Source: a virus. Taken from it: a DNA stretch of 64,000 nucleotides. The stretch is from IMG/VR virus record IMGVR_UViG_3300015202_000003, positions 85,413-149,412 of that record; one strand, given 5' to 3'. Positions 1 through 64,000 of this stretch are shown here, piece after piece. Within the stretch, counting starts at the first letter, position 1; every line of letters starts with the position of its first letter. A program made the position numbers and the translations under genes. Under the pieces are notes generated by a model. The model did not search any database. It had not been told where the DNA came from and worked only from the letters and a program-made list of their open reading frames with translations.

Positions 1-296
1 ATTTTCACTGTGTTTGGGCACAGGAACAGGAGAAGAGGTTTTAGTAGAAGTTCCTCTTTTAACTTTTCCTATTATAGATAGCACAACATCAGATGATGTT
101 GCCGATACAGCTTCTTCTATTCGATTTAAAAACATATTCTTTGTTCAAAGATGAAGAGTATATTAATATATTTTTTGAATCTAAAAACGAGGAAGATTTA
201 AATTTAGAACATGATTATCAAATAGACCCTAACCAATTGACTTTAGAAGAGATTGAAGCTAAAAAAATTAGAGGAAACATTTTAAATTAAAAAATT

Positions 297-599
297 ATGG
301 AAGATATAAGTAATAAACTTCCGCCTTGGGGCGCGAAAATAGAGTCTGAAGTTGTGGATACTGAAGCTCTTTCTCCCATTACGGATTCCGTCAATTCTTT
401 GGAATTACATTTACAACAATTAGAACAGAAAATCGGGCATTTGGCTCATAAAATTAGACCTGTTTCAAAAGAAATCGATTTTTCTTGTTTTTCTAAGCTC
501 AAAGAGTTGGATTTGAATGGGCATGACGAAAATAAAGACCTTTCAGTTTTGAGATGTAGAATTGTTGAGGTTGATTTCTGTAATTTCTTATTTATTTGA
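297..599 (+). CDS. Hypothetical protein, C-terminus possibly frameshifted
   Basis: ORF with coiled-coil character; the +1 frame (LISVISYLFDRLDV, stop 613-615) reads as a more protein-like C-terminus. Confidence 0.55.
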   Translation: MEDISNKLPPWGAKIESEVVDTEALSPITDSVNSLELHLQQLEQKIGHLAHKIRPVSKEIDFSCFSKLKELDLNGHDENKDLSVLRCRIVEVDFCNFLFI

Positions 600-799
600 T
601 AGATTAGATGTGTAGAGGACAAAGAAGAAAAAATTCTTAGCTTTAACAACGAAGAATTTTTTCTTCTTTTGACATTGATATGGAGAATAATTTCGTAGAT
701 TTGGATAGAAGAATTTTTAAAAAGGGTTTGGATGGTTTTTGGATTAGGATTAAATAATAGATAGAATATTTCAATTATTTTCTGTTAAACTAACGTCTA

Positions 800-1906
800 A
801 TGTTTTTTCCAATTCAAGAGATAGAAGTAACAGTTGAAAATTTTCAATCTTTAGAAAAAGCTAATTTAAAGTTCGAGACGGGGATAAGTTTGATTCAAGG
901 CTCTAATTCTTGCGGTAAAACGGCGGTCTTTAGGGCTTTAAATAGTTTTTATTTTAATTCTTTCAATGATAGTTTTATTCGTAACGGTCAAAATGAAACT
1001 AAGATAGAAGTAATTCATAACAATAGAAAGGCTTCTTTAACCCGTTGGCGTGAGAGTTCCAAGAAATATGGGAGTAAAGGCATCTATGAAATAGAGGGTG
1101 AAATCTTTACCAAGACGGGAAGAGAAGCCCCTCCTGAACTAATAGAGATAACTCGTATAGAGCCTAAAGAGTCTGAAAGTGCGGGAATTACTTTACACCC
1201 TAATTTTTGGTTACAAGAAGCGCCTCCTTTTTTGTTAAATTTATCTCCTGCTAAGATTTACGATTTTCTTTTACAAGATAGGGAGTTGTTAGAAATTTTA
1301 GGAGATTTAAAAACAACACAAAAAGAGGCTTCAACAAAAACAAAGTTCATAGAAAACAGATTTGAATCTGAAGAGAAAGAAAGTTTAGAGCTGCAAAAAA
1401 AACAAAAGGAGCTGTCTTCTTACGACAGTTTGTTTTTATTATTAGATTTGATAGAAGAAGCCGAAGAAAGGTTAGAAGGTTTAATTTTAACTAAAGAAAA
1501 ATTAAAAGGAATTAGAGAGAGAAAAACGAATTTAAATCAAAAACAAAATAAAAACTTTAAGATTGTTTCTCTTTTAAACTCTCTTCCTAATCCTGAAAAC
1601 TACAAAAATTTATCTGCTTTAAAAGAAATTTTGTTAGGTATTAAAAAGTCAGTAGAGTCTCAAAAAAACACGTTAAAAATTAATTTTTTGAAGCAAAAAA
1701 GTCTTTATTTTCCTGACATGGAAGAAGATTTAGCTTCTCTTTTTCATTTAAGAAATGTTTTGGAATCTTACAAAGAGATAAAAGAGAGAAAAGAGAGTTT
1801 TATTTTAAAACAAGAGACAAATTCACATTTTATGGAAGAAGTTAAAATTTCTTTAGAATCTTTCGATGTGTGTCCGTTATGCAGTTCTGAGTTAGTTAAA
1901 TTTTAA
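800..1906 (+). CDS. sbcC: SbcC/Rad50-like ATPase, N-terminal half (Walker A, coiled coil, zinc hook)
   Basis: VENFQS start, Walker A GSNSCGKT, Q-loop region FWLQ, long coiled coil, ends at CPLC hook motif. Confidence 0.88.
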   Translation: MFFPIQEIEVTVENFQSLEKANLKFETGISLIQGSNSCGKTAVFRALNSFYFNSFNDSFIRNGQNETKIEVIHNNRKASLTRWRESSKKYGSKGIYEIEGEIFTKTGREAPPELIEITRIEPKESESAGITLHPNFWLQEAPPFLLNLSPAKIYDFLLQDRELLEILGDLKTTQKEASTKTKFIENRFESEEKESLELQKKQKELSSYDSLFLLLDLIEEAEERLEGLILTKEKLKGIRERKTNLNQKQNKNFKIVSLLNSLPNPENYKNLSALKEILLGIKKSVESQKNTLKINFLKQKSLYFPDMEEDLASLFHLRNVLESYKEIKERKESFILKQETNSHFMEEVKISLESFDVCPLCSSELVKF

Positions 1907-1913
1907 TTGGATT

Positions 1914-2252
1914 ATGTTTTACCGTAAAAAGACCTCTCCTGTTGTGGCTTTTCAAATAAGCTACAAGCCGTTAGATAATTTAAATTGGCCTTTGTGGTTT
2001 AGGAGATTAGTTTTACATGAACAAAGAAAAGAAGATTCTAATGAAAAGTGTTATAAAATTGTTTTCAATGATAATGGTAGGTATGAATTTTTAATTAAAG
2101 CACCTCTTTTAAGTTCTAAAGACATTAGAATTGAAATAGAAGAGGGGCATTGGGTTATTCAAGGGGAAGAGTTTTCAAAAAACTTGGAAATTTATACTCG
2201 TTCCGACAAAGATTTTAAAGAGCAGTATGAGCCTTTAGGAGCGGGGATTTAA
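1914..2252 (+). CDS. Conserved phage hypothetical protein (YRKK..V.A.Q / G.WVI.G / F...YE family)
   Basis: YRKKTSPVVAFQ ... EGHWVIQG ... FKEQYE pattern common in phage small proteins. Confidence 0.6.
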   Translation: MFYRKKTSPVVAFQISYKPLDNLNWPLWFRRLVLHEQRKEDSNEKCYKIVFNDNGRYEFLIKAPLLSSKDIRIEIEEGHWVIQGEEFSKNLEIYTRSDKDFKEQYEPLGAGI

Positions 2253-2293
2253 AGAAGTGCGAAAAGAATTTTTTGTTAAACTGAAAATCGTCT

Positions 2294-2548
2294 ATGAAAA
2301 TACAATCCAACAATGATTTAGTTTCTCGTTTTCAATCTCTTCAAACAAAGAAAAGAGAATTAGAATTGGAGGAAGTTCAAATTAAAACTCAGTTAACTTC
2401 TTTAAATGAAAAGGAAGAGTCTATTTTAAAAGAGCTTAAAACATCTTACGAATTAAATTCTTTAGAGGAACTAACTCAAAGAATAGAGCAAGAAGAAAAG
2501 AAAATAGAGGATTCTTTAACTCAAGCTGAACAAGGTTTAAATATTTAA
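2294..2548 (+). CDS. Short coiled-coil protein, possible third piece of the split SbcC
   Basis: 84 aa heptad-rich helix directly upstream of the SbcC C-terminal half. Confidence 0.55.
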   Translation: MKIQSNNDLVSRFQSLQTKKRELELEEVQIKTQLTSLNEKEESILKELKTSYELNSLEELTQRIEQEEKKIEDSLTQAEQGLNI

Positions 2549-2556
2549 TTTTTAAA

Positions 2557-3195
2557 ATGTTAAATACAAGAATCTCTTTGTTAAAATCTAATTTAACTCC
2601 TATAAAAAAACAAAAAGAGGAGTTGGATTTCCAATTAAAAAATTCAATTTTAAATCTTGAGAAGTTAAAATTAGAGTTAAAAGAATCAAGAAAAAATTTA
2701 GAGTTTCAAACCGAGTGTTACGAGTGGTGCAAGAACATTTTAGATTTAAGAAACAAAGAACATTTGGATAAGATTACGAATTTAATTTCTTTAGCTTTAC
2801 AAACTGTTTTTTTTGACCGTAACTATGAATTTATTTTAAAGATAGAAGATAAGAGAGGTGTAAAGAACGCTGTCTTTATTTTGTGGGAGCAATTAGAAAA
2901 CGGAGAAGTAATAGAAACAGATTTTAATGGTTTGGGCGGAAGTGTTAGAGTAATTGTTTCTTTTTGCCTAAGCGTGTTTTTTATAAATTATTTTAAATTG
3001 TCCCCTGTTATTTTTTTAGATGAGGCTATGGGTGCCCTTTCTAACTCATACATAGACTCCTTTGGAGAGTTTGTATCTTCTTTGTGTAATCAGACAGGTT
3101 TAATTTTTGTTTTAATTTCGCATGACCCGCGTTTTCGTGATCTTGCTAATGTTGTCTACGAAATTAAAAATGGAACTGCAAAAGAGGTTTCATAA
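2557..3195 (+). CDS. sbcC: SbcC/Rad50-like ATPase, C-terminal half
   Basis: Coiled coil, then signature-like GLGGS, Walker B IFLDE, D-loop ALS, H-loop ISHD. Confidence 0.88.
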   Translation: MLNTRISLLKSNLTPIKKQKEELDFQLKNSILNLEKLKLELKESRKNLEFQTECYEWCKNILDLRNKEHLDKITNLISLALQTVFFDRNYEFILKIEDKRGVKNAVFILWEQLENGEVIETDFNGLGGSVRVIVSFCLSVFFINYFKLSPVIFLDEAMGALSNSYIDSFGEFVSSLCNQTGLIFVLISHDPRFRDLANVVYEIKNGTAKEVS

Positions 3196-3339
3196 TAAAA
3201 AATTTAGATGAAATAAAACTTCGTTTAAATTTTTGTTTTTGGGTTTTACTTTCCATTAAAAAACATTTACAGATTTTTTTTATAGAAGAGGTTAATGATA
3301 AAGAGAAGATAAGAAATTTTAATTCTTATCTTCTTTTTT

Positions 3340-4050
3340 ATGTTTAGTTTAAATTTAAATCCCGAACATTTAATTGCTCAAAAATTAACTTCTTTATTTG
3401 AGCAAAGCACATTTTCAATGCCCATAAACAACATTACCGATGAAAATGACGGTAGGGGTTTTACAGTGGGTTGGGCGGGGTTTACGACGGCAGATGAAGA
3501 GCCAAGAAGGTGTATTGAAACTTATATAAAATTAGTCGGTGAGAACGGTTTAAGCGGGGATGTTTTAGATACGATTAAGCGTTCACAGGGTAATCATGCC
3601 ACTCAAGCATTGAATAATGTAAATTTTAAAGCTATGTGGAAGGATGCGTGTTCAAACCCTTCTTTCCAAGATGCTTTTCAATTAACGGTCAGTTCTATTT
3701 TCGGGGTTCCTGCTCAGAAATATTGTGACGATTACAACTTTGTTTTTCCTATATCTTTTGCAATTTTATTTGATTCTTTAATTCAGCATGGTAATGGTAA
3801 TGACCCGGATAGTGTTCCTTCTATGATAAGTAGTTTAAATTTAGGAAGTTCTGATGATGAAAAAGTTCAAATGTCCGCTTTTTTAGACGAAAGACACAGA
3901 GTTTTATCTCACCCTAATAATACAGATACGCAAGTAGAGTGGGCGGCATCCGTTGGTAGAGTGGATTCTTTGAGACATATTTTAAATACTAACAGAAATT
4001 TAAAATCTCCCATTAATTTTAATTGGGAGCATAGTTCTTATTCTCTTTAA
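3340..4050 (+). CDS. GH46 chitosanase-family glycoside hydrolase, paralog 1
   Basis: LTSLFE (catalytic Glu), NDGRGFTVGWAGFTT (catalytic Asp region), DSLIQHG, FLDER, SVGRVD. Confidence 0.85.
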   Translation: MFSLNLNPEHLIAQKLTSLFEQSTFSMPINNITDENDGRGFTVGWAGFTTADEEPRRCIETYIKLVGENGLSGDVLDTIKRSQGNHATQALNNVNFKAMWKDACSNPSFQDAFQLTVSSIFGVPAQKYCDDYNFVFPISFAILFDSLIQHGNGNDPDSVPSMISSLNLGSSDDEKVQMSAFLDERHRVLSHPNNTDTQVEWAASVGRVDSLRHILNTNRNLKSPINFNWEHSSYSL

Positions 4051-4095
4051 TTTTCACATTTTTAAATAAAGAAAAGTTGATACAAAAATTAAAAT

Positions 4096-4803
4096 ATGAC
4101 TTACCAACAAACTGCTCAAAAATTGACTTCTTTATTTGAAACAAATGAAACAGGGGTTCCAATTAACAACGTTTCCAATGAAAATGATGGCAGAGGATAT
4201 ACTTGTGGTTGGGCAGGATTTACAACGGCAGATCAAGAAGTTGTAGAATTTGTCAAGCGTTATACGGAATTACAGGGGACTAATCATCTTAGCGGTAAAA
4301 TTTACAAAGAATTAATTAGACTTTCTACAGAGGGTTGTGATGAAACTGATGTTTTAGATCAGTATCAATTTAAGATGCATTGGCAAAACGGTTGTTTTTA
4401 CGAATATTCAAAAGAAAGTTTTAGAAAAGCCTATGAAGAAACGGTAGATTATGTTTTTGGTTCAACGGCAAAAGAACACTGTGAGAAATTAAATTTAGTT
4501 CTTCCAATTTCTTATGTTGTTTTATTTGATACGGGGGTTCAACATGGTTGGGACAGTGATTTAGATAGTGCGGCTTCTATGATTGAAAAAACATGGCGTC
4601 CTGAAATTGATGAAAAGGAATTTTTAGAATCTTTTTTAAAATTAAGAAAGGAGATTTTAGAAAACCCTCACAATAAAGAAACAAAAGAGGAGTGGGCACA
4701 ATCTGTTGGCAGGGTAGATTCTCTAAGACAAATTTTAGAAGAGAATCTCGAACTAACTTCTCCAATTAAATTTAAATGGGAGGAGGGCGATTACGAGTTT
4801 TAA
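4096..4803 (+). CDS. GH46 chitosanase-family glycoside hydrolase, paralog 2
   Basis: LTSLFE, NDGRGYTCGWAGFTT, DTGVQHG, SVGRVD; colinear with the upstream paralog. Confidence 0.85.
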   Translation: MTYQQTAQKLTSLFETNETGVPINNVSNENDGRGYTCGWAGFTTADQEVVEFVKRYTELQGTNHLSGKIYKELIRLSTEGCDETDVLDQYQFKMHWQNGCFYEYSKESFRKAYEETVDYVFGSTAKEHCEKLNLVLPISYVVLFDTGVQHGWDSDLDSAASMIEKTWRPEIDEKEFLESFLKLRKEILENPHNKETKEEWAQSVGRVDSLRQILEENLELTSPIKFKWEEGDYEF

Positions 4804-4933
4804 AGGAGAGATTTAAATTAGGGTTTAAGGGTAAAAGGATTAATCGTTTTTGGTTTTCTTTTTATTTGGCAACACTTTATTTTTGTAACAAATTATTTTT
4901 GGTTTTCTTTTGTGCGGGTTTATTTAAATTTTA

Positions 4934-5050
4934 ATGTTTGATAATTTTTATTACGGATACGTTCCTGATTTACCGGATTTTAGGGATCATAAAGTAGAGG
5001 AAAAGTTTGGTTTAGAGCTTTCTCCCCAATTACAAAAGAATTTGATTTGA
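4934..5050 (+). pseudogene. Remnant of a papain-like (C1A) peptidase N-terminus
   Basis: MFDNFYYGYVPDLPDFRD resembles the bacterial C1A GW.PDLPD.RD motif; KEFDLK appears in an adjacent frame; truncated at an IS-end-like hairpin. Confidence 0.4.
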
Positions 5051-5081
5051 AAGCCTCCTGCTTTAGCGGTGGGAGTGTCAA
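5049..5081 (+). mobile_element. IS200/IS605-type end remnant
   Basis: gaaagcctcctgctttagcggtgggagtgtcaac: AAG-CC hairpin with CTTTAG loop and TCAA/TCAC-like terminus. Confidence 0.45.
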
Positions 5082-5153
5082 CGTTTGAGTATTTATTAAA
5101 TCCTAATTTAGCTTCAAATTTTTGGGTTATAGAACATTTAAACAATTAAAAAT

Positions 5154-5357
5154 ATGAATTTAATTAAAACCATCATCACACACTTCAAAGAAAGGTATTT
5201 TTTAAAAACTTATAAACAAAAAGGTTTTGAGTATATCTACTCTTTTAATTCTTGGAACGGAGTAACAGAGAATTTTCTTTCTCCTCACATTTTCTCTGTT
5301 TTTAGAAATACACTAACTCAAGAAGAGAAGGTAGTCTATGCTTATTCTATCCTTTAA
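5154..5357 (+). CDS. Hypothetical protein
   Basis: ATG ORF after A-rich leader. Confidence 0.55.
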   Translation: MNLIKTIITHFKERYFLKTYKQKGFEYIYSFNSWNGVTENFLSPHIFSVFRNTLTQEEKVVYAYSIL

Positions 5358-5407
5358 AATTCAAGTGTTTTTTTAATTAAAAAAGCAGCTACATAATAAA
5401 GAATTAC

Positions 5408-5638
5408 ATGGAATTGGAAGCAGAAATCATAGAAACCCTTCAAAAATTTGAAGGTTCCTTAGAGCGCCGACACTTAATTTCTTTAGTTGGGGGAGTAGGT
5501 TCTAATTACGGCAAAGTTGCTAATGCTTTGGGAAGATTATCTTCTCAAGGCAAAATAGAGCGTTATAACAAACCTTTTCCACATACTAATCTTAATGATT
5601 ATAGTAAATCTCAATCTTTCTGGCGTTTAAAAGTTTAA
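5408..5638 (+). CDS. Small winged-helix-like protein
   Basis: IIETLQ...RRHLISLV...VANALGRLSSQGKIER...FWRL pattern. Confidence 0.55.
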   Translation: MELEAEIIETLQKFEGSLERRHLISLVGGVGSNYGKVANALGRLSSQGKIERYNKPFPHTNLNDYSKSQSFWRLKV

Positions 5639-5656
5639 AAATAAATAACACATATT

Positions 5657-5700
5657 AAAAAAGAGAGGGTTCTTCGACCTTCTCTTTTTTGTTATATTTA
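5657..5700 (+). promoter_or_regulatory. TCTTCG-loop hairpin element
   Basis: aaaaaagagagggt-TCTTCG-accttctctttttt followed by GTTATA. Confidence 0.6.
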
Positions 5701-5717
5701 TAGTGGAGTTTTTATTT

Positions 5718-5828
5718 ATGTTTAACAATCCTGTTTGGCCTTACATATTAATTTTTCTAATGTTTTTAGGACTTTGGAAACTCATAGAAATTTTAGTATG
5801 GCTTTTTGTTCATGTAAAAATAATTTAA
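5718..5828 (+). CDS. Small membrane protein, 36 aa (not in ORF track)
   Basis: GGAG upstream; MFNNPVWPYILIFLMFLGLWKLIEILVWLFVHVKII. Confidence 0.55.
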   Translation: MFNNPVWPYILIFLMFLGLWKLIEILVWLFVHVKII

Positions 5829-5922
5829 AGTAAAAATGAAATTTATAATTGGGAGAACGAATTTGTAGTTCGTAGTAAATTAGGAGAGAGTTGAAATTTT
5901 TTGTGTTTTAGGCATTTATTTT

Positions 5923-8391
5923 ATGAAAAAAGAAGAGATTAAAGTTTTAAATAAGGGATTTGTAGCATTGGACGATTTTTGTGCAGATGATTTATCAGTT
6001 GTAAATAGCGCAAGAGTTTCTTTTAATAAGAGAGTAGAAGAAGTTTCTTACGGGGACGAGAAGCTAATTGGATTTCTTTTAAAGAATAAGCATGGTTGTT
6101 ACGACTCAGAAACGGAAGTTTTGACAAGTGAAGGCTGGCGTAAATGGCCTGATATTGTAGGTTTTGAGTTGTTTGCTACGCTTTCACCTAAAGGTGTTAT
6201 AGAATATCAACAGGCTGAACGTGTTGTTCATAAAGAAGTAGAAGGCCCAATGATTAAGTTGTCAATGAATCAAGTTGATTTACTTGTAACTCCTGATCAT
6301 AATATGTTGGCAAAAAAATCTTTTAATACTACTAAACCTTATGAATACAAACTTATTCCTGCGAAAGATTTATTACTACATTCATATCGTATCCCGTTGA
6401 CAGGTGGAGATTGGAGTGGTAGTGAACAGAATGAAGCTCGTATGGCTTTATTGGGTTTTTTTATTGGGGGCGGTTCTTTCAAAGAAATTTCAATCGAGTT
6501 TCACTTAAAAGAAGAACGGGAAATTAAATTTCTTTTTGAACAATCTGAAAAAGCAGGTTTTTCCGTCAATAGTAACAAAGACGACACCTATCTCTTGAAA
6601 TCCGACGCGGAGTTTAGAGAAATTTGTCGTCTTTGTTACAACAAAGGGGGTGAAAAAGTAATTCCTCGCTCTATTTTAAATAGTAGCCCTAAAAGTCTTG
6701 AATCTGTGTTGAGTGGTTTGATGCACTCAGATGGAACCTGTTCAAAAACAGGCAAAGAAACATACTCAACCGCCAGTTTTATTTTAGCGGGTGAAATACA
6801 AGAACTCTGTTTGAAGATTGGCCGAGCCGCACTTATATACCCACATCTGTTTACAAAAGAAGACGGACATTACGGCAGTAAAGACTGTTACAGGATAACA
6901 ATTTACCGAAAAAGCAATTCAGAACCCAGAATTGGTTGGACTATCGCTGATAGAAGAAATCAGGTTAAAATTGTTCTTTATAAGGGGTTTGTCCATTGCG
7001 TAACAGTTCCTAATGGAAATCTTTATGTGCGTAGAAACGGTAAGCCTTGTTGGTGTGGAAATACACCTTTTGAGTCTAATTTTTTTAGGTTTAGGGTAAA
7101 GGCTCCTATATTTGTTTTTAGAGAGTGGCACAGACACAGAATTGGTTCTTGTTTGTCTGGGGATTCTATAATTACTACAGAATCTATCGATGTTAGAAGC
7201 GGGAGAATGAAACGTCTCCGTAGATTAAAAGATTTGCATGACAATTATAATTGTGGTGTGACTGATGTTAAAAACAGAACCAGATTCTTGCCTTCTTGTA
7301 GAAACTTAAAACTAAGAAACTTGGATGAAGGCGCAAACTCGTTTACGGTTCAGAAAATTGAAGATGTTTATTGCACAGGGGAAAAGGAGGTTTTTTCTGT
7401 TTGTGTAGGAGAAAACGCGTTAAAAGCTTCTTGTGACCATAAAATTTTAACGGCAGATGGTTGGGCTAAAGTAAATGAACTTTCCGGTAATGAACTTATA
7501 GCTGTTTCTTCTAATATTCATTGTTCTAATCCAGATAGAATTTCTTCACATCTTAGAACTGGGATCGGGTTGTGGACACAGCAACAAAGGGATATTTTAA
7601 TTAAAGAAGAAGACTACTGTTATAATTGTGGAGGTTGTTTCAATAGAAAACATCTTGATTTAGACCATTTAATACCTGTAGTTACAGATTTGTCTAAAGC
7701 ATTGGATAGAAACAATTTAAAGCCCATTTGTAAAGAATGTCATAGAATAAAAACTTCTTCCGAACAAATTTCGGCTAACAGAAAAGGGTCTTCTGTTGAA
7801 TTGAAATACGTTTCTTTGGCTAAAAAAGTAATCAGAGTTGGGGAAGAAATGACTTACGATATATCTATGCCAGCACCTAATCACAATTTTGTAGCTAATG
7901 GAATTGTAGTTCATAACAGTATAAATGAGTGGTCAGCAAGATATTCTCGTTTAGAACCTGATTTTTATATTCCTGAACCTGAAAATGTCAGGGTTCAAGT
8001 GGGAAAGCCGGGGAATTATACTTATTTACAGGCAACAAAAGAATCGGCATTTTCTTTTATAGAAAGGTTAAAAAATAAATGTAGTCGAGATTACGAAGAT
8101 TATGAATGGGCTTTAAATTGTGGACAAGAGTTTTCCTTGTCTGATTTTTTTGGAGAAAAGGTGGAAGGTATAGCAAAAGAACAAGCAAGGTTTTTTCTAA
8201 ATGTAAATATTTATTCTGAAATGTATTGGTCTTGTAATGCACGTTCATTGATGAATTTCCTTTCTTTAAGAAATTCCCCTAAGTCTCAGTGGGAGCTAAG
8301 AGAGTATGCTATTGTTTTAGAAGATATTTGGAAAGAAATTATGCCTATGACTTATAATTATTTTATAGAGAACGGTAGAGTAGCCCCTTAA
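5923..8391 (+). CDS. thyX: Flavin-dependent thymidylate synthase ThyX with two inteins (mature ~244 aa)
   Basis: VNSARVS, H-G/TPFE, APIFVFREWHRHRIGS/SINEWSARY, KEQARFFL, NARSLMNFLSLR, QWELR. Confidence 0.95.
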   Translation: MKKEEIKVLNKGFVALDDFCADDLSVVNSARVSFNKRVEEVSYGDEKLIGFLLKNKHGCYDSETEVLTSEGWRKWPDIVGFELFATLSPKGVIEYQQAERVVHKEVEGPMIKLSMNQVDLLVTPDHNMLAKKSFNTTKPYEYKLIPAKDLLLHSYRIPLTGGDWSGSEQNEARMALLGFFIGGGSFKEISIEFHLKEEREIKFLFEQSEKAGFSVNSNKDDTYLLKSDAEFREICRLCYNKGGEKVIPRSILNSSPKSLESVLSGLMHSDGTCSKTGKETYSTASFILAGEIQELCLKIGRAALIYPHLFTKEDGHYGSKDCYRITIYRKSNSEPRIGWTIADRRNQVKIVLYKGFVHCVTVPNGNLYVRRNGKPCWCGNTPFESNFFRFRVKAPIFVFREWHRHRIGSCLSGDSIITTESIDVRSGRMKRLRRLKDLHDNYNCGVTDVKNRTRFLPSCRNLKLRNLDEGANSFTVQKIEDVYCTGEKEVFSVCVGENALKASCDHKILTADGWAKVNELSGNELIAVSSNIHCSNPDRISSHLRTGIGLWTQQQRDILIKEEDYCYNCGGCFNRKHLDLDHLIPVVTDLSKALDRNNLKPICKECHRIKTSSEQISANRKGSSVELKYVSLAKKVIRVGEEMTYDISMPAPNHNFVANGIVVHNSINEWSARYSRLEPDFYIPEPENVRVQVGKPGNYTYLQATKESAFSFIERLKNKCSRDYEDYEWALNCGQEFSLSDFFGEKVEGIAKEQARFFLNVNIYSEMYWSCNARSLMNFLSLRNSPKSQWELREYAIVLEDIWKEIMPMTYNYFIENGRVAP
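6097..7062 (+). mobile_element. Intein 1 in ThyX with LAGLIDADG endonuclease domain (322 aa)
   Basis: Begins CYDSETEVLT, has VTPDH, ends WCGN|T; motifs LLGFFIGGG (catalytic Asp missing) and LSGLMHSDG. Confidence 0.9.
7150..7917 (+). mobile_element. Intein 2 in ThyX with HNH endonuclease (256 aa)
   Basis: Begins CLSGDS, has SCDHKI, ends IVVHN|S; CxxC..DLDHLIP..NLKPICKECH. Confidence 0.9.
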
Positions 8392-8572
8392 AATTCTAAT
8401 TCGCCAATAAAAAAATTAAATTAAAATACGAAGAAGAAGTAGAAAAAATAGCGGAAAATACATCTTCAAAAACAACCTCTCTTTTAGAAAAATACGTTTA
8501 AAATAAGAGAACGGGTTCAAATGAATTAGACTCAGATTCTTCTCTTTTCAAAATTAAAATAAAATTCCAACT

Positions 8573-8836
8573 ATGTTCATATCTCCCCCTGTTATTTTTC
8601 TTTTTCTTTTTTTGTTCTACGCTTTTATAATTTTTCTTTTTTATTTTCGATTAGAAAACAGAGATACTTTATTAGATTTCAGATTAGAGAAAGTTAAAAA
8701 TGAATTTTTAGAAACTTACATCAGATTTTTAAAAATGAAAACGGAGGATTTGGAAAACAGGTTAAAAAATAAAGTTGTATTTCCTCAAAGAGATAAAAGA
8801 GGTAGACTATTGCCTTGGAGTAAAAAAGAAAATTAG
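8573..8836 (+). CDS. Membrane-anchored protein with C-terminal RDKRGRLLP motif
   Basis: N-terminal hydrophobic helix, coiled coil, basic tail. Confidence 0.6.
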   Translation: MFISPPVIFLFLFLFYAFIIFLFYFRLENRDTLLDFRLEKVKNEFLETYIRFLKMKTEDLENRLKNKVVFPQRDKRGRLLPWSKKEN

Positions 8837-8871
8837 GAGGTTTCGTTATTCAAACACAAAAAGATAAAAAA

Positions 8872-9078
8872 TTGTTGTTGGGTAGGTTAGAGTTTAGAAG
8901 TTGGATTAAGAACCCTTATAAGTTAAAATTAAAAGAAAGTAATTCTCCGTTATATCTTACGGGCGGAGTTTTTTTAGAGGAAGACCCTGAAACTAAGAAA
9001 GAATATGTTGTAGGCTGTGATGAGATGGGAAATTTCTATTTGTATTTAAAAGATGAAGTAGAGGGATTAGAAAATTAA
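8872..9078 (+). CDS. Hypothetical protein (start uncertain)
   Basis: ORF in co-oriented gene run. Confidence 0.45.
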   Translation: MLLGRLEFRSWIKNPYKLKLKESNSPLYLTGGVFLEEDPETKKEYVVGCDEMGNFYLYLKDEVEGLEN

Positions 9079-9093
9079 AGGAAAAAATTAAAA

Positions 9094-9324
9094 ATGAGCC
9101 ATTATAAAGATGATTTTTATTTTGAAAAATCACCTTCTTTTATTTCTCTCGAAGAAGAGAGAAATTTCTATTTAATAGAAGGTTGTCGCATTAAAGGCGA
9201 GATAGATTACGTTTTTGGCTTTTCTGTTTTTAAAGGGGAGATTGAAAGAGTTACAAAATTTAGAAGAGAAAACAATTTGCCGTTAGAAACGGATGAATTT
9301 GGTTGGTTTCAAAAGGATTTTTAA
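9094..9324 (+). CDS. Hypothetical protein
   Basis: ATG ORF whose stop overlaps the next start. Confidence 0.55.
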   Translation: MSHYKDDFYFEKSPSFISLEEERNFYLIEGCRIKGEIDYVFGFSVFKGEIERVTKFRRENNLPLETDEFGWFQKDF

Positions 9325-10622
9325 TGTTAAAATTAAACTTAGAAATAAAAGAAAGTTCAAAAAGTTACTGTGCTGAGGTTGTAAAAGTTCCTCAATTAAA
9401 TAGTTTAGAGAATTGCGATAATCTTCTTTCTTTTTCTCTTTACGGTTTCAATGTTTTAGTTTCAAAACAAATAAAAGAGGGGGAGTTAGGGGTTATTTTT
9501 CCAACTGAGTGTCAGTTGTCTCAAGAATTTTGTTTTCAGAACAATTTGTTTCGAGATTGTATAAAAAACAAAGACTTAACTCGAAAAGGTTACATAGAAA
9601 CAAATAGGAGGGTAAAAGCAACTAAACTCAGGTCACATATTTCTTCTGCTTTGTGGCTCCCAATTTCTTCTTTAAATTATTTGGGGGAAGATGTTGTTTC
9701 TCAACTTAAAGAGGGGGATTCTTTTACGCACATAAACTTTAAAGAAATTTGTTGTAAATATGAATTGCCAGAAATTGTCTTAAATAGATTAAATAAAAGC
9801 AAAAGTAAAAGTTTAGAGTTGTTAGCTTTACAAAAAACATTTCCAGAACACGTTGAAACTTCAAATTATTTTCGTAACGAGCATAAAATTTCAGACCTTA
9901 AAATTATTGTTATAACTCAAAAATTGCACGGGTCGTCGGGTCGCTTTGTTCATATTCCACTGCAAAAAACCGTAAAATTAAATTGGTTAGAGTCTCAGTT
10001 GAAAAAATTTAATTTAATAAAAACTCCTTCAAATGAAAACATTTTTACTCACATAGCAGGTTCTCGAAGAGTAATTAAAAACAATTCTTCTTCTTTAAAA
10101 AAAGATGTTTGGGGTTTAACTTTAGAAAAGGTAAGACATAAAATTCCAAAAAACGTAATTTTTTACGGGGAGTTGGTGGGTTGGGATGGGGAGAAACAAA
10201 TTCAAAAAAAATATACTTACAAAGTTCCAAAGGGACAATGTGAATTGTATATTTACAGAATTTGTTCGATTAATGAAGACGGTTTTTCAGTTGATTGGGG
10301 TTGGGATGCTGTTAAAGAGTTTTGTAAAGAGAACGGTTTAAATTATGTTCCGGAACTTTTTCGGGGAACACACGAACAGTTTAAACTTATAGCTCAGAAG
10401 TTCTTAGATGTTAATTATTTTGAGCAATACAACAAAGACAATTCTATTTACGTTGATATTCCTCTACCTTTAGATTCTCTTCATTTATACGATGAAGGTT
10501 TTGTTTGTAGAATAGAGGGGTTTCAACCTAAATTTTACAAGGGAAAGAGTGTCAATTTTCTTTTGCATGAATCTAAGCAATTAGATGATAACGAAACAGA
10601 CAGTGAATCTTTAGAGAGTTAA
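9324..10622 (+). CDS. ATP-dependent RNA ligase (Rnl2/DRB0094-like, N-terminal OB-type domain)
   Basis: Motif I TQKLHGSS, motif III FYGELVG, YVPELF, motif IV DEGFVCR, motif V YKGKS. Confidence 0.85.
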   Translation: MLKLNLEIKESSKSYCAEVVKVPQLNSLENCDNLLSFSLYGFNVLVSKQIKEGELGVIFPTECQLSQEFCFQNNLFRDCIKNKDLTRKGYIETNRRVKATKLRSHISSALWLPISSLNYLGEDVVSQLKEGDSFTHINFKEICCKYELPEIVLNRLNKSKSKSLELLALQKTFPEHVETSNYFRNEHKISDLKIIVITQKLHGSSGRFVHIPLQKTVKLNWLESQLKKFNLIKTPSNENIFTHIAGSRRVIKNNSSSLKKDVWGLTLEKVRHKIPKNVIFYGELVGWDGEKQIQKKYTYKVPKGQCELYIYRICSINEDGFSVDWGWDAVKEFCKENGLNYVPELFRGTHEQFKLIAQKFLDVNYFEQYNKDNSIYVDIPLPLDSLHLYDEGFVCRIEGFQPKFYKGKSVNFLLHESKQLDDNETDSESLES

Positions 10623-10660
10623 AATTTAAAAGAAGCCGTTGGATATTTAGAAAACAAAAA

Positions 10661-10951
10661 ATGAAAAGTAAAACAGATAGGTTCATAAACACAGAAACCG
10701 GAGAGAGTTCTTTAGACAAACTTTCGGGTTTCGATTCCGAGATTTACAGACTTTTAGGGAGGAAGATTGTTTCTATTAAACAATTAAAACAAACTCAATT
10801 TACGGAGGAAAGTTCTCTTCCACAATCAAAGTCTTTGGAAGATGCTTTCGATACAATTCCAAATACTTTCCCTGTTATAAATTCGGTATCGGGTTCAAAA
10901 ATAATCGAATTTACTTGTTCGGATGGTTCAATTGTTAGATTAGAATTTTAA
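10661..10951 (+). CDS. Hypothetical protein
   Basis: ATG ORF. Confidence 0.55.
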   Translation: MKSKTDRFINTETGESSLDKLSGFDSEIYRLLGRKIVSIKQLKQTQFTEESSLPQSKSLEDAFDTIPNTFPVINSVSGSKIIEFTCSDGSIVRLEF

Positions 10952-10970
10952 AATTTAAAAAGTAAGAATA

Positions 10971-11020
10971 ACTGAAATTAAAAAAGAGAAGAATCTTCGT
11001 TCTTCTCTTTTTCGTTTATA
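10971..11020 (+). promoter_or_regulatory. TCTTCG-loop hairpin plus CGTTTATA motif (putative phage promoter)
   Basis: CTGAAAT ... aaaaagagaagaa-TCTTCG-ttcttctcttttt-CGTTTATA; near-identical copy at 11489-11542. Confidence 0.65.
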
Positions 11021-11038
11021 TATATGAGATAAAATTTA

Positions 11039-11464
11039 ATGGAAAATTCAACGGCGACAGAGATGCGAAAAAACAGGTTTGTTTATACAGAAGCTATTAA
11101 GAAACTTTCTTTAGGGGGTTTTTGTGATGTTGTGCGTGTTCCTGTTCAAAAATTTTTTGATGCCTATTATGCTCTTTTGTTTCCTTTAGTTTTAAAAGAA
11201 GGTTATCAAACTTCTTCTGTTATAGATTTAACAGATTATATGAATCACGAAAATAATTTCTTACGGGTAGCTTTATTTGCAGATTCTACTGTTTGGAACG
11301 TAGACGAAAACTCTCGTCCTAAAACAGATGAAAACGGAGATTTCTCTTCTGATGTTTGTATTTTAGCTGTTTTTCCCGAAGAGGGTAGAGTGGGTTTTGT
11401 AACAGAAGATGGAACTGTTTTTCAATCGGGAGACATAGATATAAAAATTTCTATGTCTTTTTAA
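11039..11464 (+). CDS. Hypothetical protein
   Basis: ATG ORF downstream of the repeated hairpin. Confidence 0.6.
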   Translation: MENSTATEMRKNRFVYTEAIKKLSLGGFCDVVRVPVQKFFDAYYALLFPLVLKEGYQTSSVIDLTDYMNHENNFLRVALFADSTVWNVDENSRPKTDENGDFSSDVCILAVFPEEGRVGFVTEDGTVFQSGDIDIKISMSF

Positions 11465-11488
11465 AACAAAACTGTGAAAATTCAAGTA

Positions 11489-11542
11489 GCTGAAGAACAT
11501 TAAAAAAGAGAGGAATCTTAGTTCTTCTCTTTTTCGTTTATA
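11489..11542 (+). promoter_or_regulatory. Hairpin plus CGTTTATA motif (putative phage promoter)
   Basis: AGCTGAA ... aaaaagagaggaa-TCTTAG-ttcttctcttttt-CGTTTATA. Confidence 0.65.
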
Positions 11543-11545
11543 TAT

Positions 11546-11773
11546 ATGAGAATAAATATGAAAAACGAAGATTTTAAATTAAATAAAAACAGTTCTTTAG
11601 CACAATGGGAACATGAATTAACGAATCAGGTTTATTTGGCTTCTCTTTTAATTGAAAAAGCTGAGAGGTTGGGTTTGTGTAACGGTAACGGACATCATGC
11701 CGCCCAAAACATATCACAGTTCGCAGTAGAACAATTAAAATCTCATTGGATTCCCGAAGATAAGAGGAAGTAG
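11546..11773 (+). CDS. Hypothetical protein
   Basis: ORF with GNGHH motif. Confidence 0.55.
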   Translation: MRINMKNEDFKLNKNSSLAQWEHELTNQVYLASLLIEKAERLGLCNGNGHHAAQNISQFAVEQLKSHWIPEDKRK

Positions 11774-11905
11774 ATAGAAGAGTTTATTTTTTCTTAAAGA
11801 GTAAGAGATTAAATTATTAAATTGTGGAACATCAAACAGATAGTTCTGAATTAACTAAACAATTAAATAAGATGGGTTAGTGTAGAAGTTAAGTTGGGAA
11901 ATAAA

Positions 11906-12481
11906 ATGGAAAATTTAACTGAGATAGCAGAAGGTTTTAGAAGTTTGGAACTTTCAACGGAACGGGCGCGGGAAGAGTTCCTAAATCATCCAAGAATAAG
12001 GGAGTGGATAGGTTGTGTTTTAAAACCGCGAGAATTTTATTTTATTAACAGTTTTTCTTTTGAGAATGGAAAGGTAGGTGTAAACTACTGGTGTCCAAGC
12101 GGTGATGATGCCCTATTCATTCCTTTAGAAGTTTTAAATTCAAATGAACCTATAGAAGATTATTACGACGGATTAGAAAAAGAGCAGGAAAAATCTTTAG
12201 GTTTGATTAAAAAGAGAGAAAATTATAAAATAATGTTAAGCAATCTTTCTAAGGAAGAATATTCTTACGGGGAGTTGGTTTTACAATTAAAAAATTCAAT
12301 TTTAAATCTTGAGAAGTTAAAATTATATATCTTTAATCTTGAAACTTGTTTATTAGAAAAAGGGGAGTGTCCTCCATTTTTAACTGAAAGTGAGGTAAAG
12401 GAATTTGATAGATTGAATAATAAGAGTATTTTGAAGAATGGGGGGTTGGAAGAAAAGAACGAAGATAGTTTTATTTTTTAG
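11906..12481 (+). CDS. Hypothetical protein carrying a 14-aa segment identical to SbcC-C
   Basis: ATG at 11906; QLKNSILNLEKLKL shared with 2557..3195. Confidence 0.6.
   Translation: MENLTEIAEGFRSLELSTERAREEFLNHPRIREWIGCVLKPREFYFINSFSFENGKVGVNYWCPSGDDALFIPLEVLNSNEPIEDYYDGLEKEQEKSLGLIKKRENYKIMLSNLSKEEYSYGELVLQLKNSILNLEKLKLYIFNLETCLLEKGECPPFLTESEVKEFDRLNNKSILKNGGLEEKNEDSFIF
12284..12325 (+). repeat. 42-bp exact direct repeat of 2632..2673
   Basis: caattaaaaaattcaattttaaatcttgagaagttaaaatta at both sites. Confidence 0.9.
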
Positions 12482-12488
12482 TTAAATT

Positions 12489-12779
12489 ATGCTGAAGAAT
12501 TTTGAAGAATTTCTTATTTATTTACAACAAAAGAAAACTGCTGTTTACGATGATTTATTAAAAAACTATGTTTTAGTTAATGGTTTTTATAAGGAGTCTG
12601 ATTTGAAAGAAGAAGACAGGGAGGTAATTATATTTAAGACAGAGAAGATTTTTGGAGAGTATTTGAAAGGCAATGTTCGTCCGGTTGTTCGGGCTATAAA
12701 TTTAGCTATGTCTTCTTGGGGCGAAGATGTTTTCAGAGACGTGGCAACGGCGTATTTGTCTTTTAATCACAATGGTTAA
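12489..12779 (+). CDS. Hypothetical protein
   Basis: ATG ORF overlapping the sbcD start. Confidence 0.55.
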   Translation: MLKNFEEFLIYLQQKKTAVYDDLLKNYVLVNGFYKESDLKEEDREVIIFKTEKIFGEYLKGNVRPVVRAINLAMSSWGEDVFRDVATAYLSFNHNG

Positions 12780-13755
12780 TTTAAAATCTAATAGTTTTTT
12801 TCTGGTTGGTGACTTGCATATTAATTTTTCTAACGTCGTATCCCGCCGCGATAGTTATGGAGAAACTGTTTTAAGAAAACTAAGGTGGGTTTTTGAACAT
12901 AGTTTGGGAAAAGGTTGTAATGTGGTCTTGGTAAGCGGCGATTGGTTCCATACAAAGAAGCAGACGGTTTCTTATTTAAATAAAGTAGTTTCTCTTTTTG
13001 CTGAATTTAAAAAAAGAGGCTTATATGTATATGGGATATTAGGAAATCACGACTATACCTCAGAAATCGCTGTTTCAGTAGAGAATCATCCGATTTATAT
13101 GCTTTTCAAGTCAGAGATGGCTTTTCATTTAGATGTGTTAAATCTTTTAGACGAAAAAGAAAATGTTTTAATATCTATACAAGGAAAAGATTATTTAGAT
13201 TTAAATTTTAGTAAAAGTTGTTTAAAAGATGTTTTGTCTTGTTTAGTTTTTCATAGATATTACGAAGAAGATGAACACGAACCTTTTCCTTTAACTAAAG
13301 AAGTTGTTTTAAAAGAGGGGTGGGATATTTGTTTCGGCGGACACGCGCATCAACGATACGCTGACGTTTTATTTCCTAATCTTCAATCTTTTTCGGGTAA
13401 ATCTTTAATTGTAAGACCCGGCTCTCTCTTACGGGGAACAAGCCATTCAGAGGAAGTTAGAAAAGAGGTAGGGGTAGTTTTTTTTGATGTATCAGATCCA
13501 AAAAATCCTAAACATGAATTTGTAGTTGTTCCCCACGAAAAAGCAGAAGATGTTTTTATTTCTCAAGTCTTTGACAAAGAAAACAAACAAAAAAATATAA
13601 AAGATAGAATAAAAGACAAGGTAGAAATTTTGGTGGGAATGATGGAAAATACAAGTTCAAGTGAGAAGTTGGATTTAAATGTTTACGAGAAAATGCCCGA
13701 AGAAGTTAAAATTCATCTTAGAGAGAAATTAAGAGAGAAAGGTATTTTTGGTTGA
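12772..13755 (+). CDS. sbcD: SbcD/Mre11-like metallophosphoesterase nuclease
   Basis: GDLH, SGDWFH, GNHD, FH, GGHAH, RPGSL motifs; SbcC halves in the same window. Confidence 0.85.
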   Translation: MVNLKSNSFFLVGDLHINFSNVVSRRDSYGETVLRKLRWVFEHSLGKGCNVVLVSGDWFHTKKQTVSYLNKVVSLFAEFKKRGLYVYGILGNHDYTSEIAVSVENHPIYMLFKSEMAFHLDVLNLLDEKENVLISIQGKDYLDLNFSKSCLKDVLSCLVFHRYYEEDEHEPFPLTKEVVLKEGWDICFGGHAHQRYADVLFPNLQSFSGKSLIVRPGSLLRGTSHSEEVRKEVGVVFFDVSDPKNPKHEFVVVPHEKAEDVFISQVFDKENKQKNIKDRIKDKVEILVGMMENTSSSEKLDLNVYEKMPEEVKIHLREKLREKGIFG

Positions 13756-13763
13756 TGTTTAAA

Positions 13764-13801
13764 TTAAATTAACAAAGAATCTTCGTTCTTTGTTAATTTA
13801 A
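13764..13801 (+). promoter_or_regulatory. TCTTCG-loop hairpin with perfect 16-bp stem
   Basis: ttaaattaacaaagaa-TCTTCG-ttctttgttaatttaa. Confidence 0.65.
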
Positions 13802-13837
13802 AATTTTGTATTTTCAATCTAATTTTTAAAAACTTAA

Positions 13838-14113
13838 ATGTATCCGGAAAAAGATTTTTTAGACATAGAAGAACAAAAACATAAATTTTTGGGTTTATTT
13901 TTTCAAAACAAGCCTTTTATGTTTGAAACGGGTTTTTTTACAGTTAAAATTAATTGTAAAGGTTTAGCTCATATCAATGAAAAAAAAGGTTTTTTTGAAG
14001 CTATCAACGAATACGAGTTAGAGGGTTGGGCTGTAGAAATTAAAACAAAAAGAAGTGGTTTTTTATGGTTGAATAAACATAAAGAAGTTTCTTTTTCTAA
14101 TCGGGGATTTTAA
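13838..14113 (+). CDS. Hypothetical protein, paralog triplet member 1
   Basis: INEYELEGW motif shared with the next two ORFs. Confidence 0.55.
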   Translation: MYPEKDFLDIEEQKHKFLGLFFQNKPFMFETGFFTVKINCKGLAHINEKKGFFEAINEYELEGWAVEIKTKRSGFLWLNKHKEVSFSNRGF

Positions 14114-14116
14114 AAA

Positions 14117-14446
14117 ATGAATTTAAAAGATTTAAAACTATCTTACGGGGATTTAAACGAAGAGTTTTTGGTTGATTTTAAAAATCAAATTGAGAAAGAG
14201 AAACAGAGTTTTTGTTTTTTTATTTCAAATTCTATTAAAAACCAAATGTTAAAAGAGAACCAATTTTTTTCAGTGTGTTTGGAAGGCTTCGATTACAATG
14301 ATGAATTACAAAAAATTGGTTTAGAAAAGGCTTTAGAAGAGTTTAGAAAACAGGGTTGGGGTATTAGAGAAGAAGATTTTTACAGGGTTATTTTTAAGAA
14401 ATATAAATTTAAAAGAATCCATTTATTTCATTCTTCGTCTCATTAA
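14117..14446 (+). CDS. Hypothetical protein, paralog triplet member 2
   Basis: LEEFRKQGW. Confidence 0.55.
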   Translation: MNLKDLKLSYGDLNEEFLVDFKNQIEKEKQSFCFFISNSIKNQMLKENQFFSVCLEGFDYNDELQKIGLEKALEEFRKQGWGIREEDFYRVIFKKYKFKRIHLFHSSSH

Positions 14447-14450
14447 AACC

Positions 14451-14741
14451 ATGAACGATAAAAATAAAAACTCTTTTTCCTTCTCGTTAGACCCCATCTC
14501 TCCAAGCATAAAAATTACGGATTTTGGGGGCAGTTATAATTATTTTCTAATTGAAGTTCCTGAAACAGAGTTAAAAAAACCAGAGATAGAAATATGGTTG
14601 GGAAATATGTTGGAAGAATTTCAAAAAGACAGTTGGACTTATGATTACGAAATAAAAACAGTTAAATTTTCTAAGTGGAAATTTTGGCAAAAACACAGAG
14701 TGAGGTTTTATAAATTTTATTTTCCGGAAGATTTGGTTTAA
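14451..14741 (+). CDS. Hypothetical protein, paralog triplet member 3
   Basis: LEEFQKDSW. Confidence 0.55.
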   Translation: MNDKNKNSFSFSLDPISPSIKITDFGGSYNYFLIEVPETELKKPEIEIWLGNMLEEFQKDSWTYDYEIKTVKFSKWKFWQKHRVRFYKFYFPEDLV

Positions 14742-14802
14742 ATTTTAAAAATAGCTGAAATAAGGTTTTAAAAGGATTTTTTCTTTTTAAGGTTCGTTTA
14801 AT

Positions 14803-14850
14803 TAGTTAATACCGTAGGGATTGCGGGATTTTAAGCCTGTGGAGACGGTG
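14803..14850 (+). mobile_element. 5' fragment of the type B omegaRNA-like scaffold
   Basis: tagttaataccgtagggattgcgggattttaagcctgtggagacggtgt matches 15377-15425 with 1 mismatch. Confidence 0.75.
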
Positions 14851-14940
14851 TTAATAAAAACGACTTGGTTTCTACGAGTAACGGTTGGGAATCATTTTTT
14901 GGACATCCTGTTAGAGAAATGATGTGGGAAGAATAACATT

Positions 14941-15117
14941 ATGGCAAAATTTATTTTTACATTAAATATAGGATTGAATGGCGGAAGAAAAGAAGAAGTA
15001 GAAATTCCTGACGAGGAGTTAGAAGGCTTAGAGGAACAAGAAAAACAGAGTTTTATGGAAGATTATTGGAAGGAATGGTCTGGTGAGTATATTGATGGTG
15101 GGTGGAGTGAAGAGTAA
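14941..15117 (+). CDS. Small acidic phage protein, 58 aa (not in ORF track)
   Basis: MAKFIFTLNIGLNGGRKEEVEIPDEEL...EDYWKEWSGEYIDGGWSEE resembles a common phage family. Confidence 0.65.
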   Translation: MAKFIFTLNIGLNGGRKEEVEIPDEELEGLEEQEKQSFMEDYWKEWSGEYIDGGWSEE

Positions 15118-15322
15118 ACCCAAAATTAATTTGAGGAATCTCTTTTAGATGATGCTCTCTTACTAATCACTATTCTCCGTGCTACGATAAATAAAAATCC
15201 TGTTCACCTACTTTAAAATACGACGTTGTATCACACAAACAAGGCAGATGATAGCTAAGATGAAGAATCCCAATTATAAACCCCCATTTAATTGGCTTTA
15301 TGATTACTTGGATGAACGCATT

Positions 15323-15495
15323 TTGTCTGAGGGGATAAAAGCCCAAGGGAACCCAACGGGTTTCTTCTCGGTTTCTTAGTTAATACCGCAGGGATTGCGG
15401 GATTTTAAGCCTGTGGAGACGGTGTAAGACCTCCGAAAGGGGGCGTTAGTCTGTGAAGCAGGAAGCCACCATGCTTGTCAGGGTGGTAAGTTCAC
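15323..15495 (+). mobile_element. Non-autonomous IS200/IS605 derivative: partial left end plus omegaRNA scaffold and right end, no tnpB
   Basis: 15323-15344 matches the tnpB element left end 22352-22373 at 20/22; ends GAAG-hairpin(CTTGT loop)-TTCAC. Confidence 0.75.
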
Positions 15496-15550
15496 AAATG
15501 TTTTGTTTGTAACAAATATCATTTGACAATTCGCTCTTAAAAAATTAAAT

Positions 15551-15599
15551 AGCTGAGATAAGAAAACCTTTGAATCTTCGTTCGAGGGTTTTCTTATCT
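15551..15599 (+). promoter_or_regulatory. TCTTCG-loop hairpin element
   Basis: AGCTG-agataagaaaacctttgaa-TCTTCG-ttcgagggttttcttatct. Confidence 0.65.
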
Positions 15600-15621
15600 T
15601 TTACAGAGGTTAAAAAATAAA

Positions 15622-15795
15622 ATGAAAAAATTTTTGAGCAGTGCAATGAAGTTTTGGGGTTTTGAAAGTGATTCTGAAAAGAGTGTAGGCTGTTTATTTA
15701 TGGCCTTTTTTCTTTTTGTTTTTCTTTCATCCTTGTCTTTTTTGGCTTTTATTTTGTGGGCTATTTACAAGTTTACGATGCACTTCACCGCTTAA
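15622..15795 (+). CDS. Small membrane protein, 57 aa (not in ORF track)
   Basis: GAGG upstream; long hydrophobic stretch CLFMAFFLFVFLSSLSFLAFILWAIY. Confidence 0.55.
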   Translation: MKKFLSSAMKFWGFESDSEKSVGCLFMAFFLFVFLSSLSFLAFILWAIYKFTMHFTA

Positions 15796-15885
15796 TTCAA
15801 ATTAAAAATAATAAAAGCAATGAACCAGAAGAGGTCAATTAAATTTTAACTGTTCGTTTAAACAATAGGAGTTAATAAAAACACA

Positions 15886-16431
15886 ATGACAAACACAGAA
15901 AAAAGAAAAGCGATAGAAGAATATGTTTCAGAAATCGCAGAAAAAAAGGAAACTTGGCCTGAAGGGGTTTGGAATAATGAACCTGACAGAGTGGAGTGGA
16001 GGGCAGAATTTAATGGAAAAACCTTTCCTTGTCTTCTTATAAGGAATTGGCTTGGGACGTGGTGTGGCTATGTAGCAGTAGATTCAACCCATCCTTATTA
16101 CAATAAAAATTACTCTGAAGAAAGAATCTCTCATCTAAATTGTCATGGTGGTTTGACTTACGCTTCTTTTTGTGGCGGGTCTATTTATCATATTCCTTTA
16201 GGTGAAGAAGAAGACAAGGTTTTTTGGTTTGGGTTTGATGCCGCACATTCTGGGGATTTAATTCCCGGTATGCCTTTCCGAGAAAAATTAACCTTAGAAT
16301 CTTTAAGTTGGGAAACTTACCGAGATTTAAATTACATGGAAAATCAAACAGATCAACTGGCGCAACAGTTATCTGAGGTTAAAATTAAATTTGATGAACG
16401 CTGTGTTTTAGAAAGTTTTATGGAGATTTAA
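15886..16431 (+). CDS. Conserved phage protein (WCGYV / HGGLTY / WFGFD.AH family)
   Basis: GTWCGYVAV..HP, CHGGLTY, WFGFDAAHSGD; AGGAG RBS. Confidence 0.75.
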   Translation: MTNTEKRKAIEEYVSEIAEKKETWPEGVWNNEPDRVEWRAEFNGKTFPCLLIRNWLGTWCGYVAVDSTHPYYNKNYSEERISHLNCHGGLTYASFCGGSIYHIPLGEEEDKVFWFGFDAAHSGDLIPGMPFREKLTLESLSWETYRDLNYMENQTDQLAQQLSEVKIKFDERCVLESFMEI

Positions 16432-16439
16432 TTTAAATC

Positions 16440-16832
16440 ATGGAAAAGAAATATGTATACAATAAGACAGATCAAGAAATAGCACAGTTGGCTATGGATA
16501 TTGTGGACGAAAAAGTTTTTGGCTCTTGGGATTTAAAAGGGGCAGAATTTTCTTCTATTTTACCTTTAATTTTTATGCCTCTTATGTTTATAGAAGAAGA
16601 CACTAAAGAGCAGGTATTAAAAGCAGACACAGCACATCTTTACGAATATTTTTCGGAGGCATCTCCTCGTTCTGTAAATGGCTATCCGATTTTCTTTTCT
16701 TTTAGAATGTTATCTAAAGAAAATTCAAACCAAGTTTTTGAAAAAGTAGAACTTTATAAACAGTTTAAATCTCAGATTTTAGTTTCTTTAGAGTCTAAGA
16801 TTTTTGAATTGGATGAAACAATGAGTGTTTAA
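16440..16832 (+). CDS. Hypothetical phage protein
   Basis: YEYFSEASPRSVNGYPIFFS motif. Confidence 0.6.
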   Translation: MEKKYVYNKTDQEIAQLAMDIVDEKVFGSWDLKGAEFSSILPLIFMPLMFIEEDTKEQVLKADTAHLYEYFSEASPRSVNGYPIFFSFRMLSKENSNQVFEKVELYKQFKSQILVSLESKIFELDETMSV

Positions 16833-16857
16833 TATTTTAAAATAGAAAATTAAAAAG

Positions 16858-17103
16858 ATGAAACAGTTTAAATTTTTCATATTAAATTTTGTGGAAACTA
16901 TGACACCACACAGTTCTTCAGATCAATTCTTTCAAGCCCGAATTTTTTCGCTTAGGTCAATTTTTGCTTTGTTGGTTTTTCACTTCTTCCATTTCTTTAA
17001 TTGGGTTGTCTTTCTTTCTTTTGTTTTAATTTTTATTGGAAATTTAATTCAGTGGTTAAATTATTTTGAGTGGAAAAAAGAGGACGAAGAAAACGGTTTT
17101 TAA
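16858..17103 (+). CDS. Membrane protein
   Basis: Two hydrophobic segments. Confidence 0.55.
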   Translation: MKQFKFFILNFVETMTPHSSSDQFFQARIFSLRSIFALLVFHFFHFFNWVVFLSFVLIFIGNLIQWLNYFEWKKEDEENGF

Positions 17104-17174
17104 ATTAAAAAAGTGAATAGCTGAAATAAGCCAAAACCAGTCAATTTTTAATTTTCTAAGCGTTTATATTTAAG

Positions 17175-17720
17175 ATGCCCAAAAAATCAAAGATTGAAAG
17201 TGAAACGCCTTCTGTAAATCAAATTCCAGAAGGTGTTTTAGAAGCAGTTAAAAAAGACGTTGAGGGAAAGTCACAAAAAGAGATTTCGGATATGGCGGTC
17301 ATGTTTTATATGATTGATTTTTTTCCTAAATTAAGACTTATTAAAGACGAAGTTTTATCTGAAGATTTTGAACCTGCTCAAAATTCTCCTTTACGTTCTT
17401 CCTTTGTTCAAACTTCAAAAGAATTAAAAGAAAAAACATACCACAAGCCTTTTAAGTTAAATTCACGTATAGATTTAATTTTGGCGGAGTGTGACGTGGA
17501 ATCTCAGAGAAACCCTTTGCAACACATCAGAGGCGGTTTATTTATTCCTTCTTTTAGAGAAGAATCGATGTCTGGTTTGCAAGTTGTAGCCATTATGGTT
17601 TTAAGTTTGTATATAAAGACGGGTGAAAATAGAGAGGTTTCGGATGCTCTTTTTTCATCGTGGCCCTTAGAAAGGGTTTTGAATGTCTTAGATTCTAAGA
17701 AAGTTTTAGTTTCGGATTAG
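17175..17720 (+). CDS. Hypothetical protein
   Basis: ATG ORF preceded by AGCTGAAAT...CGTTTATA. Confidence 0.6.
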   Translation: MPKKSKIESETPSVNQIPEGVLEAVKKDVEGKSQKEISDMAVMFYMIDFFPKLRLIKDEVLSEDFEPAQNSPLRSSFVQTSKELKEKTYHKPFKLNSRIDLILAECDVESQRNPLQHIRGGLFIPSFREESMSGLQVVAIMVLSLYIKTGENREVSDALFSSWPLERVLNVLDSKKVLVSD

Positions 17721-18002
17721 AAAGTAATTATGTCCCATCTTTTATTCTGAGTGTAAAGGGTTAATCTGGAAATTTTTTGGTCTTGTTTTGTTGTTTTTAG
17801 CTTTGTTTTTAATTCACATTGTTTTATTTTAGATTGTGGGTTAAGGATAGCACTATTTCTTTAAATTTATTTCTTTTATATGCCAAACAGAGGAAATTAA
17901 ATTTTTTCTGTTTGTCTTATAAATAGTTAATACCGCAGGGATTGCGGCTTGAACTAATGCGAACACCGCGCCGCCGCCCTGAAATAAGGGAGGGAGTAAA
18001 AA

Positions 18003-18500
18003 ATGGAAGTTTCAGAAAAATTAGACGCATATATCAGAAATGTAAAGGCTGAAAAAAAGCATTTAGAAATTGTAAAAAAGAAATGCCTTGAAGAATTGAA
18101 AGAGGCCAACAATTTTCTTTCAGCGGGAGAGGGTGTTTTAAACTTTTTTTTAAACCAATTAGCCAAAGAAAGGGAGGAAGACCTGTTGTTTCTTTTAAAC
18201 AACAATGAAAAAATAGATTTTGGAAAAGGTTGCTTTTATGCACCTTACGAAAGAGAGGGTTTTGTTCACGCCGATAAAATTAGTTTAGAACCTTCTCTTT
18301 ATACAGGTTATGAAAGTTGTTTGTTAGTGACAGGTGAGGATGTAGATGAGAGAAATTATTGGCTTGGTCATATTTCTTTACTGATGTTAGATTGCGATTT
18401 AACTTTTTTAAAAGAAGAAGTTAGAAACAAAGAAGCTGCTCAGAAAAAGGCTTACGAAAAGAAGTTATTTGAAGAGCTAAAAATTAAATTAGGAGAGTAA
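18003..18500 (+). CDS. Hypothetical protein
   Basis: GGGAG RBS, ATG ORF. Confidence 0.6.
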   Translation: MEVSEKLDAYIRNVKAEKKHLEIVKKKCLEELKEANNFLSAGEGVLNFFLNQLAKEREEDLLFLLNNNEKIDFGKGCFYAPYEREGFVHADKISLEPSLYTGYESCLLVTGEDVDERNYWLGHISLLMLDCDLTFLKEEVRNKEAAQKKAYEKKLFEELKIKLGE

Positions 18501-18509
18501 TTAAGACAG

Positions 18510-18574
18510 TTGAGAAATCTAATTTTTTTCTTGTTAAATTATAAATCCAACAAGAAAAAAATTAGATTTCTCAA
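18510..18574. repeat. Perfect 26-bp inverted repeat with 13-nt loop
   Basis: ttgagaaatctaatttttttcttgtt / aacaagaaaaaaattagatttctcaa. Confidence 0.85.
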
Positions 18575-18588
18575 GGAGTTTTAAAATC

Positions 18589-19143
18589 ATGCCAGTTACA
18601 AGTTTTGATGGGCGCCCTTCTCCTAAGCAAGTGAAAGAGGCAGAAGATTTTTATAACTCTCGAATAGGGTTGTGGAAACCTCCAACACCTTTTTTTGAGA
18701 TTCCTAAAGGGCTAACCTCTTCTGAAATTTTAGATATTATTTTAGGGGAGCCTGACCCTGAGCAACATCATATTGTGAAGGGTAGTAACTTTACCCGTCA
18801 ACATTCAACTTATAAAGTAAAAGGCTTAGAATTATATTTATGGGAGTGGATTCCTCGTTGGTGGGGAGAAAAACCCTATTCTCAGTGGCATCTCCCATTT
18901 GGCCCTAAAATACATTTAACTTCTCAATTAGAGAAAAAAATAAAATCTTACGCGGCTTCTTTCAAAGAAGATTACTATAACGAAGATATTTATTTCATTG
19001 AGTGGGGGGATAGCGAAAAAGAGAGTTTAGGAATGGCTAAGTTTTTTTGTAATTTAAAAAGTTTTAAACAAACAACAGTTCCTCTTAAAGAAAAAGATTG
19101 TTTAAATAGAACTGAATGTTATTTGTTTGATTTTGAGTTTTAG
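18589..19143 (+). CDS. Hypothetical protein
   Basis: AAGGAG RBS, ATG ORF. Confidence 0.6.
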   Translation: MPVTSFDGRPSPKQVKEAEDFYNSRIGLWKPPTPFFEIPKGLTSSEILDIILGEPDPEQHHIVKGSNFTRQHSTYKVKGLELYLWEWIPRWWGEKPYSQWHLPFGPKIHLTSQLEKKIKSYAASFKEDYYNEDIYFIEWGDSEKESLGMAKFFCNLKSFKQTTVPLKEKDCLNRTECYLFDFEF

Positions 19144-19159
19144 TTTGGGGGTTTTCATA

Positions 19160-19516
19160 ATGAAGTTAAATTATAAAAATTTGAAAGGTTTTGGTTTTAA
19201 ATATCATGGGATGTTTGAACCTGTAGACAGTTCAATAGGTTTATTTTCTATCGCTTTGGAAGATGAGAAAGAAGCTAAAATAGTTTTTGTTTGTTCTTAC
19301 GGCGATAGCCAACACATCCCTTGCACGTTAGGCGTTTTTAATTTAACAAAAGAACAGTTTAAAAAATATAAATCGAACAAACTAAGTTTACTTCCTCCCG
19401 GACATTGTTCTCCTTCTACAAGTGAAGGAGAAACTTTGTTGAAACACTGTCGGGTTTTATATTCAGAAAAAATAAAGTCTAAAAAACATTTGCAAAAACT
19501 GTTAAGTTTAATTTAA
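19160..19516 (+). CDS. Hypothetical protein
   Basis: ATG at 19160 within the listed ORF. Confidence 0.55.
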   Translation: MKLNYKNLKGFGFKYHGMFEPVDSSIGLFSIALEDEKEAKIVFVCSYGDSQHIPCTLGVFNLTKEQFKKYKSNKLSLLPPGHCSPSTSEGETLLKHCRVLYSEKIKSKKHLQKLLSLI

Positions 19517-19520
19517 AATT

Positions 19521-19814
19521 ATGGTTGTTAAAGCTATTCAATGTTCTAATCCCGGATGCGGGGATAAAATTTTTAGTAGGACAAATCACGATTTCCGCTC
19601 TTGTTCTTGCGGGAGCGTTTCAATTGATGGGGGGCAATCCGACTACTACAGAATTTTATGGGATGATACTGAAATGGTTTCTCCCAAACCATTTGATTTA
19701 GACATTGGGGATGTTACTTTAAAAGATTTATATAATGATTGGAACATGAGAGTAGACCATTACGGTTTAATTAAGAAAAACACTTTTGTTGTGGAAAAGA
19801 TGATGGACATTTAA
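19521..19814 (+). CDS. Zinc-binding phage protein
   Basis: AIQC....CGD.I.S...HDF..C.CG.V.IDGG pattern. Confidence 0.7.
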   Translation: MVVKAIQCSNPGCGDKIFSRTNHDFRSCSCGSVSIDGGQSDYYRILWDDTEMVSPKPFDLDIGDVTLKDLYNDWNMRVDHYGLIKKNTFVVEKMMDI

Positions 19815-19821
19815 AGAAATT

Positions 19822-20076
19822 ATGACAACGGAACAAAAAGAAGTTATACTTGATCAGGTTAAAAAAATTGACAATCACAAAAATTGGTTTCATTTTATTT
19901 TATCTGGTTTAGAAAATTTTTTAGATTGTAACCCTACGTTTCTATTTGAATTAATTTTCTTAGAGGCTCTGAAAGAGCGTGAAAGAAAAGGTTCTCATTC
20001 TACTGTTTCAGAAGAGGCATCTTTTATTTTTAAAGAATTAGGTTTTAAAAAAGTTGATAGTCCTTTAAAGGATTAA
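19822..20076 (+). CDS. Hypothetical protein
   Basis: ATG ORF. Confidence 0.5.
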   Translation: MTTEQKEVILDQVKKIDNHKNWFHFILSGLENFLDCNPTFLFELIFLEALKERERKGSHSTVSEEASFIFKELGFKKVDSPLKD

Positions 20077-20298
20077 ACAAATTAAATTTATTTTTAGTTT
20101 TACCTAATGAAAAAACAAATTGTTAAAATTAACGGGAGAAGGGGTTGATAACTGGATTCATGCACTCGATTATAGCGAGTTTATCTTTGAGCGATAAACT
20201 CTTTCAAACTCGCTAAACTCCTTCAATCTACAAAGAGTTCTTACGTTAATGAGAACTTTTTTCTCTCTCTCTTTTGAGGGGTCTTTTAAATAAACAAC

Positions 20299-20622
20299 AT
20301 GAAAAATATAATTTTAGATGAATACAAATTGAGCGGGGATAATTTTGAAAAAAGAGATATAGAAGCATCTGAAACGAAAGAAAAAATTAAATTTGTAGAA
20401 AAGGGCTTTGCCAATATCGGCTCCGCGATCCGCGCGTCCGAACTGGCGAACGATCTGTTCATCACCGCGAGCATAGCCACAGAGGGCGCGAAGGCAATCG
20501 ACGTGCTGCGTGCGACTTTGGAAACTGTGACGGTTAAAGCAACTGTGGGCGAAGTGCGACAAGGCCAACCACGCGCTGTGGCAACAGATGATCTCGACTG
20601 GGAATTTTTGGAATTCGAGTAA
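20299..20622 (+). CDS. Hypothetical protein, compositionally chimeric
   Basis: AT-rich 5' third, visibly GC-richer after ~20405. Confidence 0.55.
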   Translation: MKNIILDEYKLSGDNFEKRDIEASETKEKIKFVEKGFANIGSAIRASELANDLFITASIATEGAKAIDVLRATLETVTVKATVGEVRQGQPRAVATDDLDWEFLEFE

Positions 20623-20628
20623 AGCCTT

Positions 20629-21174
20629 ATGTTCTCCGGAAAAAGATTAATAGATAGAATTGATAGTAGAGTGGATACATTTAAGCATATCCAAACTGTT
20701 CAAAAATATATGTTGCGCTGTATTTCGCAATTAATAGAACGCCAAAGAGTTCACGACCAATCTAAATTGGTTTCACCAGAAGTAGAAATCTTTGATGAAT
20801 ACACTCCTAAACTTAAAGAATCAACCTATGGTTCTGATGAATATAAAACATTTTTAGTTGGTATGAGAGTAGGTTTAGATCATCATTATCTTGTAAATTC
20901 TCATCATCCTGAACATTGTGCTTTTGAAAATGGTGAAGTTAATCAGGAGTTAGTAAGAAACGGCACAGCTATATCGAGAATGAACTTATTAGATTTGGTG
21001 GAGCTTGTGACTGATTGGATGGCTGCGGTTGAACGCCACGATACAGGTAATATAGAAGAGTCAATTGAAATTAATCAAAAAAGATTTGGGTATGATGACC
21101 AACTAAAGAGTATTATAAGGAACACGGTTCACATAATACAGGAGGATGTTCAGAAATCTTCCGACACATCTTAA
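20629..21174 (+). CDS. HD-like phage protein (DUF5662-like)
   Basis: TFKHI..V, HDQSKL.SPE, TYGSDEYK, LDHHY..NSHHPEH, MNLLDLVE..DW. Confidence 0.75.
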   Translation: MFSGKRLIDRIDSRVDTFKHIQTVQKYMLRCISQLIERQRVHDQSKLVSPEVEIFDEYTPKLKESTYGSDEYKTFLVGMRVGLDHHYLVNSHHPEHCAFENGEVNQELVRNGTAISRMNLLDLVELVTDWMAAVERHDTGNIEESIEINQKRFGYDDQLKSIIRNTVHIIQEDVQKSSDTS

Positions 21175-21234
21175 CAAAGAACTTTTCTGGTAATTTATTT
21201 TTCATAATACTCTTGAATTAATTGAGGACAAAAC

Positions 21235-21606
21235 ATGAATAGAACAGAAACCATTAATAATGAAGGTGTAAAAACTATTTATTTTGACTCAAATCAAAAA
21301 TTTGTAATTTACCCTCTTTCACAAACTCTTAAAGAAAAAGCTGTGAATTACTTGAAAACAGAATTACATCCTGATGTGCTTAAAGAAATTAAGTATGCTT
21401 ATGATGAAAACGGAGAATCATGGATTTCTGGCCATCATTTATTCTTTGGCATGGGAATCCGTAATTTACTTCGTAATATAATCAAAGATAATGAACTACC
21501 TAAAAATATCTGGAATGACACAGAAGGAAACCAAAATTGGGATGATTATTATGTTCTCGTATTAGAGATAGCTGCGGAAATAAAACCAATTGAAGCCAAT
21601 GATTAA
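21235..21606 (+). CDS. Hypothetical phage protein
   Basis: HLFFGMGIRNLLR, WDDYY motifs; GAGG RBS. Confidence 0.6.
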   Translation: MNRTETINNEGVKTIYFDSNQKFVIYPLSQTLKEKAVNYLKTELHPDVLKEIKYAYDENGESWISGHHLFFGMGIRNLLRNIIKDNELPKNIWNDTEGNQNWDDYYVLVLEIAAEIKPIEAND

Positions 21607-21772
21607 AAACGATTTCGATCATTTCAAGAACTTAGAGCAACGCACCCTTGATGCTTTGCCCCGTCCCGCCGAGGAAAAACCTTGGAACGAATGGACAGAA
21701 AAAGAGCAGCGGGAATGGCTCGCAGCTAAACAAATGCGCGACGCCGCTCTGGACGCCTACTGGGAAAAATGA
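21599..21772 (+). CDS. Hypothetical protein (GC-rich island)
   Basis: ATG overlapping the previous gene end. Confidence 0.5.
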   Translation: MIKNDFDHFKNLEQRTLDALPRPAEEKPWNEWTEKEQREWLAAKQMRDAALDAYWEK

Positions 21773-21880
21773 ACCGCCACACTTCCAAGACACGCTCGCG
21801 CCGTCGCGGTTTAAGACACCCACCGATTACGGTGCTGACGGGATGTGTCGCTATGAACTTTTTGAGGAACTACTCAAACC

Positions 21881-22207
21881 ATGACACCTACCACACCCAT
21901 TGACAACTACACCCCGATTCTGATAATCCTCTGCGGCCTTGCTTTCCTGTTCGGTTGCGGAGTTGGTTTCTGGTGGCGCGGAGCCGAAGTAAAAGCCGCC
22001 GAAGTGGACGTGGTTTTCTGGAAGAAGATCGGCAGACGAAAACTCGCCGAACTTCGCCGCGCCCGTAAAAGCGCCGACAAAACCATAGACGGCCTCCACG
22101 TCGCGCTCTCGGCGCAAAACAAGGAACTCGCCGAATGGCGCGCACATGGCGTCAGGCGCGACTCGAAAAGCGGGCGTATTTTGCCCAAGGAAAACTATGA
22201 ACTCTGA
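21881..22207 (+). CDS. Membrane-anchored coiled-coil protein with C-terminal RDSKSGRILP motif
   Basis: TM helix ILIILCGLAFLFGCGVGFWW, coiled coil, basic tail. Confidence 0.6.
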   Translation: MTPTTPIDNYTPILIILCGLAFLFGCGVGFWWRGAEVKAAEVDVVFWKKIGRRKLAELRRARKSADKTIDGLHVALSAQNKELAEWRAHGVRRDSKSGRILPKENYEL

Positions 22208-22328
22208 ACTCGAAAAATATCAGAAACCAATTTTTGAAGTTGGGAACACTATTCAATCGTGCCCTAATCTAATTGAGGGTGGCCCCTATCGCGTCCATCT
22301 CTCCGATTGCGGCATAGCGGTTTATTAG
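22197..22328 (+). CDS. Small ORF whose stop codon is supplied by the tnpB element left end
   Basis: AAGGA RBS, ATG 22197; TAG 22326-22328 is the first triplet after the predicted TTAT target. Confidence 0.45.
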   Translation: MNSELEKYQKPIFEVGNTIQSCPNLIEGGPYRVHLSDCGIAVY

Positions 22329-22457
22329 AAAAGGGCGTAAAACCCCTGAGCTTGTCTCAGGGGATACAAGCCCCGTCGTCGTTCCGACGACTTGAAAGTA
22401 GCAGGAACCTCAATCCCCGCAGTTCGTTTAACCAAGTAATAGTTTCTGGTTAAAGCA

Positions 22458-23618
22458 ATGCTGAAAGCCTACCGATACCGAATTTTTCCAACCAAAGAGC
22501 AGCAAATCACGCTGTCTAAATTCTTTGGTTGTTCTCGTTTCGTCTCGAACTGGGCGCTGGAAACCAAGCTCAAATTCCAAACCGAAAAGAGCGACGGCAT
22601 TAGCCGTTTCAACCTTCTCAACCTTTTGCCCGCCTTGAAAAAGGAGCATGGGTTTTTGGGAGATTGTCATTCGCAAGTTCTTCAAAACGGTGTTGACCGC
22701 GTTCACGTTGCTTTTGGCGAGTTTCTCAAAGGCAAGCGCGGTTGTCCTAACTGGAAGTCAAAAAAGAATCCTGTTTGCTCGGTTTCGTTTCCGCAAAGCG
22801 TGAAGTTGGAAGGCAAGCGTATCAAACTGCCCAAAATTGGAAGCGTGAAGATTGTGGTGCATCGGGAGTTTGAGGGCCAAATTAAGACTGTCACGGTTTC
22901 AAGGGTTGCATCGGGCAAATACTTCGCTTCGATTTTGGTAGAGGATGGGAAAGAATTGCCCGACACAGAGAAAGTAGAAACGCAAAGCGCAGTTGGACTT
23001 GATTTTGGCATTAAAGACCTTTGCGTAGCCAGTGACGGTAGAACGTGGAATTACGGCGACAACCTCAAAGAAGCAGAAAAGAGTGTGATTCGCTATCAGA
23101 AAAAGTTGAGCCGCAAAGTCAAAGGTAGCAAGAACTTTTTGAAAGCCAAAACCAAGTTAGCCCGCAAGTGGGAAAAGGTCGCTAACATCCGCAACGATGT
23201 TTTGCACAAGATAAGTCACGAAGTCCTCAGTGAGAATCAAACTGTGGTTATCGAAGATTTAGCTGTGAAAAACATGGTGAAAAACCGGAAGTTAGCGCGG
23301 GCTATTTCTCGTCAAGGCTGGTCAACGCTTCGCAACTATCTGACTTACAAAGCCGCATTTAGAGGCAAGAATCTTTTGGTGATTGACCGTTTCGAGCCAA
23401 GTAGTAAGCTCTGTCACGCTTGCGGAGTGGTCAACAAAGAATTGAAGTTGTCGCAAAGAGAATGGACTTGTGTTTGCGGAAGCAAGCACGACAGGGACAA
23501 AAATGCTGCGGTGAATATCCGCAACATGGGTTTAAATAAGCATAGTCTGGCCTCTGGAATAGGGGCTGCTGCCTTTCGAGGGAATGTTAGTCTTGCTTCG
23601 GCAAGCGTTTCCCGTTGA
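22458..23618 (+). CDS. tnpB: TnpB RNA-guided endonuclease, predicted catalytically intact
   Basis: KAYRYRIFP N-terminus, RuvC-I GLDFG, RuvC-II IEDL, Zn ribbon CHAC/CVC, RuvC-III DRDKNAA. Confidence 0.95.
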   Translation: MLKAYRYRIFPTKEQQITLSKFFGCSRFVSNWALETKLKFQTEKSDGISRFNLLNLLPALKKEHGFLGDCHSQVLQNGVDRVHVAFGEFLKGKRGCPNWKSKKNPVCSVSFPQSVKLEGKRIKLPKIGSVKIVVHREFEGQIKTVTVSRVASGKYFASILVEDGKELPDTEKVETQSAVGLDFGIKDLCVASDGRTWNYGDNLKEAEKSVIRYQKKLSRKVKGSKNFLKAKTKLARKWEKVANIRNDVLHKISHEVLSENQTVVIEDLAVKNMVKNRKLARAISRQGWSTLRNYLTYKAAFRGKNLLVIDRFEPSSKLCHACGVVNKELKLSQREWTCVCGSKHDRDKNAAVNIRNMGLNKHSLASGIGAAAFRGNVSLASASVSR

Positions 23619-23656
23619 AGAAGGAAGCCCCTCTGCTTGTCAGAGGGGTAATTCAC
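23545..23656 (+). ncRNA. TnpB omegaRNA scaffold (type A) overlapping the tnpB 3' end; 5' boundary approximate
   Basis: Nested stems cctt/aagg, ggga/tccc, cttgc-ttcg-gcaag, then the right-end hairpin; known TnpB architecture. Confidence 0.7.
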
Positions 23657-23747
23657 TTCCGGGCTATTAGGAGATTTTAAGGGGGTAATTCACATCTCTT
23701 ATTTAAATTAGCTCTTGGCTAAATTTTAGTTTTGGGTTAAAATTTTA

Positions 23748-24116
23748 ATGATGAAAAATTCAATGTGTTTAGGTTTATGTTTGACGGGAATTTTGGGTTT
23801 GGTTTCTAACTCTTATTCTCATCCCCATGTTTTAAGTTCCAGAGCAAGTTTTTATAGATTGCTGGGAGGCGCGAAGGATATGGAGTGTGCTTCTCGTCAT
23901 TATCAAAGAGGTTCAAAGGTTCTGGTTTGGAACGCAACAGGTGGAAAACATACAAGAAAATGGCTCTTGACTGTGACGGACGCTGGCCCTTACGTTTCAG
24001 GCAGAGAGTTCGATTTAAGCCCTGAAGCGTTTGAAAGAGTTTTTGGTTCTACTTCAAAGGGAGTTTGTAAAATTTCTTACAGGGTAATTAAGCAGGTAGG
24101 TAGATTACGAGAGTAG
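23748..24116 (+). CDS. rlpA: RlpA-like double-psi beta-barrel protein with signal peptide
   Basis: ASFY, CASRH..GSKVLV.N, VTDAGPY..GREFDLS..AF. Confidence 0.8.
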   Translation: MMKNSMCLGLCLTGILGLVSNSYSHPHVLSSRASFYRLLGGAKDMECASRHYQRGSKVLVWNATGGKHTRKWLLTVTDAGPYVSGREFDLSPEAFERVFGSTSKGVCKISYRVIKQVGRLRE

Positions 24117-24126
24117 CTTTTAAAAA

Positions 24127-24266
24127 TATGCTTCGGCGTTGGTGGGCACACGCAGATTTGGAAAGAATCGTTTGAAAGATAAAGAGAGTCCAACAAAAAG
24201 AATATTCTTTTTGTTCCGATGTTCTAATAAACTTTCAAGAAGGGGGTTCAAATCCCCCAAGCATTT
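24127..24266 (+). ncRNA. tRNA-like RNA with a long insertion in the anticodon arm
   Basis: Acceptor ATGCTT/AAGCAT, D stem GCGT/ACGC with TGG loop, T arm GGGGG-TTCAAAT-CCCCC; no CCA; anticodon not assignable. Confidence 0.6.
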
Positions 24267-24276
24267 TTAAGTTTTT

Positions 24277-24309
24277 AAGAACAGGGTTTTAAAGAATACC
24301 TTTGTTCTT
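24277..24309 (+). terminator. Putative intrinsic terminator after the tRNA-like RNA
   Basis: aagaacaggg...cctttgttctt imperfect hairpin followed by T-rich tract. Confidence 0.4.
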
Positions 24310-24531
24310 CTTATTTCTTTTATTAAAAAACAAGGAAAATCTTCGTTCTTTGTGTTTCGTTTAATAATGGTAAGGAGAAAAATTTTTATTTAGAAAAGAT
24401 GCACGAAGAGTTCGAGAAACTTTTTTCACTGTGAGTGAATAAGAATAAGGGGAAAGTAAAATGCTGTGCATTAGTTTTCAAAGTTGTTAGACTAATAAAG
24501 TAAATAAAGAAAAGGAGAAATTAAAAAAACC

Positions 24532-25590
24532 ATGATTGTTCTTCAAGAGTTAACGCAGCGTTTATACGATAAAAACCCTCAGCAATTTCAGGGTTCTTGT
24601 TTATCTTACGGATTAGAAAACAATTGTTTTGAATTTGTATGGGAGTCGGATTTATCTGAAATGGATTTTATTAGACAAAATCCACAGCTTCAATTTGAGG
24701 CTCATACATTAACTTCCTTGTATGATACGGAGCCTCAATGGAACAAAACACAAGACAATTTAATTTCCTTATTTTTCCAAACTAATCTGCCTGTTGATGA
24801 GATAGGTTTATTAAATTTATCTTTTGAAGTCAGAGAAATTTTAGACGTAACATCTTTAACTCATAAGATAGAGGCAAGTTTCCCGGATGTTTCTTCTCCT
24901 GAAGAATTGTCATATTCTCAATACGAACAAGTTGAAAATCTTTGTTCTTTTTTGAATAGAGAGCCTGTTTGGTTTGTAAAAGAAGACGAACCTAATTTTT
25001 CATTGGCTTTAAAATTAATTTTTCCATTAGAGTTAGAAGACCCCAGAACATCTTTTTACGATGAAGATTTCGTATTGGAACACAGAGGAGAGGAAAACGA
25101 TTGGTCTTTTTCTTTGTTAGATTTAAAGTTGTTGGGTTATGATGCACAGGAGGTATTAGAAATGTATGAAAATTTAGGTAAAGCTGTTACAATTCAAGAA
25201 GATTCCGAAGAAGAATTTATCCCAGACAAGTCTTCTTTGGTCAAAGATTACGGAACGGTAGAAGATACTTTGTTAGGAAGAGAAGTTGTTTATTTTAAAT
25301 TGGGTGATAACAGAATAGAATATAGATATGAATGTAAGGGTAAAACTGCCAAAGAAGCTCTTGAAGCCTATTTAAATGATGTAAGGAAAAACACAAAGAG
25401 TTTGGGAGTTTCTTACAATAAATTTGTAAAATTCTCCTCTGATTGGAAAGAAGTAATGACTTCCAAAGGTTCTTTACAGGATAGGGGAATGGAAGCATCC
25501 TATATTTCTCCTAAATCTATTGGCTCTTCAATTACGGCATCAAAAGCCCACGATTCAAACGTTTCCAGAAGAACGGGAAAAAGGAGTTAA
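24532..25590 (+). CDS. Hypothetical acidic protein
   Basis: 352-aa ATG ORF. Confidence 0.65.
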   Translation: MIVLQELTQRLYDKNPQQFQGSCLSYGLENNCFEFVWESDLSEMDFIRQNPQLQFEAHTLTSLYDTEPQWNKTQDNLISLFFQTNLPVDEIGLLNLSFEVREILDVTSLTHKIEASFPDVSSPEELSYSQYEQVENLCSFLNREPVWFVKEDEPNFSLALKLIFPLELEDPRTSFYDEDFVLEHRGEENDWSFSLLDLKLLGYDAQEVLEMYENLGKAVTIQEDSEEEFIPDKSSLVKDYGTVEDTLLGREVVYFKLGDNRIEYRYECKGKTAKEALEAYLNDVRKNTKSLGVSYNKFVKFSSDWKEVMTSKGSLQDRGMEASYISPKSIGSSITASKAHDSNVSRRTGKRS

Positions 25591-25654
25591 TTTAAAAACA
25601 AACACATTGAATCTTTGTTCTTTGTGTTTGTTTTTTAACTTCCAAAAATTTAAA

Positions 25655-26329
25655 ATGTATTTAAACCCTTCAATTTCAAGTTTGTTTAGTTCCATGTTTG
25701 GTTCTCAGAACGAGGAGATTAAAAAACAAATTTCTTCCAATGGAATTTTTTATGTTTTTGATTTAAAAGATCAGAAACTTTTATGGGATTGCAAGCAAGT
25801 TGGAAAAGACGAATATGAAATTGTTTTTCCTTTATTTTGCCTTAAATTTTTAGAATTAGAGCAAGATTTCAAATGTGGGAAAGTCAACGGAAAAGCGTCT
25901 TTTACGGGGGAAGAGTTAGATATTCTTTCCGAAGAGTATGTTCCACAATTAAAAGATTGGAAAGAAAATTTCGACATTTTTTCTTTGTTTGTTTATTCGG
26001 TAAAAGAGTTATTGGGTTATTTACCTCAAACTAATCTCAAAGAAACACATGGTTTAGGTTTGGCTGTTTACCATGAAATAAACACTCCTAAGAGAGAAGC
26101 ATTAGATTTATTTTATGTATTTGGAGAGAACAGTTTTAAATTTACACTGTCTTACGAGGCTTATTATGAAGCCAAAACATCTGCTTCTTTTAGTTATTTG
26201 ACCCCTTATTTTGATTCTTTTTATTTAAATAAAATAGAAGAAGATCAGGGTGATTTAGAGTGTGAAATTAAAATTAGTAAGTTGCCGGATTTCTTTTCTT
26301 CTTTAAATTTATTTTTAAGTCAGTTTTAG
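25655..26329 (+). CDS. Hypothetical protein
   Basis: ATG at 25655 follows a TCTTTG-loop hairpin. Confidence 0.6.
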   Translation: MYLNPSISSLFSSMFGSQNEEIKKQISSNGIFYVFDLKDQKLLWDCKQVGKDEYEIVFPLFCLKFLELEQDFKCGKVNGKASFTGEELDILSEEYVPQLKDWKENFDIFSLFVYSVKELLGYLPQTNLKETHGLGLAVYHEINTPKREALDLFYVFGENSFKFTLSYEAYYEAKTSASFSYLTPYFDSFYLNKIEEDQGDLECEIKISKLPDFFSSLNLFLSQF

Positions 26330-26481
26330 TTAGTTGTTTTTTAGTTTATTTCTATTGTTTTGTGTCAATTAGTTTCGGGGTTAATTTTTCTTAGGGAGAT
26401 TGAAAAAATTTAAGCGTAGCACAAATTATATTTTAGTTTTTTCTTAGAGATTGAGTTGTAAGTTTTATATTCTTTTTAATT

Positions 26482-26898
26482 ATGTCACAGAAATTAAATT
26501 TTCCGTTTGTTGATGAGTTCAAGTCTGAATTTGAGAAATCGTTTGTTCCCGCCTATAAATTTAAACAATTAGATTCCAACATTATTTCCGTTGTAGATAG
26601 TTTGGGAAGAGAAGTAATAAATATAACTTTTGACCCGAAATTAGGAGATGAGCAAAACCCTATTTTTATTGTTAATTACGGTGAAAAATACTCTTCTATG
26701 GCGTGGCATAGGATTTTAGATAGGTTTGAAAGTATCTTTACTGGGATGCCGTATACGAAGACTTCTCTTTTCTTTCATATTTTAGCAGAAAAACTTAAAG
26801 CTCAAAGAGATGGTGCAAAAGAAAGGAAAGCAGAGTTAGAATCTGCTTGGTTTTCTGAGAGACTTCGTTTGTGGAAGTTAGGTATCAAAGTCCCTTAG
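26482..26898 (+). CDS. Hypothetical protein
   Basis: ATG ORF. Confidence 0.6.
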   Translation: MSQKLNFPFVDEFKSEFEKSFVPAYKFKQLDSNIISVVDSLGREVINITFDPKLGDEQNPIFIVNYGEKYSSMAWHRILDRFESIFTGMPYTKTSLFFHILAEKLKAQRDGAKERKAELESAWFSERLRLWKLGIKVP

Positions 26899-26973
26899 CG
26901 ATTTAAATATTTTTTAATCTTTGTGAGAACGGCCTTTTAATTTTTCCTCTCGTAATAAAAAAGAATTTACTCG

Positions 26974-27055
26974 TCGAGGGGAATATTAGTCTTGCTTCGG
27001 CAATAGTTTCTCGTTGAAGAAGGAAGCTCTTCTGCTTGTCAGGGTGGAAATTAAC
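26974..27055 (+). mobile_element. Solo degenerate copy of the type A omegaRNA/right end
   Basis: Aligns to 23576-23656 (ttagtcttgcttcggcaa ... cgttgaagaaggaagc ... tctgcttgtcag). Confidence 0.8.
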
Positions 27056-27731
27056 AATCTTTAACATATTAAAATCTCTTTGGGAGCTTTCTTTTGATTT
27101 TTCTTCTAAGAATTTGGAGAGTTCCCACTACGCTTATTTTGCTCACAAGTATGATATAAAAAATTGGAGAATTTTAAAATCTTCTTCTGTTATTGGTTTA
27201 GAGGGTTTACCCCAACACGTTTTAAGGTTTGTAGCTCAGAGAGGTGAGGTGTTAGCGATGTTTGAGTTTTTTGATGTTGAAAAAACAAAACCTGTATTTA
27301 TAGTTTTACGAGATTTGGAATCAAAAGAGTTTTTAGTGTGGGGTTATTCTTCAGGTTTGCTGTATGGGTATTCTTCTTTAAATTTAAACATAGATAAACC
27401 AATAGTATTAGTAGAGGGTGTTTTAGACTGTGAGGTATGTAAATTATTTAATCCGAATTGTTTAGCTGTTTTAACTTCTCGTTTATCTAAATCTCAGATA
27501 GGGTTTTTAAAACAATTGAACAAAAAAATAATTTTGTTTTACGATAACGATGTTTCTGGATTAGAGGGAGCGCAGAAAGATTATTCTTTATTAAAATTAA
27601 TGGGTTTCGAGGTTAGTTTTTTATCTCATTTTCCAAAAATAAAAGATGCGGGAGAGTTGGCTTTTTTAGAATGGAGTGTAGATAAGAATTATGAAAATTT
27701 AAAAAGTTATTTATCTTCTAAATTAAAATAG
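27036..27731 (+). CDS. TOPRIM-domain primase-like protein lacking the Zn finger; start uncertain
   Basis: LYG, VLVEGVLD, LFYDNDVSG, KDAGE motifs of DnaG-type TOPRIM. Confidence 0.8.
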   Translation: MSGWKLTIFNILKSLWELSFDFSSKNLESSHYAYFAHKYDIKNWRILKSSSVIGLEGLPQHVLRFVAQRGEVLAMFEFFDVEKTKPVFIVLRDLESKEFLVWGYSSGLLYGYSSLNLNIDKPIVLVEGVLDCEVCKLFNPNCLAVLTSRLSKSQIGFLKQLNKKIILFYDNDVSGLEGAQKDYSLLKLMGFEVSFLSHFPKIKDAGELAFLEWSVDKNYENLKSYLSSKLK

Positions 27732-27812
27732 TCATTACTTTAATGGTAAAACGGAAGCTAATTCTCTTTTTTTAAATTTAAAAAAATAAAAGACAAAAAA
27801 TTCACAGAAAAC

Positions 27813-27846
27813 TTGCGTTTCTGTGAATTTTTTTTTAAAATATAAT
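27813..27846 (+). promoter_or_regulatory. Possible sigma70-type promoter overlapping a hairpin
   Basis: TTGCGT-N17-TAAAAT (TATAAT adjacent); the -35 lies at the loop of aaattcacagaaa/tttctgtgaattt. Confidence 0.4.
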
Positions 27847-27891
27847 ATGTTAGTTTTTAATAACAGTTATTTTTAATTGTTATTTTTTAAA

Positions 27892-28500
27892 ATGACTTCA
27901 ATTTCAAAAAACATTCATCCACATAAGTTTGATTGGCCTTATGTAATAAGGTTAGTATCAGAGAAATATTACGAGCATCCAGAAGTTTTAAAAACAATTG
28001 ATACGATGTGTGAATTAGTCTGGTCAAGATATTTTAATTTTCCATGTTTCAATCAAATGGACAGAGAAGATATGATTCAAGAGGGCCGTTTAAAATCTCT
28101 AAAAATGTTACAGTTAGAGTATTTCAACCCTGAATATTCGTTAAGAAACTTTCTTTATACGGGTATTAGAAACGAGATGCAGAATTTCACAGTTAAATTT
28201 CAAAAGAACCCTATTTGCGGAGCGGAGAACTTTGATTTCGATGTATTAGCAGATAACGCTTACTACGAAGATGGTTTAGAAATGGAAACAGAGATTTTAA
28301 CACAGGTTTTTTCTAAATTTTCAAAAGAGTATTTAAGATTTGCTCCTGACACAATTTTAGCGTTAAAAGAAAGAGGTTTTACGTTTGAGAAAATGCCTGT
28401 GTCGGACGGAAAAACTTCTTTTAGGTCTAAAGAACTTGTTTCTAAGTTTGAGTGTTTGTGTATTTGGCAAAAGATGGATTCGTTACGAAATTTAAAATAA
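27892..28500 (+). CDS. Phage sigma-factor-like protein
   Basis: DREDMIQEG...YFNPEYSLRNFLYTGIRNEMQNF resembles sigma region 2. Confidence 0.7.
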   Translation: MTSISKNIHPHKFDWPYVIRLVSEKYYEHPEVLKTIDTMCELVWSRYFNFPCFNQMDREDMIQEGRLKSLKMLQLEYFNPEYSLRNFLYTGIRNEMQNFTVKFQKNPICGAENFDFDVLADNAYYEDGLEMETEILTQVFSKFSKEYLRFAPDTILALKERGFTFEKMPVSDGKTSFRSKELVSKFECLCIWQKMDSLRNLK

Positions 28501-28502
28501 AA

Positions 28503-29060
28503 ATGAAAGATTTTCCAACCAACATTAATAAGAAAGAAAGACAACGTGGTAGCAACGAAACCTTTTCAGGTTATTTGAGCCACATAGAACTAACTGAATA
28601 CGATTATAAACTATTATTGTCTTCTTTACGTTCCAAATATAAAACATATTTTTTTGATTTTTTGACGGCAATTATTTCTCCTCCAGAATTTCTAAAATTT
28701 TTAGATTTGTTTTCTCACGATATTTTACAAATTCCTCCGAGGGAAGAAATTTGTGCTTTAATTTCTGATGTCAAGATTTACGGTTACATCGAAAGAAAAA
28801 AAGAAAAGTCTAATTGCGAGACATTAGAAGGTTTAAAGCAAACTCCGGATTTCCTCTTACAGAGTGCTTCAATGGCATTTGCTTTGCCTAAATTACAAGT
28901 GGAAAAGTCTAATAACAGAACTCGGAAACTTATCTCTTCCCTTAATACGTTGGATTTGTTAAATTTAAACAGTCTTAAATCCCGCAAGAAGTTATCTATA
29001 GAGAAGCCGTTGAAAGATGCTATACTGGAAGAGGAAAGCGAAGATTTAGAGACAAACTAA
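28503..29060 (+). CDS. Hypothetical protein
   Basis: ATG at 28503 immediately after the sigma-like gene. Confidence 0.6.
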   Translation: MKDFPTNINKKERQRGSNETFSGYLSHIELTEYDYKLLLSSLRSKYKTYFFDFLTAIISPPEFLKFLDLFSHDILQIPPREEICALISDVKIYGYIERKKEKSNCETLEGLKQTPDFLLQSASMAFALPKLQVEKSNNRTRKLISSLNTLDLLNLNSLKSRKKLSIEKPLKDAILEEESEDLETN

Positions 29061-29075
29061 AAAGAGAAAAATTTT

Positions 29076-29699
29076 ATGTCAGAATACAAAACCGAGTTAA
29101 TCTCAAAAGACACAGAAGAAGAAGAAAACGATCCTTTTTCGGATTTGATTCCTTCTAATCCTTCAACTCCCAAACCCAGTAGAAGTTTGGAAGATTCCGT
29201 AACAACTCTCTCTAAAGCCTCTCATTCGGGGATAGAAAAGGCTCATGGTGTCATGTCCAAAGAAGACCAAGTAGTTTACGACAATTGGCTTTGCGGGAAG
29301 GTTTCAGAGCCTCCAGAAGCCCTTAGATTGATGTTAGACCCTAATTTTAGAGATAGGGTTTCTAACTCTTTAATGTATCTTGTTGCGGATGCAACAATTA
29401 GAGCCAACCATCATGCTTCTTATAATAATGCTATTGAAGCTAAACTTTTTGATTTGGAGGTGTTGAATCGTTACAATTCTGGCGATACAGAGTTAATTGC
29501 TTTGCATGAACGTTCTTCAAAAACTTCTCAGGAAAATTTAAAATTTATTACTGGGACTTTAAAAGAACATCCTCAACTTTTCGATGCTTCTCCTAAACCT
29601 GATCCCAACCCTCAGATTGCGGAATTAAATAGAAAGTTACAAGAGTTTTCTCCTGCTAAATTATCTAAAATTCAAGATATTTTAGACAGTTTAGATTAG
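29076..29699 (+). CDS. Hypothetical helical protein (TerS candidate by size and position only)
   Basis: Disordered N-terminus plus helices; no diagnostic motif. Confidence 0.45.
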   Translation: MSEYKTELISKDTEEEENDPFSDLIPSNPSTPKPSRSLEDSVTTLSKASHSGIEKAHGVMSKEDQVVYDNWLCGKVSEPPEALRLMLDPNFRDRVSNSLMYLVADATIRANHHASYNNAIEAKLFDLEVLNRYNSGDTELIALHERSSKTSQENLKFITGTLKEHPQLFDASPKPDPNPQIAELNRKLQEFSPAKLSKIQDILDSLD

Positions 29700-29720
29700 A
29701 GATTAGTTAGAAACAACAGA

Positions 29721-29762
29721 AGACCCCCTTTTAGATTAAAAACCTAAAAGGGGGTTTTTTTT
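29721..29762 (+). terminator. Intrinsic terminator
   Basis: acccccttttag / ctaaaagggggt plus T-run. Confidence 0.8.
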
Positions 29763-29884
29763 AAAATGAGAGTTTTAATAAAGGAAAAGGAATTAGATTT
29801 TAAAATGAAAACGAGCAGCAAATTACAATTAAATTTTTTAAATGTTTTTTAACTTTAAATTGGGTTTATCCTCACGATAATTAA

Positions 29885-31209
29885 ATGTTTAACTATATTC
29901 CTGTTTACAATGTTTCAGAGGAAGGTTATTGGGACAAATCCAAAGAAGAGCCTATATGGATTCAAAATCACATAGAATTGGTGAAAGAGGCTCTTAGTGT
30001 TTGGGTGGGAGATTCTATTGTTTTATATCATCATTTAGAAGATATAAAGAAAAAACAACCATTACCTTCTTCTGGCAGTGGAAAAATTGCAAGGATGAGA
30101 GCGGAGGCTTTGTTATGGGAAATTAAAAACGAGTCTAAATTAAATTCTTTTGTTTTATACAGAGGCTCTCACGAATATCCGACAGGTTTACAATCTTTTT
30201 CTTCTAATTTAAAAGTGGCTCAGAAATGGGCTGATAAAAATAATGGTTTTATTTATGTGGCCCCTAAGAAAACTGTAAGGGGTTTAAGACTGACTGATTA
30301 CGGAAAAAACACTTTTGGAGAGCGGGAATGGATAGTTGACTGTTCAACTTCAACTGAAAACTTTGATATGATTAAACCAATAAAAGAAGAACAAATTTTA
30401 ATTTTTAAAAGTTCTAATGTTCCTATAAAAGAGGGTCTACGAGTTAATTATTTATTAGAAAAGGAAGGCGATTTCCCGGACAATGCTTCTGTTCTTAAAG
30501 GAGATTTTAATTTATCTGTTATTAAAAATAGGAGGTGGATGTTTAATTCTAAGTTGAACGAGTTTGTGTTGGGCATGATTAAACCAATCATGCAGAGGAA
30601 TTTGAATATGCAAAAGCCAGAGGAAGATATGACGATTGTTTACGGGGTTGGTTTGGTTTTGGCGGAGAATATAAAAATGGGATAGTTCATTTTGCTCCTC
30701 CAATTTCTCAAGAAGAATTAAAAGATTATGATATATTTGACGGTGTTTTAAAAACGGTTCGATTTTTTTTAAAGCATGGTTGTAATCAAAAAACAATTTT
30801 AAGAGGTCTGGGTTATTATAATAATGAAGAGACAATAGAAAAAACTTTTCCTGAATTATTTAATTCTTCTATTCAAGAGGATTCAAACGAACCTGTTTTC
30901 CCCCCTACTTTAGATGAAGTTTATCGAAAAAATCTAAGAAATAAATTAAAAGGAACATTGGGTTCTTACGACTCCTCTGACGGAACTTACAACATTTATA
31001 TTCCTAAAGACAAAGTTTCAGATGCGGGGGAGGATGTAGATAAGTTACTAAAAAACATTATTGTTTCTAATTTTCTTAAAGAAGCTGAGAAACATGGTTA
31101 TAGATTAAAAGAAAAAGATTTCAACTACCCCAATTTTTCTTTAAGTTTTCAAATAGGTTCTCCGAGTGTTTTGAAACAAAGATTGACTAATAAAGTTATG
31201 GCTCGGTAA
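29885..31209 (+). CDS. ADP-ribosyltransferase-like multidomain protein with internal tag; apparent -1 frameshift near 30583
   Basis: LYRG, QSFSS, GEREW (R-S-E ART); the frame open from 30583 to 31209 joins the 30958 ORF. Confidence 0.65.
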
Positions 31210-31220
31210 GAAAATAACAT

Positions 31221-31898
31221 TTGAAAGATATAGAAAAGGGAATGATTTTAAACATTTCTCCTTTTGTTTCTCAAAACAAATTTAAATTTTTAGATAGTGT
31301 AGAAGTCGGCTTAAATCTTAAAAATTTAAAGCCGAACAATTTTGAAAAAGTAGAAGGGAGAAAAACAAAACAAGAACAAGAGTATAAATTTGATTATTCT
31401 TGTGTTTTAGTTCCTTTCTCCCCTTCTTTTAAAGAAGATTTTATTCAAGAATCTGAAAAGTTTGTCGGCCCGTTAGATTTTAGTGGCAAGGGCTTGGAAT
31501 TAGAGCCTCATTTAACACTAAAATATGGTTTAACAACAGACGATATAAGTGAAGTGAAAGATTTAGTTTGTAATTTTGGAGAATTAAATTTCACAACTCA
31601 TTTTGTTTCTTGTTTTTTTGGAGAGGAGAAAAAGAAAGATTACGATGTTTTATATTTATCTGTTTTAAATTCCTCTAAATCTTTAAATCGGTTAAATCAT
31701 TTGTTGGGTTATCTATCCAATGTAGATGAAACAGAAATTTTCACGCCTCATATAACAATTGCCTACGTTCAAAAGGGCAAAGGATATAAGTATTTAGGAA
31801 AACCTTTTTCATTAAGTTTTCAAGCTATAGTTTCTGATGAAATAATTTTTTCAGATAGGAACGGAGTTCAAAATCTAATTTCTTTAGTTCAATGTTAA
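31221..31898 (+). CDS. 2H phosphoesterase (Acb1/2'-5' RNA ligase superfamily)
   Basis: Two HxT motifs: PHLTLKYG and PHITIAY. Confidence 0.85.
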   Translation: MKDIEKGMILNISPFVSQNKFKFLDSVEVGLNLKNLKPNNFEKVEGRKTKQEQEYKFDYSCVLVPFSPSFKEDFIQESEKFVGPLDFSGKGLELEPHLTLKYGLTTDDISEVKDLVCNFGELNFTTHFVSCFFGEEKKKDYDVLYLSVLNSSKSLNRLNHLLGYLSNVDETEIFTPHITIAYVQKGKGYKYLGKPFSLSFQAIVSDEIIFSDRNGVQNLISLVQC

Positions 31899-33169
31899 TA
31901 TTTAGTCCGAAAAACATTCCTTATATTAAAGGTTTAAGAGTGTTAGAATCTAAAAAAGAAGGTTTGTTAAAAAACATTAGGGGTGAGTGGGTGGACGAGC
32001 AAAAAGCAAAAGCAGATAGGGAAAAACTATATGCCCTTTACTTGGAAATTCAGAAGAAAAAAGGAGTTAAAGTTTCAACTGTCCCTGCTTCTTACGATAA
32101 AATGTCTCTTCCTGTTCTTTCACGAACTTTGAGGGCTATGTTACATTCTTTAGAGAAAAGGAAAGAAAGTCAGGAAAAATTTTTTATACAATCTAAAGAG
32201 AAAAAAGAGGTTGAATCTGATAGTAATAAAGAGGTGGTTAAAGACCCCGAAGAAAAAGGTGGAGAAAGCGGTGGTGGGGTTAAAAAAGAGGTTGTTAATT
32301 TGGGTTTTTTAACTCCTGATAAAGAGGGTGTAGTTTTAATGCCTTTAAGTAATAAGAAACTTTTTTCTAAAAACCAGAAACCTTTTTTTGAAGAGGAGGT
32401 TAGGCAGGATGAAGATTCTTACCTTGAACATTCTAAAAAATTGGCGTCAAAAATCGTTTCTTCTTTAAAAGAAGACTTTGACGTAAAAAGTTTTGCGTTA
32501 GATTTAAAGGATTTAATAGGTTCACAAACACCTGATAGTCCTGAAGAGGTTGACCTTGAAACAACTTCTTTTCTTAAAAAACAAACTTCTTCTGTTGAAA
32601 ATGCAGGTTTGGCTTTAATTCAAGCGTGGTATAGAAGTTCAAACGGTTCTGCTTTAAGTCAAATGATGCAACAATCAGCCAAGAATGTTTTTGGTGCGGA
32701 TACAGATTCTTTTAAGCATGATACGGAGGAATTTAAATCTGGTAAGTCTGTTAAATATTTAAAAAGCAAGAAGGTTTTAGATTTCATGGCGAAGCATCAA
32801 AAAGCAGTAGACAAGATAGCGAAAGCAATGTATGAAGAAACCCAAAAACAATTGAAAGAGAAAGGAATTAAAGAGGTAACTGTTTTAAGAGGTGCGGAAG
32901 ACTACGGGAAACAACTTAGTTCTTGTATTAATGGGGGGAAAAGTATAGATTTAAACCCTTTAAGTTCTTGGACTTGTGATAAATTTATAGCAAAGGAGTT
33001 TTGTGATGATGTAGATTTCGGGAGAGGTATTATAATGAAAACCACGGTTCCGGCATCAAGAATATTTTCAACAGGTATGTCTGGAGTGGGAACATTAGGA
33101 GAAAGTGAAGTTGTTTTAATTGGCGGGAAAAATGTCGGCAAGGTGGGAAAGTATAATTTTGAGTTGTAG
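31892..33169 (+). CDS. Tag + adaptor X + C-terminal ADP-ribosyltransferase-like domain
   Basis: MLIFSPKNIPYIKGLR; VTVLRG, NPLSSWT, IAKEF, GESEVV. Confidence 0.75.
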   Translation: MLIFSPKNIPYIKGLRVLESKKEGLLKNIRGEWVDEQKAKADREKLYALYLEIQKKKGVKVSTVPASYDKMSLPVLSRTLRAMLHSLEKRKESQEKFFIQSKEKKEVESDSNKEVVKDPEEKGGESGGGVKKEVVNLGFLTPDKEGVVLMPLSNKKLFSKNQKPFFEEEVRQDEDSYLEHSKKLASKIVSSLKEDFDVKSFALDLKDLIGSQTPDSPEEVDLETTSFLKKQTSSVENAGLALIQAWYRSSNGSALSQMMQQSAKNVFGADTDSFKHDTEEFKSGKSVKYLKSKKVLDFMAKHQKAVDKIAKAMYEETQKQLKEKGIKEVTVLRGAEDYGKQLSSCINGGKSIDLNPLSSWTCDKFIAKEFCDDVDFGRGIIMKTTVPASRIFSTGMSGVGTLGESEVVLIGGKNVGKVGKYNFEL

Positions 33170-33184
33170 GTTTAATATAAAAAA

Positions 33185-33457
33185 ATGGAAAATTTTAATC
33201 CTGATAAAAAAGAAGCTGACTGGATAAAAAGTAAAGATTCAGCTATAAAATTAACCTTGCCTCAGAAAGAAACTTTAAATTACAAGAAATTATCAATTTT
33301 AATTAACACTTTTTCTGGGGAAGAAAGAGATTATGTTGATTCTTACATTAATTGTTTAAAAAAATCTGAGGATACATCTTCAATTAAAACGTCTTTGTCT
33401 CAAAACGACAGACATAAAGTTGAAAAGGCATTTAACCCTTATTTAATTTCATGTTAG
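33185..33457 (+). CDS. Small protein following the ART gene
   Basis: 90-aa ATG ORF with EADWIK motif. Confidence 0.55.
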   Translation: MENFNPDKKEADWIKSKDSAIKLTLPQKETLNYKKLSILINTFSGEERDYVDSYINCLKKSEDTSSIKTSLSQNDRHKVEKAFNPYLISC

Positions 33458-34443
33458 TTTTCAATTTTAAATCTGTCCCTGTATTAGAGGGAATTAGAAA
33501 TTCGGATTTGTTTTTATTAAATGAAGGGAAGAATGTTTTTGATTGTCGTCATATTGAACAGCCGGATGCGAAAAACTCTCGTTTTTTTAAAGGAGAATCT
33601 GTTTACGATTATATATCTCCTACAGAAGGTTTTTATTGGGATTATTATAAGGGGGACTTGATACTGTCTTCTACTTCCAATTTTTTTTATTCTTCTGAAG
33701 TGGCAGGAATTGTCCAAAAAGAAGACAGAGCTAAAATTTCTAAGTTGTGGAATAATTTGGGTGGTAAGGTTGTTTTTCAACAAAAAACTATTGTTTTTAA
33801 CAAAGATAATTACGGAAATGGTAAATTAAGACAAAAGCAAGTTTATGACATAAAAGAGTTAAAAAAGGCTTTAAAAGATTTGTTTGTTTTTGGACTTACA
33901 AAAGATTTTAAAATTAAGGGTTTGGATAGTTTTCAGGTTGGGAAAACTGTGAAAGATGCTTTATCTTTAAAAGACCCTACTGATGAAATTTTAAAATTAA
34001 ATCAAAACTTAATTTTTTATCACGGGACTTCTTTTTTACGATGGGAAGATATAAAACATGAAGGTTTAAAACCAAATCAAACAGGAGATTGTTATGCTGA
34101 TTTAATTCCTAATTATTCAGATCTCAACATTTATTTGTCTTTTTCTCCTAAAGCATCTGAGTTTTACGCCAAGAGACAGGCTAAGAAAGATGAAACCGAT
34201 GGTGTTGTTTTAAGAATAGAAGGAGTAGATACAGCTAAAATTTTAGCTGATGATGGTTCGTTATATCCTCCAGAATATTTAAATAAAACCTTTCAAGAAA
34301 TTGAAAAAATAGCTTCCTCTTCAAGAAAAATGGTTTGGTCTGGAAGAAAAAAGGGGGAGTTTGCTTATAGAGGAATAATTTTACCTTCCCACATTTCTTT
34401 GTTCAAAACAATTAAAGTTTCTTTTTCTTCTGTAATTGGGTAG
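33451..34443 (+). CDS. Tag + adaptor Y + HGT-type (H-Y-E/Tpt1-like) ART domain
   Basis: MLVFNFKSVPVLEGIR; FYHGTS..WEDIKHEGLKP, IYLS, FYA, VVLRI, AYRG.I.P..I. Confidence 0.7.
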   Translation: MLVFNFKSVPVLEGIRNSDLFLLNEGKNVFDCRHIEQPDAKNSRFFKGESVYDYISPTEGFYWDYYKGDLILSSTSNFFYSSEVAGIVQKEDRAKISKLWNNLGGKVVFQQKTIVFNKDNYGNGKLRQKQVYDIKELKKALKDLFVFGLTKDFKIKGLDSFQVGKTVKDALSLKDPTDEILKLNQNLIFYHGTSFLRWEDIKHEGLKPNQTGDCYADLIPNYSDLNIYLSFSPKASEFYAKRQAKKDETDGVVLRIEGVDTAKILADDGSLYPPEYLNKTFQEIEKIASSSRKMVWSGRKKGEFAYRGIILPSHISLFKTIKVSFSSVIG

Positions 34444-34483
34444 TTATAGTTTTTATTTAATTTTGAATAAAGGTTAAATAGAA

Positions 34484-34876
34484 ATGCAAGTATTTAATTC
34501 AAAAAACATTCCTCTTATAGAGGGCATAAGAAAACCTAAAAATTTAAATTTAGAAGAATTAAATGAATTTTTAGGTTTTGGCCCAAAAGAACCTAAGGAT
34601 TTTAAAAGTGCCAAGGGAGAGTGGATTACGCAGAAACAAGAAAAAACAGAGAGGGAAAAAATCTACGCTTTATATTTACATATAAAAAACAAAAGATTAA
34701 AACAAGTAAATAAAGATTCTGAGTTAAACTGTCAAATTCCCGATTCTTTTACGAATAAGTCTTTGCCTGAAATTTATAAAATAATTCAATCTATTCTTGT
34801 AGACATTAACAGTCACAGATCGGCTACCCAAACTCTTTTAAATTCAAAAGGTAAAGTTTCTTTTTCTACGGCTTAA
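34484..34876 (+). CDS. Tag + adaptor X only
   Basis: MQVFNSKNIPLIEGIR; KGEWIT..EREKIYALY..SLPEI. Confidence 0.7.
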   Translation: MQVFNSKNIPLIEGIRKPKNLNLEELNEFLGFGPKEPKDFKSAKGEWITQKQEKTEREKIYALYLHIKNKRLKQVNKDSELNCQIPDSFTNKSLPEIYKIIQSILVDINSHRSATQTLLNSKGKVSFSTA

Positions 34877-34883
34877 AATAAAA

Positions 34884-35870
34884 ATGACAACGGAAATAAC
34901 CCCAGAACAAATTAAAGGAAGTCCAATGGTAATTTGTGTTCCAATTGGTAAGCCTAACCCGATAGGTTATAGGGCTAATATTTTGATAGATGGTTTAAAT
35001 ATAGCTACAAAATCGGAACACAAATTAATTTTAAATTTTAACAAGTCTATTTTTGGAGATTGTTCTTCTTACACAGACCCCAGAGAATTAATATGTAAAC
35101 AGGGAGGTGTGGCAATTCAAGTTTTCGGCCCATTGGCTAATGTTACGATTCCTTCTCCGACTTCTTTTTATTTTAATTTGTTTCAAGAATGGTTTAAATG
35201 GAACAAATCTAATTTAGAAGCTACAGAAGTCACAGTTTTTATTTTAAACAAGAAAATTTATTTTAGTGTTCCCGTTTCCGAGCCAGACTGGTTTGAATAT
35301 TACAAAGAAAATAGACACTTGCAAGAATCTAATAAAAACAATAACAAAAATATTACAGTATTTAATTCTAAATCAAAACCAAATTTAAAAGGTTTACGAG
35401 AATCAAATTTAATTTGGGAGAACGGAGATTTCAACAAGTTAATTAAAACAGTGGAAGATAAGAGAGTTAAGGTTCCAACGAAAGAATCTTCAAAAAATTT
35501 AATTTCTTACACAGAAGGGTTTAATTTTTCTTATGATTTAAAATTAAAAAAACTTAATTTAGACTCTTCTCCAAAACCTTCTCCTTCTGCCGAAGATGCT
35601 TTAATTAGTGGACAAGTTAGTTTGAAAAATGAAACTTTAAAAATAAGCGAATTTATTCATAGACAACTCGCTCCTTTAAAATCAAATCAAAAAACAGGTA
35701 TAGGAACTTCTATGACAAATCAGAAGTTAATCTACGAACCTTCTGATTTAGAAACTTTTAAAAGTTTATTAAAAGCATTAGAAGAATACGGTTTAAAACC
35801 AAATTTCTCTGTAAGTGGTTTATCTCATAGTTACCCGAAAACTGTAGAACATATTTTAGAATTGGATTAG
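34884..35870 (+). CDS. Unknown N-domain + internal tag + adaptor Y
   Basis: ITVFNSKSKPNLKGLRE internal; C-half aligns with the N-domain of 33451. Confidence 0.7.
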   Translation: MTTEITPEQIKGSPMVICVPIGKPNPIGYRANILIDGLNIATKSEHKLILNFNKSIFGDCSSYTDPRELICKQGGVAIQVFGPLANVTIPSPTSFYFNLFQEWFKWNKSNLEATEVTVFILNKKIYFSVPVSEPDWFEYYKENRHLQESNKNNNKNITVFNSKSKPNLKGLRESNLIWENGDFNKLIKTVEDKRVKVPTKESSKNLISYTEGFNFSYDLKLKKLNLDSSPKPSPSAEDALISGQVSLKNETLKISEFIHRQLAPLKSNQKTGIGTSMTNQKLIYEPSDLETFKSLLKALEEYGLKPNFSVSGLSHSYPKTVEHILELD

Positions 35871-35897
35871 GGGGAATAAAAAACTAAGTTAATTTAT

Positions 35898-35937
35898 AAG
35901 AAAACTTTTAATTTTAGAATTAAAAGTTTTCTTTTTT
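35898..35937 (+). terminator. Putative intrinsic terminator
   Basis: aagaaaacttttaatt / aattaaaagttttctt plus T-run. Confidence 0.6.
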
Positions 35938-36082
35938 ATGTTTTTTAGTTAAAATTTAATTGTTATAGAGTGTTGGAAAATAAGTAAAATTTAATAAGAG
36001 TCTTCGCTCTTTTTATTTTTATAGTGGGGGAGAGTAGAAGCTAAAATAAGAAGAATCTTCGTTCTTTATATTTTTAATTCAA

Positions 36083-39000
36083 ATGCCTAAAAAAATTATT
36101 ACACCGGAAGACTCTGATTTCTTTGCAGAATCCGAAAAACAAAAAAGTGTTTTCGATGATTTTACGTTACAAGAAAGAAATTTATTTCAATCTCTTTTAA
36201 GTTCTGCTTTGAAGATAAAGGGGGTAGATAGTGAAGCTAAACAAATAAGGGAAATTGTTCCTATTGAAAAATGGTTGGAGTCAGAGTATTATCTTGGCCC
36301 TGACGGATGTAGAATTTATGATTTTTGGAAACAGTTTATAGTGGACATTTTTAACAGTCCCACTTACATCAATGAAATAATTATTGACGGGTCAATCGGC
36401 TGCTTAAAAGAAAACACCCGCGTCCCTACTTCCATCGGAAATTTAACTTTAAAAGATTTAGATTTAAAATGGAAACAAGGGGAAAGATTCCAAGTTTTGT
36501 CAGAAGAAGGTTTTAAAGATGTTTTAGCTGTTTACGACAATGGGGAGAGCGAAACTGTTAGGATAAAAACTAAGCAGGGCAGAGAAGTTGAGGGAACTCC
36601 TAATCATAAATTTAGAGTTGTTGAATTAAACGAAGAAACGCAAAGACCAGAAATTAAATGGAAACGTTTTGATGAATTAAAAGAAGGTGACATTTTCACA
36701 ATGACCCGAAAAGAAACTCCTTTTGGTTCTAATTCAATAGGAAAAGATTACGCTTATTTGTTAGGTGCAATGTCGGGAGATGGTGGTATTTGTTTATCTT
36801 CGAGAAAAAATAAAGAAGACAAGGAAAGGGTTATCCCTTGGATTTTAGTTGATCCTAAAGAAAGTAATTCTGATTATATTAGAGAAACCTTTAAGAAGGA
36901 GTTTGTTAGCTCTTATTCTACTATCAGTCGTCTTACGGAGAAGCATCAATGGCAAGAGTATATTAGAGGCCCGATTAACAGGGGGAAGTGCGAATATCTT
37001 TTATCTGAAGGATTTGGAACTTGTTCAGGTGATAAAAGAGTTCCCAATTTTATTTTCTCTTTAAATAAAATTGAAGTTGGAAGTTACCTTCGTGGATTGT
37101 TTGATACGGACGGGACAATTGGAAAAGACAATTTAAAAGAAGATGGGAGGGGTAATTATTCAATAGAATTGACATTGAAAAATAAAGAGATGATTTATGA
37201 TGTTTCTTTTCTTCTTTCAATGTTCGGTATTAATTATAAAATAACTGATAAGAAATTTAATCAAAGAAGTTCTGTAACAGGGGAGCTATTTTATGCTACT
37301 CGTCTAATTATAGTTGGGAAAGACTCTTACCGTTTATTTCATAAACATATAGGTTTTAATCTTTCTTATAAAAAAGACAGGTTAGAAGGATACGTTTCTT
37401 TACCAGTTCATAGAAACGAACGTATTAATGTTCCTTACGGCGTGGAGGAGTTAAAAATTGTTTTAGATTATAAGTCAATTAATAACCGTTCAAAAGTAAA
37501 GTCTTTGTTCGGATGGTTGTGGCAGCCTAATGTAACGTATGAAACCCTGAAAAAATTAAATGAACTATTTCCGGAGCAAATTTCTAATTCTTCTTATTTA
37601 ACTTGGATTTTAAAACACGATTGTTTTTTTGATGCCGTTGTTTCTGTTGAAAAAAGTTTTTGTTATTGTAGAGATTTAACAGTTAGAGAGTCACATACTT
37701 ACTCTTTTCAAAATTTTCAGGGAAAAAATACAGGTAAGTCCAGTGTTTCGGATTTTATTGTTTTAAGAAAATTGTATGAGCTAAGTTGCTACACAAATAT
37801 CCAAGCTAAATTTAATTTGATGAGGTCAAAACTCATTATGTTTTTTTATTTTTCTGTAACTAAATCACAGGCAGAAATTACGGGTTATGGAAGTTTAAAA
37901 AATTTAGTTGACAGCATTGAATATTTTGAAAAAGAGTTTCCTCGAAATAAAAGATTTGATAAATGGTTGCTTTGGCCTCAAGAGAACATTGCTATTATGT
38001 ATGGTTCAAATTCAGATCACTGCATAGGCCTCAGTCTTCTTTTGTCCGTCATGGACGAAGCAAACTTCATGGGCAGAGAAGGCGATTTTGAACGGTCTTC
38101 TAACGGTCAACTGTCTAAAGCATCTAATTTATATGAAAAAACACGTCAACGCGCCCAGTCTCGTTTCTCTCCCAATGGTTTTGACCAGTCTTTTTCTCTT
38201 TTAGTTTCTTCTTCTACTCACGAAAGCTCTTTTACGGAAGAAAGAAAAAGAAAAAGTTTGGGTAAGAGCAACATTCTTTCGGTTACGGCTCGTTTGTGGG
38301 ATGTTAAGCCTAAAGATTATCCTAAACCTAAATTTTGGGTGTGTGTTGGTAATCATTTAATAGACCCTTTTATTTGCGATACAATTTCTGACCTGAATCA
38401 ATTTCTACAATCTTGTCAAGTTTCTTCTTTACCTTTAGAAGCAGATTTAAATTGGCAGGTGGAAAATAATCCAGATGTAGCGCCTTACAGGTCTTTATTT
38501 CAACACATACCGGGAGATTTTAGAGATAGGTTTGAATCTAATATTGTTTCTTCTCTCCAAAATATAGCTGGTGTTTCAGTTGCTCCGATTGGAAAATTGT
38601 TTACGGCGCGTCCTATTTTAGTAAAGGCTTATCAACATGGTGAAAGTTTAAATTTGGAACATCCTTTTACTAAAAGTGAAATTGTAATTTCGACTCACGA
38701 TGATGTTAGGTTAGAACATTTTTGGAGACAGGATTTCGAGTTTAAAAATATATCGGCACCTCGTTACATACATATAGATCAAAGCTTTGGGTCTTCTGAC
38801 AATAACGGCGACTGCGGCGGAATTTCGCAGGTTTACATTGACAGGTTTGAAGAGAAAAACGGTCTTTTAAAACCTGTTTTTTGTGTGGATTATATGCTTC
38901 AAATTAACCCTCCAAGACTGCCTCAAAAACTTTCTATTTCAAAAGTAAGAGATTTTGTTTTTTGGTTACAAGACAACAAAAATATAAATTTTGGATTCAT

Positions 39001-40681
39001 TTCTTATGACGGCGCGGGTTCTGCGGAATCTCTTCAAACTATTTCAGAGAGGGGAATACCTTGTAAGTTGTTATCTGTTGATAGAAGCGATGATGCGTAT
39101 ACTTCTCTTGTGAACATAATTTTCGAGGAAAGGCTTTACTCTTATTTTTACGAGCCTTTTGAAAATAACTTTTTAAATTTAATACACGACAGAGCCAACA
39201 GAAAAGTAGATCATCCAAAAAGTTGTTTTGTTGCCGACACAAAAATAAAATTGTTAGACGGCACATATCCAACAATTAAAGAGTTGTCTGATAGAACATT
39301 AGAAGACCCCAACTATGAATTTTGGGTTTATTCTTCTCTGCCAGATGGAACACCCGTTCCCGGAAAAGCACGTCGCGCTCGATTAACTTCATTAAACCGA
39401 GAAATAGTTGAAGTCAAATTGGACAACGGCGAAACAATCAGATGCACTCCTGACCACAGGTTTCTTCTACGAAACGGAGAGTATAGAGAAGCTGAGTTTT
39501 TAACAACGGGAGATTCTTTAATGCCTTTGTATTGGGCTTTTAAGAGTCGTTTGAAAAAAAGAGAGTGTGAAAAAGAAGACGGATATGAAAGAATAAAAAA
39601 TAATAAAACAGGTCAGTGGTGTTTAACTCATTCTTGGGTCAGTCGGTTTTTTGATTTTGGCGTGGTGTGGAAAAGTGGTAACGTTATACATCACGTTGAT
39701 TATAACAAGAAGAACAATATTCCCGAAAATTTACAGCTATTAACTAACAGCGAACACATGAAAATTCATGCTCTTTCTGAAGCTATAGCTAAAATGAAAA
39801 TTTCTCTTAAAAAGTATTTTGAGGAAAACCCAAGCTCTGCTAAAGAAAGAAGGAAGGGCTATGTTCCTCAACATCTGATTGATTTTTTGAAAACGGAAGA
39901 AGGGATAAATCAGTCCGGAAAAAAAATCGAAAAAGTGAACGAAGTTTATTGGAAATCTGAAGAAGGTGTTTTAAAAAGAAATCAGATTCGTAAAGAGCTT
40001 ACTGAAAAGGGCTATACAGAAGTCCTTGAGAAAAACAATTTAAAATTTGAACATACTCAAAAAGAAAAATCAAAGCCCTGTTTGGACTATGTTCTTTGTT
40101 CTGGTCATGCGAAGTATTTACTTGGGGGCAGAAAAAGTTCGTGGGTTAGAAGGTTTGAACAGTGGGACATAAACCTTCAAGAAAACTATAAACGAGTGAA
40201 AGAATTATCCGAAAATTCAATAGAGGAAGCTGTTGAGAAAACGGGTTTGAAAGATGTAAGGCATTTAAAAATCTATCTCAACAAATGTAAAAACACACAC
40301 AATCACAAAGTAATTTCTGTTAAATTTTTAGGGGAGAAAGAAGATGTTTACGACATAGAAGTTCCTGAATATCACAACTTCGCATTAGCATCGGGGATTT
40401 TCGTTCACAATAGTAAAAAAGATGTGAGTGATTCTCTGGCGGGGGCTATTTATTCTGCTATTAAAAACTCTTCTAATTCCAACATTCAAAGATACGATCC
40501 TAATTTATTAATTTTATCTAACAATAATTCAGAAGAAGATGAAGACAGTAGTTATAAAGATTTCGGTTTCAATTTAAATTCAAGTAATCCACAGATTCAA
40601 GTATTAAATAAAAGTTCGGATGCGTTTGATTTATTTGAGGATAAAGGAGAAGAGGGTTCCGGGGTTTCAATTTTCTTTTAA
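36083..40681 (+). CDS. terL: Terminase large subunit with two inteins (mature ~693 aa)
   Basis: Walker A GSIG/TGKS, Walker B VMDEAN, coupling motif VSSS, nuclease HIDQS, ISYD, KVDHP..KDVSD. Confidence 0.92.
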   Translation: MPKKIITPEDSDFFAESEKQKSVFDDFTLQERNLFQSLLSSALKIKGVDSEAKQIREIVPIEKWLESEYYLGPDGCRIYDFWKQFIVDIFNSPTYINEIIIDGSIGCLKENTRVPTSIGNLTLKDLDLKWKQGERFQVLSEEGFKDVLAVYDNGESETVRIKTKQGREVEGTPNHKFRVVELNEETQRPEIKWKRFDELKEGDIFTMTRKETPFGSNSIGKDYAYLLGAMSGDGGICLSSRKNKEDKERVIPWILVDPKESNSDYIRETFKKEFVSSYSTISRLTEKHQWQEYIRGPINRGKCEYLLSEGFGTCSGDKRVPNFIFSLNKIEVGSYLRGLFDTDGTIGKDNLKEDGRGNYSIELTLKNKEMIYDVSFLLSMFGINYKITDKKFNQRSSVTGELFYATRLIIVGKDSYRLFHKHIGFNLSYKKDRLEGYVSLPVHRNERINVPYGVEELKIVLDYKSINNRSKVKSLFGWLWQPNVTYETLKKLNELFPEQISNSSYLTWILKHDCFFDAVVSVEKSFCYCRDLTVRESHTYSFQNFQGKNTGKSSVSDFIVLRKLYELSCYTNIQAKFNLMRSKLIMFFYFSVTKSQAEITGYGSLKNLVDSIEYFEKEFPRNKRFDKWLLWPQENIAIMYGSNSDHCIGLSLLLSVMDEANFMGREGDFERSSNGQLSKASNLYEKTRQRAQSRFSPNGFDQSFSLLVSSSTHESSFTEERKRKSLGKSNILSVTARLWDVKPKDYPKPKFWVCVGNHLIDPFICDTISDLNQFLQSCQVSSLPLEADLNWQVENNPDVAPYRSLFQHIPGDFRDRFESNIVSSLQNIAGVSVAPIGKLFTARPILVKAYQHGESLNLEHPFTKSEIVISTHDDVRLEHFWRQDFEFKNISAPRYIHIDQSFGSSDNNGDCGGISQVYIDRFEEKNGLLKPVFCVDYMLQINPPRLPQKLSISKVRDFVFWLQDNKNINFGFISYDGAGSAESLQTISERGIPCKLLSVDRSDDAYTSLVNIIFEERLYSYFYEPFENNFLNLIHDRANRKVDHPKSCFVADTKIKLLDGTYPTIKELSDRTLEDPNYEFWVYSSLPDGTPVPGKARRARLTSLNREIVEVKLDNGETIRCTPDHRFLLRNGEYREAEFLTTGDSLMPLYWAFKSRLKKRECEKEDGYERIKNNKTGQWCLTHSWVSRFFDFGVVWKSGNVIHHVDYNKKNNIPENLQLLTNSEHMKIHALSEAIAKMKISLKKYFEENPSSAKERRKGYVPQHLIDFLKTEEGINQSGKKIEKVNEVYWKSEEGVLKRNQIRKELTEKGYTEVLEKNNLKFEHTQKEKSKPCLDYVLCSGHAKYLLGGRKSSWVRRFEQWDINLQENYKRVKELSENSIEEAVEKTGLKDVRHLKIYLNKCKNTHNHKVISVKFLGEKEDVYDIEVPEYHNFALASGIFVHNSKKDVSDSLAGAIYSAIKNSSNSNIQRYDPNLLILSNNNSEEDEDSSYKDFGFNLNSSNPQIQVLNKSSDAFDLFEDKGEEGSGVSIFF
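36401..37729 (+). mobile_element. Intein 1 in TerL (within Walker A), LAGLIDADG (443 aa)
   Basis: CLKENT..., GTPNHKF, YLLGAMSGDG, YLRGLFDTDG, ends GKN|T. Confidence 0.9.
39224..40411 (+). mobile_element. Intein 2 in TerL nuclease domain, HNH (396 aa)
   Basis: CFVADT..., CTPDH, IHHVDYNKKNN.PENL, ends FVHN|S. Confidence 0.9.
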
Positions 40682-40728
40682 CTTTTATTTTTTATTTACA
40701 CCTCTTTTTCTTTTCTTAATTTTCTTTT

Positions 40729-41775
40729 ATGTCTCGTTTTATTTTTTCTTCTTCTAACACTCCTGAAGATATAGGGGGTATTAGAGTTTTTTTAAAGGAG
40801 CAGTCGGGAGAAAAATGTAAAAATACAAGGGGAGAGTGGGTAGATAGAAAAGATGCTGATAGGGAAAGAAAAGTTCTTTACGATATTTGGAGAAAATTAA
40901 ATCCTAACAAGTCTATACCTCCTTCTTTAAATTTAGTCTCTCTTCCTGAATTAAAAGAGATGTTATCTGAAGAAATTAAAAAAAGAAAAGAAGATAAGTT
41001 ACCAAAAAGCAATCAAAAGATTTCAACGGAAAAAGACAAGCAAATCGAAAAAGAATCTGAAAAAGAGATTGATTTAGATTTAGAGAAGAGTGAGAAGAAA
41101 AAACCTAAAGAAAAAAAAGAAACTGAAATAGAATCTAAGGAACAAAATAAAAAACATATTGATAGTGGTGAGAAAAAAGAAAGTTCAGAAGATGAGTCGG
41201 AAGAAGACATAACAGATAAACCTAAAAAACCGAATGAAGTTATTAATCCTAATTTAACGGAGGATTCTTTTCCTTTAGATTTAAGTAAGAATCCTGAAAA
41301 GAAAAAAGAGGTTGAAAAAACAACTCATAATTATTTCGATGATTCGGGTTCTTCTTCTAAGATGTTAGATTTTACGAAATCTTTAAATTTAGGTCCTATA
41401 GTTTCAACGGTAGCAACCTCAGCCGCAGAAGTTGGGTTGGGGGTTTATTTTATTGCTTTATTGGCGGCTTGTCCTTTTGGTGGGGTGGGAATTTCTTTAA
41501 TTTTGGGCATGACTTTAGGTTTGTATGGTTTATTTGAAGAAGCCGGAACAAAGCCGATTAGAGTTTCTTTAAAAGATGATAAGAGAATTACATCAAATTT
41601 AAAAGAGTTGTCTAAAATTAAAATTGTAAATCAAATTCCCAACGATAAAAATTTAAAAAGTTTAATTGCGGTTGCGGTCAAAGTTAAAATGGATTACGAT
41701 TTAAAATGGAGTCTGAGAGAGTGGGGCGATAATTTTATTAAATTTTTTCATCCTGATAAGGATAGAGTAAAATAG
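40729..41775 (+). CDS. Tag + adaptor X + charged linker + hydrophobic helical hairpin
   Basis: MSRFIFSSSNTPEDIGGIR; RGEWVD; VGLGVYFIALLAACPFGGVGISLILGMTLGLYGLF. Confidence 0.7.
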   Translation: MSRFIFSSSNTPEDIGGIRVFLKEQSGEKCKNTRGEWVDRKDADRERKVLYDIWRKLNPNKSIPPSLNLVSLPELKEMLSEEIKKRKEDKLPKSNQKISTEKDKQIEKESEKEIDLDLEKSEKKKPKEKKETEIESKEQNKKHIDSGEKKESSEDESEEDITDKPKKPNEVINPNLTEDSFPLDLSKNPEKKKEVEKTTHNYFDDSGSSSKMLDFTKSLNLGPIVSTVATSAAEVGLGVYFIALLAACPFGGVGISLILGMTLGLYGLFEEAGTKPIRVSLKDDKRITSNLKELSKIKIVNQIPNDKNLKSLIAVAVKVKMDYDLKWSLREWGDNFIKFFHPDKDRVK

Positions 41776-41823
41776 TAGATTTAAAATAGTAGATTTAAAA
41801 CAGTAAAGATAAAGTAATTACGA

Positions 41824-42417
41824 ATGTCAAACAGATTTTTAATTTTTCAGGATGGAAACTTTCAAGTTTCTTCTTTTCCTTTCGCTTCTTCTATTTTAGT
41901 AGAAGATATAAACAGAAACATTTCAACAGTTTTAATTGGAAAAGAATCACAACAATTTTTAAAAGATTTTAGCGGTCTAATTCCAAAAGAAAAGAGTTCT
42001 CTTTGTGAGGATGTTTCTAAAGATTCCCGGTCAAAATCAAAATACGGAAATTTAACTTCCGATTTAGATGGGGTTTACGATGAAATGTTAAAATTAGGAT
42101 TTGACAAAAAACCTAATTTTAATTTAAATTTTACAACTTCAGAGCAAAGTGTTCCGACAGTTTCGTTGTTATTTTACAATGATCCTAAACAAAACAGAGA
42201 GAACGTATTGCCTAATGTAACTTTAAGTTTTTCGGAATTAAATTCTAAAACCAAGGCTTTGTTATATGTGAATGGGGGGGATAAAAATACAAACTATATA
42301 AAGTTTGTTTCTAAGAAAGTAAGTCTACAATCGGTTGCTTTGGATTTTTCTTTGACTGAATTTGTTTCTCTTTTAAAAGAAATTTCAACCTTTTCAAAAA
42401 CGGAGTTATCGGATTAG
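41824..42417 (+). CDS. Hypothetical protein in head cluster
   Basis: ATG ORF, begins MSNRFLIF. Confidence 0.6.
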   Translation: MSNRFLIFQDGNFQVSSFPFASSILVEDINRNISTVLIGKESQQFLKDFSGLIPKEKSSLCEDVSKDSRSKSKYGNLTSDLDGVYDEMLKLGFDKKPNFNLNFTTSEQSVPTVSLLFYNDPKQNRENVLPNVTLSFSELNSKTKALLYVNGGDKNTNYIKFVSKKVSLQSVALDFSLTEFVSLLKEISTFSKTELSD

Positions 42418-42462
42418 ATTTGAAAATATATCTTATACAGCTAAACAAACCATAGAATTTTA

Positions 42463-43770
42463 ATGTCTGTTTTAATTTTCAGTTCAAAGAATGTTCCTTT
42501 AGTAGAAGGAATTAGAGAATCTCCGTTAGAAATTTTAGACGAAGATATGGCGGAGTTTTCTTATAATGCTTTGCATCCGAAAAGTAGAAAAGTAAAAGAC
42601 ATCCAAGGAAAATGGGTTGATTCCAAAACGGGCGAACAGAAGAGACAAGAAATCTACGCTTTTTATTTAAAATATCTTCGTTCAAAAGGTTATGAGGATA
42701 AAAAAGTTCCTCCTTGTTTTGATGATATGAGTTTGCCTCAAATAGACAAGTTTATTAAAAAAGTTTTTGCGGGAGATGAAGAAAACAAACAGAAAAAATC
42801 TTTGAACACTGTTCAAAGAATTGGTTTAAAAGCTTATCAAGCGGGTTCCGAAATAGCATCTGGAAAGATACCTTTTAGTCCTGCAGAAGAAGAGGGCGAA
42901 GAAGAGGATGAGGAAAAGGAGGGGAAAGGTAAAGAAGAAAATCCAACTGAATTAACTCCTGAGCAAGTTAAAGAACATCATAAAATTTTAGAAGACGTTG
43001 AAAAACAAAGTCATTCTAAAGTCAGCGAAAGTCTTGGAAAGATATGGGAGTTTTTATCGGAGCAAGGAAAAGATTTTACGAAAGAGGTAAAAAGAGATGT
43101 AGTTTCTACTGCTGTAGAATTAAATCCAATTTATCATGGAGAAATTGGTTCGGTAGATGGTTCAACGGATGCTTCTCATTCCGAAGTAGGGACGGATACA
43201 ACACATACTTCTGTTGACGACTTAACTTCTGCTTCTTCCGAAGAGGAGGCTGTTTCAACGGAAAAATCATCGTCTCATCATCATTATCATGGTTTACATC
43301 CAAACAGACCTTTAGAAGATCAAATTGAAAGGAGTTGTAAAGCTTCGGCTTCTGTTTCTAACAAAGAAAAAATAATACGTTTAGCGAAAGGGGGTTTAAC
43401 GTGTGTTGCGGCTTATTACTTGTTTTCCAGTGGGGGTGTAGGGGCGGACGCTTTAATAGAACACGCTAAAACTTTAGTTCCTCATTTAGAGAATGTTTCT
43501 CCTATTTTAGCACACGGTTTAGATTCTTGTTTGGAAGTAGCTAATCATATTACGGAAGTTGTAAGTGATGTTGGAAAAGATGCTGCCCAACACGTCATGT
43601 CTCCTGAGAATTTTTCTTCAAATCCGCGTCGTTCTATGCGTAATGCAGTTAAAAGAGTTGGGGAAATTGCGGCTTCAAAGCATCCTATTTTAACTACTGC
43701 TGTGGGGGTTGTAAAGGGAACTTTAAATTCTTTGTCTCCTTGGGCGAATCTTACTGCGGGAGGTGCATAA
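42463..43770 (+). CDS. Tag + adaptor X + acidic/His-rich region + hydrophobic C-terminal domain (copy A)
   Basis: MSVLIFSSKNVPLVEGIR; QGKWVD; paralog of 44112. Confidence 0.7.
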   Translation: MSVLIFSSKNVPLVEGIRESPLEILDEDMAEFSYNALHPKSRKVKDIQGKWVDSKTGEQKRQEIYAFYLKYLRSKGYEDKKVPPCFDDMSLPQIDKFIKKVFAGDEENKQKKSLNTVQRIGLKAYQAGSEIASGKIPFSPAEEEGEEEDEEKEGKGKEENPTELTPEQVKEHHKILEDVEKQSHSKVSESLGKIWEFLSEQGKDFTKEVKRDVVSTAVELNPIYHGEIGSVDGSTDASHSEVGTDTTHTSVDDLTSASSEEEAVSTEKSSSHHHYHGLHPNRPLEDQIERSCKASASVSNKEKIIRLAKGGLTCVAAYYLFSSGGVGADALIEHAKTLVPHLENVSPILAHGLDSCLEVANHITEVVSDVGKDAAQHVMSPENFSSNPRRSMRNAVKRVGEIAASKHPILTTAVGVVKGTLNSLSPWANLTAGGA

Positions 43771-43772
43771 AA

Positions 43773-44093
43773 ATGTTAAAAAATAAATTTTCGATTGTAG
43801 AGTCTGTTAAAAATTCCAACTTTTCTTCCAAACCTTCTATTGTAGATTATTCAATTGCTCAGTTGGAGGGAGAGAAACGGGCATTTGAAGAAGCTGGAAG
43901 TAAGATTCCAAGTGCTTACGAAATGATAGAATTAAATGCAATGGCCCAAGTTTTAGGGTTTAAGCCTTCTCCGAAATGGACGGGTATGGATTGGGGGAAA
44001 GCAATAGGAGAAGGAATAGAAAATTCTAAAATGTCTATGGATGTTATTATTAAAAAAGTTACAACTCTTTTAAAAACCCAAGTTAAAAAATAG
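43773..44093 (+). CDS. Small partner protein (copy B)
   Basis: MLKNKFSIVE..KPSIVDYSIAQLEGEK; paralog of 45513. Confidence 0.7.
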   Translation: MLKNKFSIVESVKNSNFSSKPSIVDYSIAQLEGEKRAFEEAGSKIPSAYEMIELNAMAQVLGFKPSPKWTGMDWGKAIGEGIENSKMSMDVIIKKVTTLLKTQVKK

Positions 44094-44111
44094 AAAAAAT
44101 AAAATTTCACT

Positions 44112-45488
44112 ATGTCTGTTTTAATTTTCAGTTCTAAAAATGTTCCTCTTACGGAGGGCATTAGAAAATCAAATTCTCTTTTAATTTTAAATGAGTTTGG
44201 TTTTGCTGAATCTAAGCACGCGGTAAAGGATGTGAAGGGAAAATGGATTGATTCTCAACACGCCCAACAAGAGAGACAAAAAGTTTATTCAATTTATTTA
44301 CAGGCGGCTCGAAAAAAACAAGATTTGGCGGATGTTAAGAGTAACAAACAGATTGTGACTCCGCCTTGTTTTGACAAAATGAGTTTGCCTCAGATTAGTC
44401 ATTACATTCATACTTTTATAGATTCAAAAGAAGAAGCAAAACCTAAAAAAGAAACTTTGGGGGACAAAGCAAAACATTTAGCAGCAACCGTAGCTTTGGC
44501 AGCAACTTTAGCCCCTCACAAAATTGTAAGCGGGGAATATGAAGGAGAAGGAGAAGAGGGAAACAAAAAAGAGGAGGAAGAACCCGAACCTTCTCCTGAT
44601 TTAACACCTGAACAGTTGGTAGAACATCATAAATTAGTAGGGAAATCACATAAATTTGGTTATGACAAGGTAAAAAAAGAATTTGGTAGTTTGAAAAAAC
44701 TTTTAAAAAACGTAGTTCGCGCTCAGCTTTCGGATGCTATTTCTACGTCAATAGAAAGTTCGAGAAGTTTGCAGAGTGTTGAACAAGGAGGGGGTCATGC
44801 AGAGGGAGGGGCTGCAAATTTACCTTCTGCAGAGGGGGGTTCTGAAGGTGGTGGAGAAGCGTTGGCATCATCTTCTGTAGAAAGTTCCGCACACGTTGGA
44901 GTCGAGGCTTCGACTGATTTTGTTCATTCTACGGAAGATTCTTTCAGAGAAGAAGACGGCAAATTAAAATCACATACTACAAAAAATTATTTACACGCTT
45001 TACATCCATTAGCTCCTTTAGAGAGACATACCAGAGAACTTTGTAGCGTTGTTAAAGAGCGCGGTTTAAGTAAAACCGCTCAAAATTTAATGGTTGGAGG
45101 TGCTACGGCTTTAGTGGGCGCTTTATTATTTGCACATGGATGTTCAGAAGCAACTGTTTTAATAGATTATGCAAAAGAAATGATACCTCATTTGCATGCT
45201 TTACCTCCTATGGTAGCTCATGCTGCTACGGGCGGTTTAGAACACGTCGCTAAATTTACGGATCATTTGAAAGAGGCATCAGGAGAAGTCGGGAAAAATT
45301 TTCTAAGTCCGGAACATTGGGCTGAAAGTCCGAAACGTTCAGCTCGTTTATTAATACAAAGATTTACAGAAATAGCTAAAGCTAAAGATTTTAAAGAAGT
45401 AGTAAAAACGTCTACTGTTGGGGCTATAAAAGGAACTGTAAAAAACTTTGTAGCGGGGAGTAGTTCTTCTTTTGATGGTTTTGGTTAA
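44112..45488 (+). CDS. Tag + adaptor X + hydrophobic C-terminal domain (copy A')
   Basis: MSVLIFSSKNVPLTEGIR; KGKWID; PPCFDKMSLPQI. Confidence 0.7.
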   Translation: MSVLIFSSKNVPLTEGIRKSNSLLILNEFGFAESKHAVKDVKGKWIDSQHAQQERQKVYSIYLQAARKKQDLADVKSNKQIVTPPCFDKMSLPQISHYIHTFIDSKEEAKPKKETLGDKAKHLAATVALAATLAPHKIVSGEYEGEGEEGNKKEEEEPEPSPDLTPEQLVEHHKLVGKSHKFGYDKVKKEFGSLKKLLKNVVRAQLSDAISTSIESSRSLQSVEQGGGHAEGGAANLPSAEGGSEGGGEALASSSVESSAHVGVEASTDFVHSTEDSFREEDGKLKSHTTKNYLHALHPLAPLERHTRELCSVVKERGLSKTAQNLMVGGATALVGALLFAHGCSEATVLIDYAKEMIPHLHALPPMVAHAATGGLEHVAKFTDHLKEASGEVGKNFLSPEHWAESPKRSARLLIQRFTEIAKAKDFKEVVKTSTVGAIKGTVKNFVAGSSSSFDGFG

Positions 45489-45512
45489 AATAACAGTGTA
45501 TAATTTAAAAAA

Positions 45513-45836
45513 ATGTTAAAAAATAAATTTTCAATTAAAGAAGCTGTTAGCAACAACAATAATAAAACACAGAGTAAAAAGCCTTCTGTGTTAGACTATT
45601 CGATTGCTCAGTTGGAGGGAGAAAAAAAAGCTTATTTAGAAGAGGGAAAAGCGATGCCAACTTCTGTTCAATTAGAAGAGTTAAATGCTTTTGCTAAAGT
45701 TTTTAATATAAAGCCTTTAGCACATTGGACAATGATGGATTGGGGCAATGTTTTAGCTAAAGAGTTGGACAATACAAAATTAACATCTGACCAAATTTTA
45801 AAGAAAGTCAATGATATATTAAAGTCTCAGAGTTAG
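45513..45836 (+). CDS. Small partner protein (copy B')
   Basis: MLKNKFSIKE..KPSVLDYSIAQLEGEK. Confidence 0.7.
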   Translation: MLKNKFSIKEAVSNNNNKTQSKKPSVLDYSIAQLEGEKKAYLEEGKAMPTSVQLEELNAFAKVFNIKPLAHWTMMDWGNVLAKELDNTKLTSDQILKKVNDILKSQS

Positions 45837-45918
45837 TTTTTAGTATAAGATTAAAAAAATAGTTTTTAATTTAAGTTTAGATAAAGAAAACAGAAAACAA
45901 ATTTAGACATTTTAAATT

Positions 45919-46746
45919 ATGGCATCAACTTTTAGTTTCAAGAAATTGCTTGAGGATTCTCAGGCCAACAACAAGAAATCAGACAACACGAAAGAAATGG
46001 GTTTTCCTGTTGTTCATGTTACGTCTAAGAGCAAGCTACTTGTTCCTGACTCTTCTCCCAATATGATTTCCACATCAACTGGGGAGAGTGTGGAAGTAGA
46101 AAGCCCAGAAACTTCTTATGAGAGTGCGGCTTACGAGGTTACTTATTATCCTTTTGCCAATTCAATTGAAATCGAAGATAAAGAAATGGGATTAGAGACT
46201 TTCTTTTCTGGGGAAGAGTGTGAAGGGTTTTTACAATTACTATCAAAAACCTCTAAATCGAAGCGCGATGCGCTTTGTTCATGGGCTGTATCGAATCCCA
46301 TTGTAAATTCTGTTTCAACGGATTCTACTGATTCTGTTACGGAATCCAAGGAGGAATGGGATGATACAAATGGTTATACAAGGAGAAACTTTGGAGACAT
46401 TAAAAAATATGTTTTAGAGGGGAAAGCAGGTTTAAACTATGTTAAATTGGGTAAATTAGTAGATGAGCAGTTAGAACATTCTAAAGTTGTTGCTACTGAA
46501 ACAGTTCTAACAATATCTTACACTGTAAAGCCAAACCCTAATAGTGAAGACCCGATAGAGAAAAAGGGTATTAAGGATATATTTCGAGTAGATGGTTTGA
46601 AATATTCTGTGGTAGGAGAAGATTTCATTCCTCTTTGGAAAAAGTCTACAAAGCTTTCTGTAACAGGAACATTTAAGGATTACGCGGATGCAGAAGAGGC
46701 CATTAAATTATTTGTGGAGCGATTAGTTTATTTAGCTGAGTATTAA
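45919..46746 (+). CDS. Putative internal head protein
   Basis: N-terminus MASTFSFKKLLE resembles T4-type capsid-targeting leaders ending L-x-E. Confidence 0.55.
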   Translation: MASTFSFKKLLEDSQANNKKSDNTKEMGFPVVHVTSKSKLLVPDSSPNMISTSTGESVEVESPETSYESAAYEVTYYPFANSIEIEDKEMGLETFFSGEECEGFLQLLSKTSKSKRDALCSWAVSNPIVNSVSTDSTDSVTESKEEWDDTNGYTRRNFGDIKKYVLEGKAGLNYVKLGKLVDEQLEHSKVVATETVLTISYTVKPNPNSEDPIEKKGIKDIFRVDGLKYSVVGEDFIPLWKKSTKLSVTGTFKDYADAEEAIKLFVERLVYLAEY

Positions 46747-46818
46747 AAGATGAAAATTTTAGTTTTATGTTTAGAATACCTTTAAGATTAGAATTGTAAT
46801 TACAGAAATAAAATCGGA

Positions 46819-46859
46819 AAAACCCTTTTAGAATATAAATCTAAAAGGGTTTATTTTTT
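46819..46859 (+). terminator. Intrinsic terminator
   Basis: aaacccttttaga / tctaaaagggttt plus T-rich tract. Confidence 0.7.
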
Positions 46860-46930
46860 GCTTTTATTTTAAATTTATATTAAACTCATAAACATTATAG
46901 ATAAGTTATAAAAACAGTTAATTTTTTAAT

Positions 46931-49420
46931 ATGAAAATTTTTGGCATTAGTTTATTTGAGAAGAACAACAATCTTTCTAATAATTTTACGAATCAGCATC
47001 AACAACAAATAGAAGTCAAATCGGACATTCCTGATTTTGACGATATAAATGATTCTAACTCTTTGTGGACTTTAGTTTCTGGGGCTAAAATTATTTCTGA
47101 GGTTCGTTCTGCTAAATTGAGGCAGTTTAAAACGATGGGTTATCATACGACTATCAATTCTGCATTAGAAATGATGTCTGAGGATGCGACACAATTAAAT
47201 CAGGAAAACAGAAAAATATTTTGGGTAACATCGGAAACACCTGAAATAGAAGAGCATTTAAATGATTTTTTAACTGACCAAGTAAGAATCCAAGAGCGTT
47301 TATTTCTATGGGCTTATCGAATTGCCAGAGACGGAGAATGTTATTTAAAAACTTATTTTACGGAAAGGGAAAACGCTAACAAATTAAAAGAAGATCATTT
47401 TACTAAAATAGAAAAGATAAATTCTCTTAACGAATCAAATTTCCAAGAGAGAAAATTAAAACAGGAATTAATTAAAAAATCTGTTTTAACGATAGAAGAA
47501 AAAAGAAGTCTGGAAGTATTAGATGATGATGAATATTATGAAGAAGTTCAAGATTCCAGTAAAGTTTCAAACTTAACTTTATATGGAAAAACTTCTGCTT
47601 TTTTGTTTATAGAAAACGATGGGAATAGTGTTATTTTCAAACCTCAAGATTACATACATTTTGTTTCTGATAGAAACATGAACCGAGAAGATGTTGAAAT
47701 TGAATTTACGAATAATGACAAGACAAAAGAAAAAAGAAAATTTTTAATTAAATATGGAACTTCTTTTTTGGAGGGTGTAGTTCAGGATTACAATGTAATT
47801 GAATTGTTAGAAAACGTTTTAGTAGTTTCTCGTTTAAGCCGTTCTCAGTTGTTTAGATTATTTTTAATTAATGTAGGGGCTTCTTCTAACATAGAGGCTC
47901 TTAAAATGGTAAGGGATTTTAAAAATTCTATTAAAAACAGAGAGTCGGTAGATGTTAAATCGGGAAAATATGTAAACACTTCTTCTCCTCTTCCAATTTC
48001 AGATAATATCTTTATTCCTACCCGCCAAGGTAAGGGAGATGTAAGTGTTCAGGATATTGGGGGAAATGTAGATGTTAAATCTATCGTAGATTTTGATTTT
48101 TTTTGGAGTAAATTTTGTGGTGCCCTGCGCGTGCCAAAGGCATACTTATGTCTAAGAGGAAACACAAAAGTATCTCTTTTAGATGGAACAACACCTACAT
48201 TGGCAGAAATGAGCGAAAACTCTTCTTATTACGTTGGAAGGTCAATTCTTACTTGTGATGCTACAGGAGAGATTAAACCAACAACTATTACTCATGTTCA
48301 CAAGACACGTTTAAACGCTTCTTTTGTTAGAGTTACTTTAGACAACAATGAATTTGTAGACTTTACGCCAGATCATTTATTTCAAATGAGAGACGGTAGT
48401 TTTAAAGAAGCAGGTAAATTGTTGCCCGACGATTCTTTAATGCCTTTTTATACGAGAGTATGTGAGAAAGGATATTCTTGTGTAAAAAGAAACAATAAAT
48501 CTGGAGGTTGGGTTCCTATACATCGTTTAATGGCAAAAAGCGGTTTTTTGGGAGAAATGCCGAAAGGCTACGTTGTTCATCACAAAGATAAAAATAAGTT
48601 AAACAATGACGCATCTAATTTGGAAGTAATGTCTCGTTACGACTATTATAAAAAACACAGTGAAGAACATATAAAAAATCGTTTAGCCTCTTTTCTAAAA
48701 AGTAGGGCTGAAAAGTTTTCAAAATCTTATTCCTCTGTTGAGGATGAAAATTTTAACAGCCATAAAGTTCTTAAAGTTGAATTTTTAAATGTTGTAGAAG
48801 ATGCTTATGATTTAGGAGTAGACGACGATTCTCATACTTTTCCTTTAGCTTGCGGTATTTTTGTTCACAACTCTTTTGATGATGCAATCGGAGGACAGTA
48901 TTCCAACACATCTTTGACAAGACTTGATATAAGATATGCCAGAACGGTTAAAAGAATAGTGGTTGCATTACAAGTTGGGATTGAAAAAATAATTGACAAT
49001 CATTTAGAGACAATTAAAAAAGAAGATTGGAAAGGAAAATATAAAGTGGTATCTACCCCGGTATCCGATGCAGAAGAATCCGATAGACTTCAAGACTTAC
49101 AAACTAAAATAGAATTTTGCTCTACTTTAGGAAGTGTTTTAACTTCTGTAGAGGGTGTTTATTCTCCTTTAGAACAAAAGGCTATTTTACGAAGTTTCAT
49201 TAAAGATAAAGTTGGAATAGATGTAGAAAAAGTTCTTGCTGCTTATTTAGAATTACACCCCGAAGAAGAAGAAGTTCCCGTTCCTGCCGAAGATGGACAA
49301 GAACAAGACCCTAACCAAGAAGCTGCCCCTGAAGATGGAGAACAACAAGAACCAAAAACTAATTCAACAACAAAAGAGCCTTCTCTGGAAGATTTATCTT
49401 CTCAGTTGGACGCCCTCTAA
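46931..49420 (+). CDS. Portal protein (T4 gp20-like) with one intein (mature ~588 aa)
   Basis: INSALEMMSEDA, IARDG, YGTSFLE, LENVLVVSRLSRS, IFIPTR.GKG, ALRVPKAYL, DIRYARTV.RI. Confidence 0.9.
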   Translation: MKIFGISLFEKNNNLSNNFTNQHQQQIEVKSDIPDFDDINDSNSLWTLVSGAKIISEVRSAKLRQFKTMGYHTTINSALEMMSEDATQLNQENRKIFWVTSETPEIEEHLNDFLTDQVRIQERLFLWAYRIARDGECYLKTYFTERENANKLKEDHFTKIEKINSLNESNFQERKLKQELIKKSVLTIEEKRSLEVLDDDEYYEEVQDSSKVSNLTLYGKTSAFLFIENDGNSVIFKPQDYIHFVSDRNMNREDVEIEFTNNDKTKEKRKFLIKYGTSFLEGVVQDYNVIELLENVLVVSRLSRSQLFRLFLINVGASSNIEALKMVRDFKNSIKNRESVDVKSGKYVNTSSPLPISDNIFIPTRQGKGDVSVQDIGGNVDVKSIVDFDFFWSKFCGALRVPKAYLCLRGNTKVSLLDGTTPTLAEMSENSSYYVGRSILTCDATGEIKPTTITHVHKTRLNASFVRVTLDNNEFVDFTPDHLFQMRDGSFKEAGKLLPDDSLMPFYTRVCEKGYSCVKRNNKSGGWVPIHRLMAKSGFLGEMPKGYVVHHKDKNKLNNDASNLEVMSRYDYYKKHSEEHIKNRLASFLKSRAEKFSKSYSSVEDENFNSHKVLKVEFLNVVEDAYDLGVDDDSHTFPLACGIFVHNSFDDAIGGQYSNTSLTRLDIRYARTVKRIVVALQVGIEKIIDNHLETIKKEDWKGKYKVVSTPVSDAEESDRLQDLQTKIEFCSTLGSVLTSVEGVYSPLEQKAILRSFIKDKVGIDVEKVLAAYLELHPEEEEVPVPAEDGQEQDPNQEAAPEDGEQQEPKTNSTTKEPSLEDLSSQLDAL
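48149..48871 (+). mobile_element. Intein in portal, HNH (241 aa)
   Basis: CLRGNT..., FTPDH, VHHKDKNKLNN..NL, ends FVHN|S. Confidence 0.9.
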
Positions 49421-49423
49421 AAA

Positions 49424-49954
49424 ATGAAAAATTCAATTATTTCCAAGATTTACGATGTTATTTTTGAATGTGAAAAGAATAACATAGAAGTTTTTTCTTT
49501 AAGAGAAAGTTTAAGTTTATTTTTTTCAGGTAAAATAACACAGGAAAATTTAGAGCGGAATTTAAATTTATTTTATTTGAGTTCTGTTGAAAAGGAAGAA
49601 GTTCCATTAGAGCAAGAAGAAACAAACAAAATTATTTTAGAGTTTCAAAATTCTTGTTCTTCCAAACCTTTTTGGAAGGAGTTAACAAAATTTTTATATT
49701 TAAGCTTAGAAGACGAAGAAAATTTAAATTTGTCTGAAATCTCTCTGGCAAAGGCTTTAAGTTCTTTTTTGACACATGTTTTAATTCAGGTGGAAAAGCA
49801 AGAAGATTCCTATGTTACTTTAGGAGGTGCGGACTTGAGCTTCCAACTTCATTCTTTTATTTGTGGAGAATTGTCTGTAGAAGATTTGCAGAATTGGTTA
49901 AAGGAAACTTACGATTTTCTTTCAATAAAGAACAGTGATTTTACAATAAATTAA
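49424..49954 (+). CDS. Hypothetical protein in head cluster
   Basis: ATG ORF coupled to portal. Confidence 0.6.
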   Translation: MKNSIISKIYDVIFECEKNNIEVFSLRESLSLFFSGKITQENLERNLNLFYLSSVEKEEVPLEQEETNKIILEFQNSCSSKPFWKELTKFLYLSLEDEENLNLSEISLAKALSSFLTHVLIQVEKQEDSYVTLGGADLSFQLHSFICGELSVEDLQNWLKETYDFLSIKNSDFTIN

Positions 49955-50530
49955 ATGTTATCTTTAAAAGTAAGACAGTTTGAAAAAGAGTTTAGAAAAA
50001 CTTTAGTTATAGATAGAAAGAATAACGGTTTTACGGATGTATATGTAGCCAAACACTATGCGATGTTGCCAACTATTTTTGAAGGGAGTGTCGGCAATAT
50101 TAAAAAAGAGAGTTTGCAGAGTGCTTTAAGTCTCAATTTGTTAGACGTTGTTTATTGGGGAGATTTTGCAGGACAAGTTACAACATTACAAAAGTTAAAT
50201 TCTTCGGATACGTTGCCCTACCCTTTTAAAGACGAGGTAATTCCACGAATAGAATCTTCTGACCCAATGGGAAAGGAGTTAATGTCTTTTGCTCATCTTT
50301 TATATTTAAATTTTTATTTGCAAGTTTTACACTCTGTAACGGAGAAAAGTAAACCTTTAAAATCTAATTTTTTCCTTTCAACTGCGTATGATGATTTGGT
50401 AAACTTAAAAAAAATAAAAGAAAACAATTATAGTTTAGATGAATCTCAAATTAAATATTTAAGATTGAACTATGTTTATATAATTAAATATTTAATCGAA
50501 AGTTTTGAGAACCTTTCTTCTTCTGATTAA
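49955..50530 (+). CDS. Hypothetical protein, family P copy 1
   Basis: FRKTL..DVYVAK..LYLNF; weakly similar to 51672. Confidence 0.6.
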   Translation: MLSLKVRQFEKEFRKTLVIDRKNNGFTDVYVAKHYAMLPTIFEGSVGNIKKESLQSALSLNLLDVVYWGDFAGQVTTLQKLNSSDTLPYPFKDEVIPRIESSDPMGKELMSFAHLLYLNFYLQVLHSVTEKSKPLKSNFFLSTAYDDLVNLKKIKENNYSLDESQIKYLRLNYVYIIKYLIESFENLSSSD

Positions 50531-50555
50531 GATTTATAACATTGAAAAAATTAAT

Positions 50556-51671
50556 ATGACTTTTATTGATAATTTAAATGAATTGGAAAAATATCCTTGG
50601 TTTTCCAATTGGCTATTTTCTTCGGACGACATATCAAGTCATTTTAATGGCCTTACAACTGAAAGTTTTCCGGGTTTTTGGATTGCGGGAAGCTATAAAA
50701 ACGAAGTTCAAGTGGAACTTGCAGACTTAGAGGGGGCAACAAAATACCCTTTTTTGGGCTTTGACATTTGTTTACTGTCCGGAGAAAACATTGTTTTTAG
50801 TTTGGGAGGTCGCGTTTTATGGTGGTTTAATTTTTACGGTGGAAACATTAAAGTTGAAGATTTATTAAAAGCATTTCAACTGTCTTCTTTGGGAGGCATG
50901 TGTTTAGAAGATGCTTTCAGTCAAGTTTTTTCGGACACTGAATCATCTTTTTCTTACGATACTTCTAAAAGCGTTATTTCTAATTATAATAATTATAAGG
51001 TAACAACTAAGTCAAATAGAGCGGATGTTCTACAAGCATTAGCAGAGTTAGGTCTTTTTTTAGGGAGGAGGGTTAACGAACTGGCTACTTTGTCTCAGTT
51101 TGATTTTTCCTATACTCCTGAAGTTTGGATAGGAAAATATAGAGTTTCGGAATCTATTAGGAAAAAAATTCAACAGTTTCCTTTTTTTCTTCCCGCTTTA
51201 TCTTATAAGAGAGACGTTTTTTCTAAATATGCAATTATTTTTCCTTCAGAATTTTTAAAATCTAAATCTTTAGCTATTGTTTTATCTAACAATTCAACAT
51301 ATTCTGAATTAACATTAGATCAATATAAAGTTTTAAATGCGTTAGAGTTAACGAGACAGAGTTCTAAGTCTGCTTTTTTATATGATTGGTTAAGATTAAA
51401 AGACGGAGGGGAAAATTTTGGGGGTGAGAATGTGCCTGATCCTTATGAGGTTTTAACCCAAGTAGGTTTAGATAAAATTTTAGGGGATGATTGTATTAAG
51501 TCCCAATCTTCAAAAACAATGCAAGAGTTAGAGCCAGAAATCACGGACGCTTTAATTTACCCTCCTGAAACAGATAAATATACAGAAGAACAAAAGAAAG
51601 TCTTTGACCCTGTTTTTATCAATAGATACAATTCTTTGATGGGTTTTTGGAGAAGGTTTTTAAAAATTTAA
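50556..51671 (+). CDS. Hypothetical protein, family Q copy 1
   Basis: SYDTSKSVISNYNNY and C-terminal RRF shared with 52323 and 53354. Confidence 0.6.
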   Translation: MTFIDNLNELEKYPWFSNWLFSSDDISSHFNGLTTESFPGFWIAGSYKNEVQVELADLEGATKYPFLGFDICLLSGENIVFSLGGRVLWWFNFYGGNIKVEDLLKAFQLSSLGGMCLEDAFSQVFSDTESSFSYDTSKSVISNYNNYKVTTKSNRADVLQALAELGLFLGRRVNELATLSQFDFSYTPEVWIGKYRVSESIRKKIQQFPFFLPALSYKRDVFSKYAIIFPSEFLKSKSLAIVLSNNSTYSELTLDQYKVLNALELTRQSSKSAFLYDWLRLKDGGENFGGENVPDPYEVLTQVGLDKILGDDCIKSQSSKTMQELEPEITDALIYPPETDKYTEEQKKVFDPVFINRYNSLMGFWRRFLKI

Positions 51672-52319
51672 ATGAATTACGAAGCACAAGTTTATCGTTT
51701 AGGGGTTTACCGTCAATTTTTAGCAAAAGAAATAGTAAATGCTAAAGAGTGGGATGTGGTAGTAGCTCGTCAAATGTCCTTGGTTCTTCCTTACAGTAAA
51801 GAAGAATTAAAAAAAGCTCATATTTATCAACATGACACTTCAGAAGATATTGACGTTGAATTAATTTTTCCGTCTTATTTAAGATTTTTTCTTAAAGACC
51901 TTGAAATAAAAAAACAATGGGTTAATTTAACGACTTACGATAAGAGTTTATTTTCTCCTGACGCCGTCAAAGCGATTAGTTCTTTAACGGCGATTTATTT
52001 TCTCAGTTTGAATTTTTTATTTTTGTATTTGCGTTCGGATAAAGACATGAGCTATTCTGAAAACTTTGAAAAAATAAAAGGTAAATCTCCGGTATCGGAA
52101 AAGTTGTTTTTATATTTTTTCAAAGCGATGGAAACTTTTCACGTTGGGGGAGAGTTATACGAATCTTTAAAAGAGGTTGTTCCTAAAGGAAAAAATTTGG
52201 GTGTTGAGTTAACTTCTAACGATTGCGATTTTTTTAATTTTACTGCGGCACGTTTAGCTTATTCTTTTTTAATTTATTCTCGGAAAGGGGGAACAACAGT
52301 TTCAACAAAAACGCCTTAA
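51672..52319 (+). CDS. Hypothetical protein, family P copy 2
   Basis: YRQFL..DVVVAR..LSLNF. Confidence 0.6.
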   Translation: MNYEAQVYRLGVYRQFLAKEIVNAKEWDVVVARQMSLVLPYSKEELKKAHIYQHDTSEDIDVELIFPSYLRFFLKDLEIKKQWVNLTTYDKSLFSPDAVKAISSLTAIYFLSLNFLFLYLRSDKDMSYSENFEKIKGKSPVSEKLFLYFFKAMETFHVGGELYESLKEVVPKGKNLGVELTSNDCDFFNFTAARLAYSFLIYSRKGGTTVSTKTP

Positions 52320-52322
52320 AAA

Positions 52323-53327
52323 ATGTCTTTTAAACTTACAAGGAAACAGATTGAAGTTTCTTACAGAAATTTAATTGACTTCGAGAATATTTTAGCGGAA
52401 GCTCCTAATCTTCACAGATCAACGGCCCTTCCGCTGAAAGGCCCTTGTCTTCTAAAATCAAAGGCGTTTATAGTTTCTATTTTTAAAATAGACGCTGCAT
52501 CTAAAAAATGTTATTTAAATTATTTAGAGGTAGAATCAACTGGTTTACAAATTCCATTTTGTTTAGGTAGCGTTAGCTTATTTTGGTTAGATGCTGAAAC
52601 AGGTTACATCTATTCTTCTGTTTCTGCTTTGCCGATTTACGTTCCTCTTTACAATTTAAAAGGTTTGATAGAAAGTTTAGATTTCAATTGGGAGGTTTAT
52701 CTTAAATTGGGAATGAATGGTTTTAACCCGACATCGGGTTTTGATTGGAGATGTAGCCGAACGACTGAACTCGAAAATGTAGGGGGGTTATACTCCAATT
52801 CAATTTCTTACGATAAAAATAAATCTACAATTTTTAATTATATAAATTTTCAAAAAACAGAGGTTTCTCCTGATAAAACTCTTAAAGCAGAAGCTTGGGG
52901 AATGTGTCAGAAATTTTTTAATGTTTTGGCCTCGACTGATTTCTACAATTCTTTAAATATAGAAAATGTTTTGGGAAATTTAATTTCTGTTTCAAAGGAT
53001 TTTCTTGAAGCTAAAGAATCGTTTGATTATTTATTATTAGAAAATTCTTTTCAGTCTCCGATTATGAAAGATTTTTTATTGGAAAATTCTTTTCAGTCTT
53101 TTAATATGAGAGATGTTATTAAGAAAGCAGAAGATGCCAATATACTAAATACTTTGAATATGGGGATTGGAAGTTTTTATGAAAACTACATTAAAAAATA
53201 TTTTGATGATGAAAGTATTTCTAAACAAATTGAAAAAGTAGAAGATAAAAATTTATTTCCCTACGAGATAGTATTAACTCAGTTTTCAAAATTAGTAAGG
53301 AGATTTAAAATCAAAGGAATAATTTAA
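52323..53327 (+). CDS. Hypothetical protein, family Q copy 2
   Basis: Close paralog of 53354; internal LLENSFQS duplication. Confidence 0.7.
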   Translation: MSFKLTRKQIEVSYRNLIDFENILAEAPNLHRSTALPLKGPCLLKSKAFIVSIFKIDAASKKCYLNYLEVESTGLQIPFCLGSVSLFWLDAETGYIYSSVSALPIYVPLYNLKGLIESLDFNWEVYLKLGMNGFNPTSGFDWRCSRTTELENVGGLYSNSISYDKNKSTIFNYINFQKTEVSPDKTLKAEAWGMCQKFFNVLASTDFYNSLNIENVLGNLISVSKDFLEAKESFDYLLLENSFQSPIMKDFLLENSFQSFNMRDVIKKAEDANILNTLNMGIGSFYENYIKKYFDDESISKQIEKVEDKNLFPYEIVLTQFSKLVRRFKIKGII

Positions 53328-53353
53328 GATTTAATTTTAGCTCCTAAAACACA

Positions 53354-54283
53354 ATGTCTTTTAAAAACACAGAAAAGCAAGTAGCAATTTCTTTTAAAGA
53401 TGCTAAGATGGTAGACAGCTATCTTTCAATTTATCCGAAAATAAAGAAGTTAATTGTTCCTAAAGTTAGCCCCTACGGTGATACTTTAAATTATTTAGAA
53501 ACAGAGTCTACGGGGCTACAAGTTCCTATTTATTTAGTGGGATCATCAATTTCTCAGAATCATTTATTTTGGTTAGATGCTGAAACAGGGTTTCTTTTTT
53601 CTTCCGTTTCTGCTTTGCCTGTTTATGTTCCTCTTTTTGATTTAAAAAGTTTTGTAGAAATTTTTGGTTTCAATTGGGAGGTTTATCTTAGATTGGGAAT
53701 GGAGAATTTTGATACAGACGCAGGTTTTGATTACAACGGAAGAAATTTTGACGTGAAAGAGTTGTTTTCAAGTTATTCTTTTTACGATAAAACTAAATCT
53801 ACAGTTTTTAATTATATAAATTATAGAAGTTCTTTAGTCTCTCCTGATCAAGAAAAGAGTTTAAAATTATGGCGGCAGTTTCTGCCAGTGTTTATAACTA
53901 TATCTACGAATGTTTTTTATAATGCTTTAAACTCAAATAATATTTTAGGTTCTTTAATAGATGCTGATGCCTACGCTAAAAACAGACTGGACTATCTATT
54001 ATTAGAAAACTCGTTTCAATCTCCCATATTAAAAGACTTGTTGGGAGTATTAGCAATGGACACTTCTCCCGAACAAATAATAGAAAAAGCAACCAAAGCT
54101 AAGATTTTCGATACGCTCAAAACAGAGCCTCTTATGTTTTCTTCTTCAAACATTAAAAAATATTTTGATGATGTGGATGTTTCTACAGAGTTTAAAGAAT
54201 CTGACAATTTATTTCCCTATGAGATAGTATTAACTCAGTTTTCAAAATTAGTAAGGAGATTTAAAATCAAAGGAATAATTTAA
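53354..54283 (+). CDS. Hypothetical protein, family Q copy 3
   Basis: LNYLE.ESTGLQ, LFWLDAETG, identical C-terminal NLFPYEIVLTQFSKLVRRFKIKGII. Confidence 0.7.
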   Translation: MSFKNTEKQVAISFKDAKMVDSYLSIYPKIKKLIVPKVSPYGDTLNYLETESTGLQVPIYLVGSSISQNHLFWLDAETGFLFSSVSALPVYVPLFDLKSFVEIFGFNWEVYLRLGMENFDTDAGFDYNGRNFDVKELFSSYSFYDKTKSTVFNYINYRSSLVSPDQEKSLKLWRQFLPVFITISTNVFYNALNSNNILGSLIDADAYAKNRLDYLLLENSFQSPILKDLLGVLAMDTSPEQIIEKATKAKIFDTLKTEPLMFSSSNIKKYFDDVDVSTEFKESDNLFPYEIVLTQFSKLVRRFKIKGII

Positions 54284-54316
54284 AAGATAAAGAAGATAGA
54301 AATTAACAATTAAAAA

Positions 54317-57300
54317 ATGATTTACAGTTCAGTATTACCTTTCATAGAACAGTCCAAACTTTGTGGTTCTGGATTTATTGAGAATTTCGATTTAACTCAA
54401 GTTTATTTTCCTTTAACACTAACACCAGACTTACAAAAAGTTTTGGATAGCGTTTCTTATAGCTCTTCTTCTCATAATCCTCTTGTTATTCATGTTCAAC
54501 CATTGGATATTTATATCATAGATGCTGTTGACCCTTTGTTTGCTTTATGGCAGTTGAGTAAAAAGACTTCTGATGTAACTTTGAGAAGAGTAGATTATTC
54601 CAATGTTGCCGAGCAGTTAGTTTATTTTAGGGACACGGTAGAAAACAAAGAGAAAGTTTATATTCCCAGTCATGGCAATACGGGGGATGTATTAGATATT
54701 CAAAACTGTTCTTTAATTTTAAAAGCTAAATTGGGACAAGTTGCGGAGGAAAAAGATTTAGTTTCTTTTTCTTTAAGTTCAGAATTTGAGGTTTACGAAA
54801 ATTTAAATTTAGAAGATAACCAAGTTCAAATTGAAGAGCATTTGGAAGAGTTAGATGCTTTGGCTTTTAATTTAAATAAGGAGAAGAGAAAGTTGTTTAA
54901 AAAATTAAATGAAGAGTTGAGTGACGACGAAAAGAGTTTAGATTTAAGTTATACGGGCCAAGTCAACGATAGTTCTGTTATTATGGCGTTTCTTACGTCT
55001 TATTTATTAGAGCCTAAAAATCCTCCTAAAGTCCCTATGATTCAGTCGAACTCGGGAATGGGAAAAAGTTCGATCATTAAATCTTTAGCTAATAAGTTAG
55101 GTTTTAGAATGGTGGATATTCGCGCGGCTTTCATGTTGCCGTTAGATTTTAAAGGTTTGGCAGAGGTGGTGGCGGAAGACAATCAAACAACAACAACTTA
55201 CGCTCCAAGTGCAAAACTTTTGGAGTGTTCGGACGCCGGAATTTATTTTGCCCGTAGCACAGTTGAGAAAATTAAAGTTTTAATTCAAGACATTGTTGAA
55301 ACTTTACCAAAAGAGTTTTCTTCTCAAAATTTAGAACAAGTTTTAAAATTGGATGTTTCCAAAGAGGATAAAACCATTCAAGATATTGTTTCTCGTTTAA
55401 AGAATTTAGCTTATTTTCAAGCTAAGTATGAAGAGAAGTCAAAAAGACCTCTTTTATTTTTAGATGAATATACAAGAGCAATTCCTATGATTCAGGGAGC
55501 GTTCTTTGAAATTTTTACGGACAGAAAATTTGCAGATCAAGAAATGACTTTAGCAAAGGTTTTGGCTGCGACTAACTTTCCTGTAGGGATTGACCCGGAG
55601 TTAGCTTCTAATATGTTCCCCGGTGTGGGTTTAGTAGAGAATCCTGCCGCTTTAAATAGATTCTTAATTTTAAATGTTACGGAGAATGATGTTATTCCTG
55701 ATTGGTTGGTTTGGGCGGGACAAACGAACAAAGAAACGGGAAAACAAAACATTCATCCTTCTGTTTATAAATTTCTCCAAGATAAAAAATATCAAATTTA
55801 CGACTTTAAAGTTGTAGAGAACGCTTTTAATGCTTCTATAGCTGATCAAGACCCTCGTCCTCAAACAAAAGTAGCAACTACTCCTTTCCCCAATTTTAGA
55901 ACTTGGGAGATGGTTTCTAATTATTTATATAGTGAAGAATCTAAGATGGGAGCTACAGCATTTTCTTCTACAGAAAATGTAGGTAATGAATTAGACATAA
56001 CCTCCACAGAAGATGCTCAGGTAGATAAAGATAGTTCAACATTTTCTCCTTCTTCTCCTCTAACATACATAGCAAAGTATACGGCGAAAGATCGTTACGA
56101 ATCCGGGCCTAGAACAGGTGTGATTCGTGCTAATTCTAAAGCAAGAGAGCAAGAAGAAGCTAAAAAGAGTGGTTTGACTTTTGAAGACAGGGGGTCGGAA
56201 GTTGAAATTAATAGTTCGGGAGAAAAAGGCGTTGTTAAATCTTACGACGTTTCTTCTGAAATCTTTGATATTACAACTTCTACAGGAGATCAAAAGGTTT
56301 ATAAAAAAGATGTTACTCTTATTCACTCAAAAGATTATTTATTGTCGTCATCATCAGGGTTAGTTTCTTATTCTGATTCCGTTAAAGATAAAACCTCTCA
56401 AAAATTAAATTCTAAATTACCTGTAATTTTACCGACAGCCCTTGAAAAATTAGTTGGCATAGGGGCTTCTAATGATTTCTTAAAATCAGGTTTTTACAAA
56501 TGTAATAAAAAACTAACAAAGCCAGAAACTTCTATGACGGATGTTACGGATGCGGCATTAAGCTCAAACACTCCTTTGTTATTAGCAGGAAGCAGCAGTC
56601 TTGGCAAGTCGGCAAGAGTTTATCAATGGGCAGAAAAAAACAATGCGGAAGTTATTACAATTTTATTATCTCAAACTGACCCTGCATTAGTAATGGGTAG
56701 ACCAGATACGGTAAAAGCGATTGATTACATGGCGGGAAGCGTTATTTCTTCTGATTCAAAAATAAGAAATCCTCAAACTGGTTTATATGATGATAAAGTT
56801 TCTGTTCAAGGAATGGATGGAAAGCCTGTTGAAATAAACCAAACTCGTTACGCTCAAAGCAATTTAGAAAAATCTGAACCTGAACTTTATCACGATTTAG
56901 CGGTAGATTTTCCTCCTGCTTTAGCTAAGTCTTTTACGACAAGAGTTCCGGATAGAAAATTAAAATCTCAAATGGAGGATATAATTTTCAACAAGAAAAA
57001 AACTTGTATTATATATTTTGATGAGGTAAATATATGCTCAACTCCTGCCGTAATGAGTGCGATTTTCGAGTGTTATTCGGACTCAAGAGTGTTTGGCATT
57101 GACTTTTCTTCTTTTAAAGACAGAGTAAGAATTGTTTGCGCTTGTAACTTAAAGGGTTCGGGAGTATTAGATTTGGACACGGCTTTTGGCGCACGGTTTA
57201 TGACGTTTGCCAAAGAAAAATATGATATTTCGGATGCCAAAGCCTATTTAAATTACGCTGAAACTAAATTAGAAAAGGGAGAGTTTTCTCCAATTTTATA

Positions 57301-58378
57301 TAAGCATTTGAAAGCTTTAAGTCCAACAGATTTATTGGATTTTCTAAGTTCTGTTGACCAAACAGATCAAGGGCAAAAATATGCTGAATCGACGGCGTTA
57401 CCTTCTTCAAGAAGTTTTGAAACACTAAGTCAGTTTTTAAGTTCTGATTCCTACTCTTATTTACGAGGCTCTTTGGTTTGGGCTGATTTAGAAGTAGATA
57501 GCAGATTTAATAGTATTGAAACTTCTAATTTAGCTTTAGATACTTCAAAAGACAAATTAAGGGATTTGTGTGATTTAGTTTCCTCTCGTTTATCAAATTG
57601 GACTTGTTTACGTTCTGACCCCAACGGCTATTATGCAACCACTTTAGTAGGAACATTAAATGCCAGCGGCCCTAAAATAAAAGAGTTATTTGAATACAAT
57701 TATAATTTGGCATTTAAAGACGCTTCTGTTTCAGACGATAAAAAATTAAAATCCTGTAATTCTTTAATGGTTTTAATTAAGGCTATGCGAGATATGGAAA
57801 AGAGGGTAGAAGATAAAAGAAGAGAAACAACAAATAATATCATTGGCCCAGAAGCAGGTTCAAAATTTTTAAATTTTTATAATCCTTTAAGTGGCATGGA
57901 TGGGGATATGTATGAGATTCCGGATTTGGGAGACTTAAAATTAATACCTGTTTATTGGAAACAACAATATGCTTTAGCGGATTCTTCTGTTAATGAAGGC
58001 GGAAGAATCAATCTAATTAATTCTTTGTCTTTGGAATTTACGAAGTTTTGGAGTTCTAAACCAGAATTTAAAGAAGATCAATGTTTGGCATGGTTAAATT
58101 CTTTGTTAAGTCCAATTCCTCAAGTGGATGTTCAAAAAGATGCAGTGATTTCTTTAACAACAAATCCAGACACGGATATAATTTTTTATAAATTGTCTGA
58201 AGACAGTCAGAAAATTATTTTAACACAGGTTTACGGCGCTAAAGAAGTAGATTCTAAATGGAATGATTTAATTGCTTCTCGAAACCCTGAAGCGCAAAAA
58301 ACAATTTCTACTGGAAATCTTTTCCCAATGGATGAATCTTTTGCGGCCAAGTTAAGAAAGTTTGGTTTTGCGGTTTAG
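54317..58378 (+). CDS. Tandem double MoxR-type AAA+ ATPase
   Basis: Module 1: SNSGMGKS, LFLDE, AATN, ALNRF, FRTWE. Module 2: GSSSLGKS, IYFDEVN, CACN, FGARF, SRSFE. Confidence 0.85.
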   Translation: MIYSSVLPFIEQSKLCGSGFIENFDLTQVYFPLTLTPDLQKVLDSVSYSSSSHNPLVIHVQPLDIYIIDAVDPLFALWQLSKKTSDVTLRRVDYSNVAEQLVYFRDTVENKEKVYIPSHGNTGDVLDIQNCSLILKAKLGQVAEEKDLVSFSLSSEFEVYENLNLEDNQVQIEEHLEELDALAFNLNKEKRKLFKKLNEELSDDEKSLDLSYTGQVNDSSVIMAFLTSYLLEPKNPPKVPMIQSNSGMGKSSIIKSLANKLGFRMVDIRAAFMLPLDFKGLAEVVAEDNQTTTTYAPSAKLLECSDAGIYFARSTVEKIKVLIQDIVETLPKEFSSQNLEQVLKLDVSKEDKTIQDIVSRLKNLAYFQAKYEEKSKRPLLFLDEYTRAIPMIQGAFFEIFTDRKFADQEMTLAKVLAATNFPVGIDPELASNMFPGVGLVENPAALNRFLILNVTENDVIPDWLVWAGQTNKETGKQNIHPSVYKFLQDKKYQIYDFKVVENAFNASIADQDPRPQTKVATTPFPNFRTWEMVSNYLYSEESKMGATAFSSTENVGNELDITSTEDAQVDKDSSTFSPSSPLTYIAKYTAKDRYESGPRTGVIRANSKAREQEEAKKSGLTFEDRGSEVEINSSGEKGVVKSYDVSSEIFDITTSTGDQKVYKKDVTLIHSKDYLLSSSSGLVSYSDSVKDKTSQKLNSKLPVILPTALEKLVGIGASNDFLKSGFYKCNKKLTKPETSMTDVTDAALSSNTPLLLAGSSSLGKSARVYQWAEKNNAEVITILLSQTDPALVMGRPDTVKAIDYMAGSVISSDSKIRNPQTGLYDDKVSVQGMDGKPVEINQTRYAQSNLEKSEPELYHDLAVDFPPALAKSFTTRVPDRKLKSQMEDIIFNKKKTCIIYFDEVNICSTPAVMSAIFECYSDSRVFGIDFSSFKDRVRIVCACNLKGSGVLDLDTAFGARFMTFAKEKYDISDAKAYLNYAETKLEKGEFSPILYKHLKALSPTDLLDFLSSVDQTDQGQKYAESTALPSSRSFETLSQFLSSDSYSYLRGSLVWADLEVDSRFNSIETSNLALDTSKDKLRDLCDLVSSRLSNWTCLRSDPNGYYATTLVGTLNASGPKIKELFEYNYNLAFKDASVSDDKKLKSCNSLMVLIKAMRDMEKRVEDKRRETTNNIIGPEAGSKFLNFYNPLSGMDGDMYEIPDLGDLKLIPVYWKQQYALADSSVNEGGRINLINSLSLEFTKFWSSKPEFKEDQCLAWLNSLLSPIPQVDVQKDAVISLTTNPDTDIIFYKLSEDSQKIILTQVYGAKEVDSKWNDLIASRNPEAQKTISTGNLFPMDESFAAKLRKFGFAV

Positions 58379-58399
58379 AGGGGGGGGTAGGGTTTGTAA

Positions 58400-58448
58400 A
58401 AAGAGGAAGTTGAAATCTTGTTTAATTTCAAATTTCAACTTCCTCTTT
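58400..58448 (+). terminator. Hairpin / putative terminator
   Basis: aaagaggaagttgaaat / atttcaacttcctcttt. Confidence 0.55.
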
Positions 58449-58462
58449 ATTAAAAATAAAAA

Positions 58463-58858
58463 ATGTTACAAGTAGATTTTCTTTCTTATATATTTCTTCG
58501 TTTGGGTTTTTCTGATGAGGTAGCTTATCAAAAGACGTTAAGCGAACAAGACAGGGTTTTAGTTTATATTCCGTTAGATTTTAATTTGTTAGAATCTAAC
58601 TTTCGGGTATGTGAATCTTTAATTTTACAAACTCAGTTTGATTTTGATAAGATTACGTTACCTTATAAATACTTCGATTTCGGTTCAAAGAGTTGGGTAA
58701 ATGTTAAATTAGATTTTGAGTTATTTAAATCTGGTGTGCAATTGGAAGTTACAACCACGTCTGTAGAGGTTAAATCTCCCAGTGGAGTTTTATTGGAGTG
58801 TCCAACTTTTGCATTGAGGGACATCTTTTTACCGGAATATAAAACACAAAATGATTAG
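58463..58858 (+). CDS. Hypothetical protein
   Basis: ATG ORF overlapping the next start. Confidence 0.6.
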   Translation: MLQVDFLSYIFLRLGFSDEVAYQKTLSEQDRVLVYIPLDFNLLESNFRVCESLILQTQFDFDKITLPYKYFDFGSKSWVNVKLDFELFKSGVQLEVTTTSVEVKSPSGVLLECPTFALRDIFLPEYKTQND

Positions 58859-60257
58859 CAACATTTACAAAATGGATGAATTTTTAGAGGGTTTTTCCGT
58901 CCGTCCTATTCCTCCAACTCTTAGCACAAATTTATTGGATATAAATTTAATTTACCCTGTAAAACAAAACGGCGTTCCGGGCATGGCTCAGACCATTATA
59001 GAAGTTAAAAAAAGTTCTGCTTTAAAAACTAATATTTCAACTGCTCAAGTAAATTTTAATAAAGACGGTATTTCAACTTTAGACCCTAATTGGAAAGTAA
59101 ATTCACAGTGGGATTCTTATTCTTCTGTAGGAAAACCTTTAGGAATTAAGAATGAAAAAATTCTTCCGGAGTGCGATGCTTATTCTTTTTGGAAGCAGTG
59201 TGAAAAAGAAATTTACGATACTATTTACATAGCTGCTAAATCTTCTTATTTAGTTTTGATGGGGATTGATAAAACTGTTGTTAAAAGTTCAGGGATGTAT
59301 GCTGCCATTGGGCCTAAACAATCTACTTTAAAAGCGACAGGAAAATATGTTTTTGAAATGGTTTTTAATCCGAGCAATTTATTAAAGGTTGCTTTGGATT
59401 TTTATTTTTATTATCGAGAATATTTTAAAACTTTTAAAGACGCTTTTATTTACACCTATGCTTTTATTTTCATACATGAAACGTTACATCTTTCGATGGA
59501 TCATTTCACGACAAAAAACAAAGACTTACAAGATTTACAAGCTGAGGGCGGGGGAGGTCACATGACAATTAATAAATTAGCGGATATGACAATCAATTTA
59601 AGAACCGCTAAAAGATTAAGTTATTTAACTAAGTCTGTAGCTTTAAGACCGATTGGTTTTTATACTACAAAAACAGAGTTTCATGGTAATGCCAGCTCTA
59701 ATTTTTTTAAGTTTTCTGATTTATCTTCTTTACTTTCAAAAATTTTTGGTTTTTCATTTAGTTTTAGCTCTGTCCCTTCTAATTTAGGAGCCTACGAAAT
59801 TAACCCGACAGATTGGATTAACATGGAACTTACGATAAGTCCTGATTTAGTAGATGATTTTTTTAATTCCAGTTCAACTTCTTTTTTGTCTTTTGCAAAA
59901 AATATAAGAGATTTCTTTTTAATTAATCCCGAAGTGGGGAGTTTAAGTTATGCTCAGAAAAAAGAGAAGGAGATAAAAATTTCTTTAGAGGATTTAGAAC
60001 CTGCTGAAACTTGTGTAGGAGAGATTTTATATTCCGCTAAAGCTGGAAAGGCGTTGGGTGATTTATCAGAAGAAAACTTAGGTAGAATTATATCTATTTG
60101 TTCTGTTCTTTCTTCTGAGAGAGGGAAATTAGTCGGGAATACAGACCCTCAAAAAATAGAAGATTACGGTGATTTGTTATATCAACAAATTGATAAGTTA
60201 AATAAGTTTTTAGTTGGTTTATTTCCTTCTCCGGAAATTTCTTTGGAAACGTCTTAA
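58851..60257 (+). CDS. HExxH metallopeptidase-like protein (MoxR/VWA-associated type)
   Basis: FNP..., FIFIHETLHL..DH, NKLADMTIN. Confidence 0.75.
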   Translation: MISNIYKMDEFLEGFSVRPIPPTLSTNLLDINLIYPVKQNGVPGMAQTIIEVKKSSALKTNISTAQVNFNKDGISTLDPNWKVNSQWDSYSSVGKPLGIKNEKILPECDAYSFWKQCEKEIYDTIYIAAKSSYLVLMGIDKTVVKSSGMYAAIGPKQSTLKATGKYVFEMVFNPSNLLKVALDFYFYYREYFKTFKDAFIYTYAFIFIHETLHLSMDHFTTKNKDLQDLQAEGGGGHMTINKLADMTINLRTAKRLSYLTKSVALRPIGFYTTKTEFHGNASSNFFKFSDLSSLLSKIFGFSFSFSSVPSNLGAYEINPTDWINMELTISPDLVDDFFNSSSTSFLSFAKNIRDFFLINPEVGSLSYAQKKEKEIKISLEDLEPAETCVGEILYSAKAGKALGDLSEENLGRIISICSVLSSERGKLVGNTDPQKIEDYGDLLYQQIDKLNKFLVGLFPSPEISLETS

Positions 60258-60263
60258 AAAATT

Positions 60264-61982
60264 ATGTCAGATCAAGCAACAATTTTAAAAAAAATAGCGG
60301 TTACAAATAAATTCGCAAAAGAAAAATTAACAGGTTTTAAATTTCCTTGGGGTGGAAAGCCTGATCCATTCGCCAGAGTTAATGATTTAGAGGGTGGAGA
60401 TATTACGATTAATTCCGGGGGCGGAGAAGATTCTCCTCCTTCTAATCCTTTGGACAAACAACCTCCTACAAAAAACAAAAATGGAACTGTTACTTTAATG
60501 GGACAGAACAGTTCTTCTCCTCCAAAAACAAAGGGGGAAGAAGAAAGCCCAGAAGACGATGATGCGAAAACTATTGATAAAAGAAATGGTGGCGAACCGG
60601 GACAAGATAACCAAGATAAAAATAATGAAAAAGGAGACGAAAAAGGAGATGAAAAACCACAGGGGGGACAACAAAAACCCCAATCTCAAAATTCTGATTC
60701 TAAAAAAAATTCTGATTCTAAAAAAAATTCTGATTCAGAAGGTAAAAAATCCGATGAGGATATTGAAAATTATTTAGATGAACAGGGTTTAACGGGAAAA
60801 GAAAGAGAAGATAAGAAAAAACAATTAGAAAAAGAACGCGGAAAAGATTCCGAGGAAGAAGATGAGGGTTCAGAAGGAGGGGATGGTGTTTCCGGTTCAA
60901 ATTCTTCTGAAGAAGGAAAACAAAAATCAAATTCTAAACCGGAACAAAAGGGCGGTGATGGGGGAGACACTCAAAATTCTCCGCAACAAGATTCTGGAAA
61001 ACAAGAAGGCAAGGAGAAGGGGACTCCCGGCCAATCTGGTCAAGAGGGCGAAGAAAACACTCCTGACCCAACTTACAGCCCGGAAGATGCCTCTTACGAT
61101 AAAGCGAAAGAAGACGCTAAAAATAGTCCAAGAGATTTTTCTGGTAAGAGCCAAACGGAGGAGCAAAAAGCATCTGAACAATTAATTAGAGATGCTTTAA
61201 AAAAAGCGGACGCAGAAAAGAAAGCGGACAACACTGATGATAACGGAAAACCTGTTGAAAAAGGAAAAGATTTAATAGCGGATTCTTTAAAAGCGGACGG
61301 TGCGGGTGAAATGGTTCCTACTGATAATTCTTCTAATTTAAATTGGAAGTTAAGATTAAGAGATATTTTTAACAAGGGAATTAACTCTGAAATTTATGTA
61401 GATATGACAGAGGTTTCCATTGTTGATAAAAGAGCAGATGGAAATATGAGAGACAAGCCCAAACCTAAAACAGTTGTTTTAATTTGTGATATGTCTGGTT
61501 CGATGGATGAAACTAAATATAAATTAGCTTTTCAACAATTGGATGCTGTTTTACAAGCGTTACCAACCACTTCAGTAAAACCGGAAGTTGTTTTTTATAC
61601 TTCTTACAATAACGCACAAAGCCATTTAATTAAGTTGAGAGGCCCAAGAAAAATATCTGATAAATTAAATAAGATGGTCGGTGCGGGTTCTGGAGAGTTA
61701 ATTGTTTTCAATGAGAAGTTGCCTTATATGTTAACCCCCGATAAAATTGATTTGTTGATGTTTTTTACAGACGGTGAATTTACAGAGTCCCTTCCGGGTA
61801 GTGGATATGGTAGAAAACCTTTAAATGATTATGCTGTAAGAACAATCCGACAGTTGGGAAGAGAGAAAAAATTATTTTGGGTTTTAACTCCCGATGGTGT
61901 TATTGATTCTTCTTATGGAACAAGCATAAAAGAAATAGACCCTTCTGCAAAAGCCCAAAAAAGAGTTGTATGGATGAGATAG
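60264..61982 (+). CDS. VWA-domain protein with long low-complexity N-terminal region
   Basis: LNWK..L..F, MIDAS DMSGSM, FFTDG, FWVL; G/S/E/K/D-rich linker with NSDSKK repeats. Confidence 0.8.
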   Translation: MSDQATILKKIAVTNKFAKEKLTGFKFPWGGKPDPFARVNDLEGGDITINSGGGEDSPPSNPLDKQPPTKNKNGTVTLMGQNSSSPPKTKGEEESPEDDDAKTIDKRNGGEPGQDNQDKNNEKGDEKGDEKPQGGQQKPQSQNSDSKKNSDSKKNSDSEGKKSDEDIENYLDEQGLTGKEREDKKKQLEKERGKDSEEEDEGSEGGDGVSGSNSSEEGKQKSNSKPEQKGGDGGDTQNSPQQDSGKQEGKEKGTPGQSGQEGEENTPDPTYSPEDASYDKAKEDAKNSPRDFSGKSQTEEQKASEQLIRDALKKADAEKKADNTDDNGKPVEKGKDLIADSLKADGAGEMVPTDNSSNLNWKLRLRDIFNKGINSEIYVDMTEVSIVDKRADGNMRDKPKPKTVVLICDMSGSMDETKYKLAFQQLDAVLQALPTTSVKPEVVFYTSYNNAQSHLIKLRGPRKISDKLNKMVGAGSGELIVFNEKLPYMLTPDKIDLLMFFTDGEFTESLPGSGYGRKPLNDYAVRTIRQLGREKKLFWVLTPDGVIDSSYGTSIKEIDPSAKAQKRVVWMR

Positions 61983-62013
61983 GAATTAAGTTAGAAAAAT
62001 TTTAATTTGTAAT

Positions 62014-62051
62014 AAAAACCCTGTTAGATTAAATTTCTAACGGGGTTTTTT
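62014..62051 (+). terminator. Intrinsic terminator
   Basis: aaaaaccctgttaga / tctaacggggttttt plus T-run. Confidence 0.75.
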
Positions 62052-62141
62052 GTTATTTTTTTATTAAAAGTTAAAAATTAAAATTTGAATGCATATAGAA
62101 AAAAGAAATCTTTTTAATTTGTTTTAAAAAGAGTTTTTTTC

Positions 62142-63782
62142 ATGCTTCAAGTCTTAAACGAACAAGTAGGCCACATTACAGAATCTCGCAGGGTATCTAA
62201 GCCCGGAGTGTTGCGTGAAATGGAGGGTATTTTTTCGGTGTCGGATAGAGTTTCTTTGAGTGACAATCGGAACAACCGTTTATATTCAGAAAATTTATTG
62301 AGAAATAAAATTTTAAATTCTCCTCAGACACAGGAGAAGATGAATAAGAAATGTTTGTTAGGGGAAGCGGATCATCCGGCAGATAGATTGGAAGTTCGTA
62401 TTAACGAGGTTTCTCACAGGGTAGCGGAGATGTATTACGAAGACGGCTACATAAAAGGTAGAATAGAAGTATTGGATACACCTTCTGGGAGAATTGTTGA
62501 TACGTTAAGTGAAGCGGGCGTTCAGATTGGGATTTCTTCAAGGGCGGAGGGAAGTTTAAAAGATGAGGGTTCTAAGAAGCGTGTGAATGAGAACGATTAT
62601 TTTTTTCATACATACGATTTAGTTTTGAATCCGGGTTTTGCATCTTCCGTATTAAGTCCGGTGTTGGAATCTGTTGCAGAGAACTCTTCTACTCTAAAAA
62701 CAATGGAAGAGCAAGTAGGAATTTTAATTGAAGAAGAGACAAATTTATCAACTTTAAATGTTTATGAATCTGTTTTACGTTCAATTGGAAGTTCTGTTTT
62801 AAATCCGTTGTTAGAAAAGTTAGAAGAGAAAAAAGATTCGTTACAAGTAAGTTCTCCAAAAGAAATAGAAATTCCGGCTCACACTTTGGGTTTGATTGAA
62901 TCTTTATATCGGGAGCAAAAAGAAAGTAACGAAGAGATAGAATCTTTGCAAAAACAATTGAAACAGAAAAATTTTCAGAACACTTTCTCTGAAGACAAAG
63001 AGCTATTGGCTCAAGAATTAGCTGTTTCAGAAGGTTTCTTAAAAGAAGCTGAACAAGTTAGTTTCCATTTTAAAGAAAAGGTAGAAGAGTTAGAAGAAGA
63101 GTTGGAATCAACTCGGAAGTTTCGTTCACGCAATTTAAATTCTCAAAGAAAAATCAACGAATTAGAAGTTGGTTTAAAAGAAAAAGAAGAGGAGTTAGAA
63201 ATTATTTTCCAAGAGCGAGCAGAGTTGGAAAGCAAATTAGAAGAGAGAAAAAGAGAATTTGAAGAGGGGTTGAACGAATCAAATAGGAACTACGAATTTT
63301 TAGAAAAGAGAAGTTTAATTTTGTTAGAGTTGTTAACAACTCACGAAGAGGATTTCTTGGCTGAGTGTTTAGAGTTTTCTCGCGGTTTGAATGAAAGTTT
63401 AGTAGAGAAATTAAAATCTGGCTCTAAGTTTTTTTACGATACAAAAGAAAATGTTGTAGAAGAGAACAGAAAAACAGTTTCTAATAAAACTACTCTTAAT
63501 CAATTAGAAGAGAACATTGAAGAAAAAACTGTTGAGTCTAATTTTTTGGGCGGGGACAATGTTTTTGAACATGGTTTATCTGATAAGAAACCTTTCAAAA
63601 ATTCTTCTAATTCTAATAAGTTAGAAAAGAAGGGAGTTAAAACCAATCAAATTTTATTTGAATCTCAGCCAGTAAAAGTTGTTAGTTCAAAAGAAGATTT
63701 CCAAGCAGAAAATGCTTTGGGATTACCTTCTGGTCACATGAGTAAGTTTAGTCGTTTATTTACGTCTTTGTCTTCAGGTTAG
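62142..63782 (+). CDS. Prohead protease (T4 gp21-like) with C-terminal coiled-coil, scaffold-like region
   Basis: NRNNRLY, LGEADHP, VSHRV, LDTPSGRI, GISSRAEGS, TYDLV.NP; Glu-rich coiled coil follows. Confidence 0.88.
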   Translation: MLQVLNEQVGHITESRRVSKPGVLREMEGIFSVSDRVSLSDNRNNRLYSENLLRNKILNSPQTQEKMNKKCLLGEADHPADRLEVRINEVSHRVAEMYYEDGYIKGRIEVLDTPSGRIVDTLSEAGVQIGISSRAEGSLKDEGSKKRVNENDYFFHTYDLVLNPGFASSVLSPVLESVAENSSTLKTMEEQVGILIEEETNLSTLNVYESVLRSIGSSVLNPLLEKLEEKKDSLQVSSPKEIEIPAHTLGLIESLYREQKESNEEIESLQKQLKQKNFQNTFSEDKELLAQELAVSEGFLKEAEQVSFHFKEKVEELEEELESTRKFRSRNLNSQRKINELEVGLKEKEEELEIIFQERAELESKLEERKREFEEGLNESNRNYEFLEKRSLILLELLTTHEEDFLAECLEFSRGLNESLVEKLKSGSKFFYDTKENVVEENRKTVSNKTTLNQLEENIEEKTVESNFLGGDNVFEHGLSDKKPFKNSSNSNKLEKKGVKTNQILFESQPVKVVSSKEDFQAENALGLPSGHMSKFSRLFTSLSSG

Positions 63783-63804
63783 AAAAGCATTTCAAAAAAT
63801 TTTT

Positions 63805-64000
63805 ATGAACACCCTTGATGGAACACCTTTAATGGAAAATGCGCGTCGGGACAATACCGAGCGTCTTTTTGAAACATGGACTCCTTACCTTTCAAAAGTT
63901 ATGGAGCATCGCCCTAATCTTTCAGAGCTTGCGGCTTACAACTTAGCCCAAGTTTTAGAAAACACTCGTTCTTTATTTTCTGGCGCCAATCGCGGAAGAG
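63805..64000 (+). CDS. Major capsid protein (T4 gp23-like), 5' part only; not in ORF track
   Basis: MNTLDGTPLME..LFETWTPYL..LAQVLENT resembles the gp23 delta-region L..KW.P.L / A...EN pattern; follows the protease. Confidence 0.7.
   Translation, partial: MNTLDGTPLMENARRDNTERLFETWTPYLSKVMEHRPNLSELAAYNLAQVLENTRSLFSGANRGR

Follow-up and report, generated by a model that had tools for sequence, protein, structure and literature searches.

What does a 16-residue peptide do on eight otherwise unrelated proteins encoded beside the head genes of a phage? The phage is uncultured, comes from glacier ice, and is represented by an IMG/VR record of 198,095 bases. The window analyzed here is a stretch of 64,000 nucleotides (positions 85,413 to 149,412 of IMGVR_UViG_3300015202_000003), to which all coordinates refer. 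An ice-metagenome run that also contains the phage record may be its source. An earlier note on this DNA proposed a modular, polymorphic set of head-packaged effectors that use a tag unlike that of T4. The reading favored here, at a probability of roughly 0.65, is that the tag forms the front of an extended capsid-targeting propeptide, particular to this lineage, on cargo that is packaged into the head.

The tag and the proteins that carry it

All eight copies of the tag lie between 29885 and 45488, in the terminase-portal block. Six are N-terminal (ORFs starting at 31892, 33451, 34484, 40729, 42463, and 44112) and two are internal (at 30395 in the ORF starting at 29885, and at 35352 in the ORF starting at 34884), exactly as first noticed. 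With a leave-one-out PSSM, the seven ungapped copies score 24-41 bits against a best background of ~12 bits when 126,649 positions in the six frames of the entire genome are scored; the tag at 40729 is one residue longer and scores ~21 bits after one residue is removed. An HMM built from the eight copies recovers each of them at E<=4e-6, with no other match reaching an E below 1.5, which is circular in that the copies built the model. The expected enrichment of the tag in the head-gene block is seen in this search of the phage's own genome, with eight copies there and no further match, and the contrary case, equal occurrence in non-structural genes, is answered by 0 copies among ~235 other predicted genes.

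At sites of the tag with the same residue, 95 of 179 codons are identical, as compared with 84 expected from codon usage. Synonymous positions are therefore near random, indicating that selection acts on the peptide and not on the DNA. The possibility that the tag is a DNA-level element or promoter was rejected on the same evidence and on a sigma-70 scan, which stays at chance level.

Table 1. Positions in the window of the tagged ORFs, their neighbors, and the surrounding head genes
Feature	Position	Strand	Evidence
Terminator-like hairpin, 5' of the cluster	29723..29755	.	
ORF A, 266 aa in its present frame: ART-like domain of the R-S-E type at the N-terminus, internal tag, start of Z	29885..30685	+	
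Internal tag of A	30395..30442	+	
Domain Z and C-terminal part of A	30521..31209	+	Z match, codon usage
2H phosphoesterase, without tag, inside the cluster	31221..31898	+	PF13563 above cut-off
ORF B: tag, X, acidic linker, DRAT-like R-S-E ART (residues 229-413)	31892..33169	+	
ORF C: tag, retained putative ancestral site (Glu25), Y, H-Y-type ART-like domain	33451..34443	+	
ORF D: tag and X only, 130 aa	34484..34876	+	
ORF E: N-terminal domain, L-Q-E148, internal tag (35352-35399), Y	34884..35870	+	
Probable terminase large subunit, two inteins, 1532 aa	36083..40681	+	Walker-A-like motif, gene order
ORF F: tag, X, charged linker, hydrophobic hairpin (~residues 221-270)	40729..41775	+	
ORF G: tag, X, low-complexity linkers, Gly/Ala-rich C-terminal domain	42463..43770	+	
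Small gene after G, short leader ending I-V-E before S, paralogue of 45513	43773..44093	+	
ORF H: tag, X, linkers, Gly/Ala-rich C-terminal domain	44112..45488	+	
Small gene after H, short leader ending I-K-E before A	45513..45836	+	
Hairpin of the same family as 29723-29755, 3' of the cluster	46820-46852		
T4-like portal with intein	46931..49420	+	PF07230 E 3e-42
S77 prohead protease with a fused, scaffold-like coiled coil that has many L/I/V-x-E motifs	62142..63782	+	PF03420 above cut-off; motif list
Gp23-type capsid gene, directly after the protease	from 63805		PF07068

Two small domains recur behind the tag. Domain X follows five tags, as the earlier note had counted (blastp E 1e-15 to 3e-6; alignment). 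It has ~70 residues, is predicted to form a beta-hairpin and two helices, and is modeled well, which the tag is not. Fold comparison gives a best Z of 5.6, no Foldseek match, and no clear fold match, and an ESM Atlas search gives no match at 0.9; a suspected HeH/Rho-N-like DNA-binding motif in X was not borne out. Domain Y is common to C and E only (E 2e-7). The third case claimed for it, A, falls away: the Y profile misses this ORF in every frame, and profile-profile comparison is at shuffle level. An adaptor role for the two domains is likewise unsupported, as Y is found in other phages within a conserved, untagged Y-ART protein and X occurs elsewhere as a small stand-alone protein with no fold match. 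What stands of the supposed swappable, polymorphic set is paralogous mosaicism inside one genome, the only tagged genome found.

By the best reading, the cargo would comprise three ART-like domains, a membrane-hairpin protein, and others of no assigned kind. The proposal of ART-like domains is supported to a different degree in each ORF. B matches PF07357 (DRAT) at 31 bits over a cut-off of 25 and has the Arg, Ser, and E-x-E motifs; its ART part is 35% identical to Bacillus phage HSE3 gp023, itself without a tag. In C, His191 and Tyr228 are invariant, Pfam Tpt1/PARP matches are weak and under cut-off, and a model of low confidence (pLDDT 44) places Tpt1, PARP, and toxin ART folds at the top of the ranking (best E 0.046). 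The assignment of A is less sure than that of B because A displays R-S-E-type motifs by eye, has no Pfam match, and matches only B and HSE3 gp023, both weakly. The hydrophobic hairpin reported earlier is strong and clear in F (KD19 hydrophobicity 2.25) and weaker in H (1.71) and G (1.27), and the hairpin of F does not align with G or H. G and H are paralogous (32% over full length), and each forms, with the small gene behind it, one unit of a tandem duplication. Searches found no phage homologue of the G/H C-terminus or the E N-terminus, and no MuF domain match in the cluster proteins (Pfam, PHROGs).

ORF A is frameshifted between 30574 and 30583, with the frame resuming at 30583-31209, and its codon usage switches frame near 30600. 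In Bacteroidales mobile elements, a stand-alone protein of 129 aa aligns as one open frame with 30521-30574 of the first frame and with 30583-30810 of the second; when A is read through the break with a placeholder residue, the two share 43% identity (E 6e-19). The continuity of this protein across the break, together with the codon-usage switch, indicates that A carries a third domain, Z, and that it is frameshifted. Z compared with Y is at shuffle level, and remote homology between them may exist. A Logan contig from the run that is the probable source is identical in sequence at the break, in data that are not independent and from which rare variants are dropped. Its agreement does not support assembly error and favors a mutation or programmed shift over a one-off assembly slip. 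Given the frameshifted A, part of the tagged set may be decaying.

Protease-site motifs and the leaders of homologues

The genes that a T4-type internal-protein system requires, for a T4-type portal, an S77 protease, and a Gp23 capsid protein, are all encoded (Pfam). The protease-scaffold protein contains 15 L/I/V-x-E motifs, and the capsid protein has an invariant Glu68 within an L/V-x-E motif resembling a propeptide site. By capsid protein, the nearest cultured phages are LIS04, SP-15, and HSE3 (39-42%). The gene at 36083, which in Pfam matches intein, LAGLIDADG, and HNH families only, is probably terL, as suggested by a Walker-A-like motif that the first intein interrupts and by gene order in LIS04 and HSE3.

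The cleavage rule of the S77 protease is assumed here from T4, and L/I/V-x-E is a short, common motif. By this rule, five of the eight tags end in L/I/V-x-E before Gly, and three have no Glu at this first site. A second L/I/V-x-E follows within 14 residues in all eight, as compared with 21% of background windows (p ~0.002 when four independent lineages are counted, for a pattern picked after looking). The shared leader thus ends, with Val allowed, in the L/I-x-E motif of T4-type leaders, at sites that are predicted only. It differs from a T4-type leader, which has ~10 residues at the extreme N-terminus, in being ~25-33 residues long and internal in A and E. The internal tag of A has I-K-E (residues 166-168) before it and L-L-E after it, and that of E has the L-Q-E148 site just upstream. 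Short leaders of the T4 type occur in 6 of 37 head-region genes, as compared with 10 of 208 in the rest of the genome (Fisher p 0.02). The six include two tagged genes; the others are 43773, 45513, the protease, and a 1149-aa protein.

The strongest evidence on the nature of the tag comes from the leaders of homologues. Four homologues of C (38-45% identity) align with it over nearly the whole length, Y and ART together. All four lack the tag and start with an 8-9-residue leader ending in a Glu that aligns with the invariant Glu25 of C, the second site. This alignment indicates that the tag is a 16-residue prefix added before an ancestral T4-type leader. One of the homologues lies in a run of three short-leader genes, head-to-head with protease, scaffold, and capsid genes. 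Others (L006 and L008-L010) have mixed neighborhoods and are not beside head genes. The view that the tag is unlike that of T4 is accordingly valid for its first ~12 residues and fails beyond them, where a T4-type L/I/V-x-E site is retained behind the prefix.

A tag placed before a T4-style protease cut site suggests that the eight proteins are probably loaded into the head and trimmed there. The tag would bind the prohead core as part of a propeptide of ~25-33 residues and, late in infection, would bring the eight proteins into it. The S77 protease would then cut after L/I/V-x-E sites in and just behind the tag, and the propeptide would be lost. The cargo (ART-like enzymes, membrane-hairpin proteins, and domains X, Y, and Z) would stay in the head and be ejected with the DNA. 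A and E would be polyproteins in which the internal tag is flanked by sites and the N-terminal domain rides along to be cut free. Core binding, cleavage, packaging, ejection, and enzyme activity are predictions from gene sequence that build on the observed motif, clustering, mosaic architecture, and leader alignment. The idea of head-packaged effectors gains indirectly from gene context, protease-site-like motifs, and homologue leaders beside head genes, with packaging and injection as its predicted parts.

Outside this genome, a search of the X profile against 1.84 billion representatives returned, besides the phage's own five proteins, P0006 alone (E 1e-9). It belongs to a sister phage whose sample also contains a capsid protein with 69% identity to that of this phage, and its gene follows a neck gene. 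Several L/I/V-x-E motifs and no clear tag precede its X domain. An in-frame stretch upstream of its start resembles the tag weakly and was rejected as a copy, since 52 of 2000 shuffles score as high in this post hoc comparison. The tag was expected in related phages. HMM and pattern searches, which cover sampled kin, found one tagged genome only. D as query recovered only D itself, and the tag+X alignment had no match in viral and metagenome contigs. A degenerate DNA pattern of the tag gave 9 viral matches, all unrelated or in interrupted frames, and 0 metagenome matches; 13 other phage records had no X match, and the loci examined had no tag.

Competing explanations

Several other readings have been considered. 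It is possible, if rather unlikely, that loading depends on a short T4-type element behind the tag alone and that the prefix is a second address, an oligomerization strand, or a timing or chaperone signal. The homologues that have the short leader alone and the untagged short-leader genes in the head region of this genome are consistent with loading by the short element, and protein-level selection on the prefix would suit a separate role. However, a longer propeptide is the simpler reading, given that SPN3US propeptides have 111-130 residues (PMC7411985). A more elaborate proposal, which we consider improbable, is that the prefix is a second, position-independent address atop the T4-type leader that sorts one part of the cargo (the ARTs and the membrane-hairpin proteins F, G, and H, connected via X) to a distinct portal-proximal ejection assembly; if true, one phage head would contain a two-tier addressing system.

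Similarly improbable is paralogous expansion of non-virion late proteins, in which the shared N-terminus would be a duplication or recombination relic that supplies a translation start. G and H with their small neighbors are indeed a plain tandem duplication, DNA identity of the tags is still visible, the tagged genes lack Shine-Dalgarno motifs, and A is broken. Yet the amino acids of the tag persist at near-saturation of its synonymous sites, two of the copies sit in frame inside their ORFs, the domains joined to the tag are unrelated, and the context of homologues points to the head. Very unlikely is recognition of the tag by the AAA+/peptidase/vWA machine that the phage encodes (54317-61982), or by another chaperone or protease, instead of by the prohead core. 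A large AAA gene and its partners do lie between portal and protease, and C homologues of one jumbo-phage lineage have a DUF2201 (vWA/peptidase) gene on one side and a MoxR-like AAA gene on the other. The tag is absent from those homologues, however, two further C-homologue loci have no AAA neighbors, and the Glu-site pattern fits a prohead protease.

The extended capsid-targeting propeptide is thus retained as the best reading. Points against it are that one genome is tagged, that two tags are internal as compared with the N-terminal T4 CTS, and that three lack the first Glu. Further points are the short, common cleavage motif, the homologue loci away from head genes, and the frameshift in A.

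Relation to known packaging systems

Internal proteins of T4 are loaded by a 10-residue CTS, which the prohead protease gp21 removes by cutting after L/I-X-E (PMC9026906). The same article, citing Mullaney and Black 1996, places the CTS on IPI, IPII, IPIII, and Alt. The tagged set resembles this system in its shared short leader on unrelated proteins, the L/I-x-E at its end, an ART-like domain among the putative cargo, and the genes for a T4-type portal, an S77 protease, and Gp23. It differs in the leader of ~25-33 residues, whose 16-residue prefix is unrelated in sequence to the 10-residue CTS, in its two internal copies, in the ~70-residue X shared by five proteins, and in being known from genes alone. 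A leader that would work like the T4 CTS yet is not short and strictly N-terminal is best described as a variant, and not a member, of that system.

In phiKZ/SPN3US-like giant phages, ejection proteins have propeptides with several redundant x-x-E sites, for which prohead targeting has been proposed (PMC7411985, PMC9026906). Longer propeptides, redundant sites, and paralogous head-protein families are common to both cases. In contrast to the tagged leaders, the giant-phage propeptides are 111-130 residues long, are cut at S/A-x-E, and belong to a different lineage, with no sequence match established. The gene context is also familiar: ~44% of phage ARTs occur in head-packaging contexts, and the vicinity of terminase and portal is a described setting of this kind for ARTs and 2H domains (PMC9503650). 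MuF-fused and polyvalent effectors, as portrayed in PMC9503650 and PMC5512222, similarly combine a common head-associated module with varied effectors, often ART or 2H, near terminase and portal, whereas the shared part here is a short peptide with small domains and no MuF match. Among the nearest relatives (Thornevirus SP-15, LIS04, and Bacillus phage HSE3), likeness is seen in the capsid protein and in the related ART domain of HSE3 gp023; LIS04, HSE3, and a candidate SP-15 record (221,908 bp) have no tag and no X match. No paper describing the tag was found in the published literature.

As a general principle, such loading is familiar from T4 and the giant phages. What is particular to this phage is the visible prefix that appears to have been added to an old leader, the two internal copies, and the presence of short and long leaders in one genome. 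To our knowledge, it is poorly defined which partner binds the T4 CTS and by what rules head cargo is loaded. A natural comparison is offered by the same Y-ART protein with a 9-residue leader elsewhere and with the 16-residue prefix plus the old site here, which bears on which part of a leader addresses the protein and which part is cut. The two internal copies, if functional, would work inside a polyprotein and bear on whether a loading signal must be N-terminal. The extended-propeptide reading also predicts a cleavage rule and a cargo list for an unstudied lineage related to SP-15.

Domain Z and the frameshift in ORF A

ORF A, the tagged protein that carries domain Z, is frameshifted, and the sequence at the shift (window 30574-30583) bears only a loose resemblance to a slippery site; a mutation and a programmed shift are thus both possible. 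Domain Z also exists as a stand-alone protein lacking a Pfam match, most occurrences of which are in Bacteroidales genomes. At L013, one of the loci compared, its gene neighbors ssb-, parA/parB- and helicase-like genes, a neighborhood that is a typical site for early-transferred anti-defense genes.

Features in the window and at compared loci
Feature	Location	Context
Domain Z protein, stand-alone, 129 aa, without Pfam match	L013:2740-3126; L015-L023:3001-3387	
2H phosphoesterase, untagged	window 31221-31898	overlaps start of ORF B (DRAT-like ART)
Terminator-like hairpins, single sequence family	window 29723-29755 and 46820-46852	flank tagged cluster on both sides
Two neighboring paralogous genes, C-termini near-identical	window 52323-54283	between portal and AAA gene
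AAA protein (1353 aa), HExxH-type protein and vWA-like protein	window 54317-61982	between portal and protease
511-aa and 1149-aa proteins	L001:7106-12171	after neck gene

Untagged genes and hairpins

The 2H phosphoesterase has an N-terminal extension of ∼55 residues and matches Acb1 weakly (E 0.038). Two other untagged window genes, 41824-42417 and 45919-46746, have a segment of ∼50 residues in common (E 2e-5). The hairpin family has two further copies, both upstream of the window. Homologues of ORF C, the tagged ART-like protein with domain Y, are flanked in a 440-kb jumbo phage (L006) by DUF2201 and a MoxR-like AAA gene.

Candidate polyproteins and translation starts

The 511-aa and 1149-aa proteins are candidate head polyproteins; both lack the tag, and L/I/V-x-E-S/G motifs are numerous in each.

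Shine-Dalgarno-like words precede only 40 of the 245 predicted genes across the whole phage genome (11% at random), suggesting that the host does not rely on such words. The true start of P0006, the sole outside protein found with domain X, may be non-standard. Its frame extends through 23 open codons (L003:601-669) 5′ of the called start without an ATG, and this stretch is similar to the short leaders with which 43773 and 45513 begin, small window genes that follow tagged ORFs G and H.
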